DNA of 64,000 nucleotides from Bacteriovoracia bacterium (GTDB lineage Bacteria; Bdellovibrionota; UBA1018; CAIPTA01): positions 96,001 through 160,000 of the forward strand of contig JBFWVL010000004.1 of assembly GCA_050246755.1 (NCBI GenBank), in the 5' to 3' direction. Every line of letters begins with the position of its first letter. The first letter of the stretch is position 1. Both the position numbers and the translations under genes were made by a program. The notes below the pieces were generated by a model. The model was not told where the DNA came from. It saw only the letters and a program-made list of their open reading frames with translations, and did no database searches. Shown piece by piece: positions 1 through 64,000 of this stretch.

Positions 1-147
1 TTTCGCACCCTAGTTCGTCTCGGCAAGGGCGGAAAATTTGATGATTTACCCGGTGCGCTCGCTAACGCGGCTGAAGGTTTGCTCTCGCCCGAACAAACGC
101 AGGTTGCTTTAAGCGCTGCGCGTAGCCGGGGATGGAAGGTAAATTGA
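1..147 (+). CDS. C-terminal end of a gene starting upstream of the window
   Basis: Frame +1 is open from base 1 (FRTLVRLGKGGKFDDLPGALANAAEGLLSPEQTQVALSAARSRGWKVN) to TGA at 145-147 and overlaps the next start. Confidence 0.6.
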   Translation, partial: FRTLVRLGKGGKFDDLPGALANAAEGLLSPEQTQVALSAARSRGWKVN

Positions 148-587
148 AGCTGTTATTCCTCCTTCTACTTCTAGCCCTCACCGGCACGGAGGGGGCCTTA
201 GCGGAAAGCCTTCTGGTGGGGCGCTGGGCCTACTTTATGAAAATATACGATGAACAGGAGATGCCGGAGCCACCCGGCGCCACCCTGCGGCTGCGCTATG
301 AATTTAGCGAAGCCGGCATTAGCCGCTTATATTGGTGGCACGAAGGCGAAAGTGATCTTTGTGAGCGCCGCGGACATTACCGGCTAGAATTAGGCATATT
401 GGTTGATGAAGTAACATGGATCAACCCGGCAAATAGTTACGGTTGCAGCCGCGACCCAGATATGCAGAATGGTAAGATCACGCGAACGCCAATTTCTTTT
501 GAAAATGGGAATATGCTGATGCGCCTGCAGTTTGGCGAAGAAGAAATTTTTTACGTTTGGAAAAAAATGAAAGAGGGGGAATTATGA
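132..587 (+). CDS. Secreted hypothetical protein, possibly a lipocalin-like beta-barrel
   Basis: Signal peptide, LVGRW motif near the mature N-terminus, beta-strand pattern, 2 Cys; ATGA overlap with the next gene. Confidence 0.6.
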   Translation: MEGKLKLLFLLLLLALTGTEGALAESLLVGRWAYFMKIYDEQEMPEPPGATLRLRYEFSEAGISRLYWWHEGESDLCERRGHYRLELGILVDEVTWINPANSYGCSRDPDMQNGKITRTPISFENGNMLMRLQFGEEEIFYVWKKMKEGEL

Positions 588-1708
588 GATTTTTGCTGTT
601 TATCCCGATGCTGGTTTCTATAGCGGGCTGGAGTGCCGAAAAAGATCCGAAGCCGGAAATGCACGCTTTAGCGGCCGAAATAACCGCCATGCAAAAATTC
701 ATCTTCTCGGAAGCCGATTTCGTGGCCCCCCAAAATGACGCCACGATCAAGCAATCCATTAGTAAGTTGGACGAGCACCTCTCTCACCTTAATAAAGCAA
801 GTTTCGAGGGCGATCCGGTCCTTCAGGTGAATCTAAGCATGCTTCAGCAACATATTAAGGATGCTAAGCGCTCTTTTAGCGAGGACCAAAAGCCGTTCGC
901 CAGATTCATGCTTCAGAGCTCTCTGCAAATGTGTATCGCCTGCCACACCCGCCGCAAGGCTCCGGATTTTGCCTGGCCGGAAACGGACGCGAAAAATATC
1001 CCGCTCATAGACCGTGCGGACTACCTCTTTGCCACCCGGCAGTTTACTAAGGGTAAAAAGATTTATGAGGAACTGGTTGGTGGATTTCCCGAAAATAAGT
1101 CAGGAACTTGGAATTTGCAAAAAGCCCTTCTGGCGCTAGCCGTGTACTATGTTCGAGTGGTGGAAGATCCCGCCGCTGGGGCGGCTTATTTTGAAAAAGC
1201 TTCAGGCAGCGATAAAATTCCCGTTTACCTAAGGGAGGAGCTAAAGGCCTGGGGCAAGGAATTTAGTGCTTGGGCCAAAGAGAAGAACGATAAAAAAGCT
1301 GAGCAATTGACCGAGGTGCAGCTGCTGGATCGGGCTAAAAAGCTTCTTCGGCACGACGATTTCTCTCTCGTATCAGAATTAGAGAGGAGCTTTCACGTGC
1401 GGCGCTTGAGGGCGGCGTCACTTCTGCAGCGACTGCTAGAATCTCCCGGAGGATTTTCACCGATGAAGGGAGAGGCGCTGCTTTACCTAGGTAAAATCTA
1501 TTCCCGGATTTCCAGCAGTCTCTTCTTTCGTTTTGGTGAAATGTACCTCAAGGCTTGTATCCAGGAGTATCCGAAAACGACCATGTCGAAATCTTGCTAC
1601 GCTGCGCTCGAATCCGTCGTTAGCGAAGGCTACTCCGGCAGTAGCGGAACGAATATTCCCGATGATGAACAGATAGAGCTAATGCGCCTGAAGCGATTAG
1701 CTTTTTAG
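584..1708 (+). CDS. Periplasmic monoheme cytochrome c with TPR-like helical repeats
   Basis: GAGGGG RBS, ATG 584, signal peptide, CIACH heme motif at the end of a helical domain, then TPR-like segments (ADYLFATRQF, EALLYLGKIY). Confidence 0.75.
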   Translation: MRFLLFIPMLVSIAGWSAEKDPKPEMHALAAEITAMQKFIFSEADFVAPQNDATIKQSISKLDEHLSHLNKASFEGDPVLQVNLSMLQQHIKDAKRSFSEDQKPFARFMLQSSLQMCIACHTRRKAPDFAWPETDAKNIPLIDRADYLFATRQFTKGKKIYEELVGGFPENKSGTWNLQKALLALAVYYVRVVEDPAAGAAYFEKASGSDKIPVYLREELKAWGKEFSAWAKEKNDKKAEQLTEVQLLDRAKKLLRHDDFSLVSELERSFHVRRLRAASLLQRLLESPGGFSPMKGEALLYLGKIYSRISSSLFFRFGEMYLKACIQEYPKTTMSKSCYAALESVVSEGYSGSSGTNIPDDEQIELMRLKRLAF

Positions 1709-1715
1709 GAATGAT

Positions 1716-1731
1716 TGGCCTCCGTCTTGCG
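1716..1731 (+). promoter_or_regulatory. sigma54 -24/-12 promoter
   Basis: TGGCCTCCGTCTTGCG (GG-N10-GC), 35 bp upstream of ATG 1767. Confidence 0.6.
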
Positions 1732-1766
1732 TAGTGATCACTAATCACACGTTAACGGAGGCCTCC

Positions 1767-3149
1767 ATGAGATATTTCATCCTATTGCTTTCGCTTTTGA
1801 GTTTTTCTGTCCCAAAAGCATTTTCCGCCGAGACCGGTATTGATGCTTACCGGGCAAAGATAAGATCTTGGGTAATTTCCCACGCCCGCCGGCCGCTTCC
1901 CACCATTGCTCCAGAGGAAGAGAACGACAACGCGGCTGATTTGGTCGACGCTTTAACTATTACCAGCCTCGCCAAAATGGAAAACGAAGGACTGCAGAAG
2001 GCTTCGCTGAACGTACGACCCTGGAGTGATTACTATTGGCCCACCTTCGCGGGCCAGATTGCCAATCGCTACGCCGATCCGAACTACAATGCGGCGCTGC
2101 TTTGGAAGGATAACTTTGATTACCTTACCCAGAATATCGGCAGAGGAAAACCGGAAGAGCTTTCGCCGGCCGAAAAGTACGACCTGCTCGTGGGAGACCA
2201 AGGTTTTTCCATGACTCGGAGAATGATCGGTGAAGGAGTAAGTGCCGCTGATGCCGACGGAAAGGTGGAGCCTTGGTTCGGCCTCTGCCATGGTTGGGCG
2301 GCTGCCTCGATGATGCTACCTAGACCCAAGAAGGCGGTTACCGTGGTAGGCGCTAGCGGAAATGAAATTACATTTCTTCCTTCCGATCTAAAGGCTTTGG
2401 CGACGCTTCTCTGGGCGAATGGTGCGGGGCGCACGCGTTTCGTGAGCGGTCGATGCAGTGAGAAAAAGCCCAAACGCGGCGAAAATTCGCGTGAATTGAA
2501 CCCCGATTGTTTCGATACGAACCCGGCCACTTGGCATCTGTCGATCGTAAACCAGATTGGCATAAATAAACGGAGCTTCGTAATGGATGCCAGCGCCGGC
2601 TATGAAGTTTGGAATCAGCCGGTGGCGGGCTATCAGTACGGCTACGAAAATCCTAATACTAATGAAAGCTCTTATACGCTAGCGAAAGCGAAGGTAAGGC
2701 TCAAAAATATGAAGAATGATCGCTACGCGAAATTCCGCGCCCGAGAAACCGAGTTCGTGGTGAACATTATAATGGCGGTAACTTATGTGTCGGAGAATAC
2801 GCCGACGAATGCGCCCACGGACAGTCCGAGCAATGATTCGGAGCGCGTAGTAATATATTCCTATGACCTTGAGCTGGATAGAGACGATAAAATCGTAGGC
2901 GGAGAATGGCATTCTTCACTGCATCCGGATTTTTTATGGGTTCCGGTATTAGGATCACGCGCCACCTCGGTGGGAGACGTGATGCTGAATCGTGCCGCAG
3001 ACCGTAGCGAATGGAACGGCAGGGAGCCAATTCCCGCTTCTTGGGCCCAGGCCGCGAGTGTTAGTGCGGCTCGCGGGCAGCCTCTTGCCAGGGTGGTGGA
3101 GGAACTGTTTCGGCAATCTCAAACTGGCCTACTTGATTGTTGTTTTTAG
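1767..3149 (+). CDS. Secreted transglutaminase of the GP42/TGase elicitor family
   Basis: Signal peptide; motifs PWSDYYWP, WFGLCHGW (catalytic Cys), DTNPATWH, VWNQPV, YDLELD..IVGGEW, HPDFLW; GGAGG RBS. Confidence 0.85.
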   Translation: MRYFILLLSLLSFSVPKAFSAETGIDAYRAKIRSWVISHARRPLPTIAPEEENDNAADLVDALTITSLAKMENEGLQKASLNVRPWSDYYWPTFAGQIANRYADPNYNAALLWKDNFDYLTQNIGRGKPEELSPAEKYDLLVGDQGFSMTRRMIGEGVSAADADGKVEPWFGLCHGWAAASMMLPRPKKAVTVVGASGNEITFLPSDLKALATLLWANGAGRTRFVSGRCSEKKPKRGENSRELNPDCFDTNPATWHLSIVNQIGINKRSFVMDASAGYEVWNQPVAGYQYGYENPNTNESSYTLAKAKVRLKNMKNDRYAKFRARETEFVVNIIMAVTYVSENTPTNAPTDSPSNDSERVVIYSYDLELDRDDKIVGGEWHSSLHPDFLWVPVLGSRATSVGDVMLNRAADRSEWNGREPIPASWAQAASVSAARGQPLARVVEELFRQSQTGLLDCCF

Positions 3150-3518
3150 AGCCGGTCGTTTAGGAAGTTGCCGCCCTTAAACGTCACGTGCCAGGCTTTA
3201 GGGAAGAACTTTTTCACGTCCTTTGGGTAGAATCTAGCGCAAGTTTCAGTAAAACCGAAATAAGAAATGTGGCGCATAAAAACGTCGTGCGTTCCACAAC
3301 GCTGAGTTCAGCGTGAAAAAAAATTTTATCTCCCATGCGCACACCATACTATTTTTGCGGTCGAAATAGTCTTCCGAGGCGCGTCGGGGGCATTTTACCC
3401 GGTAAAAAGCTTGCCGCTAAGTTTTACGCCCGTAAAATAAATGGGAACGTCGATTTCCGGGAGTTCTACTGCGTACCGGGCAAAATGGTATGGCTTACTT
3501 CTTGAATAACGTTGCTGC

Positions 3519-3911
3519 ATGAACTGGTATTCTCCCGAATCTATTCACTTCGTGGCAAAAATGATCGAGGTATCGGGCCTCGTGGTGATTGTTCTTGGGG
3601 GGATTTACTCCGTGGGAATGTTTGCGAGGAACCTCTGCAAGAGCAGGGCAGCTTATCCCACGCTACGAAAAGATTTGGGCCGTTCCATTTTACTGGGGTT
3701 AGAATTTTTAGTGGCCGGAGATATTATTTCCACTATCGCAATCGAACCCACACTGATGAGTGTTACCGTCTTGGGTTTGATCGTAATAATCAGAACCTTT
3801 TTGAGCTTTTCCCTGGAAGTGGAGATAGATGGGCGCTGGCCTTGGCAGCCGCCACTAGCCGAACATCTCCGGCAAAATTCACGCTCGTTTTCTTCGAATT
3901 TATCCGAATGA
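3519..3911 (+). CDS. DUF1622 membrane protein
   Basis: LGRSILLGLEFLVAGDII and LIVIIRTFLSFSLEVEIDGRWPW are typical of the family. Confidence 0.85.
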   Translation: MNWYSPESIHFVAKMIEVSGLVVIVLGGIYSVGMFARNLCKSRAAYPTLRKDLGRSILLGLEFLVAGDIISTIAIEPTLMSVTVLGLIVIIRTFLSFSLEVEIDGRWPWQPPLAEHLRQNSRSFSSNLSE

Positions 3912-3939
3912 CATTCCGGATTTTAGATTCATACGAGCG

Positions 3940-5148
3940 ATGAACCAAAATCTTTCGGTTCGAGCGGGAATCTTCTGCCTCGGCGCTATAGTGGCGGCTC
4001 TCGCCGCCGTCACTTTTGCGGAATATGTGCCGGATGATGTAGCCAGTCTCCTTGGAGGAGACGCCGTAGATAAGATACTGACCATTCTTGCGTCAAGTAT
4101 GCTGGCCGTGGTTACGTTTTCTCTTTCTACTCTGATCGCTTCATATTCCGTAGCAGCTTCGGGTGCGCCCGCCAGGGCTACCGCTATGATAATGAGCGAC
4201 CGAGGGGCTCAAACGGCTCTTTCCGCATTTTTAGGCGCCTTCATTTTTAGCATCGTATCACTCGTCGCACTGTCCACCGGCTACTATGGCTCAAAGGGAA
4301 GGGTGATTCTCTTTGGCATCACCATTATCGTTCTTACCGGAGTGGTGTGGACGGTGATTCGCTGGATCGGCCAGCTCTCGGGGTTAGGGCAGCTGGCAAA
4401 TTTAATCAAGGGAGTAGAGCGTTCTACCGTGCGAGTAATTCAGGCGCAAAAAAAACATTTTGCCGAGATAGAAGAAGATACGCCTGTGGCCGAGGGCGAA
4501 TTAATATTTTGTGAACACACCGGATTTTTGCAAACCCTCGATTTAACCAAGCTCACCGAGCTTCTGGATGGCCTAGATGCTGATATCTGGATCGAAGTCT
4601 ATCCCGGTCAGTTCATGTATCCGGGTCTCCCTATGGCGAAGATTTCTAAATCTATTCAGGTTAATGCCGACCTAGTGTCTGAAATTCGCGCCTGTTTTTA
4701 TGTGGGTCGATCGCGTACTTTTGAGGATGATCCCCGCTTTGGTTTCGTGGTCCTTTCGGAGATCGGGTCGCGAGCGTTGTCGCCCGGAATTAATGATCCA
4801 GGCACGGCGGTGGAAATCATCAGCTCGCAACTGAGATTACTCACCGAATTTCATCGGGTGTGCGATTCGCAGGAGGCTGAACGCTTACCCCGCAATATTC
4901 ATCTCAAGCTCATTACGGCTGAGGATGTGCTAGATGACGCCTTTCAAGCCATCGCGCGCGATGGGGCCGCAATGGTGGAAGTAGGAATCGCCCTCCAGAA
5001 GGCGCTTGGATCACTGAGTGAGTACCCCAATTTTGCCGCGCCTGCACGGGCGATGGCGAAAAGAAATATCGAATTCAGCTTGCTGTTGATGAAAAGTAAG
5101 TTCGATAGAGAGCGGCTGCTTCGCGCGGCCTCTTGGCGAAATAATTAG
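3940..5148 (+). CDS. DUF2254 membrane protein
   Basis: ILASSMLAVVTFSLS, RTFEDDPRFG, RALSPGINDPGTA motifs. Confidence 0.85.
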   Translation: MNQNLSVRAGIFCLGAIVAALAAVTFAEYVPDDVASLLGGDAVDKILTILASSMLAVVTFSLSTLIASYSVAASGAPARATAMIMSDRGAQTALSAFLGAFIFSIVSLVALSTGYYGSKGRVILFGITIIVLTGVVWTVIRWIGQLSGLGQLANLIKGVERSTVRVIQAQKKHFAEIEEDTPVAEGELIFCEHTGFLQTLDLTKLTELLDGLDADIWIEVYPGQFMYPGLPMAKISKSIQVNADLVSEIRACFYVGRSRTFEDDPRFGFVVLSEIGSRALSPGINDPGTAVEIISSQLRLLTEFHRVCDSQEAERLPRNIHLKLITAEDVLDDAFQAIARDGAAMVEVGIALQKALGSLSEYPNFAAPARAMAKRNIEFSLLLMKSKFDRERLLRAASWRNN

Positions 5149-5159
5149 TTTGCGATGCT

Positions 5160-5175
5160 CGGAATGCTTATTGCA
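5160..5175 (+). promoter_or_regulatory. sigma54 promoter
   Basis: CGGAATGCTTATTGCA (GG-N10-GC) upstream of AGGAG RBS and ATG 5199. Confidence 0.55.
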
Positions 5176-5198
5176 CGCTCTTGCTGCAAGGAGCTTTT

Positions 5199-5843
5199 AT
5201 GAAAAAATGCCTCAAAACCACGGAAAGAAGTTTGCTCTCCCGAACACTATTGATGCTGGCGATGGCTAGCTTGGCTCTTTTGGGTTCTTGTGCCGCAAAG
5301 GATCTCAGTGCTGGCCGGAGGGCGACGAGCGCGAATTTGGCGCCTGACACCAATTTTAGTTTTCAGGGCACCGTGCTTCCGCGTAAACCCATTTTGTCCA
5401 TGGTGATTCCGAATCGGGTAGTCTTGAAGAAAGATCGGCCGGCGAAAGAAATAGAAGCGGCGGTACGCGAAGTATTGGGCCTCGCGAAAATTTCCCGGAT
5501 CGATGAGGTGACTGCGACGAAAGGTAGAGTCACGCTTTCTGGGGAGGTTTCCGATCCCATCGTAAAGGGAAATCTTCTGAAGGTGGTGGGAAACTTAAAG
5601 GGGGTAACCTCAATCGAGGATAAAATTAGTGTCGCCGCCGCATCTCCAGCGCCGTTTCCGGCTCAACCCGAGCGCCGAGTGGACAAATTATTCGAACGCC
5701 CGCTGATTCCAGTCTTGATTGGCCTGCTCGTACTGGCCGTACTTTGGGGCCTGATTGCGTATCGCCAAAATAAATTGGCGAAAGCCAGGAAAGTAAAATA
5801 TTTTAAAGCAGAAAAAGGCGAAAATTCCAGGAAAACTGCTTGA
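5199..5843 (+). CDS. BON-domain lipoprotein with a C-terminal TM helix
   Basis: Lipobox LLGSC; BON motif GRVTLSGEV...GVTSIEDKI; C-terminal hydrophobic helix followed by a basic tail. Confidence 0.75.
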   Translation: MKKCLKTTERSLLSRTLLMLAMASLALLGSCAAKDLSAGRRATSANLAPDTNFSFQGTVLPRKPILSMVIPNRVVLKKDRPAKEIEAAVREVLGLAKISRIDEVTATKGRVTLSGEVSDPIVKGNLLKVVGNLKGVTSIEDKISVAAASPAPFPAQPERRVDKLFERPLIPVLIGLLVLAVLWGLIAYRQNKLAKARKVKYFKAEKGENSRKTA

Positions 5844-5979
5844 GAGCATCGGGTATTTGGTTTTTCTGTTGAGCTAAATTTGTCTTGTGGCCCGGGCAGG
5901 TGACTGGTCTTTCATTGCCCAATTTCTGCCAGGTAAATCAGGTGTTTTTTACTCTTTCCTGATGCTTGAATCACATATC

Positions 5980-5995
5980 TTTACAAAATATTTAC
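5980..5995 (+). promoter_or_regulatory. Putative KdpE binding site
   Basis: TTTAC-N6-TTTAC direct repeat (11-bp period, OmpR-family style) about 40 bp upstream of kdpF. Confidence 0.45.
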
Positions 5996-6033
5996 TCCAA
6001 AAGCGCGATCCTAAATCAATAACCGGAGGATGT

Positions 6034-6117
6034 ATGGAATTCATTCTGGCAGGGATCGTTAGCATTGGGCTCCTAGTTTACCTAGGGTACGCGCTCTTTT
6101 TCCCTGAGAAATTTTGA
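6034..6117 (+). CDS. kdpF: K+-transporting ATPase subunit F
   Basis: 27 aa MEFILAGIVSIGLLVYLGYALFFPEKF with the YL.YAL..PEKF motif; GGAGG RBS; directly before kdpA. Confidence 0.92.
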   Translation: MEFILAGIVSIGLLVYLGYALFFPEKF

Positions 6118-6124
6118 GGGTAGT

Positions 6125-7816
6125 ATGAACACAGGTAACTTTTTTGAGCTCCTCTTTTTTTGTGTGGGCCTACTGGTAACGGCTCCAATCCTCGGTTCGT
6201 TTATGGCGCGGCTTTTCCAAAAGGAGGATGGTCTGGTCATCCGTTTCTTCCGGCCGATTGAAACCACGCTATATCGGGCCATCGGAACGAATATGAATCA
6301 GGAGATGGATTGGCGGGAATACGCCGGAGCGCTCATGGCCTTCAACGTGCTCGGCATCTTGGCAGTATTTCTGCTCCAGTTAGCGCAGGCTCATTTGCCG
6401 TTCAACCCTCAGAATTTAGAAAATGTTGGGTGGAGTTCCGCGCTGAATACCGCCGTTAGCTTCGTTACGAATACCAATTGGCAGGGCTATTCCGGGGAAG
6501 TTACGATGAGCTACTTTACCCAAATGCTGGGGCTCACCGTGCAGAATTTCGTGAGCGCGGCCACCGGGATAGCAGTCGTGGCGGTTTTAGCGCGGAGTAT
6601 TTCTAGGAAAACCACCTCCGAAATCGGCAATTTCTGGATGGATCTCACCCGCTCCTCGATTTACGTGCTGCTGCCGCTTTCCCTCCTGTTCGCGGTATTT
6701 CTTATTGGTCAAGGTATCGTGCAAAACCTCGGTGCCTATCCTACGGCCACCACGCTCGAAGGAGCTCAGCAAGTTCTACCAATGGGGCCGGCGGCGTCAC
6801 AGGTGGCTATTAAAATGATTGGCACTAACGGGGGCGGATTTTTCAATTCCAATGCGGCTCATCCCTTCGAGAATCCAACTCCGCTTTCGAACTTCCTCCA
6901 GATATTCTCAATTTTTCTCATTCCTTCGGCACTGGTTTATATGTTTGGCCAGATGACTAATGCACGACGCCACGCTTGGGTGGTGTGGGGGGTGATGATG
7001 GCGCTATTCCTTGGCCTGTTTGCCTTCTCGCTTCTATCCGAAACGAGTTTGAATCCAGTGTTACAGGTAGCAGGAAATATGGAGGGGAAAGAAGCCCGAT
7101 TCGGCGTTTTCGACAGCACTCTCTTCTCAGTGATCACTACAGCGGCCTCGTGCGGTGCTGTGAATGCCATGCATAGCAGCCTTTCTCCGCTCTCTGGACT
7201 GGTGGCATTGCTTAACATGATGTTGGGCGAGGTGATTTTTGGCGGGGTGGGGGCTGGTTTTTACGGAATGATGCTCTTCATTCTGCTCACCGTGTTTATT
7301 GCGGGACTCATGGTGGGTAGAACGCCAGAATATCTCGGTAAGAAAATTGAGAAGCGGGAAGTCACGATGGTGATTCTCGCGATTTTGGCGCCATCAGCTT
7401 GTATTTTGCTTGGCACTGCCATTTCGGTGGTGCTGCCCGCTGGGTTATCGAGCCTGGCGAATCAGGGCCCTCACGGATTCTCGGAAATTCTCTATGCCTT
7501 TACTTCAGCCTCCGCCAATAACGGCAGCGCCTTTGCGGGACTGAATGCCAATACGCTCTACTACAATCTGATGCTGGCCGTGGCGATGTTCGTGGGCCGC
7601 TTTGGAGTGATCCTGCCGATGTTGGCCATAGCCGGGAGCTTGGCCGAGAAGAAATCGTCGCCGCCTTCGCCTGGCACCTTTCGCGTAGACACTTTACTTT
7701 TCGGGGTTCTCTTGATTGGAGTCATTTTGATCGTGGGAGGCCTCACGTTTTTCCCGGCCCTGGCTCTTGGCCCGATCGCCGAACACTTTCTCATGCAAGC
7801 AGGGAGGGTCTTTTAG
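6125..7816 (+). CDS. kdpA: K+-transporting ATPase subunit A
   Basis: [33 protein letters not shown] motifs. Confidence 0.98.
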
Positions 7817-7817
7817 T

Positions 7818-9893
7818 ATGCAAAAGTCACTTTTTTCCAGAGACCTCGTTCTTCAAGCCACGAAGGATTCCTTCGTCAAACTGGATCCCCGCGTGCAGTG
7901 GCGGAACCCGGTGATGTTCATCACCGAAATTGGTGCGCTGCTTACTACCGTTGGGTTGCTAAACGGAGCTCGTACGGGTCACTTTTCCGGATTTGAACTG
8001 CAAATCGCGGGCTGGCTTTGGTTCACCGTGTTATTTGCAAACTTTGCGGAAGCGGTCGCGGAAGGGCGAGGTAAGGCCCAAGCCGATAGCTTGAAAAAAG
8101 CGAGAACGACCACGCAGGCTAGGCGGCTGAATGACGGTAAGGAAGAGCGCGTGCCGGCCACCGACTTGCGTAAGGGCGATCTCGTGATTTGCGAGGCGGA
8201 CGACGTAATCCCCATGGATGGCGAAGTGGCCGAGGGGATCGCCACGGTAGATGAATCCGCGATTACTGGGGAATCCGCGCCGGTAATTCGGGAAAGCGGG
8301 GGAGACCGCTCCGCCGTTACAGGAGGAACCCGCGTGATCAGTGATCGCGTTGTGATTCGTATCACGGCGGAACCCGGCCACACTTTTCTGGATCGCATGA
8401 TTTCCCTTGTGGAAGGCGCCAAGCGCCAAAAGACTCCCAATGAGATCGCCCTCTCGATTTTGCTCTCGGGCCTCACCATCATCTTCTTGCTCGCGGTAGT
8501 TACTCTAAAGTTCTTTGCCGACTATTCGGGCACCGCCGCGGGTCAGGATCTTTCCCAAATCGTGACGGTGCCGGTGCTCATTGCTCTTCTTGTTTGTTTG
8601 ATTCCGACCACGATCGGCGGCCTACTGAGCGCAATCGGCATTAGCGGCATGGATCGGTTAATCCAGAAGAACGTGATCGCGATGAGTGGCCGTGCCGTGG
8701 AAGCTGCCGGGGATATCGACGTATTGCTCCTAGATAAAACTGGCACCATTACCCTGGGTAATCGGATGGCCAGCGAATTCATTCCATCGCCGGGTGAAAC
8801 AGCGGACGACCTCGCGCTCATCGCCCAACTGGCGTCCTTGAGTGATGAAACGCCAGAGGGGCGTAGTATCGTTGTATTGGCGAAGGAGCGATATAATCTC
8901 CGGGCTCAGTCCCTGCAGCCGCACGAAGCGGAGTTTGTGCCCTTTACGGCTCAAACTCGCATGAGCGGAGTGAATATTCGCCAGGGTGGAAAAGAGCAGA
9001 TTATTCGCAAAGGGGCGCTCGATGCTGTGAAAGCCCACATTATTTCTCTCGGCGGAAAAATGCCTCCGGAAGTGGAAGCCGCCGCCAATGATGTTTCTCG
9101 CAAAGGGGGGACCCCTCTAGTTGTAAGCGAAAATTCTCGCGTGCTCGGCGTGGTGTACCTAAAAGACATCGTGAAGGGCGGAATTCGCGAGCGATTCGCG
9201 GAGCTGCGGAAAATGGGAATTCGCACCGTGATGATCACGGGAGACAATCCATTGACGGCCGCGGCCATTGCCGCCGAAGCCGGTGTAGATGATTTCATGG
9301 CCCAAGCCACCCCCGAGTCGAAGCTAAAACGCATTCGCGATGAGCAAGCCAAAGGCCATCTGGTGGCCATGACGGGCGACGGCACAAACGATGCGCCCGC
9401 GTTGGCCCAGGCCGACGTAGGCGTAGCCATGAATACCGGCACCCAGGCGGCGCGTGAGGCCGGAAATATGGTGGATCTCGACAGTAACCCGACGAAGTTA
9501 ATCGAGATCGTGGAGACGGGAAAACAAATTTTAATGACTCGCGGTTCGCTGACTACCTTTAGCGTGGCGAATGATGTGGCCAAGTACTTTGCGATCATTC
9601 CCGCCCTCTTTGCCGGCCTCTACGCGGTGAAGGGAAGCGCGGGGCCGCTGAGTGCGCTCAACGTGATGGGACTGCATTCTCCCGAGAGCGCCATCCTGAG
9701 TGCGGTAATTTTCAATGCCCTCGTTATCATCGCCTTGATCCCGCTTGCGCTCAGGGGGGTGGAATATAGAGCGCTCGGAGCTGCCGCGCTTCTCCAGAGA
9801 AACCTTTTACTCTATGGATTCGGTGGTCTGGTGGCACCTTTTATTGGCATCAAAATAATAGATCTCTTGGTAGTTAGCCTGGGGGTAATTTAA
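7818..9893 (+). CDS. kdpB: K+-transporting ATPase subunit B (P-type ATPase)
   Basis: [23 protein letters not shown] motifs; ATG 7818 directly after the kdpA stop. Confidence 0.98.
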
Positions 9894-10429
9894 TGAAACA
9901 AATCTTTCCTGCACTTAAAGCTTTTCTATTGCTTACTTTTGTTACGGGGGCCGTATACCCGCTGTTAGTTACCGCCATCGGCCAGGCATTTTTTCCGCGG
10001 CAGGCGAATGGTAGCTTGCTGCAGGGAAGCGACGGAAAAATTCAGGGCTCGGAGTTAATCGCGCAGGGGTTCAAAGGCGATAAATATTTTTGGCCGCGTC
10101 CTTCGGCCGTGGACTATAATCCGCTTCCCTCCGGCGGATCGAATCTCGGCCCAACTAGCAAAGCCCTCCAAGACAAATGGCAGGAGCGCCGAAAGGCTGG
10201 GCTAAGCGGGGATCTCTTGGCTGCCTCTGCCAGCGGCCTGGATCCGCATATCTCTCCTGAATCTGCTTATGATCAGGTGCCCCGAATTGCGCAGGCCCGG
10301 GGAAAATCAATAGCAGAGGTGAATGGGCTCATTGCGTCAACGGTAGAGAGGCGTCAGTTTGGATTCCTTGGAGAAAACCGGGTAAATGTATTGAAACTCA
10401 ACCGCTTGCTGGATGAAGGGAAGCCATGA
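9893..10429 (+). CDS. kdpC: K+-transporting ATPase subunit C
   Basis: YFWPRPSA, SGGSNLGP, SASGLDPHIS, VNVLKLN motifs. Confidence 0.97.
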   Translation: MKQIFPALKAFLLLTFVTGAVYPLLVTAIGQAFFPRQANGSLLQGSDGKIQGSELIAQGFKGDKYFWPRPSAVDYNPLPSGGSNLGPTSKALQDKWQERRKAGLSGDLLAASASGLDPHISPESAYDQVPRIAQARGKSIAEVNGLIASTVERRQFGFLGENRVNVLKLNRLLDEGKP

Positions 10430-13110
10430 GCGAGGAACGCCGGCCAAATCCTGAAGATCTTCTCTCCGCAGTAACGAAGCTGGAGAACAGCGGTAAGCGC
10501 GGCCGTCTTCGTTTATTTCTCGGCATGTGTCCGGGCGTTGGAAAAACCTACTCCATGCTCAAGGCGGCTCGTGAGCAAGTAAATCGGGGGGTGAGGGTGG
10601 CGGTAGGGGTAGTAGAAACTCACGGCCGCAGGGAAACAGAAGAGCTACTCACCGGGCTTCACGTTATCCCCCGCTTTGAAACCGAATATAAAGGCACCAA
10701 ACTCACCGAAATGAACCTCGACGCCATTTTACGCGATCGGCCTACCTTAGTTTTGGTAGACGAACTTGCGCACACGAATGCCCCCGGATCCCGCCATGCT
10801 AAACGCTACCAAGATGTGGAGGAGCTTCTTCTTAACGGCATTAATGTTTATTCCACCGTAAACATCCAACATATCGAAAGCCGCAACGATCAGGTGACGC
10901 AAATCACTACCGTGCAAGTAAGGGAGACGGTGCCTGATTCCTTCGTAGAAAAAGCAGATCAGATTGAGCTGGTGGATCTATCGCCCGAAGAACTTCTCAA
11001 GCGCCTGCGAGAGGGCAAAGTATATCTGGGAGATCGTGCCGACGCGGCCATTAAAAATTTTTTCAAAGAAGAACACCTCACCGCTCTCCGTGAATTAGCG
11101 CTTCGCTTTACTGCCGAAAAGGTAGACCAAGATCTTCACAGCCAAATGACGATCAAGGGCATTGAAGGGCCTTGGAACACGAACGAGCGGCTACTCGTGG
11201 CCGTAAGCCATAGCCCATACTCCGCTCGTTTGATTCGTGAAACCAGACGCAAAGCATATGGCCTTGAGGCTCCGTGGGTGGCGCTTTATGTAAATACCGG
11301 CACCGTTTTAAGGGAAGATGATCAAAAGATGCTGCAAGAAAACCTCGCGCTTGCCCGCAGCCTGGGTGCTGAGGTGGTTACGGTGGCCGGCACCGATATT
11401 GCGGCTTCGATTCATAGGATTTGCAGCGAAAAAAACGTGACTCAAATCATAATGGGCCGCCCGGATCGCAGATTTTTCCGCGATATCATTGCTCGCGGAA
11501 ACCTACTCGATCACCTGGTGCGCTCCACCAGCAAGATTGATATTCACGTGGTTCGCGCAGAGAGAAAGCCGCGCTATACCGGCTTTCATATCCATTGGCC
11601 GGCCTTTTATTCGCCTTGGACCTCCTACTACAATACTGCTTGGTTCCTCCTCGGCGTGTCTTTTTTCTGCTATGCCTTGCAGCCTATCGTGGGGTACCGC
11701 GCGCTCGGTTCTATTTTTTTGTTGGCCGTGCTCGTGGTGGCTTCAGTTGCTTCTCGCGGTCCCATCTTAGCCGCTTCGCTGGGTAGCGCTTTCATCTGGA
11801 ACTATTTTTTTATTCCGCCTCGCTTCACCTTTATTATTTCTTCTTACGAAGATTTCATGATGGTGTTTTCTTTTTTTGTGGTGGGAATTGTGGGTGGTTT
11901 ACTTACCTCCAGGATTCGCAAGCAAGAGATTGTGCTGCAAAATCGCGAGCAGAGAACGAGGATTCTCTATGAACTTACGCAAAACCTAGCGGAGGCAGAT
12001 GCTACGGAAGAGATCCAAGATGAGCTGGCCTTGGCCGTTGACCGTCAATTCGGCGGTGCATGCACGATTTTTTTCGCCGACATCCACGGAAAAATCGAAT
12101 GGGAAAAAGGATACGGCAAGAAGCTCACCGAGAACGATGTGGCAGTAGCCCAGTGGGCATTCGAGAACAATAAGCCCGCTGGATGGTCCACCTCCACGTT
12201 ATCCGGTTCGTCCATTCTCTGCCTACCGATGAGGGGGCGTAAGGGCGTGGTTGGGGTGCTGGCTTTTACTCCGATGAAGAGCAAGCGGGATTTTTCGCAA
12301 GAAAAAGAGGGGTTCTTAGATGCCGTTCTCACCCAAGCGGCCACGGCATTTGAGCGTTTTCGTTTCAGCGAAGCGGCGGAAAACGCGCGCGTTTATGAGG
12401 CCTCCGAAACTCTTCATCAAACCCTCCTGAATTCGGTTTCCCACGAGCTGCGCACTCCAATTACAGCGATCATTGGCTCGTCCACCGCCTTGCGCGATCC
12501 CTCCACCGCCAACAACGCAAATGTGCGTGAGGCGCTAACAAATGAGTTAGTACGATCGGCCCATCGTTTGGATCGGGTGGTCGAAAACCTATTGGACCTT
12601 TCGCGCCTCCAAAAAGGCAGCATGCAGCTTAAACAGGAATGGTTTGACCCTTCCGATCTAGTCATGGAAGCGAAGGAAAACTTAACGGAAGATTTAGGTG
12701 GCCGGCAGATAGTGGTTCAGCAAGACGACTCTTTGCTCATAGAAGGGGACTATCAGCTTTTGCTACATTGCCTAGTACAGCTCGTGATGAACGCCATCAA
12801 GTATTCCCCCGATGGAACCCGCATTGAAGTAGATCTCATTCGCGATAGTAGCCGAAATCGAATCCTAGTTCGGGACGAGGGGCGGGGCATTCCAGAGGGG
12901 ATGGAAAAGCAAATTTTTGAAAGATTCTTCCGCCTTCCCGGCACGCCGGCCGGTGGCCTAGGATTAGGGCTCACGATCGTAAAAAGCATCGTCGAGCTTC
13001 ACGGCGGCAGGGTTTCCGCACGCAATCGTTCCGATCGGCAAGGCGCTATTTTCGAAATCTCCCTGCCTTTAAGGCAGCCGCCCGCAGCTCTACGTGAGGC
13101 GATGGTATGA
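10426..13110 (+). CDS. kdpD: Sensor histidine kinase KdpD
   Basis: PGVGKTY, VDELAHTN, Usp domain, 4 TM helices, SHELRTP H-box, GLGLGL G-box. Confidence 0.97.
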   Translation: MSEERRPNPEDLLSAVTKLENSGKRGRLRLFLGMCPGVGKTYSMLKAAREQVNRGVRVAVGVVETHGRRETEELLTGLHVIPRFETEYKGTKLTEMNLDAILRDRPTLVLVDELAHTNAPGSRHAKRYQDVEELLLNGINVYSTVNIQHIESRNDQVTQITTVQVRETVPDSFVEKADQIELVDLSPEELLKRLREGKVYLGDRADAAIKNFFKEEHLTALRELALRFTAEKVDQDLHSQMTIKGIEGPWNTNERLLVAVSHSPYSARLIRETRRKAYGLEAPWVALYVNTGTVLREDDQKMLQENLALARSLGAEVVTVAGTDIAASIHRICSEKNVTQIIMGRPDRRFFRDIIARGNLLDHLVRSTSKIDIHVVRAERKPRYTGFHIHWPAFYSPWTSYYNTAWFLLGVSFFCYALQPIVGYRALGSIFLLAVLVVASVASRGPILAASLGSAFIWNYFFIPPRFTFIISSYEDFMMVFSFFVVGIVGGLLTSRIRKQEIVLQNREQRTRILYELTQNLAEADATEEIQDELALAVDRQFGGACTIFFADIHGKIEWEKGYGKKLTENDVAVAQWAFENNKPAGWSTSTLSGSSILCLPMRGRKGVVGVLAFTPMKSKRDFSQEKEGFLDAVLTQAATAFERFRFSEAAENARVYEASETLHQTLLNSVSHELRTPITAIIGSSTALRDPSTANNANVREALTNELVRSAHRLDRVVENLLDLSRLQKGSMQLKQEWFDPSDLVMEAKENLTEDLGGRQIVVQQDDSLLIEGDYQLLLHCLVQLVMNAIKYSPDGTRIEVDLIRDSSRNRILVRDEGRGIPEGMEKQIFERFFRLPGTPAGGLGLGLTIVKSIVELHGGRVSARNRSDRQGAIFEISLPLRQPPAALREAMV

Positions 13111-13799
13111 AGACCAAGACCAAAATCTTAGTTATAGATGATGAGATCTCTGTTTCTCGTTTCGTAAAGCACAGCCTTGAGGCGAACGAGTTCGCGGTGG
13201 TAGAAGCGAATAGCGGAGCATTGGGATTACAGAAGGCCATCGAGGATCGCCCAGATCTAATTGTTCTGGACTTCGGTTTGCCAGACATGACCGGGATGGA
13301 CGTGCTTAGGAAACTCCGTGAGTGGTCTAAGGTGCCGGTACTATTTCTAACCGTGAGGGATTCTGATTCCGACAAGGTGGCGGCGCTCGATGGTGGTGCG
13401 GACGACTACCTCACCAAACCGTTTAGCGTACCGGAACTCTTAGCCCGAATACGAGTTGCCCTTCGCCATGCGCTCCCGGCGGAAGAGTCTCCTATTTTTA
13501 GGTTGGGACCACTGGCAGTGGATCGCTCTGCTCACCTGGTAAAAATTGATGATGCCGAGGTCAAGCTGACGGCCACGGAATACGCGCTGCTGGGAGTGCT
13601 GGTGCAGCATGCGGGCAAAGTGGTTCCGCATCGGATCATCTTGCGTGAGGTTTGGGGCCCTAATTCGGTGGAGCACCATCACTACCTTCGCGTGTATTTT
13701 GGCCAGATCCGCAAAAAGTTTGAGGCGGCAAGAGAAGGTGCGGGCCATTTAATCGAGAATGAGTCTGGGATTGGCTATCGCCTGCGACTTCCTAGCTGA
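13107..13799 (+). CDS. kdpE: Response regulator KdpE
   Basis: Receiver domain plus winged helix (HYLRVY...GIGYRL); operon context. Confidence 0.96.
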   Translation: MKTKTKILVIDDEISVSRFVKHSLEANEFAVVEANSGALGLQKAIEDRPDLIVLDFGLPDMTGMDVLRKLREWSKVPVLFLTVRDSDSDKVAALDGGADDYLTKPFSVPELLARIRVALRHALPAEESPIFRLGPLAVDRSAHLVKIDDAEVKLTATEYALLGVLVQHAGKVVPHRIILREVWGPNSVEHHHYLRVYFGQIRKKFEAAREGAGHLIENESGIGYRLRLPS

Positions 13800-13816
13800 G
13801 CGAGTAGAGTCGAAAT

Positions 13817-13893
13817 TGGAGGTGACGGTCGGATTCGCACCGACGAATAACTGATTTGCAATCAGCTCCCTTAGGCTACTCGGGCACGTCACC
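13817..13893 (-). tRNA. tRNA-Cys (GCA)
   Basis: Minus strand GGTGACG TG CCC GAGTAGCCTAA GGG A GCTGA TTGCAAA TCAGT TATTC GTCGG TGCGAAT CCGAC CGTCACC T CCA: full cloverleaf, U73 discriminator, encoded CCA. Confidence 0.93.
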
Positions 13894-13911
13894 ATCTCGA
13901 AAACTGTAGGA

Positions 13912-13940
13912 AAATTACGCCAGTCGGGCGGGCAAGTCAA
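13912..13940 (-). promoter_or_regulatory. sigma70 promoter for tRNA-Cys
   Basis: TTGACT-N17-TAATTT on the minus strand. Confidence 0.7.
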
Positions 13941-14572
13941 ACGCCCCGTTTGTCGCCCCATACCACTTTGTGCAGCTGGAGCTGGTAACGCACTTTTAGG
14001 CCGTCCCGCAAAATACTTTCAGGCATCCAGGCCGGATTGCTCTGCGGCATCACGGGGGAAAAGAGCACGGTAAAACGGTTTTCCAGGTCGTGCTTTTTTA
14101 CGAAGTCCTTGGCGAAGAGATAGTCTTTCTCGTCGCAGATTACGAATTTCACTTCATCGGTTGGTTTAAGGGAAGCGAGATTCTTCTCTGATTTCGGGTT
14201 CGCCATCTTGGAGCCGGGAGTTTTAACGTCCATGATGATGCGCACGCCGGCGGGCACTTTGGAGAGGTCTTCCACACCATCGGTTTCGAGCATCACTTCA
14301 TAGCCTTCGTCGATAAGGCGCTGCAGTAGGGCGGGGGCTTCTTTTTGTTCCATGGGCTCGCCGCCAGTGAGCTCCACGAGTTTGCAGGGATAGGCTTTGA
14401 TGCGCTGAATTATTTCGTCGATCGAGACTTCTTGGCCTTCGTGATAGGCATACTGAGTATCGCAGTAGGTGCAACGGAGCTTGCAGCCGGTGAGGCGCAC
14501 GAAGATACAGGGCCGGCCGGCCTGGGTGCTTTCTCCCTGGATACTGAAGAAGATTTCGTTCAGCTTGAGCAT
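13937..14572 (-). CDS. queE: 7-carboxy-7-deazaguanine synthase (radical SAM)
   Basis: EIFFSIQGE, CKLRCTYCD, LTGGEP, QLQLHK motifs. Confidence 0.92.
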   Translation of the reverse strand: MLKLNEIFFSIQGESTQAGRPCIFVRLTGCKLRCTYCDTQYAYHEGQEVSIDEIIQRIKAYPCKLVELTGGEPMEQKEAPALLQRLIDEGYEVMLETDGVEDLSKVPAGVRIIMDVKTPGSKMANPKSEKNLASLKPTDEVKFVICDEKDYLFAKDFVKKHDLENRFTVLFSPVMPQSNPAWMPESILRDGLKVRYQLQLHKVVWGDKRGV

Positions 14573-14607
14573 GGGGGTGGGTATACCTGATTGGGCGTGC
14601 GAAATCC

Positions 14608-14636
14608 TTGACGAAATTGGCAGGAATCGTTAATTT
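14608..14636 (+). promoter_or_regulatory. sigma70 promoter for tRNA-Met
   Basis: TTGACG-N17-TAATTT. Confidence 0.7.
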
Positions 14637-14649
14637 CGCTGTTCCGTAC

Positions 14650-14726
14650 GGCTCGGTAGCTCAGATGGTTAGAGCGTGGCATTCATAACGCCAAGGTCGG
14701 CAGTTCGATCCTGCCTCGAGCCACCA
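14650..14726 (+). tRNA. tRNA with CAT anticodon, probably elongator tRNA-Met (Ile2 not excluded)
   Basis: GGCTCGGTAGCTCAGATGGTTAGAGCGTGGCATTCATAACGCCAAGGTCGGCAGTTCGATCCTGCCTCGAGCCACCA cloverleaf; paired G1-C72 argues against the initiator. Confidence 0.93.
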
Positions 14727-14891
14727 ATAAAATAACCCGCGCCTGCGGGTTTTTTTATTGGCGGGCGGGTAGCGGATGAGAAGCGACGAGCAGTTCGACA
14801 AATCGGTAGGAAAGCCGGTTTGGACCCGCAGGCGAGGGCGCGTAAGCGGCGAGGGCATGAGCCCGAGCTCAACCTGCCTCGAGCCACCAAT
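14710..14891 (+). repeat. 19-bp direct repeat of the tRNA 3' end flanking a 144-bp structured segment
   Basis: CCTGCCTCGAGCCACCAAT at 14710-14728 and 14873-14891. Confidence 0.9.
14724..14761 (+). terminator. Intrinsic terminator after tRNA-Met
   Basis: AACCCGC-GCCT-GCGGGTT followed by a T-run, extended by CCAATAAAA/TTTTATTGG pairing. Confidence 0.8.
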
Positions 14892-14916
14892 TTCAAAGCT
14901 TTTTTATAGCTCGATC

Positions 14917-15249
14917 CTATCCCGCGTACTTCCTCAGCAGCTGGGTATAGGATTCCTTGCTCTGTTTTCCCACTAGCTGATCCACCACTTTCCCGTCTTT
15001 AAATACCAGCACGGTAGGAATCCCGCGCACTCCGTATTGGGCCGGAGTGGCGGGGTTGGCGTCGATATCAAGCTTGGCCACTTTCACCTGGCCGGCGAAT
15101 TCGTCCGCGATCTCATCGATGATGGGCGCGAGGGCGCGGCAGGGGCCGCACCATTCGGCCCAGAGGTCCACGAGCACGGGCTTGGGGGAGCCGAGCACGC
15201 TGGACTTGAAGTCCTGGTCCGTCACCGTAAATACTTTTTGATTACTCAT
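14917..15249 (-). CDS. trxA: Thioredoxin
   Basis: WAEWCGPC active site, 110 aa. Confidence 0.96.
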   Translation of the reverse strand: MSNQKVFTVTDQDFKSSVLGSPKPVLVDLWAEWCGPCRALAPIIDEIADEFAGQVKVAKLDIDANPATPAQYGVRGIPTVLVFKDGKVVDQLVGKQSKESYTQLLRKYAG

Positions 15250-15259
15250 GGTTTTCTCC

Positions 15260-15520
15260 TTAATGCAGCAGGATCCCGCGTTTCGCGTATTTCTTCTCGA
15301 ACTCTTCCATGCGCGAGCTTTTCTTCTCTTTGGGCTTTGCGCCGGTAAAGGCGGGGTGCGAGTCGCTAGAGATCTCCACCTTCACGAGCGGGTAGGTTTT
15401 CCCGTCGGTCCAGCGGATTGTTTCTTTGGTGTCGATGGCGGAGTTGATCAGGAAACCCTTGCCGGTAACGATGTCCTGAAAGACCACGCTCTTGGATTCA
15501 GGATGAATATTCTTTTTCAT
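15260..15520 (-). CDS. rpmE2: 50S ribosomal protein L31 type B
   Basis: MKKNIHP, YPLVKVEISSDSHPAFTG; no zinc-binding Cys. Confidence 0.93.
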   Translation of the reverse strand: MKKNIHPESKSVVFQDIVTGKGFLINSAIDTKETIRWTDGKTYPLVKVEISSDSHPAFTGAKPKEKKSSRMEEFEKKYAKRGILLH

Positions 15521-15700
15521 GAGGTGCTCCTTTCGCGAGCCGTTTTTATTGTTAATAATATAGTAACAGTAAGGTCTTTGTCAAGGAGCTTGCGGTAAGG
15601 TGCTAATATTTAAGAGAAATATTAGATTTCTTTATTCGTGGTGGCATTGGGGTTGAAAATCCCACTTTGACTTCCCGCATCCCGCTCCCATCTTTGGTCC

Positions 15701-16411
15701 ATGGTTAGAGAAGTACTTTTAGAAACCGACGAGCACGAGCCCCGCATCATCCAGAAGGTCCGCGGGAATTGGCTGACGCGAAAGCCGAGGAAAAATTCTT
15801 TCTTCGTGGCGGCCCTTTCCACGATGCTGCTCGCGATCGGCGCCTTCTTTTTCTGGAGCGATTTTTTGCACGCCGGTTCCTGGATGACCGGGATTCGTGA
15901 AAATGTTTTTTCCTCCTATGAGTTCTGGCGCCCTTGGACGGCGCTGCTCGCGCATGGAGATTTGGGGCACTTGCTTTCCAATTCCGTTTTATTTTTCGCC
16001 TTTGCGTACTTGCTCTACGGGCATTTCGGCGCTTGGGCTTTTCCCGGGGCGGCGCTGTTCTTTGGCGGGATCACGAATCTGGTCGTACTGAGGGCGATGC
16101 CGCCTTCGGCGGAGCTGCTCGGGATTTCGGGCGTGGTGTACTGGATGGGCGGAGCTTGGCTCACGCTGTATTTTTACCTGGAGAATCGCGATAAGCTGGC
16201 GGTGAGGATGCTGAAGGCGATGGGGGTGGGGATCGTTCTGTTTATTCCCGAAACGATTCGCCCCAATGTGAGCTACTTCAGCCATTTCGTCGGCTTCGTG
16301 CTGGGGATTTTCTGGGCGGCGCTATACTACCGGCTGCATCGGAAACAGTTCCAACGCGCGGTGGTGGTGCAGACGATCATCGAGGAGCCGGTTCCCTTCG
16401 ACTACGAGTGA
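15701..16411 (+). CDS. Rhomboid intramembrane serine protease
   Basis: WR motif, HLLSN, GISG catalytic Ser, SHFVG catalytic His. Confidence 0.92.
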   Translation: MVREVLLETDEHEPRIIQKVRGNWLTRKPRKNSFFVAALSTMLLAIGAFFFWSDFLHAGSWMTGIRENVFSSYEFWRPWTALLAHGDLGHLLSNSVLFFAFAYLLYGHFGAWAFPGAALFFGGITNLVVLRAMPPSAELLGISGVVYWMGGAWLTLYFYLENRDKLAVRMLKAMGVGIVLFIPETIRPNVSYFSHFVGFVLGIFWAALYYRLHRKQFQRAVVVQTIIEEPVPFDYE

Positions 16412-17313
16412 GGGGTTTCTTTCGGTAATCCGAAGGTCAGTTTTTCTTTCTTGTCCGGAAATTTTGCGCTCGCGAAGAGCGCGTCCCAAAACGAAAAAAT
16501 AAATCCGAAATTTTTATTATGATGCGCAGGATCCTGACTATGGTGGATCTGGTGGGTGGCCGGGCTCACGAATACGCGATCGAGCACTCTGCCGTAACTC
16601 AGCCAGATATGAGAATGCTGCAAGTGGATGGTGGCGAGGTAGAAAGAAAGTAGGACCGTAAGGAAGAGCTGAAGCTTCTCGGGCTGTACGGGAAAGCTGA
16701 AGAAGTAGAGGATGGGAATTCCCACGAGGCTGCCCCCGATCGACATCGCCCAGCGAAAAAGAAAAATCATCACGGGATGAGAGCGATTTACGCTGAGTGG
16801 GGTGAGGAAGACGGATTCGTGGTGCACGCGATGGTAGCGCCAGAGAAAATCATTACGGTGCATCATGCGGTGGATCCAGAATTTGCCAAAATCGCCGGCA
16901 ATCACGAGAAGAAGAACGAATATATATTGCCACCAGATTCCGGTAAGGGCGATCTGGCCACGGTCGGGGCCGCGCCAGTTGAGGCTGGCGATCGTGCCGG
17001 GAATACCGCCGTGATGCCCGGCGCCGTTGCCGTAGGAATAAATGCTCACATAGGTGGTGAGCAAGAGCACCACGAAGGTGCCGAAGAAAACCCAGGCCGC
17101 ATCGCGGGCAAGTTCGGTCCAGAAGAGCTTCTGTGTGATCCAGTTTATGCTGGAGCGAAAAACGGCGGCGAAGGAGCCGTGTTCGCGGCGCAAAAGAAGG
17201 AAGGCGATGACCAACGCCGAAAGCAGCCAAATCAGTTCGAACTCCGCCGACTTCAGCATAATGGAAAAATAGCGCTGCCACGAAAGGGTGGAGAACTCGT
17301 GCATGAGACCCAT
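16402..17313 (-). CDS. Sterol desaturase / fatty acid hydroxylase family protein
   Basis: His boxes HRMMH, HRVHH, QHSH, HQIHH; NFG..FSFWD; start uncertain. Confidence 0.88.
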   Translation of the reverse strand: MGLMHEFSTLSWQRYFSIMLKSAEFELIWLLSALVIAFLLLRREHGSFAAVFRSSINWITQKLFWTELARDAAWVFFGTFVVLLLTTYVSIYSYGNGAGHHGGIPGTIASLNWRGPDRGQIALTGIWWQYIFVLLLVIAGDFGKFWIHRMMHRNDFLWRYHRVHHESVFLTPLSVNRSHPVMIFLFRWAMSIGGSLVGIPILYFFSFPVQPEKLQLFLTVLLSFYLATIHLQHSHIWLSYGRVLDRVFVSPATHQIHHSQDPAHHNKNFGFIFSFWDALFASAKFPDKKEKLTFGLPKETPHS

Positions 17314-17456
17314 TTTCCTAGTGAACCACGGATCAGGAGACCGGGAAAGAGGGGTTCTTGGTGGGGCGAGCTGACGCGCTCCGGCCACGGAAAAGCGCAG
17401 CGCTAACCCTGCGGGCTATGGTACGTTGTTCCCTGAACCAATTTCTTGGAGGCTTT

Positions 17457-17915
17457 ATGTTAACCGTCGGTCAAAAATTTCCTGATTTTCGTCTCGCCAA
17501 CCAGAACGGCAAAGAGCGTTCGCTAAAAGATTTTCACGGCAAGTGGCTGGTGCTGTACGTGTACCCCAAAGATGATACGCCCGGCTGCACGATTCAGGGA
17601 AAATCCTTCACTGAGCAAAAAGCTGCTTTCGAAAAATTGGGCGTGAACATCGTGGGCGTAAGCCAAGACGACGTGGCCTCCCATAAGAATTTTTGCGATA
17701 AATATTCTTTCACGATCGAGTTGCTGGCGGACCCTGGCTCGCAGCTGCTGAAATCCGCGCAGGTGGGTCAGAGCGAGTATAAAGGCACCATGTACTGGGA
17801 CCGCACGACCTTCGTGATCGACCCTCAAGGCACGCTTCGTAAAATCTACGAAAAAGTGAAGCCGGATGGCCATGAGCAAACTTTGCTCACCGACATCGCG
17901 GCAATGACGAAGTAG
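17457..17915 (+). CDS. bcp: Peroxiredoxin Q/Bcp
   Basis: YPKDDTPGCT motif; GGAGG RBS. Confidence 0.92.
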   Translation: MLTVGQKFPDFRLANQNGKERSLKDFHGKWLVLYVYPKDDTPGCTIQGKSFTEQKAAFEKLGVNIVGVSQDDVASHKNFCDKYSFTIELLADPGSQLLKSAQVGQSEYKGTMYWDRTTFVIDPQGTLRKIYEKVKPDGHEQTLLTDIAAMTK

Positions 17916-17924
17916 ATTTTCTTT

Positions 17925-17976
17925 AAACGCACAAAGCCCTTTGCTGGCTCTCACCGGCAAAGGGCTTTGTGCGTTT
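17925..17976. terminator. Long hairpin, likely a bidirectional terminator
   Basis: 20-bp perfect inverted repeat AAACGCACAAAGCCCTTTGC / GCAAAGGGCTTTGTGCGTTT between convergent genes. Confidence 0.8.
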
Positions 17977-17986
17977 GGGCGTTTAA

Positions 17987-18493
17987 TTAGCGGGTGCTAC
18001 TTCCGCCCGTGTCGAGGCCACTGGAATCCGAAGCACTGGAATTACCAGTGCCGGATCCGGGAGGGCTCATGCCGGGGTTATTGGCGCCGCTGGCATCGGC
18101 CCCGCTAGTGCCCGTGGTTCCATTAGCGTTTGAGCCTACGCCACTAGGCCGGGGGAAGGCGGGGTTCCGGTTCGTCATGCTAGAGGTACCCATATCGGTG
18201 GACTGGCTCGACGCTCCAGGATTTGGATTCGTGGTGGGCAGGTTCCGGCTCGTGCCGTTGCGATTCGTCCGCATGCGTTTGCGGTTGCCGAGGGTATCGC
18301 GCGTACGCACGCCGTTACGGTCCGTGGTCACGTTGGAATTCATGGGATTGGCGGTGGGGGCGCTGCGAATGGCGCCGGTAGTATCCGTCATCGTCGTGGG
18401 CAGCGGAGGATTAATGGTATTGTAGCCGTCCGCAGCGAAGGCCGGGGCGCTAAAGGCCAGGCAGAGGGCGGCGAAACTGGTGAAATTGGTCAT
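17987..18493 (-). CDS. Secreted low-complexity (T/N/S/G/P-rich) protein
   Basis: Signal peptide ending AFA, AGGAG RBS, upstream sigma54 box. Confidence 0.7.
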   Translation of the reverse strand: MTNFTSFAALCLAFSAPAFAADGYNTINPPLPTTMTDTTGAIRSAPTANPMNSNVTTDRNGVRTRDTLGNRKRMRTNRNGTSRNLPTTNPNPGASSQSTDMGTSSMTNRNPAFPRPSGVGSNANGTTGTSGADASGANNPGMSPPGSGTGNSSASDSSGLDTGGSSTR

Positions 18494-18549
18494 GGTAGCT
18501 CCTTTTTACGTTCTAATGTTGGACATCTCTCGGTGTCGCTCCCTTAAAG

Positions 18550-18565
18550 AGCAAGGTCGGTGCCA
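18550..18565 (-). promoter_or_regulatory. sigma54 promoter
   Basis: TGGCACCGACCTTGCT matches the consensus TGGCAC-N5-TTGC. Confidence 0.8.
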
Positions 18566-18729
18566 AATTTCCCGAGGCGGAAAATGCGCCCAAGCAGCAA
18601 TTGCCGCGCAGGTAAACCTGACATTCTTTCCACCGCGACTGTAAGGTGCGGAAGAAGCGAACAATTTGCTTCTCACCATTGCGCTCTACGCCGGACCTGA
18701 CTACGATTTTCGTAGGGGGCATGGAGAGG

Positions 18730-19947
18730 ATGAATAAATTATTTTTACTTTTGGTGGTTTTGGGATTTTCGGGAACCGCGCACGCGGAAAGATGGATCGT
18801 CAAAAATCCTCGTGCTTCGCTCACGCTATTTGCTCCCTTGAAGGTGCTTGAGCTCGGCGGCGATAGCTATATGGTGGTAGACGCTCCCGCCTACGCAACT
18901 CTTGCCGAGTTCGCGTCCTACGGAGAATCCGCTTTTCCCGATGCGCGCATATCTCTGCCTAAGGATCTTCCGGCCGACGACGGCATGGAGGATCCCGACG
19001 CGAGAATGGCCTGGCACGTGAAGGCTTTACAGTACGAAAAACTACCGGCCCAGTTCAACGGCACCGGCGTGATCGTGGCGGTGGTAGATACCGGCGTGGA
19101 CTATAGCCATCCGGCTCTCGTGGGTCATATCTGGACCAATGAAAAAGAGATTGCCGGTAACGGCATCGATGACGACGGAAACGGATACATCGACGATATT
19201 CACGGGTGGGACTTCGAACTCGGCAAAAATGATCCGATGGACGATAACGGCCACGGCACACATTGCTCGGGGATAATCGCGGCGAGCCCGAATGCCGAGA
19301 CGCGCGCGCAAGGGGTGGCTCCGGGCGCAAAGGTGATGGCGATCCGGGTGATCGGCGAAAAGAGTATCGGCTTCCTATCGGACGCGATTGCCGGAATAAA
19401 ATACGCCGTGGACAACGGTGCGCGCGTGCTCTCAAATTCTTGGCGCGTGTATAAGAGCTGGGGCGATTTTGATCCCAGCGAAGAAAATATCGAGCTTTTG
19501 AAAAAAGCGATTCTCTACGCCGGGGAGCACGGCGCCGTGTTCGTGGCGGCCGCCGGGAATGAAGCGGTAAACCTCGATACCGATTTCGATAAAGACCCGA
19601 TGTTTCCCGGTGGCTATATGGGCATTAGCAGTCTCATCGTGGTGGCGGCTTCCGACCAAAGGAGTGAGCCGGCCTATTTTACGAACTATGGGGGCAGCCA
19701 CGTGGGAGTGGCTGCGCCCGGAGTTTCGATCCTTTCCACCACGCCGGGAAATAACTGGGCGGCAATGAGCGGCACTTCGATGGCCACTCCGCTGGTAGCG
19801 GGCGCAGTAGCGCGCGGCTTGAGCGCTAACTTTTCTCCCGCCGAGATCGGCGACAAGCTGGTGAATTCCAGCTCGAATGGCGGCTCCTGGGGTACGAAAA
19901 TTCGCGCTAAGGGAGTGGTGGACCTGATGAGATACCTAACTCCTTAG
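18730..19947 (+). CDS. Secreted S8 subtilase
   Basis: Signal peptide; VDTGVD, HGTHCSG, AAGN, SGTSMATP. Confidence 0.95.
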   Translation: MNKLFLLLVVLGFSGTAHAERWIVKNPRASLTLFAPLKVLELGGDSYMVVDAPAYATLAEFASYGESAFPDARISLPKDLPADDGMEDPDARMAWHVKALQYEKLPAQFNGTGVIVAVVDTGVDYSHPALVGHIWTNEKEIAGNGIDDDGNGYIDDIHGWDFELGKNDPMDDNGHGTHCSGIIAASPNAETRAQGVAPGAKVMAIRVIGEKSIGFLSDAIAGIKYAVDNGARVLSNSWRVYKSWGDFDPSEENIELLKKAILYAGEHGAVFVAAAGNEAVNLDTDFDKDPMFPGGYMGISSLIVVAASDQRSEPAYFTNYGGSHVGVAAPGVSILSTTPGNNWAAMSGTSMATPLVAGAVARGLSANFSPAEIGDKLVNSSSNGGSWGTKIRAKGVVDLMRYLTP

Positions 19948-20055
19948 GTATTTCCCCTTCGAAAGCTGCGGTGCCCCTCGGCGCCGCGGCTTTTTTCTTC
20001 GTCCGCTGCTGAGTTCATGGACAGGCGAGGGCCTTTGCGATTAATTTGTTGCTGA

Positions 20056-21291
20056 ATGAACAACGGTGAAAAAATTCTTGCGAAGCTCCGGGAGGCTTTT
20101 CGCGGCCTAGGCCAAAACGCGCGCAAGTGCCTTGCGATTTCGGGCGGAATAGATTCGATGTTATTGCTCGAGGCGGCTCACCGGATCGGCGCCGAGAATG
20201 TGTTGGTGTTGCACGTGAATCACGGCCTGCGGGGAGAGGAATCTGCCGCCGACGAACTATTCGTGCGCCGAGTGGCCCAAGCGTATGGCTTCCGTTATGA
20301 AAGTATCTTGTTGTCCTGGGCGGATGAAAAACCCTCCCAAGCCGCGTGCCGGAAGCGGCGGGAAGATTTTTTTGAGTCCGTGCTCAGGCCGGGAGAAAAA
20401 ATTTTTCTCGCGCACCACCGCGACGACCAGGCCGAAACGGTTTTTTTACGTCTGCTGCGCGGCACGGGAATCGATGGCCTGGGCGGAATGGCGGAAGAGT
20501 CCGCGAATAAAATACGCCCCTTGTTGGGATTCAGCCGGGAGGAAATTCTTGCGGCCGCGAAAGCCTGGAAAGTGACGTGGCGGGAAGATTCTTCCAACCG
20601 CTCTTCGCGGTACGAAAGAAACTGGCTGCGGAATGAAATATTTCCCCTGCTTGAAGCACGCCGCCCGGGCTTTTCGCGAAGGCTCGCGGATTTGGCGGGA
20701 GAAGTAGGGGCTTTGGAGACCGGGAAAGGCGGGGAAGCGAATCTTTTTTCTTTTGCTCCCGGGCTGAGCTTTGGCGAGCGAGGCAGCCTGCTGGCGCTCG
20801 GCGAAAGAGGGATAAAAAATACCTTTCGGCTGAATCGGCGGCACACGTTGGATTTGGCGCGGCTGCTGAAAAAAGGAAGCGGAGAGTGTTCCAGTGAGGG
20901 CAAAAAATTCCGTCTTTCGCAGGGGATTTTGCTCGTGGAGAGTGGCGAGCGGTTTTGTGACCGGCTAGATTGGCGCTCTCCCAGGGCCGGAGAGAATGTG
21001 GCCGAAAGCATGCTCGGAGCATGGACCTTCCGAAGCCCGCTAAATGAAACATTGGCCGCGCCTGACTTGCTGGCCGGCGAAAAAGGGAAGAAAAGATTTC
21101 AGGAAGAAGGTGTGCCCATTTTTTTCCGCGCTTCCCTGCCGGTGCTGAGAGCAGAAAGGGGCAAGAAAATTCTTTTACCGCTTCTGCCCGGTTCCACCGC
21201 GTTCCTCGATTTTTGTCCTTCGTCCCTCGGCCACTGGTGGCTTAATTCATCTGCAGCGCGCGGTGATCGGGCTGGGAAGATTTCCAGATAA
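20056..21291 (+). CDS. tilS: tRNA(Ile)-lysidine synthase
   Basis: SGGIDS PP-loop, HVNHGLR, AHHRDDQAET, RPLL, RNWLR. Confidence 0.92.
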   Translation: MNNGEKILAKLREAFRGLGQNARKCLAISGGIDSMLLLEAAHRIGAENVLVLHVNHGLRGEESAADELFVRRVAQAYGFRYESILLSWADEKPSQAACRKRREDFFESVLRPGEKIFLAHHRDDQAETVFLRLLRGTGIDGLGGMAEESANKIRPLLGFSREEILAAAKAWKVTWREDSSNRSSRYERNWLRNEIFPLLEARRPGFSRRLADLAGEVGALETGKGGEANLFSFAPGLSFGERGSLLALGERGIKNTFRLNRRHTLDLARLLKKGSGECSSEGKKFRLSQGILLVESGERFCDRLDWRSPRAGENVAESMLGAWTFRSPLNETLAAPDLLAGEKGKKRFQEEGVPIFFRASLPVLRAERGKKILLPLLPGSTAFLDFCPSSLGHWWLNSSAARGDRAGKISR

Positions 21292-21733
21292 AAAATCCCG
21301 CTACGGTGGCGGCGCCGAATGCTAGCACCCAGGGCCAGTATTCCTTTTTCGGAGACTCGATATTAGCGGGAAGCGCGGGCAGGTCCAATTGCGGTGAAAA
21401 TCTTTCGGGAGCGATTTCGGCCTTAGTCTCCGCGTAAAATTTTTGGCAGACCGACTCGGCTTCGCCAATTTTTAAAACGATCGGTGTTTCGCTTGCGCCG
21501 CGATGGTACATGCCCCTCAGTTCTTTACCGCTCTCTTCGAGTTTTAGCCAATGACTGCCCTCGGCGATACCGGTGAACTCCCAGCTGACGCCACTCCTTT
21601 CGGAAAGGCAGTGTAGGAGCGTGATCGCCTCTTCGGCTAGCTCTTCATTTTGCACTGCGGCGGCAAATTGGATGGTATCGGCCTTCGCCGCCAGCGATTG
21701 GAAGAGCAAGGCAATGCAAATTAATTTTTTCAT
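21242..21733 (-). CDS. Hypothetical secreted protein with a C-terminal membrane anchor
   Basis: Signal peptide MKKLICIALL, AGGAG RBS, C-terminal WPWVLAFGAATVAGFFIWK. Confidence 0.65.
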   Translation of the reverse strand: MKKLICIALLFQSLAAKADTIQFAAAVQNEELAEEAITLLHCLSERSGVSWEFTGIAEGSHWLKLEESGKELRGMYHRGASETPIVLKIGEAESVCQKFYAETKAEIAPERFSPQLDLPALPANIESPKKEYWPWVLAFGAATVAGFFIWKSSQPDHRALQMN

Positions 21734-22083
21734 CGGATCTCCTGAATAAAGGTGGGACGGGAAATTTTGCGGCAGAGGAAAGGGGGCTCGGGCAAATCTG
21801 AAATGAGCCATTGGCCACTTAAAGAGAAGAAGCCCTCGGCAACTCCGCTTTCGGATTCGAGCTCGAAGTAGGTTCCCGGTTCGAGGTTTTGACAGGGAGT
21901 GGAATCGGTGAGCTGCCAGCCGTGCGCCAGCAGGGTTTCGAAGTTTTCCGGAGTTTCCGCCGTGCCGGGAAGTAGTAAAAATCCCGCTACTCCCAGGGCT
22001 AGGCTAGTGGCCGCGAGGTAAAAGCTGGGACGAACCGCGGATTTTTTCGATGGTTTCGTTGCGGTGCTCGACGATTTTTTCAA
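21730..22083 (-). CDS. Hypothetical membrane-anchored protein (start uncertain)
   Basis: N-terminal hydrophobic helix; stop overlaps the start of the downstream gene. Confidence 0.45.
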   Translation of the reverse strand: MKKSSSTATKPSKKSAVRPSFYLAATSLALGVAGFLLLPGTAETPENFETLLAHGWQLTDSTPCQNLEPGTYFELESESGVAEGFFSLSGQWLISDLPEPPFLCRKISRPTFIQEIR

Positions 22084-22201
22084 ATCTCCTGCCGGCCGCA
22101 AGTTGGAGCGCCACCGCGCCGGCGTGAAACGTGAAAAGAATTGCCAAGAAAATTGTGAGCTCAACAAAGATGCCTCCTTTTTCATTGCGAATACGCTTCA
22201 C
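22004..22201 (-). CDS. Small TadE-like pseudopilin
   Basis: NEKG/GIFVE class III signal followed by a hydrophobic helix. Confidence 0.55.
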   Translation of the reverse strand: MKRIRNEKGGIFVELTIFLAILFTFHAGAVALQLAAGRRFEKIVEHRNETIEKIRGSSQLLPRGH

Positions 22202-22835
22202 GAACTTCTCCCTTCGTGAGGGTGGGATCCCCGGTCAGCCGAATTTCCGTGCGTAGGGATAAAGTGTGGCAGCGTACTTTCGTGAGTTCTGTTTTCATCG
22301 AACGGAACTCCACGGCGCCCTTCACGTCGAAAAAAAGCGTCGCATTCCTTCGCAACGCCGAAACTAAGGAAGGAGTGGCCGCGCAGAACGCAGACTCCCG
22401 GGAAAAATTCGTGGCCCGGCAGTGGACCCTCATCAGCTCTTTGGCGCGCGTGGCGTGAATTCGTAGGTCTTGTTCCAGCGCCGTGGCGCGATTCGCCAGC
22501 AGGAGCGCTTGTTCGCCCATTTTGCCGAAAAGCACACCGGCGGGTCCGCCCAGGATCATGGCTCCCCGTGCCATTGCGATTCCGGTGCCCGTAATCCGCA
22601 GCCAGTCATTGGTGGAGGCCAGGTGCTCGAAAAGTTTTTTCCGGTCCACCGAAAGCTCCACCGCGCAAATGTCGAGGCGCGATTGCAGCGCCACTTTACG
22701 CTGGGTGCGGCTAATAACTTCCACCGTGCCCACGAGGAATAGCAGGGCGAGCAAGAGGAGGGGGCAGAGAAAGAGCAGAAGGTACCCGCGTTCGCACGAG
22801 ACTTTGCCGCGCGGAACGAAATTTTGAGTATTCAT
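22182..22835 (-). CDS. TadG-like pilus-associated protein
   Basis: ERG/YLLLF prepilin-like N-terminus and LQSRLDICA, resembling the TadG LQ.A.D motif. Confidence 0.6.
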   Translation of the reverse strand: MNTQNFVPRGKVSCERGYLLLFLCPLLLLALLFLVGTVEVISRTQRKVALQSRLDICAVELSVDRKKLFEHLASTNDWLRITGTGIAMARGAMILGGPAGVLFGKMGEQALLLANRATALEQDLRIHATRAKELMRVHCRATNFSRESAFCAATPSLVSALRRNATLFFDVKGAVEFRSMKTELTKVRCHTLSLRTEIRLTGDPTLTKGEVREAYSQ

Positions 22836-22947
22836 CTAGCCGTTTCTCCAGCCCCCGCCAGAGCCCGCAACCCAAGAGAAGCGCAGCAGCAAAAGCGGGA
22901 AGAAAGCATAGAATGGCCTCCAGGTTGATGGATCCTCGTTGGTTCAT
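22711..22947 (-). CDS. Small TadE-like pseudopilin
   Basis: MNQRG/SINLE plus a hydrophobic helix; ATGA coupling to flp; 125-bp overlap with the next gene lowers confidence. Confidence 0.55.
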   Translation of the reverse strand: MNQRGSINLEAILCFLPAFAAALLLGCGLWRGLEKRLDEYSKFRSARQSLVRTRVPSALSLPPPLARPAIPRGHGGSY

Positions 22948-23126
22948 GGGGAGAGCCGCACGGGGATTCCTTCGTCTACCTGCTCGCGAATTTCGCGGAA
23001 TTTAGAATGGATTTTTTTCCCGAGGGCTTTGGTAGAGCCCACGCAGACTAAGACCACCAGGGCCAATAGAATCATATATTCGATCAGGCCCTGGCCTTTT
23101 TGATTTTTGATTAGAGAAGAACGCAT
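22944..23126 (-). CDS. flp: Flp family type IVb pilin
   Basis: 60 aa, KG/QGLIEY motif; AAAGGAG RBS. Confidence 0.88.
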   Translation of the reverse strand: MRSSLIKNQKGQGLIEYMILLALVVLVCVGSTKALGKKIHSKFREIREQVDEGIPVRLSP

Positions 23127-23160
23127 TCGAGCTCCTTTTTTTGGTTGGCGGGCCGCCTAT

Positions 23161-23176
23161 GGCAAGCGCTATGCCG
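23161..23176 (-). promoter_or_regulatory. sigma54 promoter for the flp cluster
   Basis: CGGCATAGCGCTTGCC (GG-N10-GC). Confidence 0.65.
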
Positions 23177-23305
23177 CGCCCTTCCTTAATAGAAGCGGGC
23201 TTAAGGAGAAAAACGGTAAAGAATTTAAACCCTTGGTGCATTGACACTCATTCCGCCCCTAGTGGATACTTATCCAAAGAGTTTTGGCCCCCGGAGAGGA
23301 ATGAG

Positions 23306-24073
23306 ATGTCCGATAAACCGTCTTTGTACGTGGTGGAAAAGCGCGAGGTAGTGATTCTCGTGGTGCTTTTCGTTTTGGTGACGGTACTCGCATTCACGAT
23401 GGGCGTTCGTTACGGCGAATCCGTGGGAAAAAAGGTGGCGCAAGAACAGTCGGCGGCCGAGGCGGTTCACAACGGTTCGGAAGCGCAGGCGGTGGGTGGT
23501 ACGCTCGGAGCGGTTCCTGCTCATGGAGAACCAGCGCCTCATGGAGAAGCGGAGCACGGAGCGGCCCCGGCCAAAGACGAACATGGAAATGCTGCTCACG
23601 ATGAGCACGCGGAAGAGAGCAAGCCCGAAACCGCCGCCAAGGACGGTGGAGAATCCGACGACGTACCGCCGGCGAAGGAAGCAGCCGACAAGAATTCCGA
23701 CGAGTCTCTCCTGAATGCTTTGAAGGAAGCGGGCGTCGAGCCGCCGGGCGGGAAAACCGCCGGGAATGCGAAGCTTCCCGCGGAAGTGAAATCCAAGGCG
23801 TCCTCACAAAAAGAAGTAAAAAAGATTCCCTCTGGAACCTATGTTATCCAAGTGGGTAGTCATCCCACCCGTAGCGAGGCTGAAGCGCAGGCGCGTCAGC
23901 TTTCCGCGAAGAAGGTTAAGGCCGAGATTCTCGCGCCCGTGAAAGATCGCCAAGGCGAATGGCACCGCGTGGTGGTGGGAAGTTACAAAACGAAGCGCGA
24001 TGCGGAACGGGAAGCCAATGCTTTGAAGGCCCGTCGTGCGATTATCAGTTTTTTTGTGTGGAGGCTGCCTTGA
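23306..24073 (+). CDS. SPOR-domain cell division protein (FtsN/DedD-like)
   Basis: N-terminal TM helix, disordered His/Glu-rich linker, YVIQVGS...WHRVVVG SPOR motif; TTGACA at 23241. Confidence 0.85.
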   Translation: MSDKPSLYVVEKREVVILVVLFVLVTVLAFTMGVRYGESVGKKVAQEQSAAEAVHNGSEAQAVGGTLGAVPAHGEPAPHGEAEHGAAPAKDEHGNAAHDEHAEESKPETAAKDGGESDDVPPAKEAADKNSDESLLNALKEAGVEPPGGKTAGNAKLPAEVKSKASSQKEVKKIPSGTYVIQVGSHPTRSEAEAQARQLSAKKVKAEILAPVKDRQGEWHRVVVGSYKTKRDAEREANALKARRAIISFFVWRLP

Positions 24074-24078
24074 GCGCG

Positions 24079-24447
24079 ATGGAACAAAAAATGGTGATGA
24101 AACCCTGGGGACACGAGGTGATCTTCGCCGTTACCAAAGACTATGTGGGCAAAATTCTGGTTATTAAGGCCGGCCATCAGCTTTCGCTCCAGTTTCATAA
24201 AGTGAAAGAAGAGACTATTTATATGCGCGCGGGCGAAATGAAGTTCTTGATCGAGAACGAGCGGGGCGTGATGGAAGAGCATATCCTGACCGAGGGCAAG
24301 AGCTTTCATATTTTACCCAATCGCAAGCACCGCATGACCGCCGTTAAGGATTGCGAAGTGTTCGAGGTGAGCACCCCTCATCTCGAAGACGTGGTACGCC
24401 TCGAAGATAGCTATGGCCGTGCGCCGGATTCGGGTTCGGCATCGTGA
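24079..24447 (+). CDS. Cupin (mannose-6-phosphate isomerase type II-like)
   Basis: KPWG, LSLQFH..KEET, EVSTP..DVVRLED.YGR. Confidence 0.85.
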   Translation: MEQKMVMKPWGHEVIFAVTKDYVGKILVIKAGHQLSLQFHKVKEETIYMRAGEMKFLIENERGVMEEHILTEGKSFHILPNRKHRMTAVKDCEVFEVSTPHLEDVVRLEDSYGRAPDSGSAS

Positions 24448-25517
24448 ATCGCCCCTGGCTGCTAATTTTGGCCGGAGGCTCGGGCACCCGTTTTTGGCCC
24501 CGCAGCCGTGCCGCCAGACCTAAACAATTTCTACCTATCGCGGGTGAGGATCCGCTGCTCGTGACTACGATCCGCCGGTTCGCCGGATGGATTCCTAGCG
24601 AGCGCGTGGTAATTCTCACCACCGGCCAGCTGGAAGCCGGAACCAAGGAGCTTTTAAAAGAATTCCCCGGCGTGCGCGTGCAGGCCGAGCCGCAGGCCCG
24701 TAATACCGCGCCCACGATCGTGATGGCGATGGAATGGCTACGGGCAGAGGATCCGAGCGCCACGGCCGTTATCGTGCCGGCTGACCACTGGATCACCGAC
24801 GAGAAAGAATATATTGCGGTGATGAAGCGCGCGGTGCAGGCGGCGGAACAGACCGATCAGCTATGTACGGTAGGTATCCAGCCTACGCGCCCGGAAACGG
24901 GCTACGGCTATATCCGTTCGGGACAAACCCTCGGCAGTGAACTCTATCAGGTGGACCGTTTCGTGGAAAAACCCTCGCGTGAGGTAGCCGAAACCATGGT
25001 GCAGAGTCCGGAGTATTTTTGGAACGCGGGGATGTTCGTATGGACCGCGGGGGCTTTTTTTCGTGAGCTGGAGCAGCACGGCGCGGAGTTTGTGAAAGCA
25101 TTTGCGGCATATCGCGCGGAGCGCCAAAAGGGCGAGGCGAGCGCGGAGACTACGGCTAATTCTTTCTCCCAGGCTCCGGCGATTAGCATCGACTACGCGC
25201 TTCTCGAGAAGAGCAAAAACGTGGTGGTAGTTCCCGGCAGCAGCTTTGGTTGGAACGATCTCGGCAGCTTCGTTTCCCTTGAGGAAGTGTATCCAAAAAC
25301 CGAGGGCGGGGTGGGGCGGGCCGGGCGCGTGCTCGCGGTAGATTCCCTCGCGAATATCGTGGACGCTCCAGGGAAGACGGTGGCCCTGCTGGGGGTAACT
25401 GATATGATCCTCGTGGACGCAGGCGACGTGATTTTACTCGCCGCCAAAGAGCGAGCGCAGGACGTAAAAAAATTCGTCGAGCGATTAAAGGCCGAAGGGC
25501 AGAAGCAGCTCACCTGA
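24444..25517 (+). CDS. manC: Mannose-1-phosphate guanylyltransferase
   Basis: LAGGSGTRFWP.SR..RPKQF, RNTAP, PADH, FVEKP, WNAGMF, SIDYA, WNDLGS. Confidence 0.93.
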   Translation: MNRPWLLILAGGSGTRFWPRSRAARPKQFLPIAGEDPLLVTTIRRFAGWIPSERVVILTTGQLEAGTKELLKEFPGVRVQAEPQARNTAPTIVMAMEWLRAEDPSATAVIVPADHWITDEKEYIAVMKRAVQAAEQTDQLCTVGIQPTRPETGYGYIRSGQTLGSELYQVDRFVEKPSREVAETMVQSPEYFWNAGMFVWTAGAFFRELEQHGAEFVKAFAAYRAERQKGEASAETTANSFSQAPAISIDYALLEKSKNVVVVPGSSFGWNDLGSFVSLEEVYPKTEGGVGRAGRVLAVDSLANIVDAPGKTVALLGVTDMILVDAGDVILLAAKERAQDVKKFVERLKAEGQKQLT

Positions 25518-25642
25518 ATCTGTAAAAAGTTCAGGCATTTTGTCAGGCGCTGTAAGCCGCTGTCGTTATCTGTTTCAATTATTCCATAGTTCCCTCCGGT
25601 ACCAGGTGCTCTACTTTTCGGAACACCATTCGAGGAGAGTGA

Positions 25643-27724
25643 ATGCAATTATTAATCGCCCTACTGTCATTCGTTATTGTTTCTACCGCTGCTGAGGCCG
25701 GAGAAGTTCTTCGCCTGAAATCTTTGGGTAACGTAGCTACCCACCGCCTAGCCACTTTGGCTATTGTAGACCAAGACCCAGGTCTTTATCTCGTGCAGTG
25801 GAAAAGCAGCGTAACGGAGGCCGAAAAGAAATCGGTGCAAGATTCCGGGCTAAAAATCCTCTCCTATATTCCCGACGACGCCTTCTTAGTTCAGGGTGAT
25901 ACGAACGCGGCTCAAGCCACCGCCAAGCTTTCTTTTGTGCGGGCCGTAGTTCCTTACGAGCGCGCCATGAAACTGGAGCCCGAACTGAACCGTAACGGTT
26001 TATTCAGCCTCAGCGACAACGTGAAAGTTTCCGTACAGCTCGCTCCCGGCGCCGACCGCGCCGCGGTTCAAGGCTTCTTCCGCAAATTGGTAGACGTGGG
26101 CAATAACGTGCTCGTGGGCGAAAGCTCGGTGAGCCAGCTATGGAATCTCGCGGGCCGTTCCGATGTGCTCTGGATTGAGCGTTACCTCGAAGTTCGTTCG
26201 ATGGATATGTCGGGTGAAATCGTGAGCGCGGGCGACGTGAAGCCCACCGCTACCCGTACCGGCTACGAGAGCGGAACGAAAGTTCTCAACGCCGAAGCTG
26301 CCTACGCGGCGGGCTTTAACGGCGCCGGCCAGATCGTGGCCTTCGCGGATACCGGCCTCGATACCGGAGATATGAATACCGTGCTCGCGGATTTCCGCGG
26401 ACAAATCAAAAGCGGCTACGCCGTGGGCCTCGGTGGCAGCTCGTGGGGCGATCCCATGAACCACGGAACCCACGTAGCGGGCTCGATTGCTGGTAACGGC
26501 GCGAACTCGGGTGGCCTTATTCGCGGCACTGCCTTTGGCGCACAGCTTGTAGTGGAAGGCATGTGGAGCGATATTTTCAATAATATCCTTCCTCCCGCCG
26601 TGAACAAATTGTTCGACATGGCCTATAAAGAGGGTGCTCGCATTCACTCCAACTCTTGGGGAGCCCCGAACTCGAACGGCCGTTACGACAATATGGCCGT
26701 GCAAGCCGATACCTGGTTGTTCCAGAATCCAGATTTCCTCGCGGTATTCGCTGCGGGTAACGACGGTGCCGACATGAACAAAGATGGCGTGGCCGACGAA
26801 GGTTCCGTTTCTTCCCCGGGCTCGGCGAAGAACGTGCTCACCGTGGGTGCCTCTAAGAACTTGCTCCTCGAGGGCGGTTTGCAGAGAAAAATCAGCGAAA
26901 CGAAGCTCGTGGATAAATTCTCCGTGGAGCCCCTTGCTAGCTCGGTTCTCTCGGATGATCCTCGCGGGATGGCCGTATTCTCCAGCCGCGGCCCCACGGC
27001 CGACGGACGCCTGAAGCCCGAAGTAGTGGCTCCCGGCACGAATATCGTTTCGGCTCGCTCCAAGCACGCCAAAGCGAAGCCCGAAGATTCTTGGGGTATC
27101 TACGACGATAATTACCTTTTCATGGGCGGAACTTCGATGGCCACCCCTCTGACCAGTGGTGCGATGGCGATCGTGCGTCAGTATCTCGTAGCTAAGCTTG
27201 GCAATAGTGTTTCGGCCGCCATGATGAAAGCCACCGTGGCAAATACCGCGGAAGACCTCTTCCCCGGGCAGTTCGGCGCCCGCGCCAGCGGCCAAGAGCA
27301 GCCCACCATGCGTCCGAACAACCACGAAGGTTGGGGCCGCGTGAACTTGAACACCCTCGTGAGTGATCGCTCCCTCGCGCTTTACGATGAGCGCACGGGC
27401 TTGGCCACTGGCCAAGAAAAATCTGTTGCCATTGATGTTCGCTCGGGCCAGGCACTTCGCGTGACCATGAGCTATACCGACGCCCCCGGCGCCGCGGCCG
27501 CCACGAGAACTCTCGTGAACGACCTCGACGTGCGCGTGGTGGATTCTGCCGGACGCACCTATTACCCGAACGGAAAGAACGCGAAAGACACCATCAACAA
27601 TACCGAGGAAATCGACTTGTTGAACGCCGCTCCCGGCACCTACCAAGTGATCGTTTCGGGCAGTAACGTGCCCCAAGGGAAGAACGGCGCTCAGCCCTAT
27701 GCCCTCGTGGTTTCGGTTCGATAG
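25643..27724 (+). CDS. Secreted S8 subtilase, KP-43-like, with a C-terminal beta-sandwich
   Basis: DTGLD, HGTHVAG, AAGNDG, KPEVVAPG, GGTSMATP, LVNDLD, QPYALV. Confidence 0.95.
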   Translation: MQLLIALLSFVIVSTAAEAGEVLRLKSLGNVATHRLATLAIVDQDPGLYLVQWKSSVTEAEKKSVQDSGLKILSYIPDDAFLVQGDTNAAQATAKLSFVRAVVPYERAMKLEPELNRNGLFSLSDNVKVSVQLAPGADRAAVQGFFRKLVDVGNNVLVGESSVSQLWNLAGRSDVLWIERYLEVRSMDMSGEIVSAGDVKPTATRTGYESGTKVLNAEAAYAAGFNGAGQIVAFADTGLDTGDMNTVLADFRGQIKSGYAVGLGGSSWGDPMNHGTHVAGSIAGNGANSGGLIRGTAFGAQLVVEGMWSDIFNNILPPAVNKLFDMAYKEGARIHSNSWGAPNSNGRYDNMAVQADTWLFQNPDFLAVFAAGNDGADMNKDGVADEGSVSSPGSAKNVLTVGASKNLLLEGGLQRKISETKLVDKFSVEPLASSVLSDDPRGMAVFSSRGPTADGRLKPEVVAPGTNIVSARSKHAKAKPEDSWGIYDDNYLFMGGTSMATPLTSGAMAIVRQYLVAKLGNSVSAAMMKATVANTAEDLFPGQFGARASGQEQPTMRPNNHEGWGRVNLNTLVSDRSLALYDERTGLATGQEKSVAIDVRSGQALRVTMSYTDAPGAAAATRTLVNDLDVRVVDSAGRTYYPNGKNAKDTINNTEEIDLLNAAPGTYQVIVSGSNVPQGKNGAQPYALVVSVR

Positions 27725-27746
27725 GTCTCAATTAGCTTGAGGTAGG

Positions 27747-27784
27747 GGAAGGGCTCTGGTGCAAACCGGGGCCTTTTCTTTTTT
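27747..27784 (+). terminator. Intrinsic terminator
   Basis: GGCTCTGGT-GCAA-ACCGGGGCC stem followed by a T-tract. Confidence 0.75.
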
Positions 27785-27859
27785 AAGGCTCCTCCTCGTA
27801 TTGATCCAAGTCTCGAAACCCGGGGATAGGGGTGTGGCGAATTGAGTACCTATCCAGAT

Positions 27860-27888
27860 TTGACGTCTATGCCAAAGCTTGTTATTTT
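27860..27888 (+). promoter_or_regulatory. sigma70 promoter for the infC operon
   Basis: TTGACG-N17-TATTTT. Confidence 0.65.
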
Positions 27889-27946
27889 CCACTTGAGGGC
27901 GGTATCCCGGAGGGAGCGCTCGTAACTTAACACTAGGAGTCTTAGT

Positions 27947-28747
27947 CTGAAAAATTCGTTCGGTGGTCCCCCACGTCCCCCATTTCCCCCCAGAACCGGC
28001 CCTGGTGATCGAGAGAGCCGAGAACCCCGCTTCAATGCCGATGAAAATAGAGTGAACGAGAGAATTCGCGTACCGGAGGTTCTGGTAATCGATGATCTTG
28101 GCGTGCAGCTCGGCGTGATGAATACGCGGGAGGCGCTGGCTTTGGCCCGCGAAAAAGGGCTCGACCTCGTGGAAGTGGCCGCTACGGCTCGCCCGCCGGT
28201 ATGTAAAATTCTCGATTACGGGAAGCTTAAGTATACCAAGAAGAAGAAGACCCAAGAGGCGAAGAAGAAGCAGACCGTGGTTTCCATCAAGGAAATTCAG
28301 CTCCGTCCTCGCACTGAAGATCATGATTTGGAGACGAAGTTCCGCCATTTGGCCGAATTCCTTGTTCGGGGCGATAAAGTGAAGATTACCGTTATGTTTC
28401 GTGGCCGGGAAGTGGCGTATGCCCACCAGGGCCAGCAAATGCTTTTGCGGATCATTGAGTCCGTGAAAGATATCGCCGCGCCCGAGCAATACCCAAAACT
28501 CGAAGGCCGCCGAATGATCATGGTTCTCGGCCCAACCGGGAAGCCTTCCGATGATGTGGATAAGCTTCCGGCGTTGGTGCCGCTAAGTGCCCTAAAGCCC
28601 AAGGCTTTTGAGGGCCGCATCGATAAGCCCGAAGGGGCTCCTGGCTCTTTGCCTGTCCCTAATGCCACGCCCGCTGCGGTGAGCAGTTTGCCGATTCCGG
28701 GTTCTGCGCCTGGGTCTGGTTCCGGCACGGGTGGCTCGTCTACCTAA
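27947..28747 (+). CDS. infC: Translation initiation factor IF-3 (probable CTG start)
   Basis: NERIR, LDLVEV, PPVCKILDYGK, GDKVK motifs; in-frame CTG 7 nt after AGGAG. Confidence 0.95.
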   Translation: MKNSFGGPPRPPFPPRTGPGDRESREPRFNADENRVNERIRVPEVLVIDDLGVQLGVMNTREALALAREKGLDLVEVAATARPPVCKILDYGKLKYTKKKKTQEAKKKQTVVSIKEIQLRPRTEDHDLETKFRHLAEFLVRGDKVKITVMFRGREVAYAHQGQQMLLRIIESVKDIAAPEQYPKLEGRRMIMVLGPTGKPSDDVDKLPALVPLSALKPKAFEGRIDKPEGAPGSLPVPNATPAAVSSLPIPGSAPGSGSGTGGSST

Positions 28748-28881
28748 GTTTAGCCGTGGCTTGTCATTTTTCATGGGGCTCCCAGGATAGGGAGCCCTAA
28801 CTTTTCGTGGCTATCGAAGTTGTTAGAATTGCAAAACTTATTCGGGCGAAGTATAAACGGGAGCTTCCAACAGGAGTTATC

Positions 28882-29088
28882 ATGCCCAAGCAAAAGACGA
28901 AGTCGGCCGCCAAGAAACGCTTTAAGATCACTGGCACTGGCAAAATTAAATTTCAGCACGCTGGCCGCCGCCATAATCTCGGTGGAAAGAGCCGTAAGGG
29001 AAAGCGTCAGTCGAAAAATATGGCCGTAATCCATAAGACCGACCACGAGCGCGTAATGCGTGGCCTGCCCAACGGCGGCGGCATTTAG
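28882..29088 (+). CDS. rpmI: 50S ribosomal protein L35
   Basis: MPKQKTKSAAKKRFKITGTGK; AGGAG RBS. Confidence 0.97.
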   Translation: MPKQKTKSAAKKRFKITGTGKIKFQHAGRRHNLGGKSRKGKRQSKNMAVIHKTDHERVMRGLPNGGGI

Positions 29089-29133
29089 TTTTTATTTAGT
29101 TAACAGAAGTTATTTAATTAGGTAGGAGAGAGT

Positions 29134-29493
29134 ATGCCAAGAGCAAAACGCGGAACGAAGGCACGTGCCCGCAAGAAAAAAGTTTTTAAAGAAACCGAAG
29201 GTTTCTTTATCGGTCGTAACAATAAATACAAGCGCGCCGTGGAGACTCTCCACCGTGGCTGGGTTTATGCATTCCGCGACCGTAAGGCCAACAAGCGCAA
29301 TTTCCGCGGCTTGTGGATCACCCGCATCAGCGCCGCCGCTGAATTGAACGGCACTTCGTATAGCCGCTTGATTCACGCCCTCGGCCTCTCGAATATCAAG
29401 CTGGACCGCAAGGTTCTCTCCGATATCGCGATTGCTGATCCCGTGGCTTTCACCGCGGTAGTAAAAACCGCCTCGGCCGCGCTCAAGCAATAA
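29134..29493 (+). CDS. rplT: 50S ribosomal protein L20
   Basis: MPRAKRG, AFRDRK..KRNFRGLWITRI. Confidence 0.97.
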   Translation: MPRAKRGTKARARKKKVFKETEGFFIGRNNKYKRAVETLHRGWVYAFRDRKANKRNFRGLWITRISAAAELNGTSYSRLIHALGLSNIKLDRKVLSDIAIADPVAFTAVVKTASAALKQ

Positions 29494-29526
29494 GCATTTG
29501 CGCAGCTAAAAATCGTTGTTAGAATT

Positions 29527-29552
29527 GGGGCTCATCTGAGCCCCTTTTTTTT
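29527..29552 (+). terminator. Intrinsic terminator after rplT
   Basis: GGGGCTCA-TC-TGAGCCCC followed by T8. Confidence 0.85.
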
Positions 29553-29565
29553 GAGCTAGTAGACC

Positions 29566-30594
29566 ATGAGCATTCTCGATAAACTCGCCGCCCTCCGTAC
29601 CCAATTCGAAGAGGGCCTGCCCGCCATTTCTTCGCCCGAGGATCTTTTTCAGTTTAAAGCTAAGTTTCTCGGCAAAAGCGGCGCGCTCAGCGAAGTGCTC
29701 AAGGGCCTTCGCGATGCCTCTCCTGCCGACCGACCCAAGGTGGGAGGGATGGCCAACGAGCTCCGGGATGCTTTCGAGGCCGGTATTCAGGCGCGGCTGA
29801 GTATCTTGGAAAACGCCGAGATTGAGAAGAAGCTTCAATCCGAACGCATCGACGTTACGCTGCCCGGCCGCCTCAAGCATATGGGTGCGGTTCACCCTCT
29901 AGTGCAGACCCAGGATCGCATCATCGATATTTTCAGCCGCCTCGGCTTTGCGCTCGTGTCCGGCCCTGAAGTGGAAACCGAATTCTGCAACTTCGAAGCG
30001 CTCAACGTGCCGGCGGATCATCCCGCGCGCGACATGCAGGACACGCTCTACGTGAAGAGCGGCCATCTCCTGCGCACCCAAACTTCCGCCATGCAGATTC
30101 GCGCCATGCTTGCGCAGAAGCCGCCGCTCCGTCTCGTGATGGCCGGCGCGGTATTCCGCTCCGAAAACGTGGATGCCTCGCATACGGCGATGTTTCACCA
30201 GCTGGAATGCCTCTGCGTGGATAAAAATATCACCATGGAAGATCTCAAGGGCGTCCTGGAGTTCTTTGCCCGGGAGATGTTCGGCGCCAAAACCAAGATT
30301 CGCATGCGTAGCTCCTTTTTCCCCTTCACTGAACCGAGCGTGGAAGTGGATTGCTCCTGCGTCTTTTGTGCGGGCAAGGGGTGCAAAGTTTGCAAGCAAT
30401 CGGGCTGGATCGAGATCCTGGGCGCCGGCATGGTGAATCCCGCCGTATTCGAAAAAGTGGGTTATGCGGCCGGGGAATATTCCGGCTTCGCCCTTGGCAT
30501 GGGGATCGAGCGCGTGGCGATGCTCTTGAACGACATTAACGATATCCGCCATTTCTACGATAACGACCTTCGCTTCCTCGAGCAGTTCCGATGA
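29566..30594 (+). CDS. pheS: Phenylalanine-tRNA ligase alpha subunit
   Basis: HPARDMQDT, FPFTEPS, GFALGMGIER. Confidence 0.98.
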   Translation: MSILDKLAALRTQFEEGLPAISSPEDLFQFKAKFLGKSGALSEVLKGLRDASPADRPKVGGMANELRDAFEAGIQARLSILENAEIEKKLQSERIDVTLPGRLKHMGAVHPLVQTQDRIIDIFSRLGFALVSGPEVETEFCNFEALNVPADHPARDMQDTLYVKSGHLLRTQTSAMQIRAMLAQKPPLRLVMAGAVFRSENVDASHTAMFHQLECLCVDKNITMEDLKGVLEFFAREMFGAKTKIRMRSSFFPFTEPSVEVDCSCVFCAGKGCKVCKQSGWIEILGAGMVNPAVFEKVGYAAGEYSGFALGMGIERVAMLLNDINDIRHFYDNDLRFLEQFR

Positions 30595-33080
30595 AAATTT
30601 CCTACCAATGGCTGAAAGAGTACGTTTCCCTTCCTCCCGAGGCAACGCCTCAGGAGATCGCGCACCGCCTTACTTTTGCCGGCCTCGAAGTGGAAGCCCT
30701 TGAATCACTCGCCAAAGGCCTGGAGAAAGTGGTGGTGGGGCAGATCCTTGAGCGTAAGCAGCACCCGAATGCCGATCGTCTTTCCCTTACCGTGATCGAC
30801 GTGGGCGGCCCCGCTAAGCTCGAGATCGTGTGCGGCGCGCAGAATATCGCAGCCGGGCAGAAAATTCCGGTGGCCATGATCGGCGCGCATTTGCCGAACG
30901 GCATGGATATCAAAGCGGCGAAGATCCGCAACGTGGCTTCGAGCGGAATGCTGTGCAGCCTCGATGAGCTGATGCTGCCCAAAGAGTGGCAAAGCGAAGA
31001 CGGAATCTACCAGTTGGATTCCGCTGCGAAGGTCGGCATGCCCTTCGCCGACTATCTTGGCCGCGACGACTGGATTTTTGAAGTGAACGTGACTGCCAAC
31101 CGCGGCGATGCACTCTCACATATGGGAATTGCCCGCGAGGTGGCCGCGCTCTTTGGGCAAACCACGAAGTACCCCGAGGGAAAAGTGCAGGAAACGGCGG
31201 GCGAAAGAATTTCCGCCACGATTACGAACACGGCCGGGAAAGAGGCCTGTCCGCGTTATTTTGGTCGCGTGATCGAGGGCGTAAAGATCGGTCCTTCTCC
31301 CGACTGGCTCCGCAAGCGCCTCGAAGCGATCGGCGCTCGTTCGATCAATAACGTGGTGGACGTGACGGCCTTTGTGATGTTCGAGATGGGGCAGCCGCTC
31401 CACGCCTTCGACGCCGATAAGTTGCGCGCAGGGAAAGATTCCATCGCCATCACGGTGCGCGATGCCGCCGAAGGGGAGAAATTCAAAACCCTCGCCGATA
31501 AAGAAGTTTCGCTTAAGGCGGGGGATATCGTGATTGCGGCCGGGGCGGATGCCCACGCCGTGGCGCTTGCCGGGGTGATTGGCGGCAAGAATTCCGAAGT
31601 GGACGACAGTACCACCAATATTTTTCTCGAAGCCGCTGAGTTTCATCCGGTGCGTGTGCGTAAAACGGGGCGTCGCCTCGCTACGCTAACCGATGCCGGC
31701 TACCGCTTCGAGCGCGGCGTGGACACGGGCCGGATCGCTTGGGCCGCTGATCGCGCCTCGGAACTGATCGCAAAGGTAGCGGGCGGGCAAGTGCGCAAGC
31801 TGGTGAGCGCCGCGGGCTCCTCCGACGAAGAGCCGCGCCAGCAAATTCGCTTGCGTCTTTCCGATCTGCAAAAAACCTTGGGAAAATCTCCCGAGCTTCA
31901 GACCGTGATTCAAATTTTGCGTGGCTTAGGCATTCCTGCCGAGTCCGCCGCGGGCGAGCAGGGCGTGGTGAGCGTGCAGATCCCGCGCTGGCGTAAAGAC
32001 TTGAAGCGCACCATCGATCTCGTGGAAGAAGTGGCGCGCATTTGGGGCTTTGACCACTTGGAATCGAAGCTTCCACTCGGGGGAGTGGGAGAGGCCGAAG
32101 GCACGAATTCCCGCCGAAATTCTTATTTTCAGGTGCGTCGGGTGCGCCGTCACTTGGCTTCTCTTGGATTTTTCGAAGCGCTGAACTATGCGTTCACTTC
32201 GGAAGAAATTCTCCGCAAGGCCCATAGCGAAGAGGAGCTCAAGGCCACGGTGGAGATTGCCAATCCTGTGACCAGCGATTTCTCCGTGCTGAAGCCGAGC
32301 CTCGTGACCGGCCTTTTGCAAAACGTGGTGCATAACTTCGCCCACGGTTCCCGCGATCTGCGTTTGTTTGAAGTGCGCCGCTCCTTCGCTAGGGCGGAAA
32401 AGCCTAACAGCCCCGATCCCCGCCTCGATACGGGCGTAAAGGAGGATACGCAAATCGCCCTTCTTCTTACCGGCAGTGAAGTAGACGAATTTTGGCAAGG
32501 GAAGGCGAGCTCGGTGGACTACTATTCCATCAAGGGCGCACTTGAGTCGATTTTCGAAATGCTGAGCCTCGGCGGAGTTCAGTTTCAGCCGGGAACGGAC
32601 CGTGGATTTCTACATCCTGGCCAGAGTGCCACGGTGATCGTGGCGGGCAAGCCCGCGGGCTACGTGGGTCGCTTGCACCCGCGCGTAGAAAAAAACTTCG
32701 AGTTCGGGCAGGATGTTTTCTTCGCCGAGATCCGTCTCGATGCGCTGATTAGCGATGAAAAACGAACGCTTCTCTTTAAGGAGTTCTCGAATTTCCCTCT
32801 CGTGGAGCGGGATTTTTCTGTGCTTGTGAAAGATTCGGTGAACGCCCAAATGATCCGGGGGCTCGTGACGAAATTAGCGAAGCCCCTGCTGCGTAATTTT
32901 CATTTCTTCGATGTCTATAAGGGATCCCGCGTGCCGGAAGGGCATACTAGTTATGCCTTTCGCATCGAGCTCGGCGCGAACGATCACACGCTAGCGGATG
33001 CGGAAATCACTGCCGTACAGGAAAAAATCATGAAAGAGCTCGAGAAAGAGCTCCAGGCGAAGTTCGCCGGCCTAAACTAA
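30591..33080 (+). CDS. pheT: Phenylalanine-tRNA ligase beta subunit
   Basis: HPNADRL, CGAQN, NRGD.LS..GIARE, RFERGVD, C-terminal FDX-ACB domain. Confidence 0.98.
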   Translation: MKISYQWLKEYVSLPPEATPQEIAHRLTFAGLEVEALESLAKGLEKVVVGQILERKQHPNADRLSLTVIDVGGPAKLEIVCGAQNIAAGQKIPVAMIGAHLPNGMDIKAAKIRNVASSGMLCSLDELMLPKEWQSEDGIYQLDSAAKVGMPFADYLGRDDWIFEVNVTANRGDALSHMGIAREVAALFGQTTKYPEGKVQETAGERISATITNTAGKEACPRYFGRVIEGVKIGPSPDWLRKRLEAIGARSINNVVDVTAFVMFEMGQPLHAFDADKLRAGKDSIAITVRDAAEGEKFKTLADKEVSLKAGDIVIAAGADAHAVALAGVIGGKNSEVDDSTTNIFLEAAEFHPVRVRKTGRRLATLTDAGYRFERGVDTGRIAWAADRASELIAKVAGGQVRKLVSAAGSSDEEPRQQIRLRLSDLQKTLGKSPELQTVIQILRGLGIPAESAAGEQGVVSVQIPRWRKDLKRTIDLVEEVARIWGFDHLESKLPLGGVGEAEGTNSRRNSYFQVRRVRRHLASLGFFEALNYAFTSEEILRKAHSEEELKATVEIANPVTSDFSVLKPSLVTGLLQNVVHNFAHGSRDLRLFEVRRSFARAEKPNSPDPRLDTGVKEDTQIALLLTGSEVDEFWQGKASSVDYYSIKGALESIFEMLSLGGVQFQPGTDRGFLHPGQSATVIVAGKPAGYVGRLHPRVEKNFEFGQDVFFAEIRLDALISDEKRTLLFKEFSNFPLVERDFSVLVKDSVNAQMIRGLVTKLAKPLLRNFHFFDVYKGSRVPEGHTSYAFRIELGANDHTLADAEITAVQEKIMKELEKELQAKFAGLN

Positions 33081-33175
33081 CGATATTTCTCGAGAAATTT
33101 GCTTATTAAGTATTGCCTTTTGATTCAAATAGCTTAGCCTAGATCTATCAGCTCATTACGGAAAATGGGGGGCCA

Positions 33176-33496
33176 ATGACCAAGGCTGAACTGATCGAGG
33201 CTGTGTATAGTAAAGTAGGGATTTCAAAGAAGGAATCCGCCGATCTTGTGGAAATGATCTTCGACACCATGAAGGACACTTTGTCTAACGGTGAGAAGAT
33301 TAAGATTTCTGGATTCGGTAATTTCGTGGTGCGTGAAAAACGTTCGCGAATGGGGCGTAACCCGCAAACGGGTGAGTCCATGGAGATCTCCGCGCGTCGC
33401 GTGTTGACCTTCCGTCCTTCTCAAGTACTCAAGAACGACCTAAATGGCGGCGAAGGCCCCGTGGGCGACGATGAGGATGACGATGATGCAGAATGA
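33176..33496 (+). CDS. ihfA: Integration host factor alpha
   Basis: MTKAEL, ISGFGNF, GRNPQTG; conserved position after pheT. Confidence 0.95.
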   Translation: MTKAELIEAVYSKVGISKKESADLVEMIFDTMKDTLSNGEKIKISGFGNFVVREKRSRMGRNPQTGESMEISARRVLTFRPSQVLKNDLNGGEGPVGDDEDDDDAE

Positions 33497-33917
33497 GCAT
33501 TTGCCGTCTCTTTCTGAGCTCACGAACTCGTCTTTGCCCTTATCGGCCGACGAAAAAATTCCTTCCATCCCAGATCGTATGTATTTTCGCATCGGAGACG
33601 TAGCCGAAATCGCGGGCGTGCAGCCGTACGTGCTGCGATTCTGGGAGAAAGAATTCGATTTCTTGGCTCCCATTAAGAACGCGTCTGGGCAGCGCTTATA
33701 CCGCAAGGGCGACGTGGAATCCGTGCTTCTGATTAAGCGCCTGCTTTACCTAGAGCGCTATTCGATCGAAGGCGCGAAAAAGCGCATCAAAGAATTACGC
33801 AAAGAAGGCGGTCTGAAGAACGCTAAGCGCGAACGCTCGGCCCTCGACGATCATAAGATCGAGTGCATCCGCACCGTGAAGGAAGAGCTCAGAAGCCTCA
33901 TCGATCTCGTATCGTAA
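33486..33917 (+). CDS. MerR-family regulator
   Basis: YFRIGDVA...YVLRFWEKEF...YSIEGAK; conserved ihfA neighbour; start approximate. Confidence 0.9.
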   Translation: MQNEHLPSLSELTNSSLPLSADEKIPSIPDRMYFRIGDVAEIAGVQPYVLRFWEKEFDFLAPIKNASGQRLYRKGDVESVLLIKRLLYLERYSIEGAKKRIKELRKEGGLKNAKRERSALDDHKIECIRTVKEELRSLIDLVS

Positions 33918-33931
33918 GAGTTTCTCGGCGA

Positions 33932-33970
33932 GAATCCCGATTTGGCCTGCGCGCCGGATCGGGATTTTTC
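33932..33970 (+). terminator. Probable terminator
   Basis: AATCCCGAT...ATCGGGATT stem followed by a T-run. Confidence 0.6.
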
Positions 33971-34020
33971 ATTTGTGGCGACACATGAATTTGTAACTAG
34001 TGAGAACTTCTAGGTAACGC

Positions 34021-34873
34021 ATGGCTTCTACCACGTCGCAAGTAAAAGAGATCTGCGCTACGGTAGCGCGCTGGGAGAAGCCACCTTCCGGGGATTCGGG
34101 CCGTAAACGTGCGCAATGGATTCGCGCTACCGAAGAACACATTGAGGCGGCCTGGAAAAAAGCAAACGTGAAGGAAGTGCTAGAGGAGCGAGGGCGCGTG
34201 ATCGCTTTGTTCCTGCACTATTCACGGACTAAACCGATGGTGCGTGGCCAGAAGTCTCTGCTTTTCCGCTTTCATCCGCGCCACCGCAAGCAAGCGCTCC
34301 GCTGGGTTTGCGGCAAGATCGCCCAAAATCGCAACGCGTATACCTCTTTCACGGAAGCCGGGGGTTGCGCTGCGCGGACTGCTCCAAGCAAAAAATCCTC
34401 CCCTGAATTTAGACCACCTCGGCCTGACTATCCGGAAGTTAAGCCCGAAAGACATTTCCTCGGTGATGCGTCTGCAGCGAAAGGTTTTCACGAAAATTCC
34501 CGAGCGCGGGTACTACTCCCATATGCCGAGTCGTATGGCCTCCGATCGCCGTGAATATTTGGCGGTGATGCGGGATCCGAAGAGGGGATTTCTCTTTGGC
34601 GTTTTCCGAGGGCAAAAGCTTTTAGGTTACTTCGCCTTATTTATCTATCGCAGCTCCCTGGCCGACGCGAGAGCCGGGACGAGCCTTACCTTTGATTTTT
34701 CCATTCAGGGGAGGGGCATAGCCCAAACCGCCTACCGCATCATGCTGGAAGAGATGAAGCGCCGAAGGGTTCGCAGCTTTCACGGAGGAACTTCGCAACC
34801 CGCAGTGCTGGGGCTAGCGAAAATCATGAGGCGCAAAACCGTTTCCTACTTGTTGCGTTACAAAAAGAGTTAA
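34021..34873 (+). pseudogene. GNAT acetyltransferase-like gene split across two frames
   Basis: Overlapping ORFs 34021-34554 and 34244-34873; the second carries the QGRGIA acetyl-CoA motif; G5 run at 34360-34364. Confidence 0.55.
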
Positions 34874-34991
34874 GTGCTGGTAAACGCAGGGTAACGCAAA
34901 GCTTCTATAACGTTCGCTCTAAAATACGGCACACGAAAGCCATACACGGCATCGTGACGACTTTTCACCCGAAAATGCCGAAAAGAATCAC

Positions 34992-36263
34992 GTGAAGTAC
35001 TTCCTACTCCTCAGTTTATTTCTAACTTTGTCCTCCGCCTTCGCGCTCACTCCCGAAGTGAAGCAGCTCGTGCGCCACGAGACGAAGTCTAATGGCGTGT
35101 CTGTGCGTGCCGAAGTCAAGATCGCGCTCCGCCATTTTGAGATTCCCGTCGATGAGGTGGCCTTGGACATTTCGGAGCGGCTTCCACCCGAAGTCCGCGA
35201 ATCGCTGCTTTTTACCAAAAACGGCCGCCAGTATTTGCGCTGGCTGATCAATCCTGAAGACAGGAAATGGTACCGAGAGGTGAAGGCGTACTTAAAAAAG
35301 AAGAACCTCGATAATAAGGAATACAAATATTTCGACGGTTACCAGACGGCTTCGCGGAGCTATATCGTGGAGGATCCCAAATCCCACGCGGAGTTTTCGC
35401 TCAAAGTTTCTACCGATACCACGGGCGGGCACTGGAAAGACAAAAAGCAAACCGCCCAGGACGCGATCGACGTGCGGCGCTCCACTGACTTCGTGGTGGA
35501 TTTAGGCAGAAAAGAGCCTTTTAGGAATTTCGTTCTGCTCGATGAACCTGCGGCCTTTACCTTGCCTTCCATCGATCAGGGCGTGATCGTGCGCACCCTG
35601 TATGACCTTCCCGACTCGCAAAAATACTATTTACCCGGGTTTTCCGCCGTGCATACCCAGGCCGGCGAAGAAATCGCGAAACTGAACGGAGCCACGAACG
35701 TGGCGGCCTTTTGGGAAGAGCATTACGTGAAGCCGCTGGCGCGTTCGCTCGCGGAACTGGCCGCCCGGGCGGGGATTGCCTACGATTCTCCGCATTCCCA
35801 GAATTTTTTGGTGGAGCTTGACGCTGATTTTCGTCCCACGGGAAAAATCGTATTGCGGGATCTAGGTGATATTTTTCTCACGCCGGAGCTGACGGTCGCG
35901 GCCGGGGGCGAGAGAGTGGTGAAGCGCTGGCCGGAAAAAAATATCACGAGGCGGAGAATCAGCGCCGGAGTGGGAATTCTGCACGGAAATGTGTTCCCCA
36001 GTTGGCTCGATGAGGCCGGTTACGATAAGTGGGGCAAGACTTTCTTTCAGGAATACGAGAAAGAGCTTACCCGGATAACCGGCGTTTCCAGTTTTTTTGG
36101 CGAATATAAAAAAAATCTTCGCTACTTTTCGAAGGCTTACTACGTGGACGGCAGCGAATGGCAAAAATACATTACCCGGGTGAAGGCCGCCCGCGTAAAC
36201 GAACGCTGGCTTATTCCGACCGGCGTCGATTGTGCCAATGCGTTTTCCCTGATGAAAGACTAA
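34992..36263 (+). CDS. Secreted IucA/IucC (NIS synthetase)-like protein
   Basis: Signal peptide; TASRS, SLKVS, PHSQNFLV, LRDLGD motifs. Confidence 0.65.
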   Translation: MKYFLLLSLFLTLSSAFALTPEVKQLVRHETKSNGVSVRAEVKIALRHFEIPVDEVALDISERLPPEVRESLLFTKNGRQYLRWLINPEDRKWYREVKAYLKKKNLDNKEYKYFDGYQTASRSYIVEDPKSHAEFSLKVSTDTTGGHWKDKKQTAQDAIDVRRSTDFVVDLGRKEPFRNFVLLDEPAAFTLPSIDQGVIVRTLYDLPDSQKYYLPGFSAVHTQAGEEIAKLNGATNVAAFWEEHYVKPLARSLAELAARAGIAYDSPHSQNFLVELDADFRPTGKIVLRDLGDIFLTPELTVAAGGERVVKRWPEKNITRRRISAGVGILHGNVFPSWLDEAGYDKWGKTFFQEYEKELTRITGVSSFFGEYKKNLRYFSKAYYVDGSEWQKYITRVKAARVNERWLIPTGVDCANAFSLMKD

Positions 36264-37255
36264 TTCGGGTCCGGCTGGGGCAATCCTACGGCGGCGATGG
36301 AGCCGGCGAGTTTCATGCCATAGAATCCGTCACTGCGCTTGGCGGCGAGACTATCAAGCATGGACTGCAGCGTAGGCAGCGCGCGCAGCAGCCTGTCGGA
36401 GGGCTTGAGGCGTAAACGCAGATCGAGTCGGGAATAATTCACGGGTTCCGCCAGCTGAATATTTCCTTCCACGCGGAGCTCGAGGTCTTTGGTGGGGCCG
36501 CCGAGCTGCACTTTTTCGAGCAATAATTTTCCGCGCAGGAGCTTGGCTTGGATCTCCAGGGGTCCAAGGTCTAAGATTGGCAGCGCCACGGGCAGCTGGA
36601 GCGAAGCGGGATCGAGCACGATGTTTTTGCCGGCTGCGCGGATGGTACCGTCGCCCTTCGACAGGCGCTGGCCTTCGAGAGAGAGGTCGGTGATGAGCGA
36701 AGTGAGAACGCCCTTGAGATCGATACCGGCCTGGGAAAGTGGGGTAAAGGAGGCAAGATCGAGATTTTCCACCTGCAGGCTCACGTCGGTATTGCTGCCG
36801 AGAGAAAAACTGCCGCTGAAATTTCCCTTATAGGCCTCGGCCGAAAACGATCCGCGGAAATTGGGGGTGGGGCCGGATGGGATCAAGCTCAGTAAGCTTG
36901 GGTAGATCTGCATTTTGGTGATGCTGGCACCACTACCTATCTGAAATTTAGGCTCCAGCTCGAGCTTCTCGAATACGAGGTGAGGAAGAAAAAAAAGACG
37001 GAAGCCCACTTTATCGGCACGCCAATTATAGGGAGTATTCAGATTCAATTGCGTGAGGGTGAGGTTAGTTACCGCGGAGTCGGGCACCTTCATAATCATG
37101 AAAAAGAGGAGCGCCACGAGAAAAATCAGGACGTAGGCGGCGATCTTCATCGCTTTTTTGCCGCGTGATACCGGCGCGGCTGGTTCGGTGGGAGTGGCTT
37201 CCGATTTTTTCCCTCGAGAGGAAAGAAGATTGGTGTCGAGAGTGTCTACCGCCAC
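36260..37255 (-). CDS. gspN: T2SS protein N
   Basis: N-terminal TM helix, beta-rich body, last gene of the gsp operon. Confidence 0.75.
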   Translation of the reverse strand: MAVDTLDTNLLSSRGKKSEATPTEPAAPVSRGKKAMKIAAYVLIFLVALLFFMIMKVPDSAVTNLTLTQLNLNTPYNWRADKVGFRLFFLPHLVFEKLELEPKFQIGSGASITKMQIYPSLLSLIPSGPTPNFRGSFSAEAYKGNFSGSFSLGSNTDVSLQVENLDLASFTPLSQAGIDLKGVLTSLITDLSLEGQRLSKGDGTIRAAGKNIVLDPASLQLPVALPILDLGPLEIQAKLLRGKLLLEKVQLGGPTKDLELRVEGNIQLAEPVNYSRLDLRLRLKPSDRLLRALPTLQSMLDSLAAKRSDGFYGMKLAGSIAAVGLPQPDPN

Positions 37256-37842
37256 TAGAGGCCTCCCACTTTCGGGATCTTCCGCACGAGCAGCTCGGCC
37301 CAGAGGTAACCTTCAGGATCGTCTTTATTGTCGATCGAAAGCTTTTCCACCGCGGCGCCCGCGTTCGACTGCTCCACGAGGTAGAGCATACGCACGAGCT
37401 GGCGGAGCGAAATTTTGGTCAGCTTCACCGTGACGCCATTATTTTTTTCGTCCCCGATTTCCACGTTGGATTTGGAAATCAAGGATTTTTGGGTGGCGCG
37501 CTCGGCGAAGGCGGTCACGGGCAGGTTCACGTCGAAGTCGCGCAGCAGGGAATCGGAATTTTGATTGCGGGCTTCGGCCTTGAGCTCCTCGATGCGAGCG
37601 GCGGCGTTCTGGGCGTAGCGGATATCTTCTTCCATCGCGGCGAGCTCGCTTTTGAGCACCATCGTGCGGCCCCATAGCGTGAAGAAGGTGACGAGGAGCA
37701 CGAGCACGAAGGCGGCGAAGGAGCCGATGATGATGTAACTCTGGGTTTGGCCGTCGAGCTCGGCGAATTTCTGGCGAATTTTTAAAATCTGTTCGTTATC
37801 CCAGACTTGTTCGCGAAGCTCCAGTTTCAGTTTTTGCCACAT
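37255..37842 (-). CDS. gspM: T2SS protein M-like
   Basis: TM helix, coiled coil and ferredoxin-like C-terminus; operon position. Confidence 0.7.
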   Translation of the reverse strand: MWQKLKLELREQVWDNEQILKIRQKFAELDGQTQSYIIIGSFAAFVLVLLVTFFTLWGRTMVLKSELAAMEEDIRYAQNAAARIEELKAEARNQNSDSLLRDFDVNLPVTAFAERATQKSLISKSNVEIGDEKNNGVTVKLTKISLRQLVRMLYLVEQSNAGAAVEKLSIDNKDDPEGYLWAELLVRKIPKVGGL

Positions 37843-37845
37843 ACC

Positions 37846-39468
37846 TTACATTCCCTTCTTCACGAGGTTCGTGGTGAGGCTGAACTTCCGGCGGGTGCCT
37901 TTAGTCTCGAGGGCGCTGGCCTTGGGACTCTGGAAATGAGGAAAGGCGGTGAGGGCGGCGATCGCTTTTTCGGCGTCTTGCTGCGTGGGCGAATCCACGT
38001 TCAGGGTGAGCTTGCTGGTGAGGAGATCAAACTGGTCGATTTCCATCGTGGTGGATTTCGGGATCACCTTGCTCAGTTCCTGAATGAGCTCGAGACTGGA
38101 AGAAGCGGAGCCTCCGCCTTTGCCCTGGGCCTGGAATTCCTCGATTTTTTTCGTGATGGTCTGGTGCATCTTGGTGGGGCTGGCCCGCAGGGTGGAGACG
38201 TAGCTGGCGGATACGCGGCCGAGCACCGATTGCAGGGCGCGCGAAAGGATTGCGTCCTTTTTTTCGATTTCCTGATTCAGAAAAAACATCTGCCCGATCA
38301 CGCTGAGCATCGCCACCACGTAAAGGGTAAGGGCAAGCTTGGCGGGATACACGAATTGGCTGATATTGAGATTCAGTGCGCGCCCGGCGATATGCAGCTT
38401 GCCGCTGCGGAAATTCACGGTGCTTTTTCCCTCGCCCCCGGCCTGGGAAAGGCCGATCGCGCAGGCCATCGGCAGCAGCCACTCGAGGCCGCGCTGCGGC
38501 TGGATCGAAAGGCTAGGAAAAAGCTGGCGCACCTGCAGGGGAGCTACGCGCTTTTGCCAGCGCGCCGCGAGAAATTCCATCATGCCCGGAATAAGGGCCG
38601 TGCCGCCGCAAATATAGATGGAGTCGATCGGCTCCTGGTAGCGGGAACTGAAAGCCATCAGGCTTTGCTGGAAATCGGAAAATACCGGTTCGAGGGCGAG
38701 GCGAATCGTGCTGGAGAAAACTTCCTGATCGTTCGTGAGCTTCATGCCGGGCACGGCGAGAAACCCACGCTCGATCTTGGCGAGCTCGGCTTCGGCGATG
38801 CCGATCGAATATTTTTGGGCGATCGCTTCAGTCACTTGGTAGCCGCCCACCATGGTATTGCGGTGGAGCACCGGCAGCCCGTCGCGGAGAAAAAACATCG
38901 CGCTTTTGCGGTGCCCGAGGTTGAGCACGGCCACATTTTTTTGTTTCTCGGCTTTGGCGCGCTGGAAGAGCGAAGCGAGCGCCGCGTCTTCCATCATCAG
39001 CGTTTGCGGCGAGAGGTGAATGCCGCTGAGCGTGTCCACGAACCGGGCGAGCGAAGCGATCGGCGCAAAACCCGTGAGCACATGGGTTTCTTTTCCTTTA
39101 CCGGGATAGAACTGGCTCGAAACGATGCATTGCTCGAGGTCGAATGGAATTTCGTCTTCGATGGCGAGCTTCACCGCGCTCTGCACTTTACGCTTATCTT
39201 TGATGGGAAACGTGATGAAGCGGGAGCTATAAAGCGAAAAAGGAAGGTTGGTAACCACGCGCTCCACGCCGCCGGCATAGCGGTTCGCCGTTTCGGCGAG
39301 GGTGGCGATTTGGCCGGGGCTCAGGGACTGTTCGCCGGGGAGGATGGGGTCCCAGGCATCGGGCACCGAAGTGATATCGTGAAGCACAACATCGAACCGT
39401 TTAAATTTGGCTTCGACGATGACCGTCTTGATATTGGCTGTGCCGATGTCGATTGCGAGGATTTTCAT
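37846..39468 (-). CDS. gspL: T2SS protein L (PilM-like actin fold, TM, PilN-like domain)
   Basis: IDIGTANIK, LNLGH, ICGGTA motifs; operon position. Confidence 0.8.
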   Translation of the reverse strand: MKILAIDIGTANIKTVIVEAKFKRFDVVLHDITSVPDAWDPILPGEQSLSPGQIATLAETANRYAGGVERVVTNLPFSLYSSRFITFPIKDKRKVQSAVKLAIEDEIPFDLEQCIVSSQFYPGKGKETHVLTGFAPIASLARFVDTLSGIHLSPQTLMMEDAALASLFQRAKAEKQKNVAVLNLGHRKSAMFFLRDGLPVLHRNTMVGGYQVTEAIAQKYSIGIAEAELAKIERGFLAVPGMKLTNDQEVFSSTIRLALEPVFSDFQQSLMAFSSRYQEPIDSIYICGGTALIPGMMEFLAARWQKRVAPLQVRQLFPSLSIQPQRGLEWLLPMACAIGLSQAGGEGKSTVNFRSGKLHIAGRALNLNISQFVYPAKLALTLYVVAMLSVIGQMFFLNQEIEKKDAILSRALQSVLGRVSASYVSTLRASPTKMHQTITKKIEEFQAQGKGGGSASSSLELIQELSKVIPKSTTMEIDQFDLLTSKLTLNVDSPTQQDAEKAIAALTAFPHFQSPKASALETKGTRRKFSLTTNLVKKGM

Positions 39469-39469
39469 C

Positions 39470-40816
39470 TTAATCTGCCTTCAAGTATATAATGCGCAGG
39501 GAATCACTGCTATTTTTTGCTTCGGGCTTTTCTCCTTCGGCCGCAGTTTTTTGGGCGGGATCCGGCGCCTGCGTGAACGTGGCTTGTTGATTCTGTTGCT
39601 GGGCCTCTAGCTTGTCGGCCGCGGAAAGGGGAGCCATCACGCCCACGCTCGCCAGCCAAGTTTTGTGGGAAACGCCGCTTTCCCCCGTGACAACTACACG
39701 GTAGGAGGTTTCCTTGCCGAGGATTTGGATTCCGCTCTCGGCGATGCGTTTCTTAGCGTCGTCGAAGTTATTGAAGGTGTTTAGGTAGGTCCAGAACTCG
39801 TCGGCGCTCTTAAAATTCCCGCCCTCGGTGGTATCGTCGCGGCGTTTGAGTAAGCGCTCGAGATTATCGTTGGTGAGCTCGGGAATGAGGGCCTGAATTA
39901 CGGTGCCGGAGGCTTTGTTCACGTTGAGGGTACTGGTGGGCTGCGTGGTGAACACCTGCCCCACGATATTGGCGAGGATATCGTCGAAGCCCTTCACCAT
40001 GCTGAGCTCGGATTCCGAAATGAGCGGGGCGTCTTTTAGCGAGTAAGGAGTGGGGCTGGCCTCGGAATAGTAGTCGGACTTATTGCGGTTATCGGCATCG
40101 GTTTTGGTGGCGGGATCCATGAAGGCCACGAGGTTGAGCAATAGATTGTCCGCTTTGATATTCGGGTATTTATTCCGGAAGTTCTCGTCGTCTTGGCGCT
40201 TTTTCTCGAAAACCTGATCCAAAACTTCAGCGTAGTTTTTGCGGATTTTATCGCGGGCCGCCTTTACGGCTTCGGGATCTTCGGGCTGATTTTGGCCGGG
40301 TTGAGTCTTTGCTAAAACGCCTCCGTATTTTGAGTCCGCCTGCCCGCCCTGAGGATTCGTGGGGCTCGCCGCGGTGCGGATCAGCTGGTTCAAATCCAAG
40401 CGATCGCCCTCTCCCTGAATACTCACGGTAAGGGTGCCCTCGAGCGCGAGCGATTTATTGAATGCAGCGAGGGATTGGGTATCGACGGGAGTTAAGCCGG
40501 GCAGGGCGGGCGGGGGCAAGATCAGCGGTGTTTGCCAAATTTGGTCGGCGAGGCTTTCGTCGCCGAGGCCGAGATTCTTGATCTGGCCCCTGGCCTTTTC
40601 GGTGGCGCGCAGCTGGAGGAGGCCGAGCCGGAGGGCCGAACGTACGAGCAGGCGCGCGCGCAGCTGATCGCGGGCGCGAAACACAATGCCCGTGTAGACC
40701 TGATTTTGGTACACGAGCTCGGCGGCGAGAATGCTGAGGATCAGCATCGTCACGAGCGTCATCATCATCGCGATGCCGCCTTCCCCCAATTTTTTACTAG
40801 GCTTCTTCATGCTCAT
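39470..40816 (-). CDS. gspK: T2SS minor pseudopilin K
   Basis: G/IAMMM prepilin start, LDLN, ELSMVKGF, LNVN motifs. Confidence 0.88.
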   Translation of the reverse strand: MSMKKPSKKLGEGGIAMMMTLVTMLILSILAAELVYQNQVYTGIVFRARDQLRARLLVRSALRLGLLQLRATEKARGQIKNLGLGDESLADQIWQTPLILPPPALPGLTPVDTQSLAAFNKSLALEGTLTVSIQGEGDRLDLNQLIRTAASPTNPQGGQADSKYGGVLAKTQPGQNQPEDPEAVKAARDKIRKNYAEVLDQVFEKKRQDDENFRNKYPNIKADNLLLNLVAFMDPATKTDADNRNKSDYYSEASPTPYSLKDAPLISESELSMVKGFDDILANIVGQVFTTQPTSTLNVNKASGTVIQALIPELTNDNLERLLKRRDDTTEGGNFKSADEFWTYLNTFNNFDDAKKRIAESGIQILGKETSYRVVVTGESGVSHKTWLASVGVMAPLSAADKLEAQQQNQQATFTQAPDPAQKTAAEGEKPEAKNSSDSLRIIYLKAD

Positions 40817-41583
40817 TTTAGGAATTGCTGCTTCAGCTTTTCTTTGTCCTCCGCGCTGAGAATATTGAGGGTCTGGTTGGGCCGGATGATCGCTTCCCAC
40901 GGCAGCTGCTTGGCGGGATTTAGCGGATCGGGAACTTCGATCTTCAGCGAGATCAGTTCCGGAAAACGATTGTTCGGTTTGGCGAACTGGCCTTCGGAGT
41001 CCCAGGTTTCGTCCCAGGTTTTATTTTCTTTCCGGAAATAGGTGAACTTGGCGCTCGCGAGATTATCGAGCAGGGCCACGCGATTGGGTTTTCGGGCGGT
41101 GCCATCTTCGTAGTGGTAAACGTCCCAGTCGGTGGAACGGTAGAGACTATAGGTTCCGCCCGGGTTACTCTCGATCTCCCAGGTTACTTTCATGAAATCT
41201 GATTCCGGCGCGTCGGCTTCCACGCGGCGATGGCTGTTGGTGACGAACGTAACCTTTTCTTTATCGCCTTTAAACCGCGCGCGACGAAGCCCATCGGAAC
41301 GGACGGGAGCGGTCCAGAAATTTATGGGTGGAGCATCGGCCTTTCCGGGCAGGGTTTCGGCCATCGGAGTAAATATCTGGCTGAAGTCGCTTTCCACGGC
41401 CTGCAGGCTGAGGGCGAGCGAGGAATAGTCGTTGGCCTCGGAGCCGAGGCGGAAGTTCAGGTCGAAGCTGCGCGTGGTGGCCTGGTAGATGGCAATGCTA
41501 ATGAAGGACAGCAGCGCCATCGCGATCAATACTTCCAGCAATGTGAGACCGGCTTCAGAGCCCGGTCGAGAATTCGGCGTCAT
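40813..41583 (-). CDS. gspJ: T2SS minor pseudopilin J
   Basis: G/LTLLEVLIA N-methylation motif; operon position. Confidence 0.85.
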   Translation of the reverse strand: MTPNSRPGSEAGLTLLEVLIAMALLSFISIAIYQATTRSFDLNFRLGSEANDYSSLALSLQAVESDFSQIFTPMAETLPGKADAPPINFWTAPVRSDGLRRARFKGDKEKVTFVTNSHRRVEADAPESDFMKVTWEIESNPGGTYSLYRSTDWDVYHYEDGTARKPNRVALLDNLASAKFTYFRKENKTWDETWDSEGQFAKPNNRFPELISLKIEVPDPLNPAKQLPWEAIIRPNQTLNILSAEDKEKLKQQFLK

Positions 41584-42061
41584 AATTTACCAAGAGCTCC
41601 GAAAAGGTTTGGGAACTGGTTCCGTTTCCGTCGGGCCATTCCACGGTGAGGGTCACGCGGCGCACGCTTTTTTTCAGGTAATCGAGGAAGAGCTTTACCA
41701 CCTGCGCGGTGGTGGCGTCGGCGGTGCCATCTTTTTCATTTTTCTTGGCCATCATCTCTGCCAGGGTATCGAATTCCACCTCTTCGTATTTGGCCGTCCA
41801 TTTGAATTGCTGGTTGGGCTCCGGGAAGGTGCCGCTTTCCTCTTTGGGCAGCTGCTCGAAGGAAACCCCCTCGTACTTCACCTCGTTCTCGTTGATGATA
41901 TTCCGCGCGAGGTTGGTGGCGATCAAAATATTTTTCGAGCGTACGCTGGAGGAAAGGCTGGTGCCCTGGGTGATGAATACGGCCGAGAGGATCACCGTGA
42001 GCAGCGCGAACGCGATCATGAACTCGAGCAGGGTGAAACCGCTTTGCTGGTTGCGCATCAC
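41555..42061 (-). CDS. gspI: T2SS minor pseudopilin I
   Basis: G/FTLLEF motif; operon position. Confidence 0.82.
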   Translation of the reverse strand: MMRNQQSGFTLLEFMIAFALLTVILSAVFITQGTSLSSSVRSKNILIATNLARNIINENEVKYEGVSFEQLPKEESGTFPEPNQQFKWTAKYEEVEFDTLAEMMAKKNEKDGTADATTAQVVKLFLDYLKKSVRRVTLTVEWPDGNGTSSQTFSELLVNYDAEFSTGL

Positions 42062-42639
42062 TGGCTTACTCCTTCCGTGGCGATCTTGCTCTGTCCGGTA
42101 ACCGGATGCAACGTGATCACTTGGCCGGTTTTCTCCTCGCTCACAAAATGGATGCTAACCCCATCGGCGCTGCCGTTGCTGAAGAAATAAACGTCCGTGA
42201 GGCCTTCCTTGATCGGGTCCTTCTGGCGAGGAGAGACGATCTCGGTGATCCGGATGCCTTTGGGGACCTGGCGTTTTTCTTTGGTGAGCTCTTTTATCAA
42301 ACGAAAAGTATCTCCCTCGGCCTTCGCCTTCTCTTCGTCGGATTTACGGTCAGAGAGGCGCTCCGAAACCTTTGGCAGCATATAATTGGCGTTCGCTTCT
42401 TCCAGCCAGAGCTCCTGCTTGTCGAGGTCCACACGCAAACGAATCAGCTTATTGGTGAGCAAAGCCCGGTCGCGGGCCTCGCGCAGGAGCAAAGCCGTTT
42501 GCCGGGCAAAGCCGTCGGCCGAAGTGCGGAAAACGTTATTGAGGGTGGGAATAAACACGGACGTAACCAGGGCCACAAGGCCCATCACGATGAGAATCTC
42601 GATTAGGGTAAAACCCGCACTGCGATTTTTCGCCTTCAT
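42058..42639 (-). CDS. gspH: T2SS minor pseudopilin H
   Basis: G/FTLIEIL; FFSNG motif. Confidence 0.85.
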   Translation of the reverse strand: MKAKNRSAGFTLIEILIVMGLVALVTSVFIPTLNNVFRTSADGFARQTALLLREARDRALLTNKLIRLRVDLDKQELWLEEANANYMLPKVSERLSDRKSDEEKAKAEGDTFRLIKELTKEKRQVPKGIRITEIVSPRQKDPIKEGLTDVYFFSNGSADGVSIHFVSEEKTGQVITLHPVTGQSKIATEGVSQ

Positions 42640-42664
42640 AGAAAAGCTCTCGTGGCGCCGGGCC

Positions 42665-42698
42665 AAAAAGCTAGGTGCACCACGGGGCACACCTAGCT
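42665..42698 (-). terminator. Intra-operon hairpin with U-tract after gspG
   Basis: AGCTAGGTG...CACCTAGCT followed by TTTT on the minus strand. Confidence 0.65.
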
Positions 42699-42704
42699 GG
42701 ACCA

Positions 42705-43151
42705 TTAAATCTCGTTGCTCTTAATGTCTTTGTCGAAGCCTTCGCCGTTTTCTTTGCCGTCGTTTCCGTAGCTGGTGATCGTGAAGTTTTTACCGTCAGA
42801 CTCATAGATATAGGGATGGTTCCAGGGATCGTTCGGGATTTTGGAGCCCGAGCCGAGGAAACCGGAAGCGGGGTAGTTAGGGCAGTCGGGAGCGGTGGTA
42901 GGTTTCGCCACCAGGGCCTCGAGGCCTTGCTCGGTGGTGGGATACTGCGAGCAATAACGGCGGTAGTCTTCGAGCAATTGCTTGAAGCCGCTGATCTGGA
43001 TCGTGGTGGCCTTGATATTTCCTTCGGTCATACGATCGAAGAGTTTATTCATCACGAAGGTACCCGCGATGGCGATCAAGCTCATTACGATCAAAATCTC
43101 GATAAGCGAAAATCCGCGCTGGTTCTGTAGTAGTACTCTTTCTTTCTGCAT
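42705..43151 (-). CDS. gspG: T2SS major pseudopilin G
   Basis: G/FSLIEIL, YPTTEQGLEAL, DPWNHPYIY, SYGNDG. Confidence 0.95.
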   Translation of the reverse strand: MQKERVLLQNQRGFSLIEILIVMSLIAIAGTFVMNKLFDRMTEGNIKATTIQISGFKQLLEDYRRYCSQYPTTEQGLEALVAKPTTAPDCPNYPASGFLGSGSKIPNDPWNHPYIYESDGKNFTITSYGNDGKENGEGFDKDIKSNEI

Positions 43152-43161
43152 CTCTGTCTCC

Positions 43162-44388
43162 TTAATGATTGATTTCCTGTAACTGCAATAGGGGTACGAA
43201 AACGGCCATCACGATCACGCCCACGCTCAGGCCCATTGCCACGATCATGAGCGGCTCGATCAGGGTGGTCATCGTCTCCACCTTGGTATTTACCTGCTCT
43301 TCGTATTGGCCGGCTACCATCTCGAGCATCGGGGGTAACTCCCCCGTGCGCTCGCCGATCGCGATCATGTGGATGAGGAGCGGCGGAAACTCTCCGCTGC
43401 GCTTGAGCGGTTCCGAAAATCCCTGGCCCTCGGTGATATTTTCTTTGGCGGTCTGGATGGCTCGGGCCAGGATTTCGTTGTCCACCACGGACTTCACGAT
43501 GCCGAGCGCGGTTACCAGTGGCACGCCCCCGTTGAGCAGGGTGGCCATCGTGGACGCGAAGCGGCTCACCGCGATCATGCGCACCACTTCTCCGATGAGC
43601 GGGAGGCTGAGGAGCATGCGGTCTTTTTTTACTTTTCCGGAAGGGGTGGAATAATATTTCCTTACCAGGAACACGAGCACGAATATCCCGATTCCGATGG
43701 CCCACCAGTAGTTTTTCAGGAAAAAAGAAAAGTCCATTAGCGCCTGGGTATACCAGGGCATCTTTTTATTCATCGACGTGAAGATATTGGCGATCTTCGG
43801 GATCACGAAGGTAAAGATCACCAGCATGAGTGCCCCGCCGATGCCGGCCATGAGCAGCGGGTAGGTCATGGCGGAGGTGATGGTTTGGCGGAGCCGCACC
43901 TGGGCTTCCATGAAATCGGCGAGACGACGCAGCACGAGGGGCAGGGTACCGGAAGCTTCTCCGGATTCCACCATGTTGATGAAAATCGGGGTGAATACCT
44001 TCGGGTGCCGGGAGAGTGCTTCCCGGAGCGAGATACCCTCGTTCACTTGCTGGCGCACGTCGGCGAGCGTGCTCTTCAGCTTAATATTCTCGGTTTGGTC
44101 CATCAGCGCGCCGAGGGCTTCCACGAGGGGAATATTCGCTTTGATCAGCGAGGCGAATTGGCGCGTGGTGAGCGCAAGGGTGCGCAGGCTTACCGACTGC
44201 GATCCCGAAAGGGTGGGGAAGAGGGCCGCGAACCCGCCCTTTTTGATATTGGATTTTTCCTCTACCGAAAGCAGAACCACGCCGGACTTTTTGATTTTCT
44301 GCTTGGCCGTTTTCATGGAATCCGCTTCCACCGACGAGCGGAGGGCGGTTCCATATTTATCGGTGCCAGTGTATTCAAAAATCGGCAT
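43162..44388 (-). CDS. gspF: T2SS inner membrane platform protein F
   Basis: GEASGTL, AMTYP, GERTGEL, IEP motifs. Confidence 0.95.
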   Translation of the reverse strand: MPIFEYTGTDKYGTALRSSVEADSMKTAKQKIKKSGVVLLSVEEKSNIKKGGFAALFPTLSGSQSVSLRTLALTTRQFASLIKANIPLVEALGALMDQTENIKLKSTLADVRQQVNEGISLREALSRHPKVFTPIFINMVESGEASGTLPLVLRRLADFMEAQVRLRQTITSAMTYPLLMAGIGGALMLVIFTFVIPKIANIFTSMNKKMPWYTQALMDFSFFLKNYWWAIGIGIFVLVFLVRKYYSTPSGKVKKDRMLLSLPLIGEVVRMIAVSRFASTMATLLNGGVPLVTALGIVKSVVDNEILARAIQTAKENITEGQGFSEPLKRSGEFPPLLIHMIAIGERTGELPPMLEMVAGQYEEQVNTKVETMTTLIEPLMIVAMGLSVGVIVMAVFVPLLQLQEINH

Positions 44389-44395
44389 CTATTCC

Positions 44396-46105
44396 TTAAT
44401 CGTTCGAATGCAGAGTGCGGGTAAGTTCCTGCACCGTGGTTATTCCCGACAATACTTTCCGCGCGCCGTCTTCACGCATCGTGAGCATGCCCTTGTCGAT
44501 AGCCGCCTTGCGGATCGTGGCCGAATCGGCGTTCTTCATCACCAGGGTGCGGATCGTATCGTCCATCAGCAATAATTCGTGCACGTTGATCCGGCCGGTA
44601 TAACCGGTTTGGGAGCAGGAAACGCAACCCACCGCTTTGTAGAGCGTGATCGGGCCTTGCACGTTACGCACGCCCAATTCTTGTAACTCAAGTTGCGTGG
44701 CTTCGTAGCTTTCGCGGCATTTTGTGCAAACGCGGCGCATGAGCCTCTGGGCCATCACGGCATTCACCGAGCTCGCCACGAGGAAGGGCTCCACGCCCAT
44801 ATCGATCAAGCGGGGGAAAGCGCCGGCGGCTTCATTGGTGTGCAGAGAGGAGAGAACCAAGTGACCCGTGAGGGCCGCGGTTACGGCGAGATCGGCCGTT
44901 TCCGTATCGCGGATCTCCCCCACCATGATCACGTCGGGATCTTGACGCAGGAAAGAACGAAGCGCCCGCGCGAACGTGAGATCGATCTTCGCGTTTACCT
45001 GCACCTGGCCCACGCCGTTGAGCTGGTACTCGATCGGATCTTCCACGGTAAGAATATTGATGTCGGCGGTATTGATCCGCGATAAACAAGCCGCCATCGT
45101 GGTGGACTTACCGCTACCCGTGGGTCCGGTAATAAGAATAATTCCGTTTTCGCGCGACACGAGCTTATTCACCGCTTCGAGCGTTTCCCCTTCGAAGCCG
45201 AGACGCTCGAGCGTGAGCAGTTCCCCGCCTTTTTCGAGGATACGCATCACGATGCGCTCGCCGAACTGCGTGGGAATAGTGGAAAGACGGATATCGATTT
45301 CTTTTCCGGCCACTTTCCGGAAGATACGACCATCCTGCGGGATCCGTTTTTCGGCGATATCGAGGTTGCCCATTACTTTCACGCGGGAAGAAACTGCGGC
45401 GTGCACTTTCTTGGGCTGGTGCAAAATATCGTGCATGATCCCGTCCACGCGGAAGCGAATCACGGTTTCTTTGTCGTAAGGCTCCACGTGAATATCGGAA
45501 GCCTTCTCTTTCACCGCGCGGAAGATCACGGAGTTCACGAACCGGATCACGGGCGCCTCGTCTTCGGTGGCATCGAGAATATCGATCGGGCCCTCGAGGT
45601 CGTAGTCTTCCTCGTCTTCCTTGTTGATGTCCTGGATCATGTTCGAGGTATTGCGCTCGTACACGCGGTTGATCGCATCCTGGAGGCGGGAAGAAGTGCT
45701 CACCACGGTACGAATATTCGGGCAGTCGAAGAGCACGCGCAGGTCTTCGAGGCTTTCGAGGTTGAATGGATCGCTCATCACCACGGTGAGCACGCCATCC
45801 TTCAGCTCGATCGGCAGCACCTCCCGCGAGCGCGCGTAGTTGATCGGCAAGCGGTCCACGAGCCGGGGATCGATATCGTTGGGCTTGATATCTTCGAGGT
45901 AGGGGAGATCGATCTGCGCGCAGAGGGCGCGCATGATCTCGTGGTTCATCACGTATTTTTTTCGCAGCAGGATATCGCCGAGGCGCCCGCCTTCCTCTTC
46001 CTGAATTTGCACGCACTCGTCCAGCTGTCCCTTGGTGAGGGACGTGTACTTCAGCAATAAATCGCCGAGGCGCTTGGGCGTGCCGTCGAGGAGAGTGGGC
46101 GACAT
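44396..46105 (-). CDS. gspE: T2SS ATPase E
   Basis: ASDIH, PQDGR, GPTGSGKST, LRQDPDVIMVGEIRD, CxxC pairs. Confidence 0.96.
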   Translation of the reverse strand: MSPTLLDGTPKRLGDLLLKYTSLTKGQLDECVQIQEEEGGRLGDILLRKKYVMNHEIMRALCAQIDLPYLEDIKPNDIDPRLVDRLPINYARSREVLPIELKDGVLTVVMSDPFNLESLEDLRVLFDCPNIRTVVSTSSRLQDAINRVYERNTSNMIQDINKEDEEDYDLEGPIDILDATEDEAPVIRFVNSVIFRAVKEKASDIHVEPYDKETVIRFRVDGIMHDILHQPKKVHAAVSSRVKVMGNLDIAEKRIPQDGRIFRKVAGKEIDIRLSTIPTQFGERIVMRILEKGGELLTLERLGFEGETLEAVNKLVSRENGIILITGPTGSGKSTTMAACLSRINTADINILTVEDPIEYQLNGVGQVQVNAKIDLTFARALRSFLRQDPDVIMVGEIRDTETADLAVTAALTGHLVLSSLHTNEAAGAFPRLIDMGVEPFLVASSVNAVMAQRLMRRVCTKCRESYEATQLELQELGVRNVQGPITLYKAVGCVSCSQTGYTGRINVHELLLMDDTIRTLVMKNADSATIRKAAIDKGMLTMREDGARKVLSGITTVQELTRTLHSND

Positions 46106-48618
46106 TATAGCTGTCCACCTTCCTGGGGAATAACCGCGGGAGCAGCGCCGCCGTTATCATACTGCGGAGGCTCACCGATATTGGGCTGGGGAGCTTCCAT
46201 CGGGGGCAGCGGGATCTGACCGCCGTCCGGTGGGTAATAGAACGCGTTCGGATCGTAGTTCTGGTCGTCGTCGTCGCGGTCCGGGCCGGAAGGCGTATTG
46301 ATGGAGGTGCTTTCCACGGCTCTAGCTTGGGGCAGGGGCTCGATCACGGTGAGCTCGGGCAAGCCTTGCTTCATTTTGTCGAAGCGCTTGAAGAACGGAT
46401 CTCTAGAGCCCATATTTTCGCGCACGAAATCGTCATGATCGTCGATACGGCGGTTCAGTACTTTGCGGATCTGATCGTACTGCTTAATGATCCGCGGGGT
46501 GATGAATACCATGAGATTCGTTTTTAAAACCTCAGCCTTCGAATTCTTGAAAAGCCATCCGAGAACCGGAATATCGCCGAGGAGCGGAATCTTGCTAATA
46601 ACTTCGGTGGACTTATCGCGAATCATCCCGGAGAGAACCACTGTATCTTCACTCTGCACGAAAACCTTCGTATTGGTGGCACGAGTATTTTTTCCCACGC
46701 TTTTCCCTTGAATTGCGGTGGGAACGTTGGTGGGGTCGAAGTTTTCCATCTTTTGGTTAATATCGAGCTTCACGAAGTTCGATCCTTTATTAATCTGCGG
46801 GGTAACCTCTAAAAGCAGCTCTGCATTTACGTTTTCAAAGGATGTCGTGGTCACATTGTTGATGGTGGTAGCCTTTTCTTGTGGAGACTGCTCCGAAACT
46901 TGGAAGACGGCCTTTTCATTATCCATGGCAATGATCTGCGGGGTGGCCACTACGTTTGCATCGCCATTAGCCTGGAAAAGCTCAATCAAGCCATTGAGGC
47001 TATTGAATTTCGTGTCTACTCGGTTAGCCCCCGTTCCGATCGAAGGCCCTGGTTTTTCTGGGCCGTGCTTAAATCCAAGAACAAAACCACTAGTGATCGG
47101 GTTGCCCGCAAGCAATGAGGTAAGCGCGCCGCTCGCCGAGGGAAGGGCGATCCCGTTCGAGCCGGAAATAAAGGAGGTACCGTAGTTATGTCCGCGATTG
47201 AGCGTCATCTCCATAATGAGAGCTTCGATGAAGACCTGATCGCGGGGAACATCAAGAACCTCGATCACTTTCTTGAAGGCCGCGAAATCGGCGGGCGAGG
47301 CCTGCACGATCAAGGACTGCGTGGTTTTATCGGCGCTTACTTTCAGCTCGCCCGAAAATGCGCTCGAGTTCTGCTCGCCGAATACCGGGAAGGCCCGGTT
47401 TTGGTTCCGCTGGCCGGAGCCGGTGGTCACGGTGGAAAGGGTTTTCGCCAAAGTTTCCGCGTCGGCGAACTGCAGGCGGATCACATGGATGCGGCCCTGA
47501 TTCGTGGTAGCGGCGGCGCGTTGGTCGAGGCGGCGCACGAGGGCGCGGATTTCCTGGATGCCGGCGGCATTGGCCTTCACGATGAGCGCGTTGGTGCGGT
47601 CGTCGGCGATGATCTTGCTGATCGAAGATCCACCGGAGCGGCCACGGCTACTCGTGCGGGCGGCAGCCCCGTAGGTGGGTTGAGGACGGCCGGGGGCGCC
47701 GAACTGCGAGCCGGTGCCGCGGCCTTCATTGAGGATTTGCTCGATTAACTTGGCAATTTCTTTGGCCACGGCGTTCTTGATCGGCACCACCACGAGGGAT
47801 TCCTGGTAGCCGGCCACATCGAGTAGGTTCACGAGCTCCACCATGCGGTTAATGTGGCTGGAGGTATCGGTGATGATGATCGTATTGGTTTGGGCGTAGG
47901 CCTGCATCCGGGATTCGCGCGGGATCCAAAGGCGGAAGGCTTGCTCGAACTCGGTGGCGTCGATGTAGCGGAGGGGAACTACGCGGGTGATGAACTCGTC
48001 GTTGTTGGGCGCTTTTTTGTCGGTATAGATCGGAGTCTGTTTTTCCTTGGCGCTCGCGAGGCGTTCGATCCGCAGGTATTTGCCGGAAGGAACGAGGGCG
48101 AAGCTGCGCATGTTGAGGGCGGTGAGGAAGGCGTTCCAAGCATCACCCACGGTGATCGGAGTTTGTGAGACCACCGAGATACGGCCCTTGATGTCCTGGG
48201 GATTATAGATGAAGTTTCGGCCGGTGAGCTTCGAGATGGCTTTCGCTACGTCGAGGATCTCGGCATCGGGGTAATCGAAATTCTCCACGATCTCTTTGGA
48301 AGTGGCGGGAGGAAGGCGGTTATTGGCGGTATTGGCCGCTACGGTTCCGCCGCCGGAGGGTGCGCTGCCGCCGCCTACCGAGGAACGGGGAGGAAACGCA
48401 CTGGTGGAAGGACGGCTGGTGGGAGCATTGGTATGCGCGGGCGCGAAATCGTCGCCATCGCCATCCTCGAAATCGTCGCTATCGTCGAAGGGGTTGCTGA
48501 GGCCTTCGGAATTTCCGGGCAGGTTCGAAAAAGGATTCGGTGGCAAGGGTGGCGGATCTTCGGCGCGCGCGGTGCTCGCTAGAATCGTGAGGAGCAATAT
48601 TTTGCTAATGGTCTTCAT
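46105..48618 (-). CDS. gspD: T2SS secretin D
   Basis: N domains, LDVPRDQVFIEA, VTPQIN, KIPLLGDIPVLGWLFK, FITPRII. Confidence 0.95.
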   Translation of the reverse strand: MKTISKILLLTILASTARAEDPPPLPPNPFSNLPGNSEGLSNPFDDSDDFEDGDGDDFAPAHTNAPTSRPSTSAFPPRSSVGGGSAPSGGGTVAANTANNRLPPATSKEIVENFDYPDAEILDVAKAISKLTGRNFIYNPQDIKGRISVVSQTPITVGDAWNAFLTALNMRSFALVPSGKYLRIERLASAKEKQTPIYTDKKAPNNDEFITRVVPLRYIDATEFEQAFRLWIPRESRMQAYAQTNTIIITDTSSHINRMVELVNLLDVAGYQESLVVVPIKNAVAKEIAKLIEQILNEGRGTGSQFGAPGRPQPTYGAAARTSSRGRSGGSSISKIIADDRTNALIVKANAAGIQEIRALVRRLDQRAAATTNQGRIHVIRLQFADAETLAKTLSTVTTGSGQRNQNRAFPVFGEQNSSAFSGELKVSADKTTQSLIVQASPADFAAFKKVIEVLDVPRDQVFIEALIMEMTLNRGHNYGTSFISGSNGIALPSASGALTSLLAGNPITSGFVLGFKHGPEKPGPSIGTGANRVDTKFNSLNGLIELFQANGDANVVATPQIIAMDNEKAVFQVSEQSPQEKATTINNVTTTSFENVNAELLLEVTPQINKGSNFVKLDINQKMENFDPTNVPTAIQGKSVGKNTRATNTKVFVQSEDTVVLSGMIRDKSTEVISKIPLLGDIPVLGWLFKNSKAEVLKTNLMVFITPRIIKQYDQIRKVLNRRIDDHDDFVRENMGSRDPFFKRFDKMKQGLPELTVIEPLPQARAVESTSINTPSGPDRDDDDQNYDPNAFYYPPDGGQIPLPPMEAPQPNIGEPPQYDNGGAAPAVIPQEGGQL

Positions 48619-48626
48619 TCCGTCTC

Positions 48627-49625
48627 CTACTGAATGTCGTATTCCAAAGTGGTGTCGCGGCCGCCGCGTTTAAGGTCGATCCGGATATTTTTCGCCCCTT
48701 TGAGGCCGTTTAAAAAAGCGAAGATCTTGGAGGGATCGTCGAGGGGCTGGCCGTTGATCGAGGTGATCACGTCGTTGTCTTTCATGCCAAGCTTATCGTA
48801 GATGGAGCCGGGCACGATCTGGAAGCACTGGTAGCCGCCCGGACGCCCACCTTCTTGATGGGGAACGCAGCGGGCTTCGGTGAGAGTTTGCCCCATTTTT
48901 TCCGGGCTGATGGCTTCGTCGACGATCTTGCGGTCGATATTGAAACGGTTTCCGCTTTGCTGGATTCCCGAGGTGGGTTTCGCGGGGGCCGCGCGGCGGG
49001 TGGCGAGGATTTGATCTTGCGGCAATTCCACGAATTCTCGGCGCTGGCTATTGTTGTTCATAAAGATCACACGGGTGGTTTCGATTTTTTGGATGGTGGC
49101 ACTAGCGCCGAGGGGCTCGCCTTCGCGCACGGCCAGCACGGAGTTGCTTCCCTTATCTTCGATGCTCGCCACGCTTTTCGTGGGATCGCTCGTTACGATC
49201 ACGCCGAGCAGGGTGAGGGGAAGAGTGGTGCGTACGGGCGGGCCATTATCCATGCCCACGTCGGCATCGGGAATCAGGCCTTTCTCGTTGAAGAGATTAC
49301 GCACGAAAATCTGGTCGTAGCGTGTGATGTCTTTATGATCGCGATTCATCGTGACGCGGGGGCGGGGGGGCTCCGCCGCGGGGATGAAGGGGCTAACGGC
49401 GAGCACCAAAAAATCCGCCAGAAAATACGCGCAAACTACGATTACGATGGAGTTATAGAGAAAGGATTTGCGGTAGATTTTTTCCCAGTCGATGAGGGGG
49501 AGGCTGAACTTGCCGCCACGCACGGAAACGACTTGGTTCGGCAAAGCAGCAATTCCTTGCGGACGCTTCCTTGCGAACGAACTTAGCCATGAACGAAGCT
49601 TTTCGCTCCACTGCTTAATATTCAA
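48627..49625 (-). CDS. gspC: T2SS protein C with a PDZ domain
   Basis: TM helix, RNLFN, LTLLG, PDZ (LGMKDNDVITSING); TTG 49625 chosen over GTG 49637 because of promoter position. Confidence 0.88.
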   Translation of the reverse strand: MNIKQWSEKLRSWLSSFARKRPQGIAALPNQVVSVRGGKFSLPLIDWEKIYRKSFLYNSIVIVVCAYFLADFLVLAVSPFIPAAEPPRPRVTMNRDHKDITRYDQIFVRNLFNEKGLIPDADVGMDNGPPVRTTLPLTLLGVIVTSDPTKSVASIEDKGSNSVLAVREGEPLGASATIQKIETTRVIFMNNNSQRREFVELPQDQILATRRAAPAKPTSGIQQSGNRFNIDRKIVDEAISPEKMGQTLTEARCVPHQEGGRPGGYQCFQIVPGSIYDKLGMKDNDVITSINGQPLDDPSKIFAFLNGLKGAKNIRIDLKRGGRDTTLEYDIQ

Positions 49626-49651
49626 CTGTAACCCCACGATGAGCTTCCTGC

Positions 49652-49667
49652 TGCAATCGGCTTGCCA
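49652..49667 (-). promoter_or_regulatory. sigma54 promoter of the gsp operon
   Basis: TGGCAAGCCGATTGCA. Confidence 0.75.
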
Positions 49668-49852
49668 TTGGAGAAATTCTAGCCCACCGTGTGTGCCGCG
49701 CAAAGCTAAAGTAATGTTTGAAGTATTTCTTCTTACACGGACGCGTGTGAGTTGACTGGCTGTCACAAAATACGGAAAATACGCCGGAATTACGGACAAG
49801 ATGTCAAAAACCGCAATTGGCTCAAAGATCCAAATTTATAAATTAAAAATAG

Positions 49853-50239
49853 TTATTTGCTGGAGATCGCCACGAGATCGCCCACCATCACGTTGGTGTA
49901 GCTGCCGATGGGAGTGGATTCGGGAGGAAGCATTTTTTCTACCCGGGCCACCGCTACGTCGCCCTCGGCGTGGATCACTTTCAGGCGGGCGATTTTATAG
50001 GAAATATTTTTGCCCACGCGCTGATTGATTTCGTCCACGGTGGTGGTAACGCGGAAAGCATCGAGGGAAGAGCCGGCCTTAATGCCCTGGTTGGTGCCGA
50101 GGTTCACGTACACGTCGCGGTAGAGGGACTGGCCATCGGTCATCGGGAAGTCGCTCTTCACCCCGAATACTTGGTGGTCCTCCGCGCGGGCGCTGAGGGT
50201 GGTGAGGGCGAGTATGGCGATAAGTAAAAAGTTCTTCAT
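49853..50239 (-). CDS. Small secreted beta-barrel protein (FlgT C-terminal-like)
   Basis: Signal peptide; VYVNLG..QGIK.G, IARLKV, VMVGDLV. Confidence 0.7.
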   Translation of the reverse strand: MKNFLLIAILALTTLSARAEDHQVFGVKSDFPMTDGQSLYRDVYVNLGTNQGIKAGSSLDAFRVTTTVDEINQRVGKNISYKIARLKVIHAEGDVAVARVEKMLPPESTPIGSYTNVMVGDLVAISSK

Positions 50240-50249
50240 CCTATGTCTC

Positions 50250-50277
50250 TCTTCGGAGCCAGTGGAGAAGAACTTTA
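50250..50277 (-). promoter_or_regulatory. sigma28 (FliA) promoter
   Basis: TAAA-N16-TCCGAAGA. Confidence 0.55.
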
Positions 50278-50305
50278 TGAGAATGCACCTGACTAAAGCG
50301 CGAGG

Positions 50306-51139
50306 TTAATCGGCGCTTCTCGAACAAAGAGGGTTGCCGGCAATACAAGGCGCGGGAACGGGTTTAGAGGGGCTGCTATCTTCGTCGTCGTCCCGTACCA
50401 CCTTACGCTTGGGTTTGGCCGGCTTCTCGTCCTCGTCTGCCGTGTATTCTTTTTTCACCGAGGTGCGGGATCCATTCACGAATCGATCGAGCTCGGCGTT
50501 GCCTTCGAGGGTTTTCTTCACGAACTCAGTGGAAATCGGAGTCACTTTGGTTACGGCGTTGAGATTGTTCACGGGGAAAGCCATCACGGCGCAGCCCTTG
50601 CGGAGCAGGCCGTAGACGCGGCCAGCGTTGGAGCGGGTGCGGTAGGCGGCGTCGCTGAACATGTTCTTGATCGTGGCTTCCGACGCGCAGCCCGACGGAA
50701 CGAATTCGATTTTCATTCGGTATTCGGCTACGTGGGTGATTTTTTTGTCGGTACCGGCGAAGCAGTTAGCCCGGTATTCCGTTTCGTTCACGCGCTCGAA
50801 GCCGAACGCGTCCTTCGTGTCGAGGCAGCGAACTCCCAAAGTGGGGATCACGGGAATCTGCCTGGCCTTCATGCGAATCGCTTCGGTTTTCTGGGTTTCG
50901 AGCATGCCGTTGAAGAATTTTTCGTACTCGGCCTGGGATGCGCCCTCCAGGTGCTTGGGCATATTGCCGGAATAGTCTTCACCGCTATTATTCCAGAGCT
51001 GGCCGAGCGGCGTTACGCGGGAATTAGTATAGGGGGTTGGGGAGGGAGCGGGTTTTACCGCCGAGTCTGGAACCTGAATTAGGCCGGCCGCAAAGGCCGC
51101 GCCGCTTATGAGACTGAGACAAAAGGTGAGTTTCCACAT
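50306..51139 (-). CDS. Secreted Cys-containing hypothetical protein
   Basis: Signal peptide ending AFA, AGGAG RBS, 6 Cys in the mature region. Confidence 0.7.
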   Translation of the reverse strand: MWKLTFCLSLISGAAFAAGLIQVPDSAVKPAPSPTPYTNSRVTPLGQLWNNSGEDYSGNMPKHLEGASQAEYEKFFNGMLETQKTEAIRMKARQIPVIPTLGVRCLDTKDAFGFERVNETEYRANCFAGTDKKITHVAEYRMKIEFVPSGCASEATIKNMFSDAAYRTRSNAGRVYGLLRKGCAVMAFPVNNLNAVTKVTPISTEFVKKTLEGNAELDRFVNGSRTSVKKEYTADEDEKPAKPKRKVVRDDDEDSSPSKPVPAPCIAGNPLCSRSAD

Positions 51140-51151
51140 GGGGGCGATCTC

Positions 51152-52195
51152 CTACTCGAGTTTGCCGCCGTAGATCATTACGAGCTCGGCGAAAAGTTGT
51201 CGGTCTACCTTATGCATCATCGCGCTCTGAATCAGCTTGAAGGCTTCAAAGGGCGTCTTAGCTTTAGAGTAAGTCCGATCGGTGGTGAGGGCATTAAAAA
51301 TATCGGCGATGGTGATGATCTTGGCGAAAACCGAGATTTGGTTCTCCGTGAGCCCATGAGGATATCCGCCACCCGCGTGCTCTTCATGATGGTGCAAAAT
51401 ACCGAGCTTGGCTCTCTGAGAAAGGTCGCGATTGTCTTTGATGATCTCGTAGCCCCAGCTGGCGTGCTGGCGCATTTCTTCCCACTCCGCTTTATCCAGG
51501 GGGCCTGGCTTATTGATGATGGCGGGTTTCACCTTGGTTTTTCCGATATCGTGGAGGAGGCCGGAAATGCCGAGGTCGGCTAAATCGCCGTCGGCCGAAA
51601 GTTTCATGCGCTTGCCGATTGCGATCGCGCAGAGGCCCACGCCCACCGAGTGCTGGTAGGTATAGGGATCGTGAGAGGAAAGACGGATCAAGTGGTAAAA
51701 AGCTTTGGGGTCGCGCACGAGCAGATTCACGAATCCCGAAACGGCTTTCATCCCTTTGCGGATATTCTCGGGGCTGGGATCCTGAAACAGCTCTTCGGTC
51801 ATGCGCACGGCGGCCGAGCGCATGAGGCCCACCTGGGCTTCCACCGGGATGGTGGTTTGCGAGTTGGAAGCGCTGAGAAAGGTTTCGAGGTACTGGCGGA
51901 CGATGGGCGAATCCTGGCGGCTGAGGAAGATGCGGTCGATACCGGCATCGAGCAGGGCCTGGATTTCGAAGGCGGAAAAATTCTCCCGCTGCTCGCGGAA
52001 AATGCGGTAGCGCTTGCCGCGCTTCACGAAGAAGGTAACGGAAGGAATGGAATCGGGGCGGATCAAATGGATACGCAGGCCCACGAAGGGTTCCTTATTT
52101 TCCGGAGAAAGTTCCTGGAAAAATTCGTTCAAAGACCGGCTAACCGGATCGTCGCCGGGAATCGAAGTCTGATTTAAAGATTCAGCTGCGCCCAT
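51152..52195 (-). CDS. HD-GYP cyclic-dinucleotide phosphodiesterase family protein
   Basis: YTYQHS, LLHDIGK, HHEE..GGGYP, IADIFNALT.DRTY. Confidence 0.92.
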   Translation of the reverse strand: MGAAESLNQTSIPGDDPVSRSLNEFFQELSPENKEPFVGLRIHLIRPDSIPSVTFFVKRGKRYRIFREQRENFSAFEIQALLDAGIDRIFLSRQDSPIVRQYLETFLSASNSQTTIPVEAQVGLMRSAAVRMTEELFQDPSPENIRKGMKAVSGFVNLLVRDPKAFYHLIRLSSHDPYTYQHSVGVGLCAIAIGKRMKLSADGDLADLGISGLLHDIGKTKVKPAIINKPGPLDKAEWEEMRQHASWGYEIIKDNRDLSQRAKLGILHHHEEHAGGGYPHGLTENQISVFAKIITIADIFNALTTDRTYSKAKTPFEAFKLIQSAMMHKVDRQLFAELVMIYGGKLE

Positions 52196-52226
52196 AAATT
52201 AGTTATCTCTCTATTATGACATAGAT

Positions 52227-52254
52227 TTATCGGCCCAAACCCCGTTTCCATTGA
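52227..52254 (-). promoter_or_regulatory. sigma28 (FliA) promoter
   Basis: TCAA-N16-GCCGATAA with a perfect -10 element. Confidence 0.75.
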
Positions 52255-52303
52255 GCCCTGTCTCGTAGTTTGTCAGGTGTATACGGATTGAGACATTCGG
52301 GGC

Positions 52304-52320
52304 TGTCTAAAGTTTAGACA
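52304..52320. promoter_or_regulatory. Palindromic operator / enhancer site
   Basis: TGTCTAAA-G-TTTAGACA perfect palindrome; related boxes at 52259-52275 and 56457-56473. Confidence 0.65.
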
Positions 52321-52392
52321 CTCGCTCCCGAACGCGGGATTTTCCCTCAGGAAATCGGGCTTCTTTCTGTTTCTGGGAACCTGCCCAGTTTC

Positions 52393-52408
52393 TGGCCGCT
52401 GTTTTGCA
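52393..52408 (+). promoter_or_regulatory. sigma54 promoter
   Basis: TGGCCGCTGTTTTGCA (GG-N10-GC). Confidence 0.65.
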
Positions 52409-52499
52409 ATTACCTCTACGTGCTCATCGAGTGCGGTTAAGGCGGGTCCTAACAGAGGGACCGAGCCCAGTTGTTGAACTTTTGCGGAGGTTGTTGCTG

Positions 52500-52856
52500 A
52501 TGTCTGCTTACCTAGATAAGTCCCAGGGTGTTACTTTCGTTTTCTCGAATATCCACCAAATGTACAAACGCGCCAAGGAAGCCAAGATCGACGCTCCTTT
52601 CGTGGCCGAGCGCGCTTCCGCCCGCGTGCTCAAAAAAGAAGAAGCCAAAGTAGAAGAATTCAAGCCCGCGGAATTGAAGACGACCGAACGTACCTTCGCC
52701 GTGCCCATGGGCGTGAAGGAAGCGGAAGAAAAAGCCATGCGTGCCAATATGCGCCCCATCGCTAACCTCCAGAAGAACCTCTCGGAACTTACTGAGGCCC
52801 ACGAGCGCCTGAAATTTTTGATCCAAGAGATCGATTCGCTCACGAAGAAGAAGTAA
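52500..52856 (+). CDS. Hypothetical protein with a C-terminal coiled coil
   Basis: GGAGG RBS; LQKNLSELTEAHERLKFLIQEI; coupled to the next gene by TAATG. Confidence 0.7.
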   Translation: MSAYLDKSQGVTFVFSNIHQMYKRAKEAKIDAPFVAERASARVLKKEEAKVEEFKPAELKTTERTFAVPMGVKEAEEKAMRANMRPIANLQKNLSELTEAHERLKFLIQEIDSLTKKK

Positions 52857-53275
52857 TGAAGCTGATCGCCCTGGCCATCCTCGCTTTCCTCCCGCTCTCC
52901 GCCAGGGCGCAAGATATCTCCGCGCAAAACCGCGGCCTCCCCGGAATCCATATGCGCACCGAATCCCGCCGCGCCTTCACTTGCGTGGTGCTGGAAATCA
53001 CCCATGCCGATCACCGGGTCGAGCCTTTTATTGGTCGGGAATTTTCTCCCGCCGATCTCGGCCGCTATACCGTGCTGAACGAAGTGCACGTAATGGGCGA
53101 GACCGGTTCCGACGTGACCCCGCCTCGCCTCCTGCAAAAAGAATCCCAGACCCTCGCGCAAGCCACCGCCGAGCTTTCCCGAAATCCCGATTGCGGGGCG
53201 GGGGAGCGTGAGCTCAGCGATGCGGAATGGAAAGAGGAATTCGAGCGGTATCTCGCCGAGCTCGATGCGGATTAG
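52856..53275 (+). CDS. Secreted hypothetical protein
   Basis: Signal peptide ending ARA; 2 Cys. Confidence 0.65.
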   Translation: MKLIALAILAFLPLSARAQDISAQNRGLPGIHMRTESRRAFTCVVLEITHADHRVEPFIGREFSPADLGRYTVLNEVHVMGETGSDVTPPRLLQKESQTLAQATAELSRNPDCGAGERELSDAEWKEEFERYLAELDAD

Positions 53276-53276
53276 G

Positions 53277-54056
53277 TTAAGCTTTGGTTTCTGTTTTTTC
53301 GCCTGGCGCCACGTAGTTCTCGACCGCGGGATTCTTGGCCGCGGTTTTAGGTAATCCCGCTTTCGGCACATTGATCGTAACCACGCCGTTCTCGTACTGG
53401 CGCTTGATCCCCTTGGCGTCGAAGGCTCCCGGGATATTCAGCTGTTCCACGATGCTTTGGTAGCTATTGGTGCGGGTCACGCGATCGGCTTCCGCATCCT
53501 TGGCGTTTTCCTGAAAGCGGCGGGCCAGCGACATCTTTAGCGATTGCCCATCGGCCGAAACAAACAGATTTTTCGCTTCGTGCTCGGGCAATGCCACCTT
53601 CACCATGAAATCGGTGGCGCTTTCGGTGAGCACCGGGTTCAGGGATTTGAGGCGGTAGAAAGGATCTTCGGTTTGCTTGGTCACGAAGGTAAGCTTTTCC
53701 ATCGTGCTCGCGCGGCGGTCGTTGATGTCTTTCAGCGATTGCGCGTCCAGGCCTTTGATTTGCTCGGCGGTAGTGGCCGCGAGTGCCTCGAAATTCTTCT
53801 GGGTGTTCTCGTTGAGGGCGTGGATACGGTCGGTATTGAGTTTCTTGGTATTGTCCATCTGGATAGATGCGGCCTTGGAAATCTCTACGATGTCTTTTTC
53901 CGTTTTTTCACGCTCTTCCTGGAGAACTTTGTTGCGGTTGCGCTGCGCGCGGGCCTGCTCCATCTGGAGATTGGCTTCTTCCTGCTCGATGGCGCGTTTT
54001 TTATCGGCCAGTACGCGTGCCGCCCCGGTATCGGATCCAACGTTGTCTACGCTCAT
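53277..54056 (-). CDS. Hsp20/alpha-crystallin-domain protein with a long N-terminal coiled coil
   Basis: C-terminal YENGVVTINVPK motif; AAGGAGG RBS. Confidence 0.7.
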   Translation of the reverse strand: MSVDNVGSDTGAARVLADKKRAIEQEEANLQMEQARAQRNRNKVLQEEREKTEKDIVEISKAASIQMDNTKKLNTDRIHALNENTQKNFEALAATTAEQIKGLDAQSLKDINDRRASTMEKLTFVTKQTEDPFYRLKSLNPVLTESATDFMVKVALPEHEAKNLFVSADGQSLKMSLARRFQENAKDAEADRVTRTNSYQSIVEQLNIPGAFDAKGIKRQYENGVVTINVPKAGLPKTAAKNPAVENYVAPGEKTETKA

Positions 54057-54065
54057 CGATCCTCC

Positions 54066-54377
54066 TTAATGACTGAAACCCTGCTTTTCCTGAGCCGAGT
54101 TCTGCACGATATTGAAGTAGACGCGGGCCACGTCGTCGTAGGTTTCGGGGTCGAGACCGTCGAGAAAAGCTTTTTTGCCGGAGATGGTGGGCCGGAGGAT
54201 CATCTGCTCGAGCAGATGTTCGGCTTTTTCCAGCCGCTCGTTGCGGGCTTCATTCTGACCGATGCGGTCGGCAATACGGCGGATCGTTCCGCCATCAAAC
54301 AAAAGATGATTACCCTGGGCCGACTGGTCGAGCAGGTATTTTACCTGGTCCAGTTGTTCTTGGTTTACGTAAATCAT
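54066..54377 (-). CDS. Hypothetical helical protein
   Basis: GGAGG RBS, 103 aa, GNHLLFD. Confidence 0.7.
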   Translation of the reverse strand: MIYVNQEQLDQVKYLLDQSAQGNHLLFDGGTIRRIADRIGQNEARNERLEKAEHLLEQMILRPTISGKKAFLDGLDPETYDDVARVYFNIVQNSAQEKQGFSH

Positions 54378-54509
54378 GGAAAACCGCCTCCATTGCAGTT
54401 TCCGGAGTTCCAGTCCTTGGAACCCTTCCCCTTCTTTAAGTGTATAGAATAAAGGCGACAAACCGCAAGCGCTCCATGCTAGACTTTTAGATAGGAGGCT
54501 CATAGGGAC

Positions 54510-55382
54510 ATGAGCAAAAAGCGCTTAAAATACAGCGACTTCTGTCAGAGCTGCCGACGTGCGCTTGGGGCTGACGAAAAGGTCGTTTACGTAGAAGAGG
54601 GAACAAATCGCTTTTTCTGTTCGGAAAAGTGCATTCGTACTTACTACGATCCGATGGCGGAATTCTATCGCGAGCGGATGATGGAGATCCGCGACCCCCA
54701 CGATATTTCCGAGTCTGATTTCGACGAATACGAAAGCTACGCTCCGCTTTGCCTCTCCAATCCCGACGAGATTTGGGTGGACTCCACCGAGAATGGCGAA
54801 ACCATGACGATCTTCATGGCGAACTTCACGAACGAGGGCGGGAAATTTACCTTCATCGTGATGTGCTTCTGCCTCGAGGCCGAGCCTACCTATATCCTTC
54901 TTTCGTTTCCTACCCGCGATAAAAAAATGGTGGAAGAATTCCGCCGCGGGCAAAAAACCGAAATTCGAAACGAGCCCGAGGAAGGCGCCGAGCCCGAAGT
55001 GAGCAGCGCGCTCACCGATGATTTTCTTTCCCGCCAGGGGAATGCGATCGAAGAGGAGATGCTCCGGCACCGCCGCAAGACGGATATTCCCGTCGAAGAA
55101 TTCGAAGAGCACGCTCATTTGCTGGAGCAGGTGATCGAGAATCCCGACGAGGTTTGGGAGCTGCAGGACGATAACGACCACACGATCCTCACGCTGATCG
55201 CGCAACAGGATGAAAAGCTAGCCTACGTGGTGATCTGCACGGCGGAACAATCGCCCGAGGGCGGGCAGGAGAGCTGGCGGGTGATTTATAGCTTTCCGAC
55301 GAATGATCCAGCGCTAGTGCAGCACTACCGGCGTGGGCAGCTGCGCGAAGGCGGCGACGGCCGCGCGAATTTTCTGCATTAA
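54510..55382 (+). CDS. TRASH-like Zn finger plus two tandem NPDE.W repeats (possible BECR-fold domains)
   Basis: CQSC...FCSEKC; repeats NPDEIW...SFPTRD..FRRG and NPDEVW...SFPTND..YRRG. Confidence 0.7.
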   Translation: MSKKRLKYSDFCQSCRRALGADEKVVYVEEGTNRFFCSEKCIRTYYDPMAEFYRERMMEIRDPHDISESDFDEYESYAPLCLSNPDEIWVDSTENGETMTIFMANFTNEGGKFTFIVMCFCLEAEPTYILLSFPTRDKKMVEEFRRGQKTEIRNEPEEGAEPEVSSALTDDFLSRQGNAIEEEMLRHRRKTDIPVEEFEEHAHLLEQVIENPDEVWELQDDNDHTILTLIAQQDEKLAYVVICTAEQSPEGGQESWRVIYSFPTNDPALVQHYRRGQLREGGDGRANFLH

Positions 55383-55450
55383 AATCAGTTGGCAGAGGGC
55401 GGTTTGCGGTTATCCGCTCAGGCGGGGCCAAGCGACGCCGCAAAAACTAC

Positions 55451-55684
55451 TTAAACTTTTTCAGCTTGGGTTTCTTTTACCGGCGCGGGCGCGGAAGCTT
55501 CGTTTTTGCGCTCGATTTGGGCGGAAGAGGCGCTGGTAATGGGATTTTGGTCTCCCGACATCGCATCCTTAAAGTTCTTCATGGTCCGGCCAATGCTATG
55601 GCCCAGGTCCGGCAAGCGTTTAGGGCCGAAGATCAGCAGGATCACAAGTAATACGAGAAGATGTTCCCCGGAAATTCCGAACAT
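55451..55684 (-). CDS. tatA: Twin-arginine translocase TatA/E
   Basis: LLIFGPKRLPDLGHSIG..MKNFK. Confidence 0.93.
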   Translation of the reverse strand: MFGISGEHLLVLLVILLIFGPKRLPDLGHSIGRTMKNFKDAMSGDQNPITSASSAQIERKNEASAPAPVKETQAEKV

Positions 55685-55743
55685 AGCGATTTACCTCTTG
55701 CTGCCTTTATAGATCAAATGCGGCGCGTAGGCAATGCTGGGTC

Positions 55744-56247
55744 TTAGGGGGTGAGTACGGAAACGGCGAGGGGCGGGGCGGAGGTTGTTTGACCGTTCAA
55801 GTACATTTTGTAGGCGGCAAGGTAGACATCCTGCACGAGCACGAGGGCCGTATAATCGGCCGACTGCAGGCTCACGGAAGTATTGTAGGTATTGGTCACG
55901 AAGCAGGTTTCGGTCTGCGGAATCTCGCCGCGAATGGGGACTAGGCAATAACGGCTGCCCGCCGAGAATGAGGTCACTTTCACGGTGGTGAGGGCGGGGT
56001 TAGCGGCCGCGTAACAAACGCTGGAGCCGGAGAAAAGCTGGCCGAAGTAGGTATCGCCAGCGGCGGCCACCGAGAAGGTTTTGCAGGTGAGTTGCTGGAG
56101 GGCGGCCTGGGCGGCGAGGGCGATGCTCTGCGCGCTGGAGCTGGAGCCCGCGGCTTTGGCTTTTAGCTTCGCTTGGGCGCCCATATCGGCATTGCCGCAG
56201 GCCATGCAGAAAAGAGCGGTGCTTAGAATGAATAGCTTCAGCCACAT
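55744..56247 (-). CDS. Hypothetical lipoprotein
   Basis: Lipobox CMAC; 4 further Cys; GAGG RBS. Confidence 0.7.
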   Translation of the reverse strand: MWLKLFILSTALFCMACGNADMGAQAKLKAKAAGSSSSAQSIALAAQAALQQLTCKTFSVAAAGDTYFGQLFSGSSVCYAAANPALTTVKVTSFSAGSRYCLVPIRGEIPQTETCFVTNTYNTSVSLQSADYTALVLVQDVYLAAYKMYLNGQTTSAPPLAVSVLTP

Positions 56248-56343
56248 GGCAAGACCTCGTTGGAAAAAAGAGACGGCCGCGGAAAGCGAGGAGCGTGAGC
56301 TGAGGAGGCAAAGAGGGGAGCTCGCGGCTGTCGGAGAAGCAGT

Positions 56344-56359
56344 TACAAGTTTGGTGCCA
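56344..56359 (-). promoter_or_regulatory. sigma54-like promoter
   Basis: TGGCACCAAACTTGTA (GT in place of GC at -12). Confidence 0.5.
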
Positions 56360-56546
56360 CCGTTCCCGCTTTCCCATAAAGCGCCGTGATTTCGGCGGCG
56401 TGGGGAAGAAGCGCGAATCTAAATCTAGAGTGTTTAAATTATAGATGGTGGACAGCTGTCTAGTCGGTTGACAGGCTCCCTTTTTGCCCGATTTCTTGCG
56501 ATAATATAGAGGGAGCAAATGGGTGCGGAGACACGATTCACAAAAA

Positions 56547-57302
56547 ATGATTGAGGTGGTTCCTCGCGGCCTAGGCGGGCTTGGCCTATGGGCCGGATCG
56601 GATCACTATGGACTCGTGGCGGCTTTCCAGCGCGCCCCCTTTTCTTTTCCCGCCTCGGGAGTACAGAAGATTTTCCGGATCGCCTTCACCGAGATCCCCG
56701 GCTTTCAGGAAGACCGCTTCCTCGTGGAATATTCCTCGGGCCGTAAGGATTGCATGGTGATTCTCGACACGCTCCCCTCCGCGCTCAAAGACGAGAAGCT
56801 CGAAAAAGTTTCTCCCTTCGGGGTCTGCCTGCGCTACCTCGAGCTCTTCCGGCGTGAGCCTTCTTCGCTATTGCTGCCGCTCGCGCTTCCTCTGGGAATC
56901 ACCATGGTGATGATGTTGTTCGGCTTCTGGAGCGATCTCGTGCTGCGTAATCCCGAAGTGCTGGGCTTCTTCGCCCGGCCCGGCTGCGATGTGAATTGCG
57001 TGGAAAAAGTGCTGCGCTTGCATTCCCTCGTGGGAATGCTTTTCCTGATTCAGTTCTTTCTATTGCTGATGCCTTTTTCGTTTTTATTTTTTCACGCGCC
57101 CCGCTTCCGCTACGCTTTTAACGTGCGCATTACCCAGTTGTATTCGATCACCACGGCGGTGATCGGCGTATTCGTGTTCGCGCAGCTGATGGTATTCTTC
57201 CCGTTCAAGCAATATAGCCGCTTCCTGGCGCTGGGACTCAATCCCAAGGTGGAGCGGATGCTCTCCCACCTCAACGATCCCAAAGAAAAAAATCACCCGT
57301 AA
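56547..57302 (+). CDS. Hypothetical membrane protein (3 TM helices, CxxxC loop)
   Basis: ORF with a hydrophobic C-terminal half; start uncertain (56523 or 56547). Confidence 0.6.
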   Translation: MIEVVPRGLGGLGLWAGSDHYGLVAAFQRAPFSFPASGVQKIFRIAFTEIPGFQEDRFLVEYSSGRKDCMVILDTLPSALKDEKLEKVSPFGVCLRYLELFRREPSSLLLPLALPLGITMVMMLFGFWSDLVLRNPEVLGFFARPGCDVNCVEKVLRLHSLVGMLFLIQFFLLLMPFSFLFFHAPRFRYAFNVRITQLYSITTAVIGVFVFAQLMVFFPFKQYSRFLALGLNPKVERMLSHLNDPKEKNHP

Positions 57303-57311
57303 TAACTAGAA

Positions 57312-57851
57312 TTAGGCCGCGGCCCGGTCGGTTTGCGCCGAATCGCCCGTGAGTGGCTTGGCCGCGTCCACCACTTCGGTAGCGGCTAAGAGATCATGCA
57401 GGGTGAGGCCGTCTTTTCGCAGCAGCGGCAGGAGAAAACCGATACCAAGGGCGAGCTGGCCGCTCACTACGTAGAGCAGGCTACGGCCTAGCGCGCGGGC
57501 AAAGGTGAGGTCCTGGCCATCGCGGGAACGCAGGGTAAGGCCCATCGCCCACTTGCCTAGTGATCGCCCAAAGTACCAGTGGGCGATCGTGAAATAAGAG
57601 AAATAGTAAAGGATATGGGCCGCTTTAGTGAAATGGCCGGCCTTAGCGCTCGCGGCTACCCGGGCGAGCGTGGCGGCGTCTCCGGGGCTCTGCAAATGGC
57701 TGTAAGCGAACACGCAGAGGGCGGAGGTGCCCACGGTGAGCGCGAAGAGAAAAGCGAGATCTAGGAGGTAGGCGAGCGCGCGGCGCCCGAAGTTCACGGG
57801 AACCGGGCTCCGTTCGGGGTTTAGCGCCTGCATGGTTTCGATGGGCATCAA
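57312..57851 (-). CDS. RDD family membrane protein
   Basis: RRALAYLLD, GRSLGK..MGL, LHDLLA.T.VV. Confidence 0.9.
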   Translation of the reverse strand: MMPIETMQALNPERSPVPVNFGRRALAYLLDLAFLFALTVGTSALCVFAYSHLQSPGDAATLARVAASAKAGHFTKAAHILYYFSYFTIAHWYFGRSLGKWAMGLTLRSRDGQDLTFARALGRSLLYVVSGQLALGIGFLLPLLRKDGLTLHDLLAATEVVDAAKPLTGDSAQTDRAAA

Positions 57852-57871
57852 GGGCGTATCGGAGCGGAGAC

Positions 57872-59437
57872 CTATTTCCTATAGGCGCGCAGGCCGAGGG
57901 CGAACGAAAAAATAAGACAAAGCAGCGCGAACCACTCACCTAAACGCGTGTAAAGGGTGGGGACGACGTTGGTGGGGACGGGCACTTCAATGACTTTCAC
58001 CGCTTCCTGGTAGGGCTCGCTCAGGAGCTGCACTTCGCCGGTGGCCGTCACCAGGCCGGAAAGGCCCGTATTCGTGGAGCGGATCATCGGGATATGGTGC
58101 TCGACCGAACGCAGGATCGAAAGCTGGAAATGCTGCCAGGGCTCGAAGGTATTGCCGAACCAGGAATCCTTGGTGAGGTTCACGAAGAGGCGGGCTCCTC
58201 GCTGCGCGTAGGGGCGCATGTAGGTGGGTAGGATGGCTTCGTAGCAAATATTTATTCCGATGGGGAGCACGCCCGCTTTCCAGGGAAAATCCGTGGGAAC
58301 GGCTCCCGGGCCGCGGCCGAAATCTCCCATCTGGGGATTTAGCTCCTTGATGCTCGGGAAATAATCGGTGAGGGGGATATACTCGCCAAATATCAATAAA
58401 ACTTGTTTTCGGTAGCCGGCGATCACGCCGCCGTCCGGGCCAAGGATGAGGGCGGAGTTGAAGTCGCGGGCGCCGTCGTTTTCGTAGGTGCCGAACAGCA
58501 AGGGGATTTTCAGCTCGGCGGTGGTATCTTTTACTAGGTTCGCATATCCATAAGCGCCACGGCTCTGGGCGGGAGAAGAAGGCGTGGGGAAGGCCATGGG
58601 GTAGGAAGTTTCCGGCCAGATAATGAGATCGGGTTTCTGGGGCGCAAGCGCCCGGTTATGCTCCAGCATTCTGCCGATCGTGAACGTGATGGCCTCTTTG
58701 GCGGTAGTACGCTCCGCCATCTTTTCCACTTCCTCGAGGTTCTGCTGCACGAGGCCCACGCGCAAAATTTCCGTGGGGCGCGCGTCGATTCTAGCTTTCT
58801 CATATTTTCCCCAAATGGAGAGGGCCGCGATGAGTGCGGCCGCGCAGGCCACCGAAGGTAGGGCACCGCGGCCGCACTTACGCCAGTAAGCGAGCGAAGC
58901 GCCGAGCCAGAGAGGCAGGAAGCTTAGGAGGCTCACTCCGCCGAGGCTGGCGGCCTGGGCGAGGGGAAGAAAGCGAATGAGCGTATTGCCGAGGCTTTCA
59001 GGAAAAATCTTCAGGAAACAGGCCAGAAATTCCAGGCCGGTATAGAGGGCTGCCCAAAATAAAGGGCGTAAAAATAGCGGCTGGCGCTCGATCCGGAAAC
59101 GCAGCAAATGGCCGAAGAAAAAAAATGCCACCAGCTGCGGAGCCGCCACCAAACAGAAAAGGCAGAGCAGGCCGAGGGCCAGCGGAAAAGAAAGGCCGCC
59201 GAAATACTGGGCCACATAAATGATCCAGTGAAAGCCGCCCCAGGCGATCATGGCGGATAATAGAAAGCCAAGGCGGATGGCTTGCTTTCGGCTTTCTAGC
59301 GCGTGCAGGGAAAAAATCAGTCCGGGCATGAACAATAAGGAGAGAGCCGGTACATCGTAGCGGGGGAAGCATAATACGTAGGCGATGCCTGCAAGTATTG
59401 CCCATAAGGTAGATCGGTGTGGTACGCTTATTTTCAT
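57872..59437 (-). CDS. lnt: Apolipoprotein N-acyltransferase
   Basis: WPETS, YRKQ.L..FGEY.P, ICYE, DSWFG, RSTNTG. Confidence 0.95.
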   Translation of the reverse strand: MKISVPHRSTLWAILAGIAYVLCFPRYDVPALSLLFMPGLIFSLHALESRKQAIRLGFLLSAMIAWGGFHWIIYVAQYFGGLSFPLALGLLCLFCLVAAPQLVAFFFFGHLLRFRIERQPLFLRPLFWAALYTGLEFLACFLKIFPESLGNTLIRFLPLAQAASLGGVSLLSFLPLWLGASLAYWRKCGRGALPSVACAAALIAALSIWGKYEKARIDARPTEILRVGLVQQNLEEVEKMAERTTAKEAITFTIGRMLEHNRALAPQKPDLIIWPETSYPMAFPTPSSPAQSRGAYGYANLVKDTTAELKIPLLFGTYENDGARDFNSALILGPDGGVIAGYRKQVLLIFGEYIPLTDYFPSIKELNPQMGDFGRGPGAVPTDFPWKAGVLPIGINICYEAILPTYMRPYAQRGARLFVNLTKDSWFGNTFEPWQHFQLSILRSVEHHIPMIRSTNTGLSGLVTATGEVQLLSEPYQEAVKVIEVPVPTNVVPTLYTRLGEWFALLCLIFSFALGLRAYRK

Positions 59438-60071
59438 GGAACTCCATGGTAGCCGTCTAGAAGGCCGTCGCCAAGAAATTCGCTGCTCCGATTGCGGGCA
59501 TACCTACCTTATCGCGGAGGGTCAGCTTAGTTCCCGCTGCACCCATTGCGGGAATATCTCCGCGCACGCAGTAAGCCCCGCGCCGGAAGCGGCCCTAGTT
59601 TTCCGCGAGACTATCGTTCCGGGCCAGAAAAGTCCTCTCGATGCTTTTCAAAAACTTCCCGACGGCCTCAAGGTGCAGGAGGTGCTCTCCCGTTATCAGA
59701 TCGAATGGCAGCTCTGGTCGGTACTGGTGAGAAATTTTTCCGATCCGGTCTACCATGCCGCTTATCTTTCGCAGGCGATAGCCGCGAGCGCGATTTCCGA
59801 AGCTTCCGAGCGTTACCGCATGCATCGCTCGGCCATGGTGCTGCTGCGGGACGATCATTGGCAGGCAGAAGTGGCGGATTTAATGCTCACGCGCCTGGAG
59901 CGTTTGTCCTTACTGAGAATGCAGCAGACCGAGCGCGTGAATTATCTGTATTTGCGATGGGCGGAATTGATGGCCGACCAGCCGCTTCGGGCCAAGCTGA
60001 TTCGCTTCGGCTGGTTCGTAGCCGGTATGTCTCTATTTTTGCGGCTGGTCCTACCGCTCTTTAACCGATAA
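59436..60071 (+). CDS. Zinc-ribbon protein with a C-terminal TM helix
   Basis: CSDC...CTHC; C-terminal hydrophobic helix. Confidence 0.65.
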   Translation: MELHGSRLEGRRQEIRCSDCGHTYLIAEGQLSSRCTHCGNISAHAVSPAPEAALVFRETIVPGQKSPLDAFQKLPDGLKVQEVLSRYQIEWQLWSVLVRNFSDPVYHAAYLSQAIAASAISEASERYRMHRSAMVLLRDDHWQAEVADLMLTRLERLSLLRMQQTERVNYLYLRWAELMADQPLRAKLIRFGWFVAGMSLFLRLVLPLFNR

Positions 60072-60084
60072 TTTTTTAAGGTAG

Positions 60085-60149
60085 GCGATCCGGTTAAGTC
60101 GGCCGTCCGGGCCGCTTCCCCAACGATTGGAAGGTCCCAACCGGATCGC
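60085..60149. other. Multi-branched RNA hairpin between convergent genes
   Basis: GCGATCCGGTT/AACCGGATCGC 11-bp closing stem with internal GGCC/GGCC and CTTCC/GGAAG hairpins. Confidence 0.55.
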
Positions 60150-60159
60150 TTTAGGAGAA

Positions 60160-61338
60160 CTAGTGGAAAGCCACGTCGCGGTGGATGGTGGTGCTTTCTT
60201 TCGTCTGGGGAGCGGCGGCCAGCTCTTGAGCTTTGTCTTCTTTATCCAAAGCCGCTAACACTTTGCTGTCTTTGCCGTCGCGCTTGGCGAGGGTCATGCG
60301 CAGGGCCGCGTAGGCGTTGATCCGGCCACCGGAAGCTACTTTCGCTTCGAGGTTCGCCAATTTATCGGTGGAGCTCATGATGATCTCACGCACTTCCGCG
60401 GGTTTCAGCGAAGGATTTTCGCTGAGAATTAAGGCGGCGAGACCGGATACGTAGGCAGTGGCTTGGCTGGTGCCGGTGAGGTAACCGTAGCGTCCTTTGG
60501 GCAACGTGGAATAAACGTTCTCGCCGGGCGCAGCCACGTGCACGTGTTTCTTACCCCAGTTCGAGCTGGGCAAGAGCTGGTTGCGGATATTGGTAGCCGC
60601 TACTGCGATGATATTCGTAAGGCCGTAAGCGGCAGGGTAGTAGGAATTTTTTGCGTCGTCGGTGTTCTGGTATTCGTTTCCGGCCGCGGCTACGAAAAGA
60701 ATTCCCTTCGCTTCGGCGCGTTGGATGGCTCTCATCTCGGCCGCGCTGAACTCAGCTCCGCCACCGGAGTAGTTGATAATGTTCGCGCCATTGTCCACGG
60801 CGTAGTTGATAGCTTTCACGGTATTGGCAAGGTTCTGGGCGCCGCTGGCGGTATCGGAATAGTAGCGAACGGCCATGATGCAGATATTAGGGGCCACACC
60901 GGAAGCGCCGGTATTGCCGCGTCCGGTGGCGCCGATGATGCCGGCCACGTGCGAGCCGTGGCCGTGCTTATCTTCGGGATTTTTCTTGTTGGTTACGAAG
61001 TCGAAACCGTATTCGTCGGTGCCGGGTTTGCGGCAGATATTGTCTTTGAGGTCGGGGTGGGTGGCGTCGATACCCGTGTCGATCACGGCCACGATAATCT
61101 TCTTATCGCCGCGGGAGATTTTCCAGGCTTTGCGGGCGTTGATATGGGAGGCCTGCTCTTTATTGTCGAGCCCCCAATTGCGGAGCAGGATCTCCGAAGG
61201 GTTCGTTTTTTCCAGCTTCAGGGCCGATGATACATTCTGAACCAAAGCAAATGCTTGGTCAGAGGTAACGCCAAACCCGAGGGTTAGGGCGAGACCGGTG
61301 GCTACGGAAAACTTTGCTACGGCGCGAAACTTCAACAT
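60160..61338 (-). CDS. Secreted S8 subtilase
   Basis: IDTGID, HGSHVAG, AAGNE, TGTSQAT. Confidence 0.94.
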   Translation of the reverse strand: MLKFRAVAKFSVATGLALTLGFGVTSDQAFALVQNVSSALKLEKTNPSEILLRNWGLDNKEQASHINARKAWKISRGDKKIIVAVIDTGIDATHPDLKDNICRKPGTDEYGFDFVTNKKNPEDKHGHGSHVAGIIGATGRGNTGASGVAPNICIMAVRYYSDTASGAQNLANTVKAINYAVDNGANIINYSGGGAEFSAAEMRAIQRAEAKGILFVAAAGNEYQNTDDAKNSYYPAAYGLTNIIAVAATNIRNQLLPSSNWGKKHVHVAAPGENVYSTLPKGRYGYLTGTSQATAYVSGLAALILSENPSLKPAEVREIIMSSTDKLANLEAKVASGGRINAYAALRMTLAKRDGKDSKVLAALDKEDKAQELAAAPQTKESTTIHRDVAFH

Positions 61339-61391
61339 CAACAACTCCAACAAATTTCGGTCCCAAGAGCGGGATGGGACGCGGGCTAAAG

Positions 61392-61407
61392 AGCAAGTGA
61401 TGTGCCA
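61392..61407 (-). promoter_or_regulatory. sigma54 promoter
   Basis: TGGCACATCACTTGCT, a consensus match. Confidence 0.8.
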
Positions 61408-61525
61408 CCTCGGAGGGGGTGCGTTATAATTGCCTGGATTAAATCAAGTATATGATTTTATTGATTATTTTTTAATTGCCGGAATTGGTGCGGGGGTGCA
61501 AGTAAGGAAAGGGCTGACGATCTTT

Positions 61526-61553
61526 TAAACATCCGACCACTGTCTACCGATAA
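61526..61553 (+). promoter_or_regulatory. sigma28 (FliA) promoter
   Basis: TAAA-N16-ACCGATAA, 6 nt before the ATG. Confidence 0.7.
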
Positions 61554-61559
61554 GTCACC

Positions 61560-62423
61560 ATGCTTATCTGCGCGTTCTTTTTACTCCTTTCGCCATTCGC
61601 CCAAGCCGGCGAACCGGCCTGGACCAGCTCGTGGCGGGGAATTCCGGAACTGCTCTCGGTGCTCGGATCGATTCCGGAAGGAAAGAAAATTTTAGCGCAG
61701 GCGAAAAAGAAAAATCCGGCCTTCCTTGAGCAGATGCATGCCGGCGAGGCTTCGTTTACCGAAAGCACTTTCGTGAGAACCTACTCGCTGCTCGACGGCA
61801 AAGAGAGAATCGAGCTGCGCCACGAAGTTACGCTGAGTAAAAAGCTGAATTTGGCGGAAGCCGTAGTGGACCTTGCGCACGAACTTATTCACTACACCGA
61901 CAAAGGAATGCTCGATCCCTACCGCCCGGGGTTTGCCCTCAAAGAATTCGTAAAAAATGGAATCGAAGGGCCGGGCGGGGAATTGGCGGCGTTGAAGGAA
62001 GAATGCAAAGTGGCTTGGGCGCTCGAGCGAGCCTACGCCACCTACCCAACGCATTTGCTGTGCTCCTCCTACCATAAAGGTGAATTTGGATTCGATATGG
62101 CGAAGGCCAAGAGGGACTACTACTCCCTGGGAGGCTGGTACCACAAAGTGGATCCGGAAATGCGTAAGGCGATGCCCGAGCTGACGCGGGCGAAGGTGCA
62201 ATTCAACTCGAGCTATGCGGGAAAGCCGTACCCGGTAGCGCTAGCGGAAGAATTTCAAGAAACAAGGAAAGCCGCCTGCGTGAACAACCGCCGGAAGTAT
62301 AGCTTGATCGCGGCCCAAGCCGATAGCGGTAGAAGCCCCGCGTCAGAAGACCTCGAGAATGAGCGAAGCCGGCTGAAGTGGTACGACCAAAACTTCTGCC
62401 GAGGCGAAGGCCCGAAAAAGTAG
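61560..62423 (+). CDS. Secreted HExxH metallopeptidase-like protein
   Basis: Signal peptide; LAHELIH with downstream Glu (GGELAA); 4 Cys. Confidence 0.65.
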   Translation: MLICAFFLLLSPFAQAGEPAWTSSWRGIPELLSVLGSIPEGKKILAQAKKKNPAFLEQMHAGEASFTESTFVRTYSLLDGKERIELRHEVTLSKKLNLAEAVVDLAHELIHYTDKGMLDPYRPGFALKEFVKNGIEGPGGELAALKEECKVAWALERAYATYPTHLLCSSYHKGEFGFDMAKAKRDYYSLGGWYHKVDPEMRKAMPELTRAKVQFNSSYAGKPYPVALAEEFQETRKAACVNNRRKYSLIAAQADSGRSPASEDLENERSRLKWYDQNFCRGEGPKK

Positions 62424-62505
62424 GTAGCGGTAACGGCTAACGCGACGCTTCTCCGTAATCGTGTATTGGCTGGGGGTGCTTGCTTCAAATTGAAATCAGT
62501 GGTTC

Positions 62506-62539
62506 TATAAATATGATAATTATAGTTATCATATTTATA
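62506..62539. other. Symmetric dif-like recombination site (14-6-14)
   Basis: TATAAATATGATAA-TTATAG-TTATCATATTTATA, a perfect inverted repeat ending 1 bp before the recombinase ATG. Confidence 0.75.
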
Positions 62540-62540
62540 T

Positions 62541-63632
62541 ATGCAGTTTTGGCATCAAATTCAGTCCTGGCTAGGGTCCCTTATCTCCAGATGGCGAGCC
62601 TCTAAGCAATCACCAAGAAGGGTAGTGCCCACCCTTCATCCCTTTGTTTCAGAAGAAGCATTTGATTCCGGGCTTCCCCAAGTTTTGGAACCAACACTTC
62701 AAGAGCCTTGGCTAAAGGGTGAGATTATCCAGGAAATGCAGCGATTCCTGCAGGGGCAACGTTCTCCCCATACCAAAAGGGCCTACGAAAACGATTTGAA
62801 GCAGTTCATCGGCTACTTGCGTGCAGCTAGTCAATCCGGGGAATCTTTCGATGCGTTATTGGCCTACCGAGACTGGTTGGTACTGGAAAAAAGCGTGGGC
62901 GGGCCGGAGCTCTCGCGTACTTCCGCGAATCGAAAGTTCGCCACGGTCCGGAGTTTTCTTACCTGGCTGCAGGCAAGGGGAAAGGTAAGCCAGAATCCTT
63001 CGCTTTGGATCAAAAACTACCGGGCCCAAACTGAATCTCCCACCCAAGCCTTTAGCGATGCCGAAGTAGCGCAGATGCTCGCGCTACCGAATCAGAAATC
63101 TTCCTCCGGCCTCATGCACGCCGTAATCCTGCATTTTCTTTTTTTCTTAGGATTACGCCGGGGGGAGATCGTGGCGCTGAAAGCCAGCCATTTGGGGTGG
63201 AGCCGAGCGGGAGAGCATACCGTGCTCACCGTGAGGGTTCCCGGAAAAGGCGATAAGGAAAGAATCCTGCCTTTGCCGCTTAAGATGCAGCCCATCCTCC
63301 TGCGTTACCTCGAGCGCAGGCAGTTGGCGGTTGGCGATGAGCAGTATCTGTTTTCCCCGGTGCGAAATAATATTACCGGCGTAAAGAGCAAATCCATCGA
63401 TGCACAGTCGATTTACTATATTGTGAAAAAATACGCCGAAGCGGCGGGGATCATGAGGCGGGTAAGCCCTCATTCTTGCCGGGCCACCGCGATCTCCAAT
63501 GCCCTCGACCACGCCGCTTCTCATCGATCGGTGCAGCAGATGGCCGGCTGGAGTTCGCCGCTTATGATTGCCCGCTACGACAAACGCCGTACCGACCTAC
63601 AGCACTCCGCGGTGCATCTGGTGGACTACTAG
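62541..63632 (+). CDS. Xer-like tyrosine recombinase
   Basis: SAM-like N domain (SPHTKRAYENDL); catalytic R (GLRRGE), K (GKGDK), HSCR, GW, RYD. Confidence 0.93.
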   Translation: MQFWHQIQSWLGSLISRWRASKQSPRRVVPTLHPFVSEEAFDSGLPQVLEPTLQEPWLKGEIIQEMQRFLQGQRSPHTKRAYENDLKQFIGYLRAASQSGESFDALLAYRDWLVLEKSVGGPELSRTSANRKFATVRSFLTWLQARGKVSQNPSLWIKNYRAQTESPTQAFSDAEVAQMLALPNQKSSSGLMHAVILHFLFFLGLRRGEIVALKASHLGWSRAGEHTVLTVRVPGKGDKERILPLPLKMQPILLRYLERRQLAVGDEQYLFSPVRNNITGVKSKSIDAQSIYYIVKKYAEAAGIMRRVSPHSCRATAISNALDHAASHRSVQQMAGWSSPLMIARYDKRRTDLQHSAVHLVDY

Positions 63633-63894
63633 GCCCGGTTCTAGGCGAGCTAGGAGCCTTGTAAAGGCGTGCTAAAACCCGGGATAAGGCCCATTGGGGC
63701 ATTGGGGGCGGAGAGGGACTTCGGCGCTCTTTGCCCGAATCAAGGGGTTGCGAGCCCCATTTATATTCGACTTAAAAAGGCCTTTTTAAGGGATTTGGGC
63801 CGGGAAATAAGCCAAAAACAGTCGAAGTTTTAGGCAGTTGTCAGTTTATGGGCGCGTTGTGCCTGGGGGCCGAGCATAGGATAATAGAACTAGG

Positions 63895-64000
63895 ATGAAT
63901 CTTATATTTTATAGCGGCGGCAATACTCGGGAAAATCGACCCCTCGCACGAGAGGTGGCCGCATCCCTTAGGGATAAACGTAATCCCGTGATTACTTTTG
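63895..64000 (+). CDS. Partial CDS, possibly peptidase S51 (PepE-like)
   Basis: MNLIFYSGGNTRENRPLAREVAASLRDKRNPVITF, open to the window end. Confidence 0.45.
   Translation, partial: MNLIFYSGGNTRENRPLAREVAASLRDKRNPVITF

Follow-up and report, generated by a model that had tools for sequence, protein, structure and literature searches.

We analyzed a window of 64,000 nucleotides, positions 96,001 to 160,000 of contig JBFWVL010000004.1 (contig C4 below) in the 3.55-Mb assembly of a Bacteriovoracia bacterium of the phylum Bdellovibrionota (GCA_050246755.1; genome G000 below). Near the end of this window, positions 62506-62539 contain a 34-bp site that reads TATAAATATGATAA-TTATAG-TTATCATATTTATA. 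The left arm (62506-62519) and the right arm (62526-62539), 14 bp each, are exact reverse complements of one another, whereas the 6-bp spacer (62520-62525, plus strand) is not palindromic. The site contains only 3 G+C of 34 bases, in a contig with 54.7% G+C. With up to 3 mismatches, the pattern matches only itself in the window, against an expectation of 0.00 from 100 shuffles, and no second copy exists in the whole assembly at up to 6 mismatches. A single base (T, 62540) separates the site from the ATG at 62541 that opens an intact 363-aa frame (62541-63632, plus strand) encoding a tyrosine recombinase, which we denote Xer3. Thus, the sequence-only reading that drew attention to this locus, namely, a perfect AT-rich palindrome that ends 1 bp before the start codon of an intact tyrosine recombinase, is confirmed. 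A consensus scan also detected a promoter-like element (62490-62517, plus strand; -35 TTGAAA, 16-nt gap, -10 TATGAT; 10 of 12 matches), with the -10 hexamer inside the left arm; however, this is a pattern match only, and the scan found 2 such sites in the region, against 1.1 expected from shuffles.

The Xer3 protein consists of an N-terminal aromatic/basic motif, a variable linker, a SAM-like core-binding domain (PF02899, residues 70-147) and a catalytic domain (PF00589, residues 173-348; 69.8 bits against a cut-off of 27.1). The roughly 65 N-terminal residues match no family, and no arm-binding domain was found, so that the protein fits the definition of simple tyrosine recombinases (PMC8138268). 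The catalytic residues R206, K236, H311, R314, W337 and Y346 are invariant in 27 orthologs. The start at 62541 is supported by an N-terminal motif (M-x-[FIL]-[FWL]-x-x-[ILF]-x-x-[WF]) shared with 10 of the 11 orthologs aligned, although the public gene call for this protein starts 28 codons later (335 aa). No transposase, phage or other recombinase domain was detected in the 3 upstream ORFs scanned with Pfam or in the 7 downstream ORFs scanned, and there are no tRNA genes in window positions 50000-64000, so this is not a tRNA-targeted island.

The sequence-only reading considered this enzyme a lone Xer, and this part of it is wrong. The presence of canonical xerCD/dif elsewhere in the genome had been named in advance as grounds for rejection, and this condition is fulfilled. 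XerC (TIGR02224, 335.7 bits against a cut-off of 335.15) and XerD (TIGR02225, 319.7 bits against 329.6, but passing NF001399) are encoded on another contig (C1). The rest of the canonical system is also present: FtsK with its gamma domain was found, and a canonical dif (GTCGGATAA-GATATA-TTATGT), which matches the family alignment and a covariance model of the canonical site (R2), lies at C4:166110-166138, 7.6 kb beyond the palindrome and just outside the window.

Xer3 itself scores far below the cut-offs of the known Xer families: 135.8 bits against 335.15 for XerC, 121.9 against 329.6 for XerD (TIGR02225), 39.2 against 267 for XerS (NF003462) and 91 against 220 for XerA (NF040815); it also falls short of the integron integrase model (TIGR02249, 30 bits against 265). 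No XerH model appeared among the NCBIfam hits, and neither a chain named XerH nor a Cre chain was among the 5 solved structures matched at E <= 0.001. The closest solved structures are XerD (1a0p, E = 8.7e-14) and the archaeal XerA (5hxy, E = 6.8e-11). Xer3 is 29% identical to the XerD of the same genome, with W337 aligned to the second catalytic histidine of that protein; XerC/D carry histidine at this position. In a quick tree that included no XerH, XerS or XerA references, the Xer3 clade (SH-aLRT support of 97) falls outside the XerC/D group.

We then asked whether the gene and the palindrome belong together. Orthologs of Xer3 were found in 28 of 41 related genomes, and a covariance model of the site (R1), which in G000 hits only this locus (36.3 bits), hits a single locus in 27 of these 28 genomes and in 0 of the 13 genomes without the gene; in the exception (G001), the gene is cut at the end of a 2-kb contig. 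A short pattern (YRATAANNNNNNTTATYR) used initially on the genomes without the gene gave only a few uninformative hits with no flanks and was replaced by longer patterns and by R1. Within one genus, the site is present in 3 of 3 genomes with the gene and in 0 of 5 without it. In contrast, XerC/D are present in 39 of the 41 genomes whatever the status of the site, so the site does not track them. All but a few of the genomes are metagenome bins, so any absence in these comparisons only means that the feature was not found. The identity between Xer3 orthologs falls with taxonomic distance (65-71% within the genus, 56-61% within the order and 38-48% within the class), the flanking genes are syntenic within the family, and every genome with the gene carries a single copy.

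Among 80 loci, homologous sites were identified near the orthologs in 58, whereas in 22 no site was found within the DNA examined. In 38 of the 58 loci, the site lies upstream of the gene, and in 37 of these 38, it ends 1-61 bp before the first in-frame start codon; in the other 20, the site lies 77-3,761 bp downstream of the gene, in either orientation, and in some class relatives it is up to about 15 kb away. In an alignment of 59 sites, the inner ATAA of the left arm (columns 11-14) and the TTAT bases facing it across the spacer are invariant. The spacer (family consensus N-T-T-T-W-N), the presumed strand-exchange region that would give the site its direction, has an invariant T in column 16 and T conserved at 90% or more in columns 17-18, and in all 38 upstream-type loci, the T-rich strand of the spacer reads in the sense of the gene. 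Perfect arm symmetry is not a family trait: only 3 of the 59 sites are 14/14, and the rest are 10-13/14. Nevertheless, the arms co-vary symmetrically (for example, columns 7-9 with columns 26-28): 9 of 14 arm positions change on both sides while keeping complementarity, with a covariation score of 0.262, against 0.127 in shuffles (0 of 500 reach the observed value) and at most 0.089 for slid registers.

The site lies in the region of the replication terminus. In G000, the KOPS-like motif GGGNAGGG is polar from the origin on C1 (30+/146- on one side and 55+/8- on the other), and on C4 it converges on a zone at 150-178 kb that holds the site at 158.5 kb. In G009, the site is at 733,676 and the skew peak near 748 kb; in G016, the respective positions are 419,821 and near 430 kb. 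In the 14 genomes in which the site and the canonical dif are on one contig, they lie 3.4-63 kb apart (13 distances come from model hits and one, that of G016, from a manual pattern match). However, where the two sites are far apart, the polarity switch is at the canonical dif and not at the palindrome. In G022, the skew peak is near 90 kb and the dif at 88,118, but the palindrome is at 139,940, about 50 kb off the peak; in G006, the KOPS-like switch is at 155-160 kb and the dif at 155,415, but the palindrome is at 218,797, 29-63 kb off the skew peak or polarity switch.

Across the phylum, the module was found in 106 of 301 sampled genomes and in 3 of 8 species of one genus, but in 0 of 35 genomes of one family (f20) that includes complete single-contig genomes of 3.0-4.3 Mb. 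In some genomes, Xer3 or a relative apparently occurs without XerC/D. Three genomes of family f4 have this recombinase but no XerC/D was found in them. Outside another family (f21), 4 of 234 sampled phylum genomes lack a XerC/D-family hit, and the three of good quality (G012, G021 and G216) all carry Xer3; in G012, it is the only PF00589 hit in the genome. Model R2 gave no hit in G012 and G021, but it also missed 9 XerC/D-bearing genomes, including G016, where a variant dif was found by hand, so this result carries no information on joint loss of XerCD and dif. In family f21, one of three genomes checked (G197) has a Xer3 relative as its only PF00589 hit at E <= 1e-10, whereas the other two have four hits each. 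In the complete genome G150, where no XerC/D-family hit was found (E <= 1e-40), a Xer3-like gene lies 0.9 kb from a perfect CGATAA-N6-TTATCG palindrome at the GC-skew peak, although R1 does not recognize this palindrome, and R1 and palindrome scans found no site within 5 kb of the gene in the 5 loci of f21 homologs examined. Topoisomerase IV is not a correlate of the module: only one GyrA/ParC-family gene was found in G000 and in 38 of 41 relatives, whether or not they carry the module, and this feature belongs to the class.

With respect to its anatomy, the site shows the features listed for Xer/dif core sites (PMC2731167), that is, inverted arms of about 11 bp around a 6-8 bp central region, low G+C content and intergenic location. 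It also occurs once per chromosome and lies close to the terminus, the latter with the offsets noted above for G006 and G022. Among the known systems, XerS/difSL of streptococci and lactococci similarly combines a single Xer-like recombinase with its own, genetically linked dif-like site immediately next to the gene, so the two act as one module, in the terminus region (PMC5357621, PMC2731167). However, difSL is 31 bp long, with an 11-bp central region and unequal arms, compared to the 34-bp site with a 6-bp spacer and identical arms described here, and XerS is described as an alternative to XerCD, whereas here both systems are present in one genome. XerH is described as the single Xer-like recombinase of the species of Helicobacter and Campylobacter that have difH; Xer3 coexists with XerC and XerD. 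Canonical XerC/XerD-dif resembles the Xer3 module in the use of simple tyrosine recombinases and in a single-copy site, low in G+C and near the terminus, with arms that end in ATAA and start with TTAT around 6 bp, but the Xer3 site has two like arms rather than a XerC arm and a XerD arm. The canonical dif of this lineage is a different sequence (GTCKGATAA-KAWATA-TTATGT) that resembles the published dif predicted for Bdellovibrio bacteriovorus HD100 (TCTTCTGATAAGTTATATTATGTAACGG). In archaea, a single recombinase, XerA, acts on a near-palindromic dif, but the lineage studied here is bacterial and coexists with XerCD. Cre/loxP also involves a 34-bp site of inverted arms around an asymmetric spacer, a homotetramer of one enzyme and tryptophan at the second-histidine position, but the Xer3 module is chromosomal, vertically inherited and terminus-linked, not from a phage or plasmid, and its spacer is 6 bp.

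Taken together, the interpretation offered by the sequence-only reading, a single-recombinase dimer-resolution module with possible autorepression, is partly supported: the cognate pairing, the terminus location, the overlap with a promoter-like element and the 5' end of the gene, and the single-recombinase architecture hold, but the module is not the only Xer system of this genome, identical arms are not characteristic of the family, and the palindrome is not at the polarity switch where this can be discriminated. The explanation that we favor, although only as somewhat more likely than not, is that the gene and the palindrome form a self-contained single-recombinase module of the Xer/dif kind that is vertically inherited in Bdellovibrionota, lies in the terminus region and coexists here with XerC/XerD-dif, which looks like a second, single-enzyme system for untangling sister chromosomes. 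The analysis demonstrates that the site is real, where it lies, that it is linked to the gene and co-varies, and that gene and site are lost together; binding, catalysis, dimer resolution, any dependence on FtsK and autorepression are inferred from sequence alone. In the mechanism proposed from the anatomy of the site and general tyrosine-recombinase chemistry, one Xer3 monomer would bind each identical arm, and two site-bound dimers, on sister copies of the site, would synapse as a homotetramer. Tyr346 would cleave at the edges of the 6-bp spacer, and two sequential strand exchanges through a Holliday junction would add one crossover. The asymmetric T-rich spacer would fix the alignment of the sites, so that two copies in a chromosome dimer recombine as direct repeats and the dimer is resolved (or linked sisters are unlinked). 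Because each chromosome has only one site, sister or intermolecular recombination would be the only reaction available. In this family and order, the site abuts the start codon and overlaps a promoter-like -10 element, so bound recombinase probably would also repress its own gene; however, given the downstream and distant sites in other lineages, autoregulation cannot be the conserved function. Other observations weigh against the favored reading: with a full canonical system present, a second resolver looks redundant, and nothing in these data explains why both are kept; the module is dispensable, as its patchy distribution shows; a strictly FtsK-guided resolver would be expected at the polarity switch; and no site was found in 22 of the 80 loci or near the gene in the 5 f21 loci examined.

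An alternative that we consider unlikely is that the module is a domesticated remnant of an integrative element, with the gene an old integrase and the palindrome its attachment site, stranded near dif and now either without a cellular role or serving as a landing pad for elements with a matching site. Terminus and dif regions are hot spots for integrating elements, with about a quarter of dif sites reported to have phage, IS or integrase neighbors (Carnoy and Roten), and both the patchy distribution and the displacement of the palindrome from the switch in G022 and G006 are compatible with this possibility. However, each genome has a single site, never two sites flanking a segment, identity tracks taxonomy, the flanks are syntenic, the DNA between the palindrome and dif encodes peptidases and unknown proteins with no mobile-element genes, and some genomes have Xer3 or a relative but no XerC/D hit. 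With a single palindromic site, a recombinase of its own, and peptidases and unknown proteins encoded between the palindrome and dif, the locus is not an IMEX, that is, an integrative element exploiting Xer, bracketed by two dif-like sites and without its own recombinase. Furthermore, no joints at the site appeared in contigs of three of the four sequencing runs containing this DNA, where a roughly 95%-alike strain spanned the stretch, but this is weak evidence because contigs drop rare forms.

Still less likely is that Xer3 is mainly an autoregulator that binds a palindromic operator, with recombination vestigial: the overlap of the site with a promoter-like -10 element and its position next to the start codon here, and its position shortly before the first in-frame start codon in 37 of 38 upstream-type loci, fit this view, but the invariance of all six catalytic residues, the downstream sites and the terminus location do not. 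Similarly improbable is an RNA hairpin in the 5' leader of the recombinase mRNA, or a DNA cruciform. The covariation test cannot tell a hairpin stem from two identical protein half-sites, and in this genome the site lies in the 5' region of the gene, but in other lineages it is kilobases away, downstream and on either strand; the invariant inner bases and conserved spacer are those of Xer core sites; a conserved T-C mismatch at columns 10/25 in 16 of 52 distinct sites would weaken a stem; and a hairpin does not explain the terminus location. Finally, the possibility that Xer3 is the only Xer system, replacing XerCD/dif, appears to hold in some relatives (G012, G021, G216 and, for a Xer3 relative, G197) but is refuted for this genome by the presence of XerC, XerD and dif.

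A bolder and more tentative possibility, which we consider less likely than not, is that Bdellovibrionota run two independent sister-chromosome resolution systems at one terminus: XerCD-dif at the KOPS/FtsK polarity switch and a self-sufficient, homotetrameric Xer3 system that does not need to sit there. Xer3 would then act without FtsK, for instance, on the several chromosome copies of a growing filament before septation or, alternatively, as an unlinking device in a class where no topoisomerase IV (ParC) paralog was found. In this view, the two systems can replace each other over evolutionary time, with some lineages keeping XerCD only, some Xer3-like only and many both.

We found no report of this module in full-text literature searches, although supplementary tables not covered by them (for example, Table S1 of PMC2731167) may list further Bdellovibrionales recombinases. 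If family f20, where the module was not found, is the cultured Bdellovibrio group, which is our inference, this would help explain why the module has not been described. The findings also correct annotation, given that these proteins are named 'XerD' or 'tyrosine-type recombinase/integrase' in public records, and the enzyme with its 34-bp site of two like arms is a compact recombinase/target pair amenable to direct study. Single-recombinase Xer systems (XerS, XerH, XerA) are known as replacements for XerCD. The both/either pattern across the phylum, which makes it possible to address what limits a dimer-resolution site to the terminus when it is not at the FtsK polarity switch, and why a cell would keep two resolvers, is shown here by a further, unnamed family with its own site that is kept together with XerCD/dif in one terminus.

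The palindrome at window positions 62506-62539 reads TATAAATATGATAA-TTATAG-TTATCATATTTATA, with two 14-bp arms that are exact reverse complements of each other and an asymmetric spacer. A single base (T, 62540) separates this site from the ATG at 62541, which opens a 363-aa frame ending at 63632. Within the window, the site matches only itself at up to 3 mismatches, against 0.00 expected from shuffles, and in the 3.55-Mb assembly it has no second copy at up to 6 mismatches; it contains 3 G+C of 34 positions in a contig of 54.7% G+C. The encoded protein combines a SAM-like core-binding domain (PF02899) with a catalytic domain (PF00589). The ATG at 62541 is the likely true start, given that an N-terminal motif (M-x-[FIL]-[FWL]-x-x-[ILF]-x-x-[WF]) is shared with 10 of the 11 orthologs aligned. 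The public gene call for this protein (335 aa) starts 28 codons downstream, omitting window 62541-62624, so that the annotation hides the fact that the site abuts the start codon. The first 20 residues (window 62541-62600) form a conserved aromatic/basic motif (MQFWHQIQSWLG and its like) that precedes a variable linker of about 40 residues and matches no known family; more distant orthologs also have aromatic-rich N-termini, and this motif may be an amphipathic helix for targeting or partner binding. The 287-aa ORF directly upstream of the site (window 61560-62423) has no Pfam family but is conserved in synteny with the recombinase across the family and into the order. What had been observed from the sequence alone is confirmed.

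The sequence-only reading, however, described the recombinase as a lone Xer, and this is not the case. The genome to which the window belongs (hereafter G000, with the window at contig C4, 96001-160000) has 11 PF00589 matches, of which two, on contig C1, are canonical: XerC, which scores 335.7 bits on TIGR02224 (cut-off 335.15), and XerD, which scores 319.7 bits on TIGR02225 and passes NF001399. In contrast, the recombinase next to the palindrome, here called Xer3, scores only 135.8 bits on the XerC model, 121.9 bits on the XerD model, 91 bits on the XerA model, and 39.2 bits on the XerS model. Xer3 is 29% identical to the XerD of the same genome and has a tryptophan (W337) in the position of the second catalytic histidine of XerC/D. 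A canonical XerCD-type dif is present as well: GTCGGATAA-GATATA-TTATGTTTGG lies at C4:166110-166138, in a divergent intergenic gap 7.6 kb beyond the palindrome and 6.1 kb past the end of the window. The same motif (GTCKGATAA-KAWATA-TTATGT) is conserved in the 20 related genomes aligned; a model built from that alignment finds one copy in 30 of 41 relatives, and the site resembles the dif published for B. bacteriovorus HD100, TCTTCTGATAAGTTATATTATGTAACGG (PMC2731167). The condition that had been named in advance as refuting the "lone" status, that is, canonical xerCD/dif elsewhere in the genome, is therefore fulfilled.

Nevertheless, the recombinase and the palindrome form a conserved pair. The related loci come from Bdellovibrionota metagenome bins, and Xer3 orthologs occur in 28 of 41 related genomes, in one copy each. 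The identity falls with taxonomic distance, from 65-71% within the genus to 56-61% within the order and 38-48% within the class; the flanking genes are syntenic within the family, and all six catalytic residues are invariant in 27 orthologs. We searched 80 loci from the genome collection for a homologous site in up to 4 kb of the available DNA on each side of the gene, requiring ATAA-N6-TTAT and at least 10 of 14 complementary arm positions, and found one in 58 loci. In 38 of these, the site is upstream of the gene, whereas in the other 20, it is 77-3,761 bp downstream. In 37 of the 38 upstream loci, the site ends 1-61 bp before the first in-frame start codon, and within the family and order of the window genome, this gap is 1-18 bp.

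Across the 59 aligned sites (52 distinct), the inner ATAA and TTAT are invariant and the spacer reads N-T-T-T-W-N. Nine of the 14 arm pairs change on both sides while staying complementary; for example, columns 9/26 are C-G in 24 sites and T-A in 24. The covariation score is 0.262, against 0.127 in shuffles (0 of 500 reach it) and at most 0.089 for slid registers, although the sites were chosen partly for being palindromic and the sequences are related. Perfect symmetry, as seen in G000, is not a family trait: one clade keeps a T-C mismatch at columns 10/25 (16 of 52 distinct sites).

The gene and the site also occur together. A covariance model of the site (R1) hits one locus in 27 of the 41 relatives, and these are 27 of the 28 genomes that carry the gene; the exception is the relative G001, in which the gene is cut at the end of a 2-kb contig. 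The hit in another relative, G018, is weak (E = 0.0014) and lies on another contig. None of the 13 genomes without the gene has a hit. Within one genus, a pattern search finds the site in 3 of 3 genomes with the gene and in 0 of 5 without it. By contrast, XerC/D are present in 39 of 41 genomes regardless of the site, so the site is assigned to Xer3 and not to XerCD.

To locate the module relative to the replication terminus, we examined GC skew and strand-biased octamers. In G000, contig C1 holds the origin, at the cumulative-skew minimum near 1.325 Mb, and the most strand-biased octamers relative to that origin include GGGAAGGG and GGGCAGGG. The motif GGGNAGGG behaves like KOPS: it is 30+/146- to the left of the origin and 55+/8- to the right, whereas on C4, it is on the + strand in 21 of 23 cases up to 150,423 and on the - strand in 12 of 15 cases from 178,485, with none in between. 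Both the palindrome (158.5 kb) and the canonical dif (166.1 kb) lie in this convergence zone at 150-178 kb. FtsK with a gamma domain is encoded at C1:734239-734412. On C4, the GC skew is strongly positive up to about 160 kb and then flat, without becoming clearly negative (C4:160000-262511), which could reflect island content or an assembly effect; this stretch holds another, very divergent Xer-like gene (C4:238693-239577, 294 aa) that forms a long branch in the tree. The 7.6 kb between the two sites encodes an S51 peptidase, an M1 aminopeptidase, an SH3-domain protein, and unknown proteins, and holds no mobile-element genes. Only one GyrA/ParC-family gene (PF00521) was found in G000 (C1:1350109-1351434) and in 38 of 41 relatives; no topoisomerase IV ParC paralog was found in this class, but this does not correlate with the presence of the module.

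The same positions were compared in relatives with long contigs. In G009, the skew peak is near 748 kb, the palindrome at 733,676, and the dif at 721,618; in G016, the skew peak is near 430 kb, the palindrome at 419,821, and a dif variant near 438.3 kb. In the 14 genomes where both sites lie on one contig, they are 3.4-63 kb apart (13 distances from model hits and one, in G016, from a manual match), although long distances are censored because they can be measured only when both sites share a contig. When the two sites are far apart, it is the canonical dif that marks the switch. In G022, the skew peak is near 90 kb, the dif at 88,118, and the palindrome at 139,940; in G006, the KOPS-like switch is at 155-160 kb, the dif at 155,415, the skew peak near 190 kb, and the palindrome at 218,797. 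The Xer3 site is therefore close to the terminus but is not the polarity switch.

In 301 sampled genomes of the phylum, a Xer3 homolog (E <= 1e-40) occurs in 106, always as one copy. By family (numbered here f17, f4, f20, and f21), it is found in 31 of 34 genomes of f17, in 23 of 35 of f4, in 0 of 35 of f20, which includes complete single-contig genomes, and, at lower identity, in 17 of 67 of f21. The XerD model, which also catches XerC, hits 258 of the 301 genomes. Outside f21 (234 genomes), four genomes lack a XerC/D-family hit, namely, G012, G021, G216, and G151, the last of which is only 66% complete; the first three all carry Xer3. In G012 (97% complete), Xer3 is the only PF00589 hit in the genome, and in G021, the other three PF00589 hits are weak, at 61 bits or less.

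In f21, canonical XerC/D hits are lacking or weak. One genome of this family, G197 (99% complete), has a Xer3 relative as its only PF00589 hit at E <= 1e-10, whereas two others, G150 and G048, have four hits each. The complete 3.81-Mb genome of G150 has its skew peak at 1.90 Mb and a 329-aa Xer3-like gene at 1,896,772-1,897,761, the best G000 match of which is Xer3 (139 bits), ahead of XerC (87 bits) and XerD (74 bits); a perfect palindrome, TCTACCCGATAA-cttcca-TTATCGGGTAGA, lies at 1,898,693. A second tyrosine recombinase of this genome (locus L217, G150:C1:1877979-1879125; 357 aa), which is closer to XerD/XerC than to Xer3, has its own perfect palindrome, AGCTACATATAA-tttata-TTATATGTAGCT, 44 bp upstream of its start and lies 20 kb from the skew peak. 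So this genome has two recombinase-plus-palindrome pairs near one terminus and no canonical XerCD hit. A tree from a quick search only, without XerH, XerS, or XerA references, puts the 27 Xer3 orthologs in one clade (SH-aLRT 97) that is sister to five f21 homologs (support 91) and separate from XerC/D. Across the phylum, lineages have both systems, or one, or the other.

The analysis itself establishes a unique site with two like arms and an asymmetric 6-bp spacer, an intact catalytic set in the recombinase, the strict joint presence of gene and site (apart from G001, with its truncated gene), a location close to the terminus, and the existence of lineages in which only this family was found. 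The mode of action, including binding, catalysis, and dimer resolution, is inferred. In this view, one Xer3 monomer would bind each arm, and two sister sites would synapse in a homotetramer; Tyr346 would cleave 6 bp apart, and two strand exchanges through a Holliday junction would add one crossover. The asymmetry of the spacer would align the two copies of a dimer as direct repeats, so that the dimer is resolved. With one site per chromosome, no other substrate would be available except a foreign circle that carries the same site. In the family of the window genome, a -10-like TATGAT (62512-62517) lies inside the left arm and the site abuts the ATG, so that bound recombinase would block its own promoter; this is plausible here but is not conserved wherever the site lies downstream of the gene. 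We are confident that the palindrome is the cognate site of Xer3 but only moderately so in the reading as a whole, including sister-chromosome resolution. The competing readings that we weighed are that the pair is the remnant of an element or a landing pad, that the palindrome is only an operator, that it is an RNA hairpin, and that Xer3 is the sole Xer system, the last of which runs against the canonical XerC, XerD, and dif of this genome.

Mechanistically, the module would work like XerS/difSL, in which gene and site form one module, and like XerH/difH or XerA/dif, in which one enzyme acts on a near-palindromic site. Xer3 fails the sequence tests for XerC, XerD, XerS, and XerA, and no chain named XerH was among the 5 solved structures matched at E <= 0.001. 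The module differs from XerS/difSL, from XerH/difH, and from XerA/dif in coexisting with a complete XerCD/dif set at the same terminus. Full-text literature searches on dif sites, Xer proteins, and tyrosine recombinases of Bdellovibrio, on single-recombinase Xer systems, and on second dif sites or additional Xer recombinases, together with inspection of PMC2731167, PMC11318664, PMC8138268, and PMC5357621, turned up no description of such a third recombinase, within a literature that did not extend to supplementary tables or subscription journals; the Bdellovibrio review (PMC11318664) names only the xerCD genes and the in-silico dif.

Altogether, the feature is real and conserved. The interpretation offered from the sequence alone is partly supported: the label "lone" is wrong, but the pairing of site and recombinase is right. 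As judged from sequence evidence alone, Xer3 and its site make up a new, putative single-recombinase family of the Xer/dif-like type that is accessory in this genome and apparently the sole system in some relatives.
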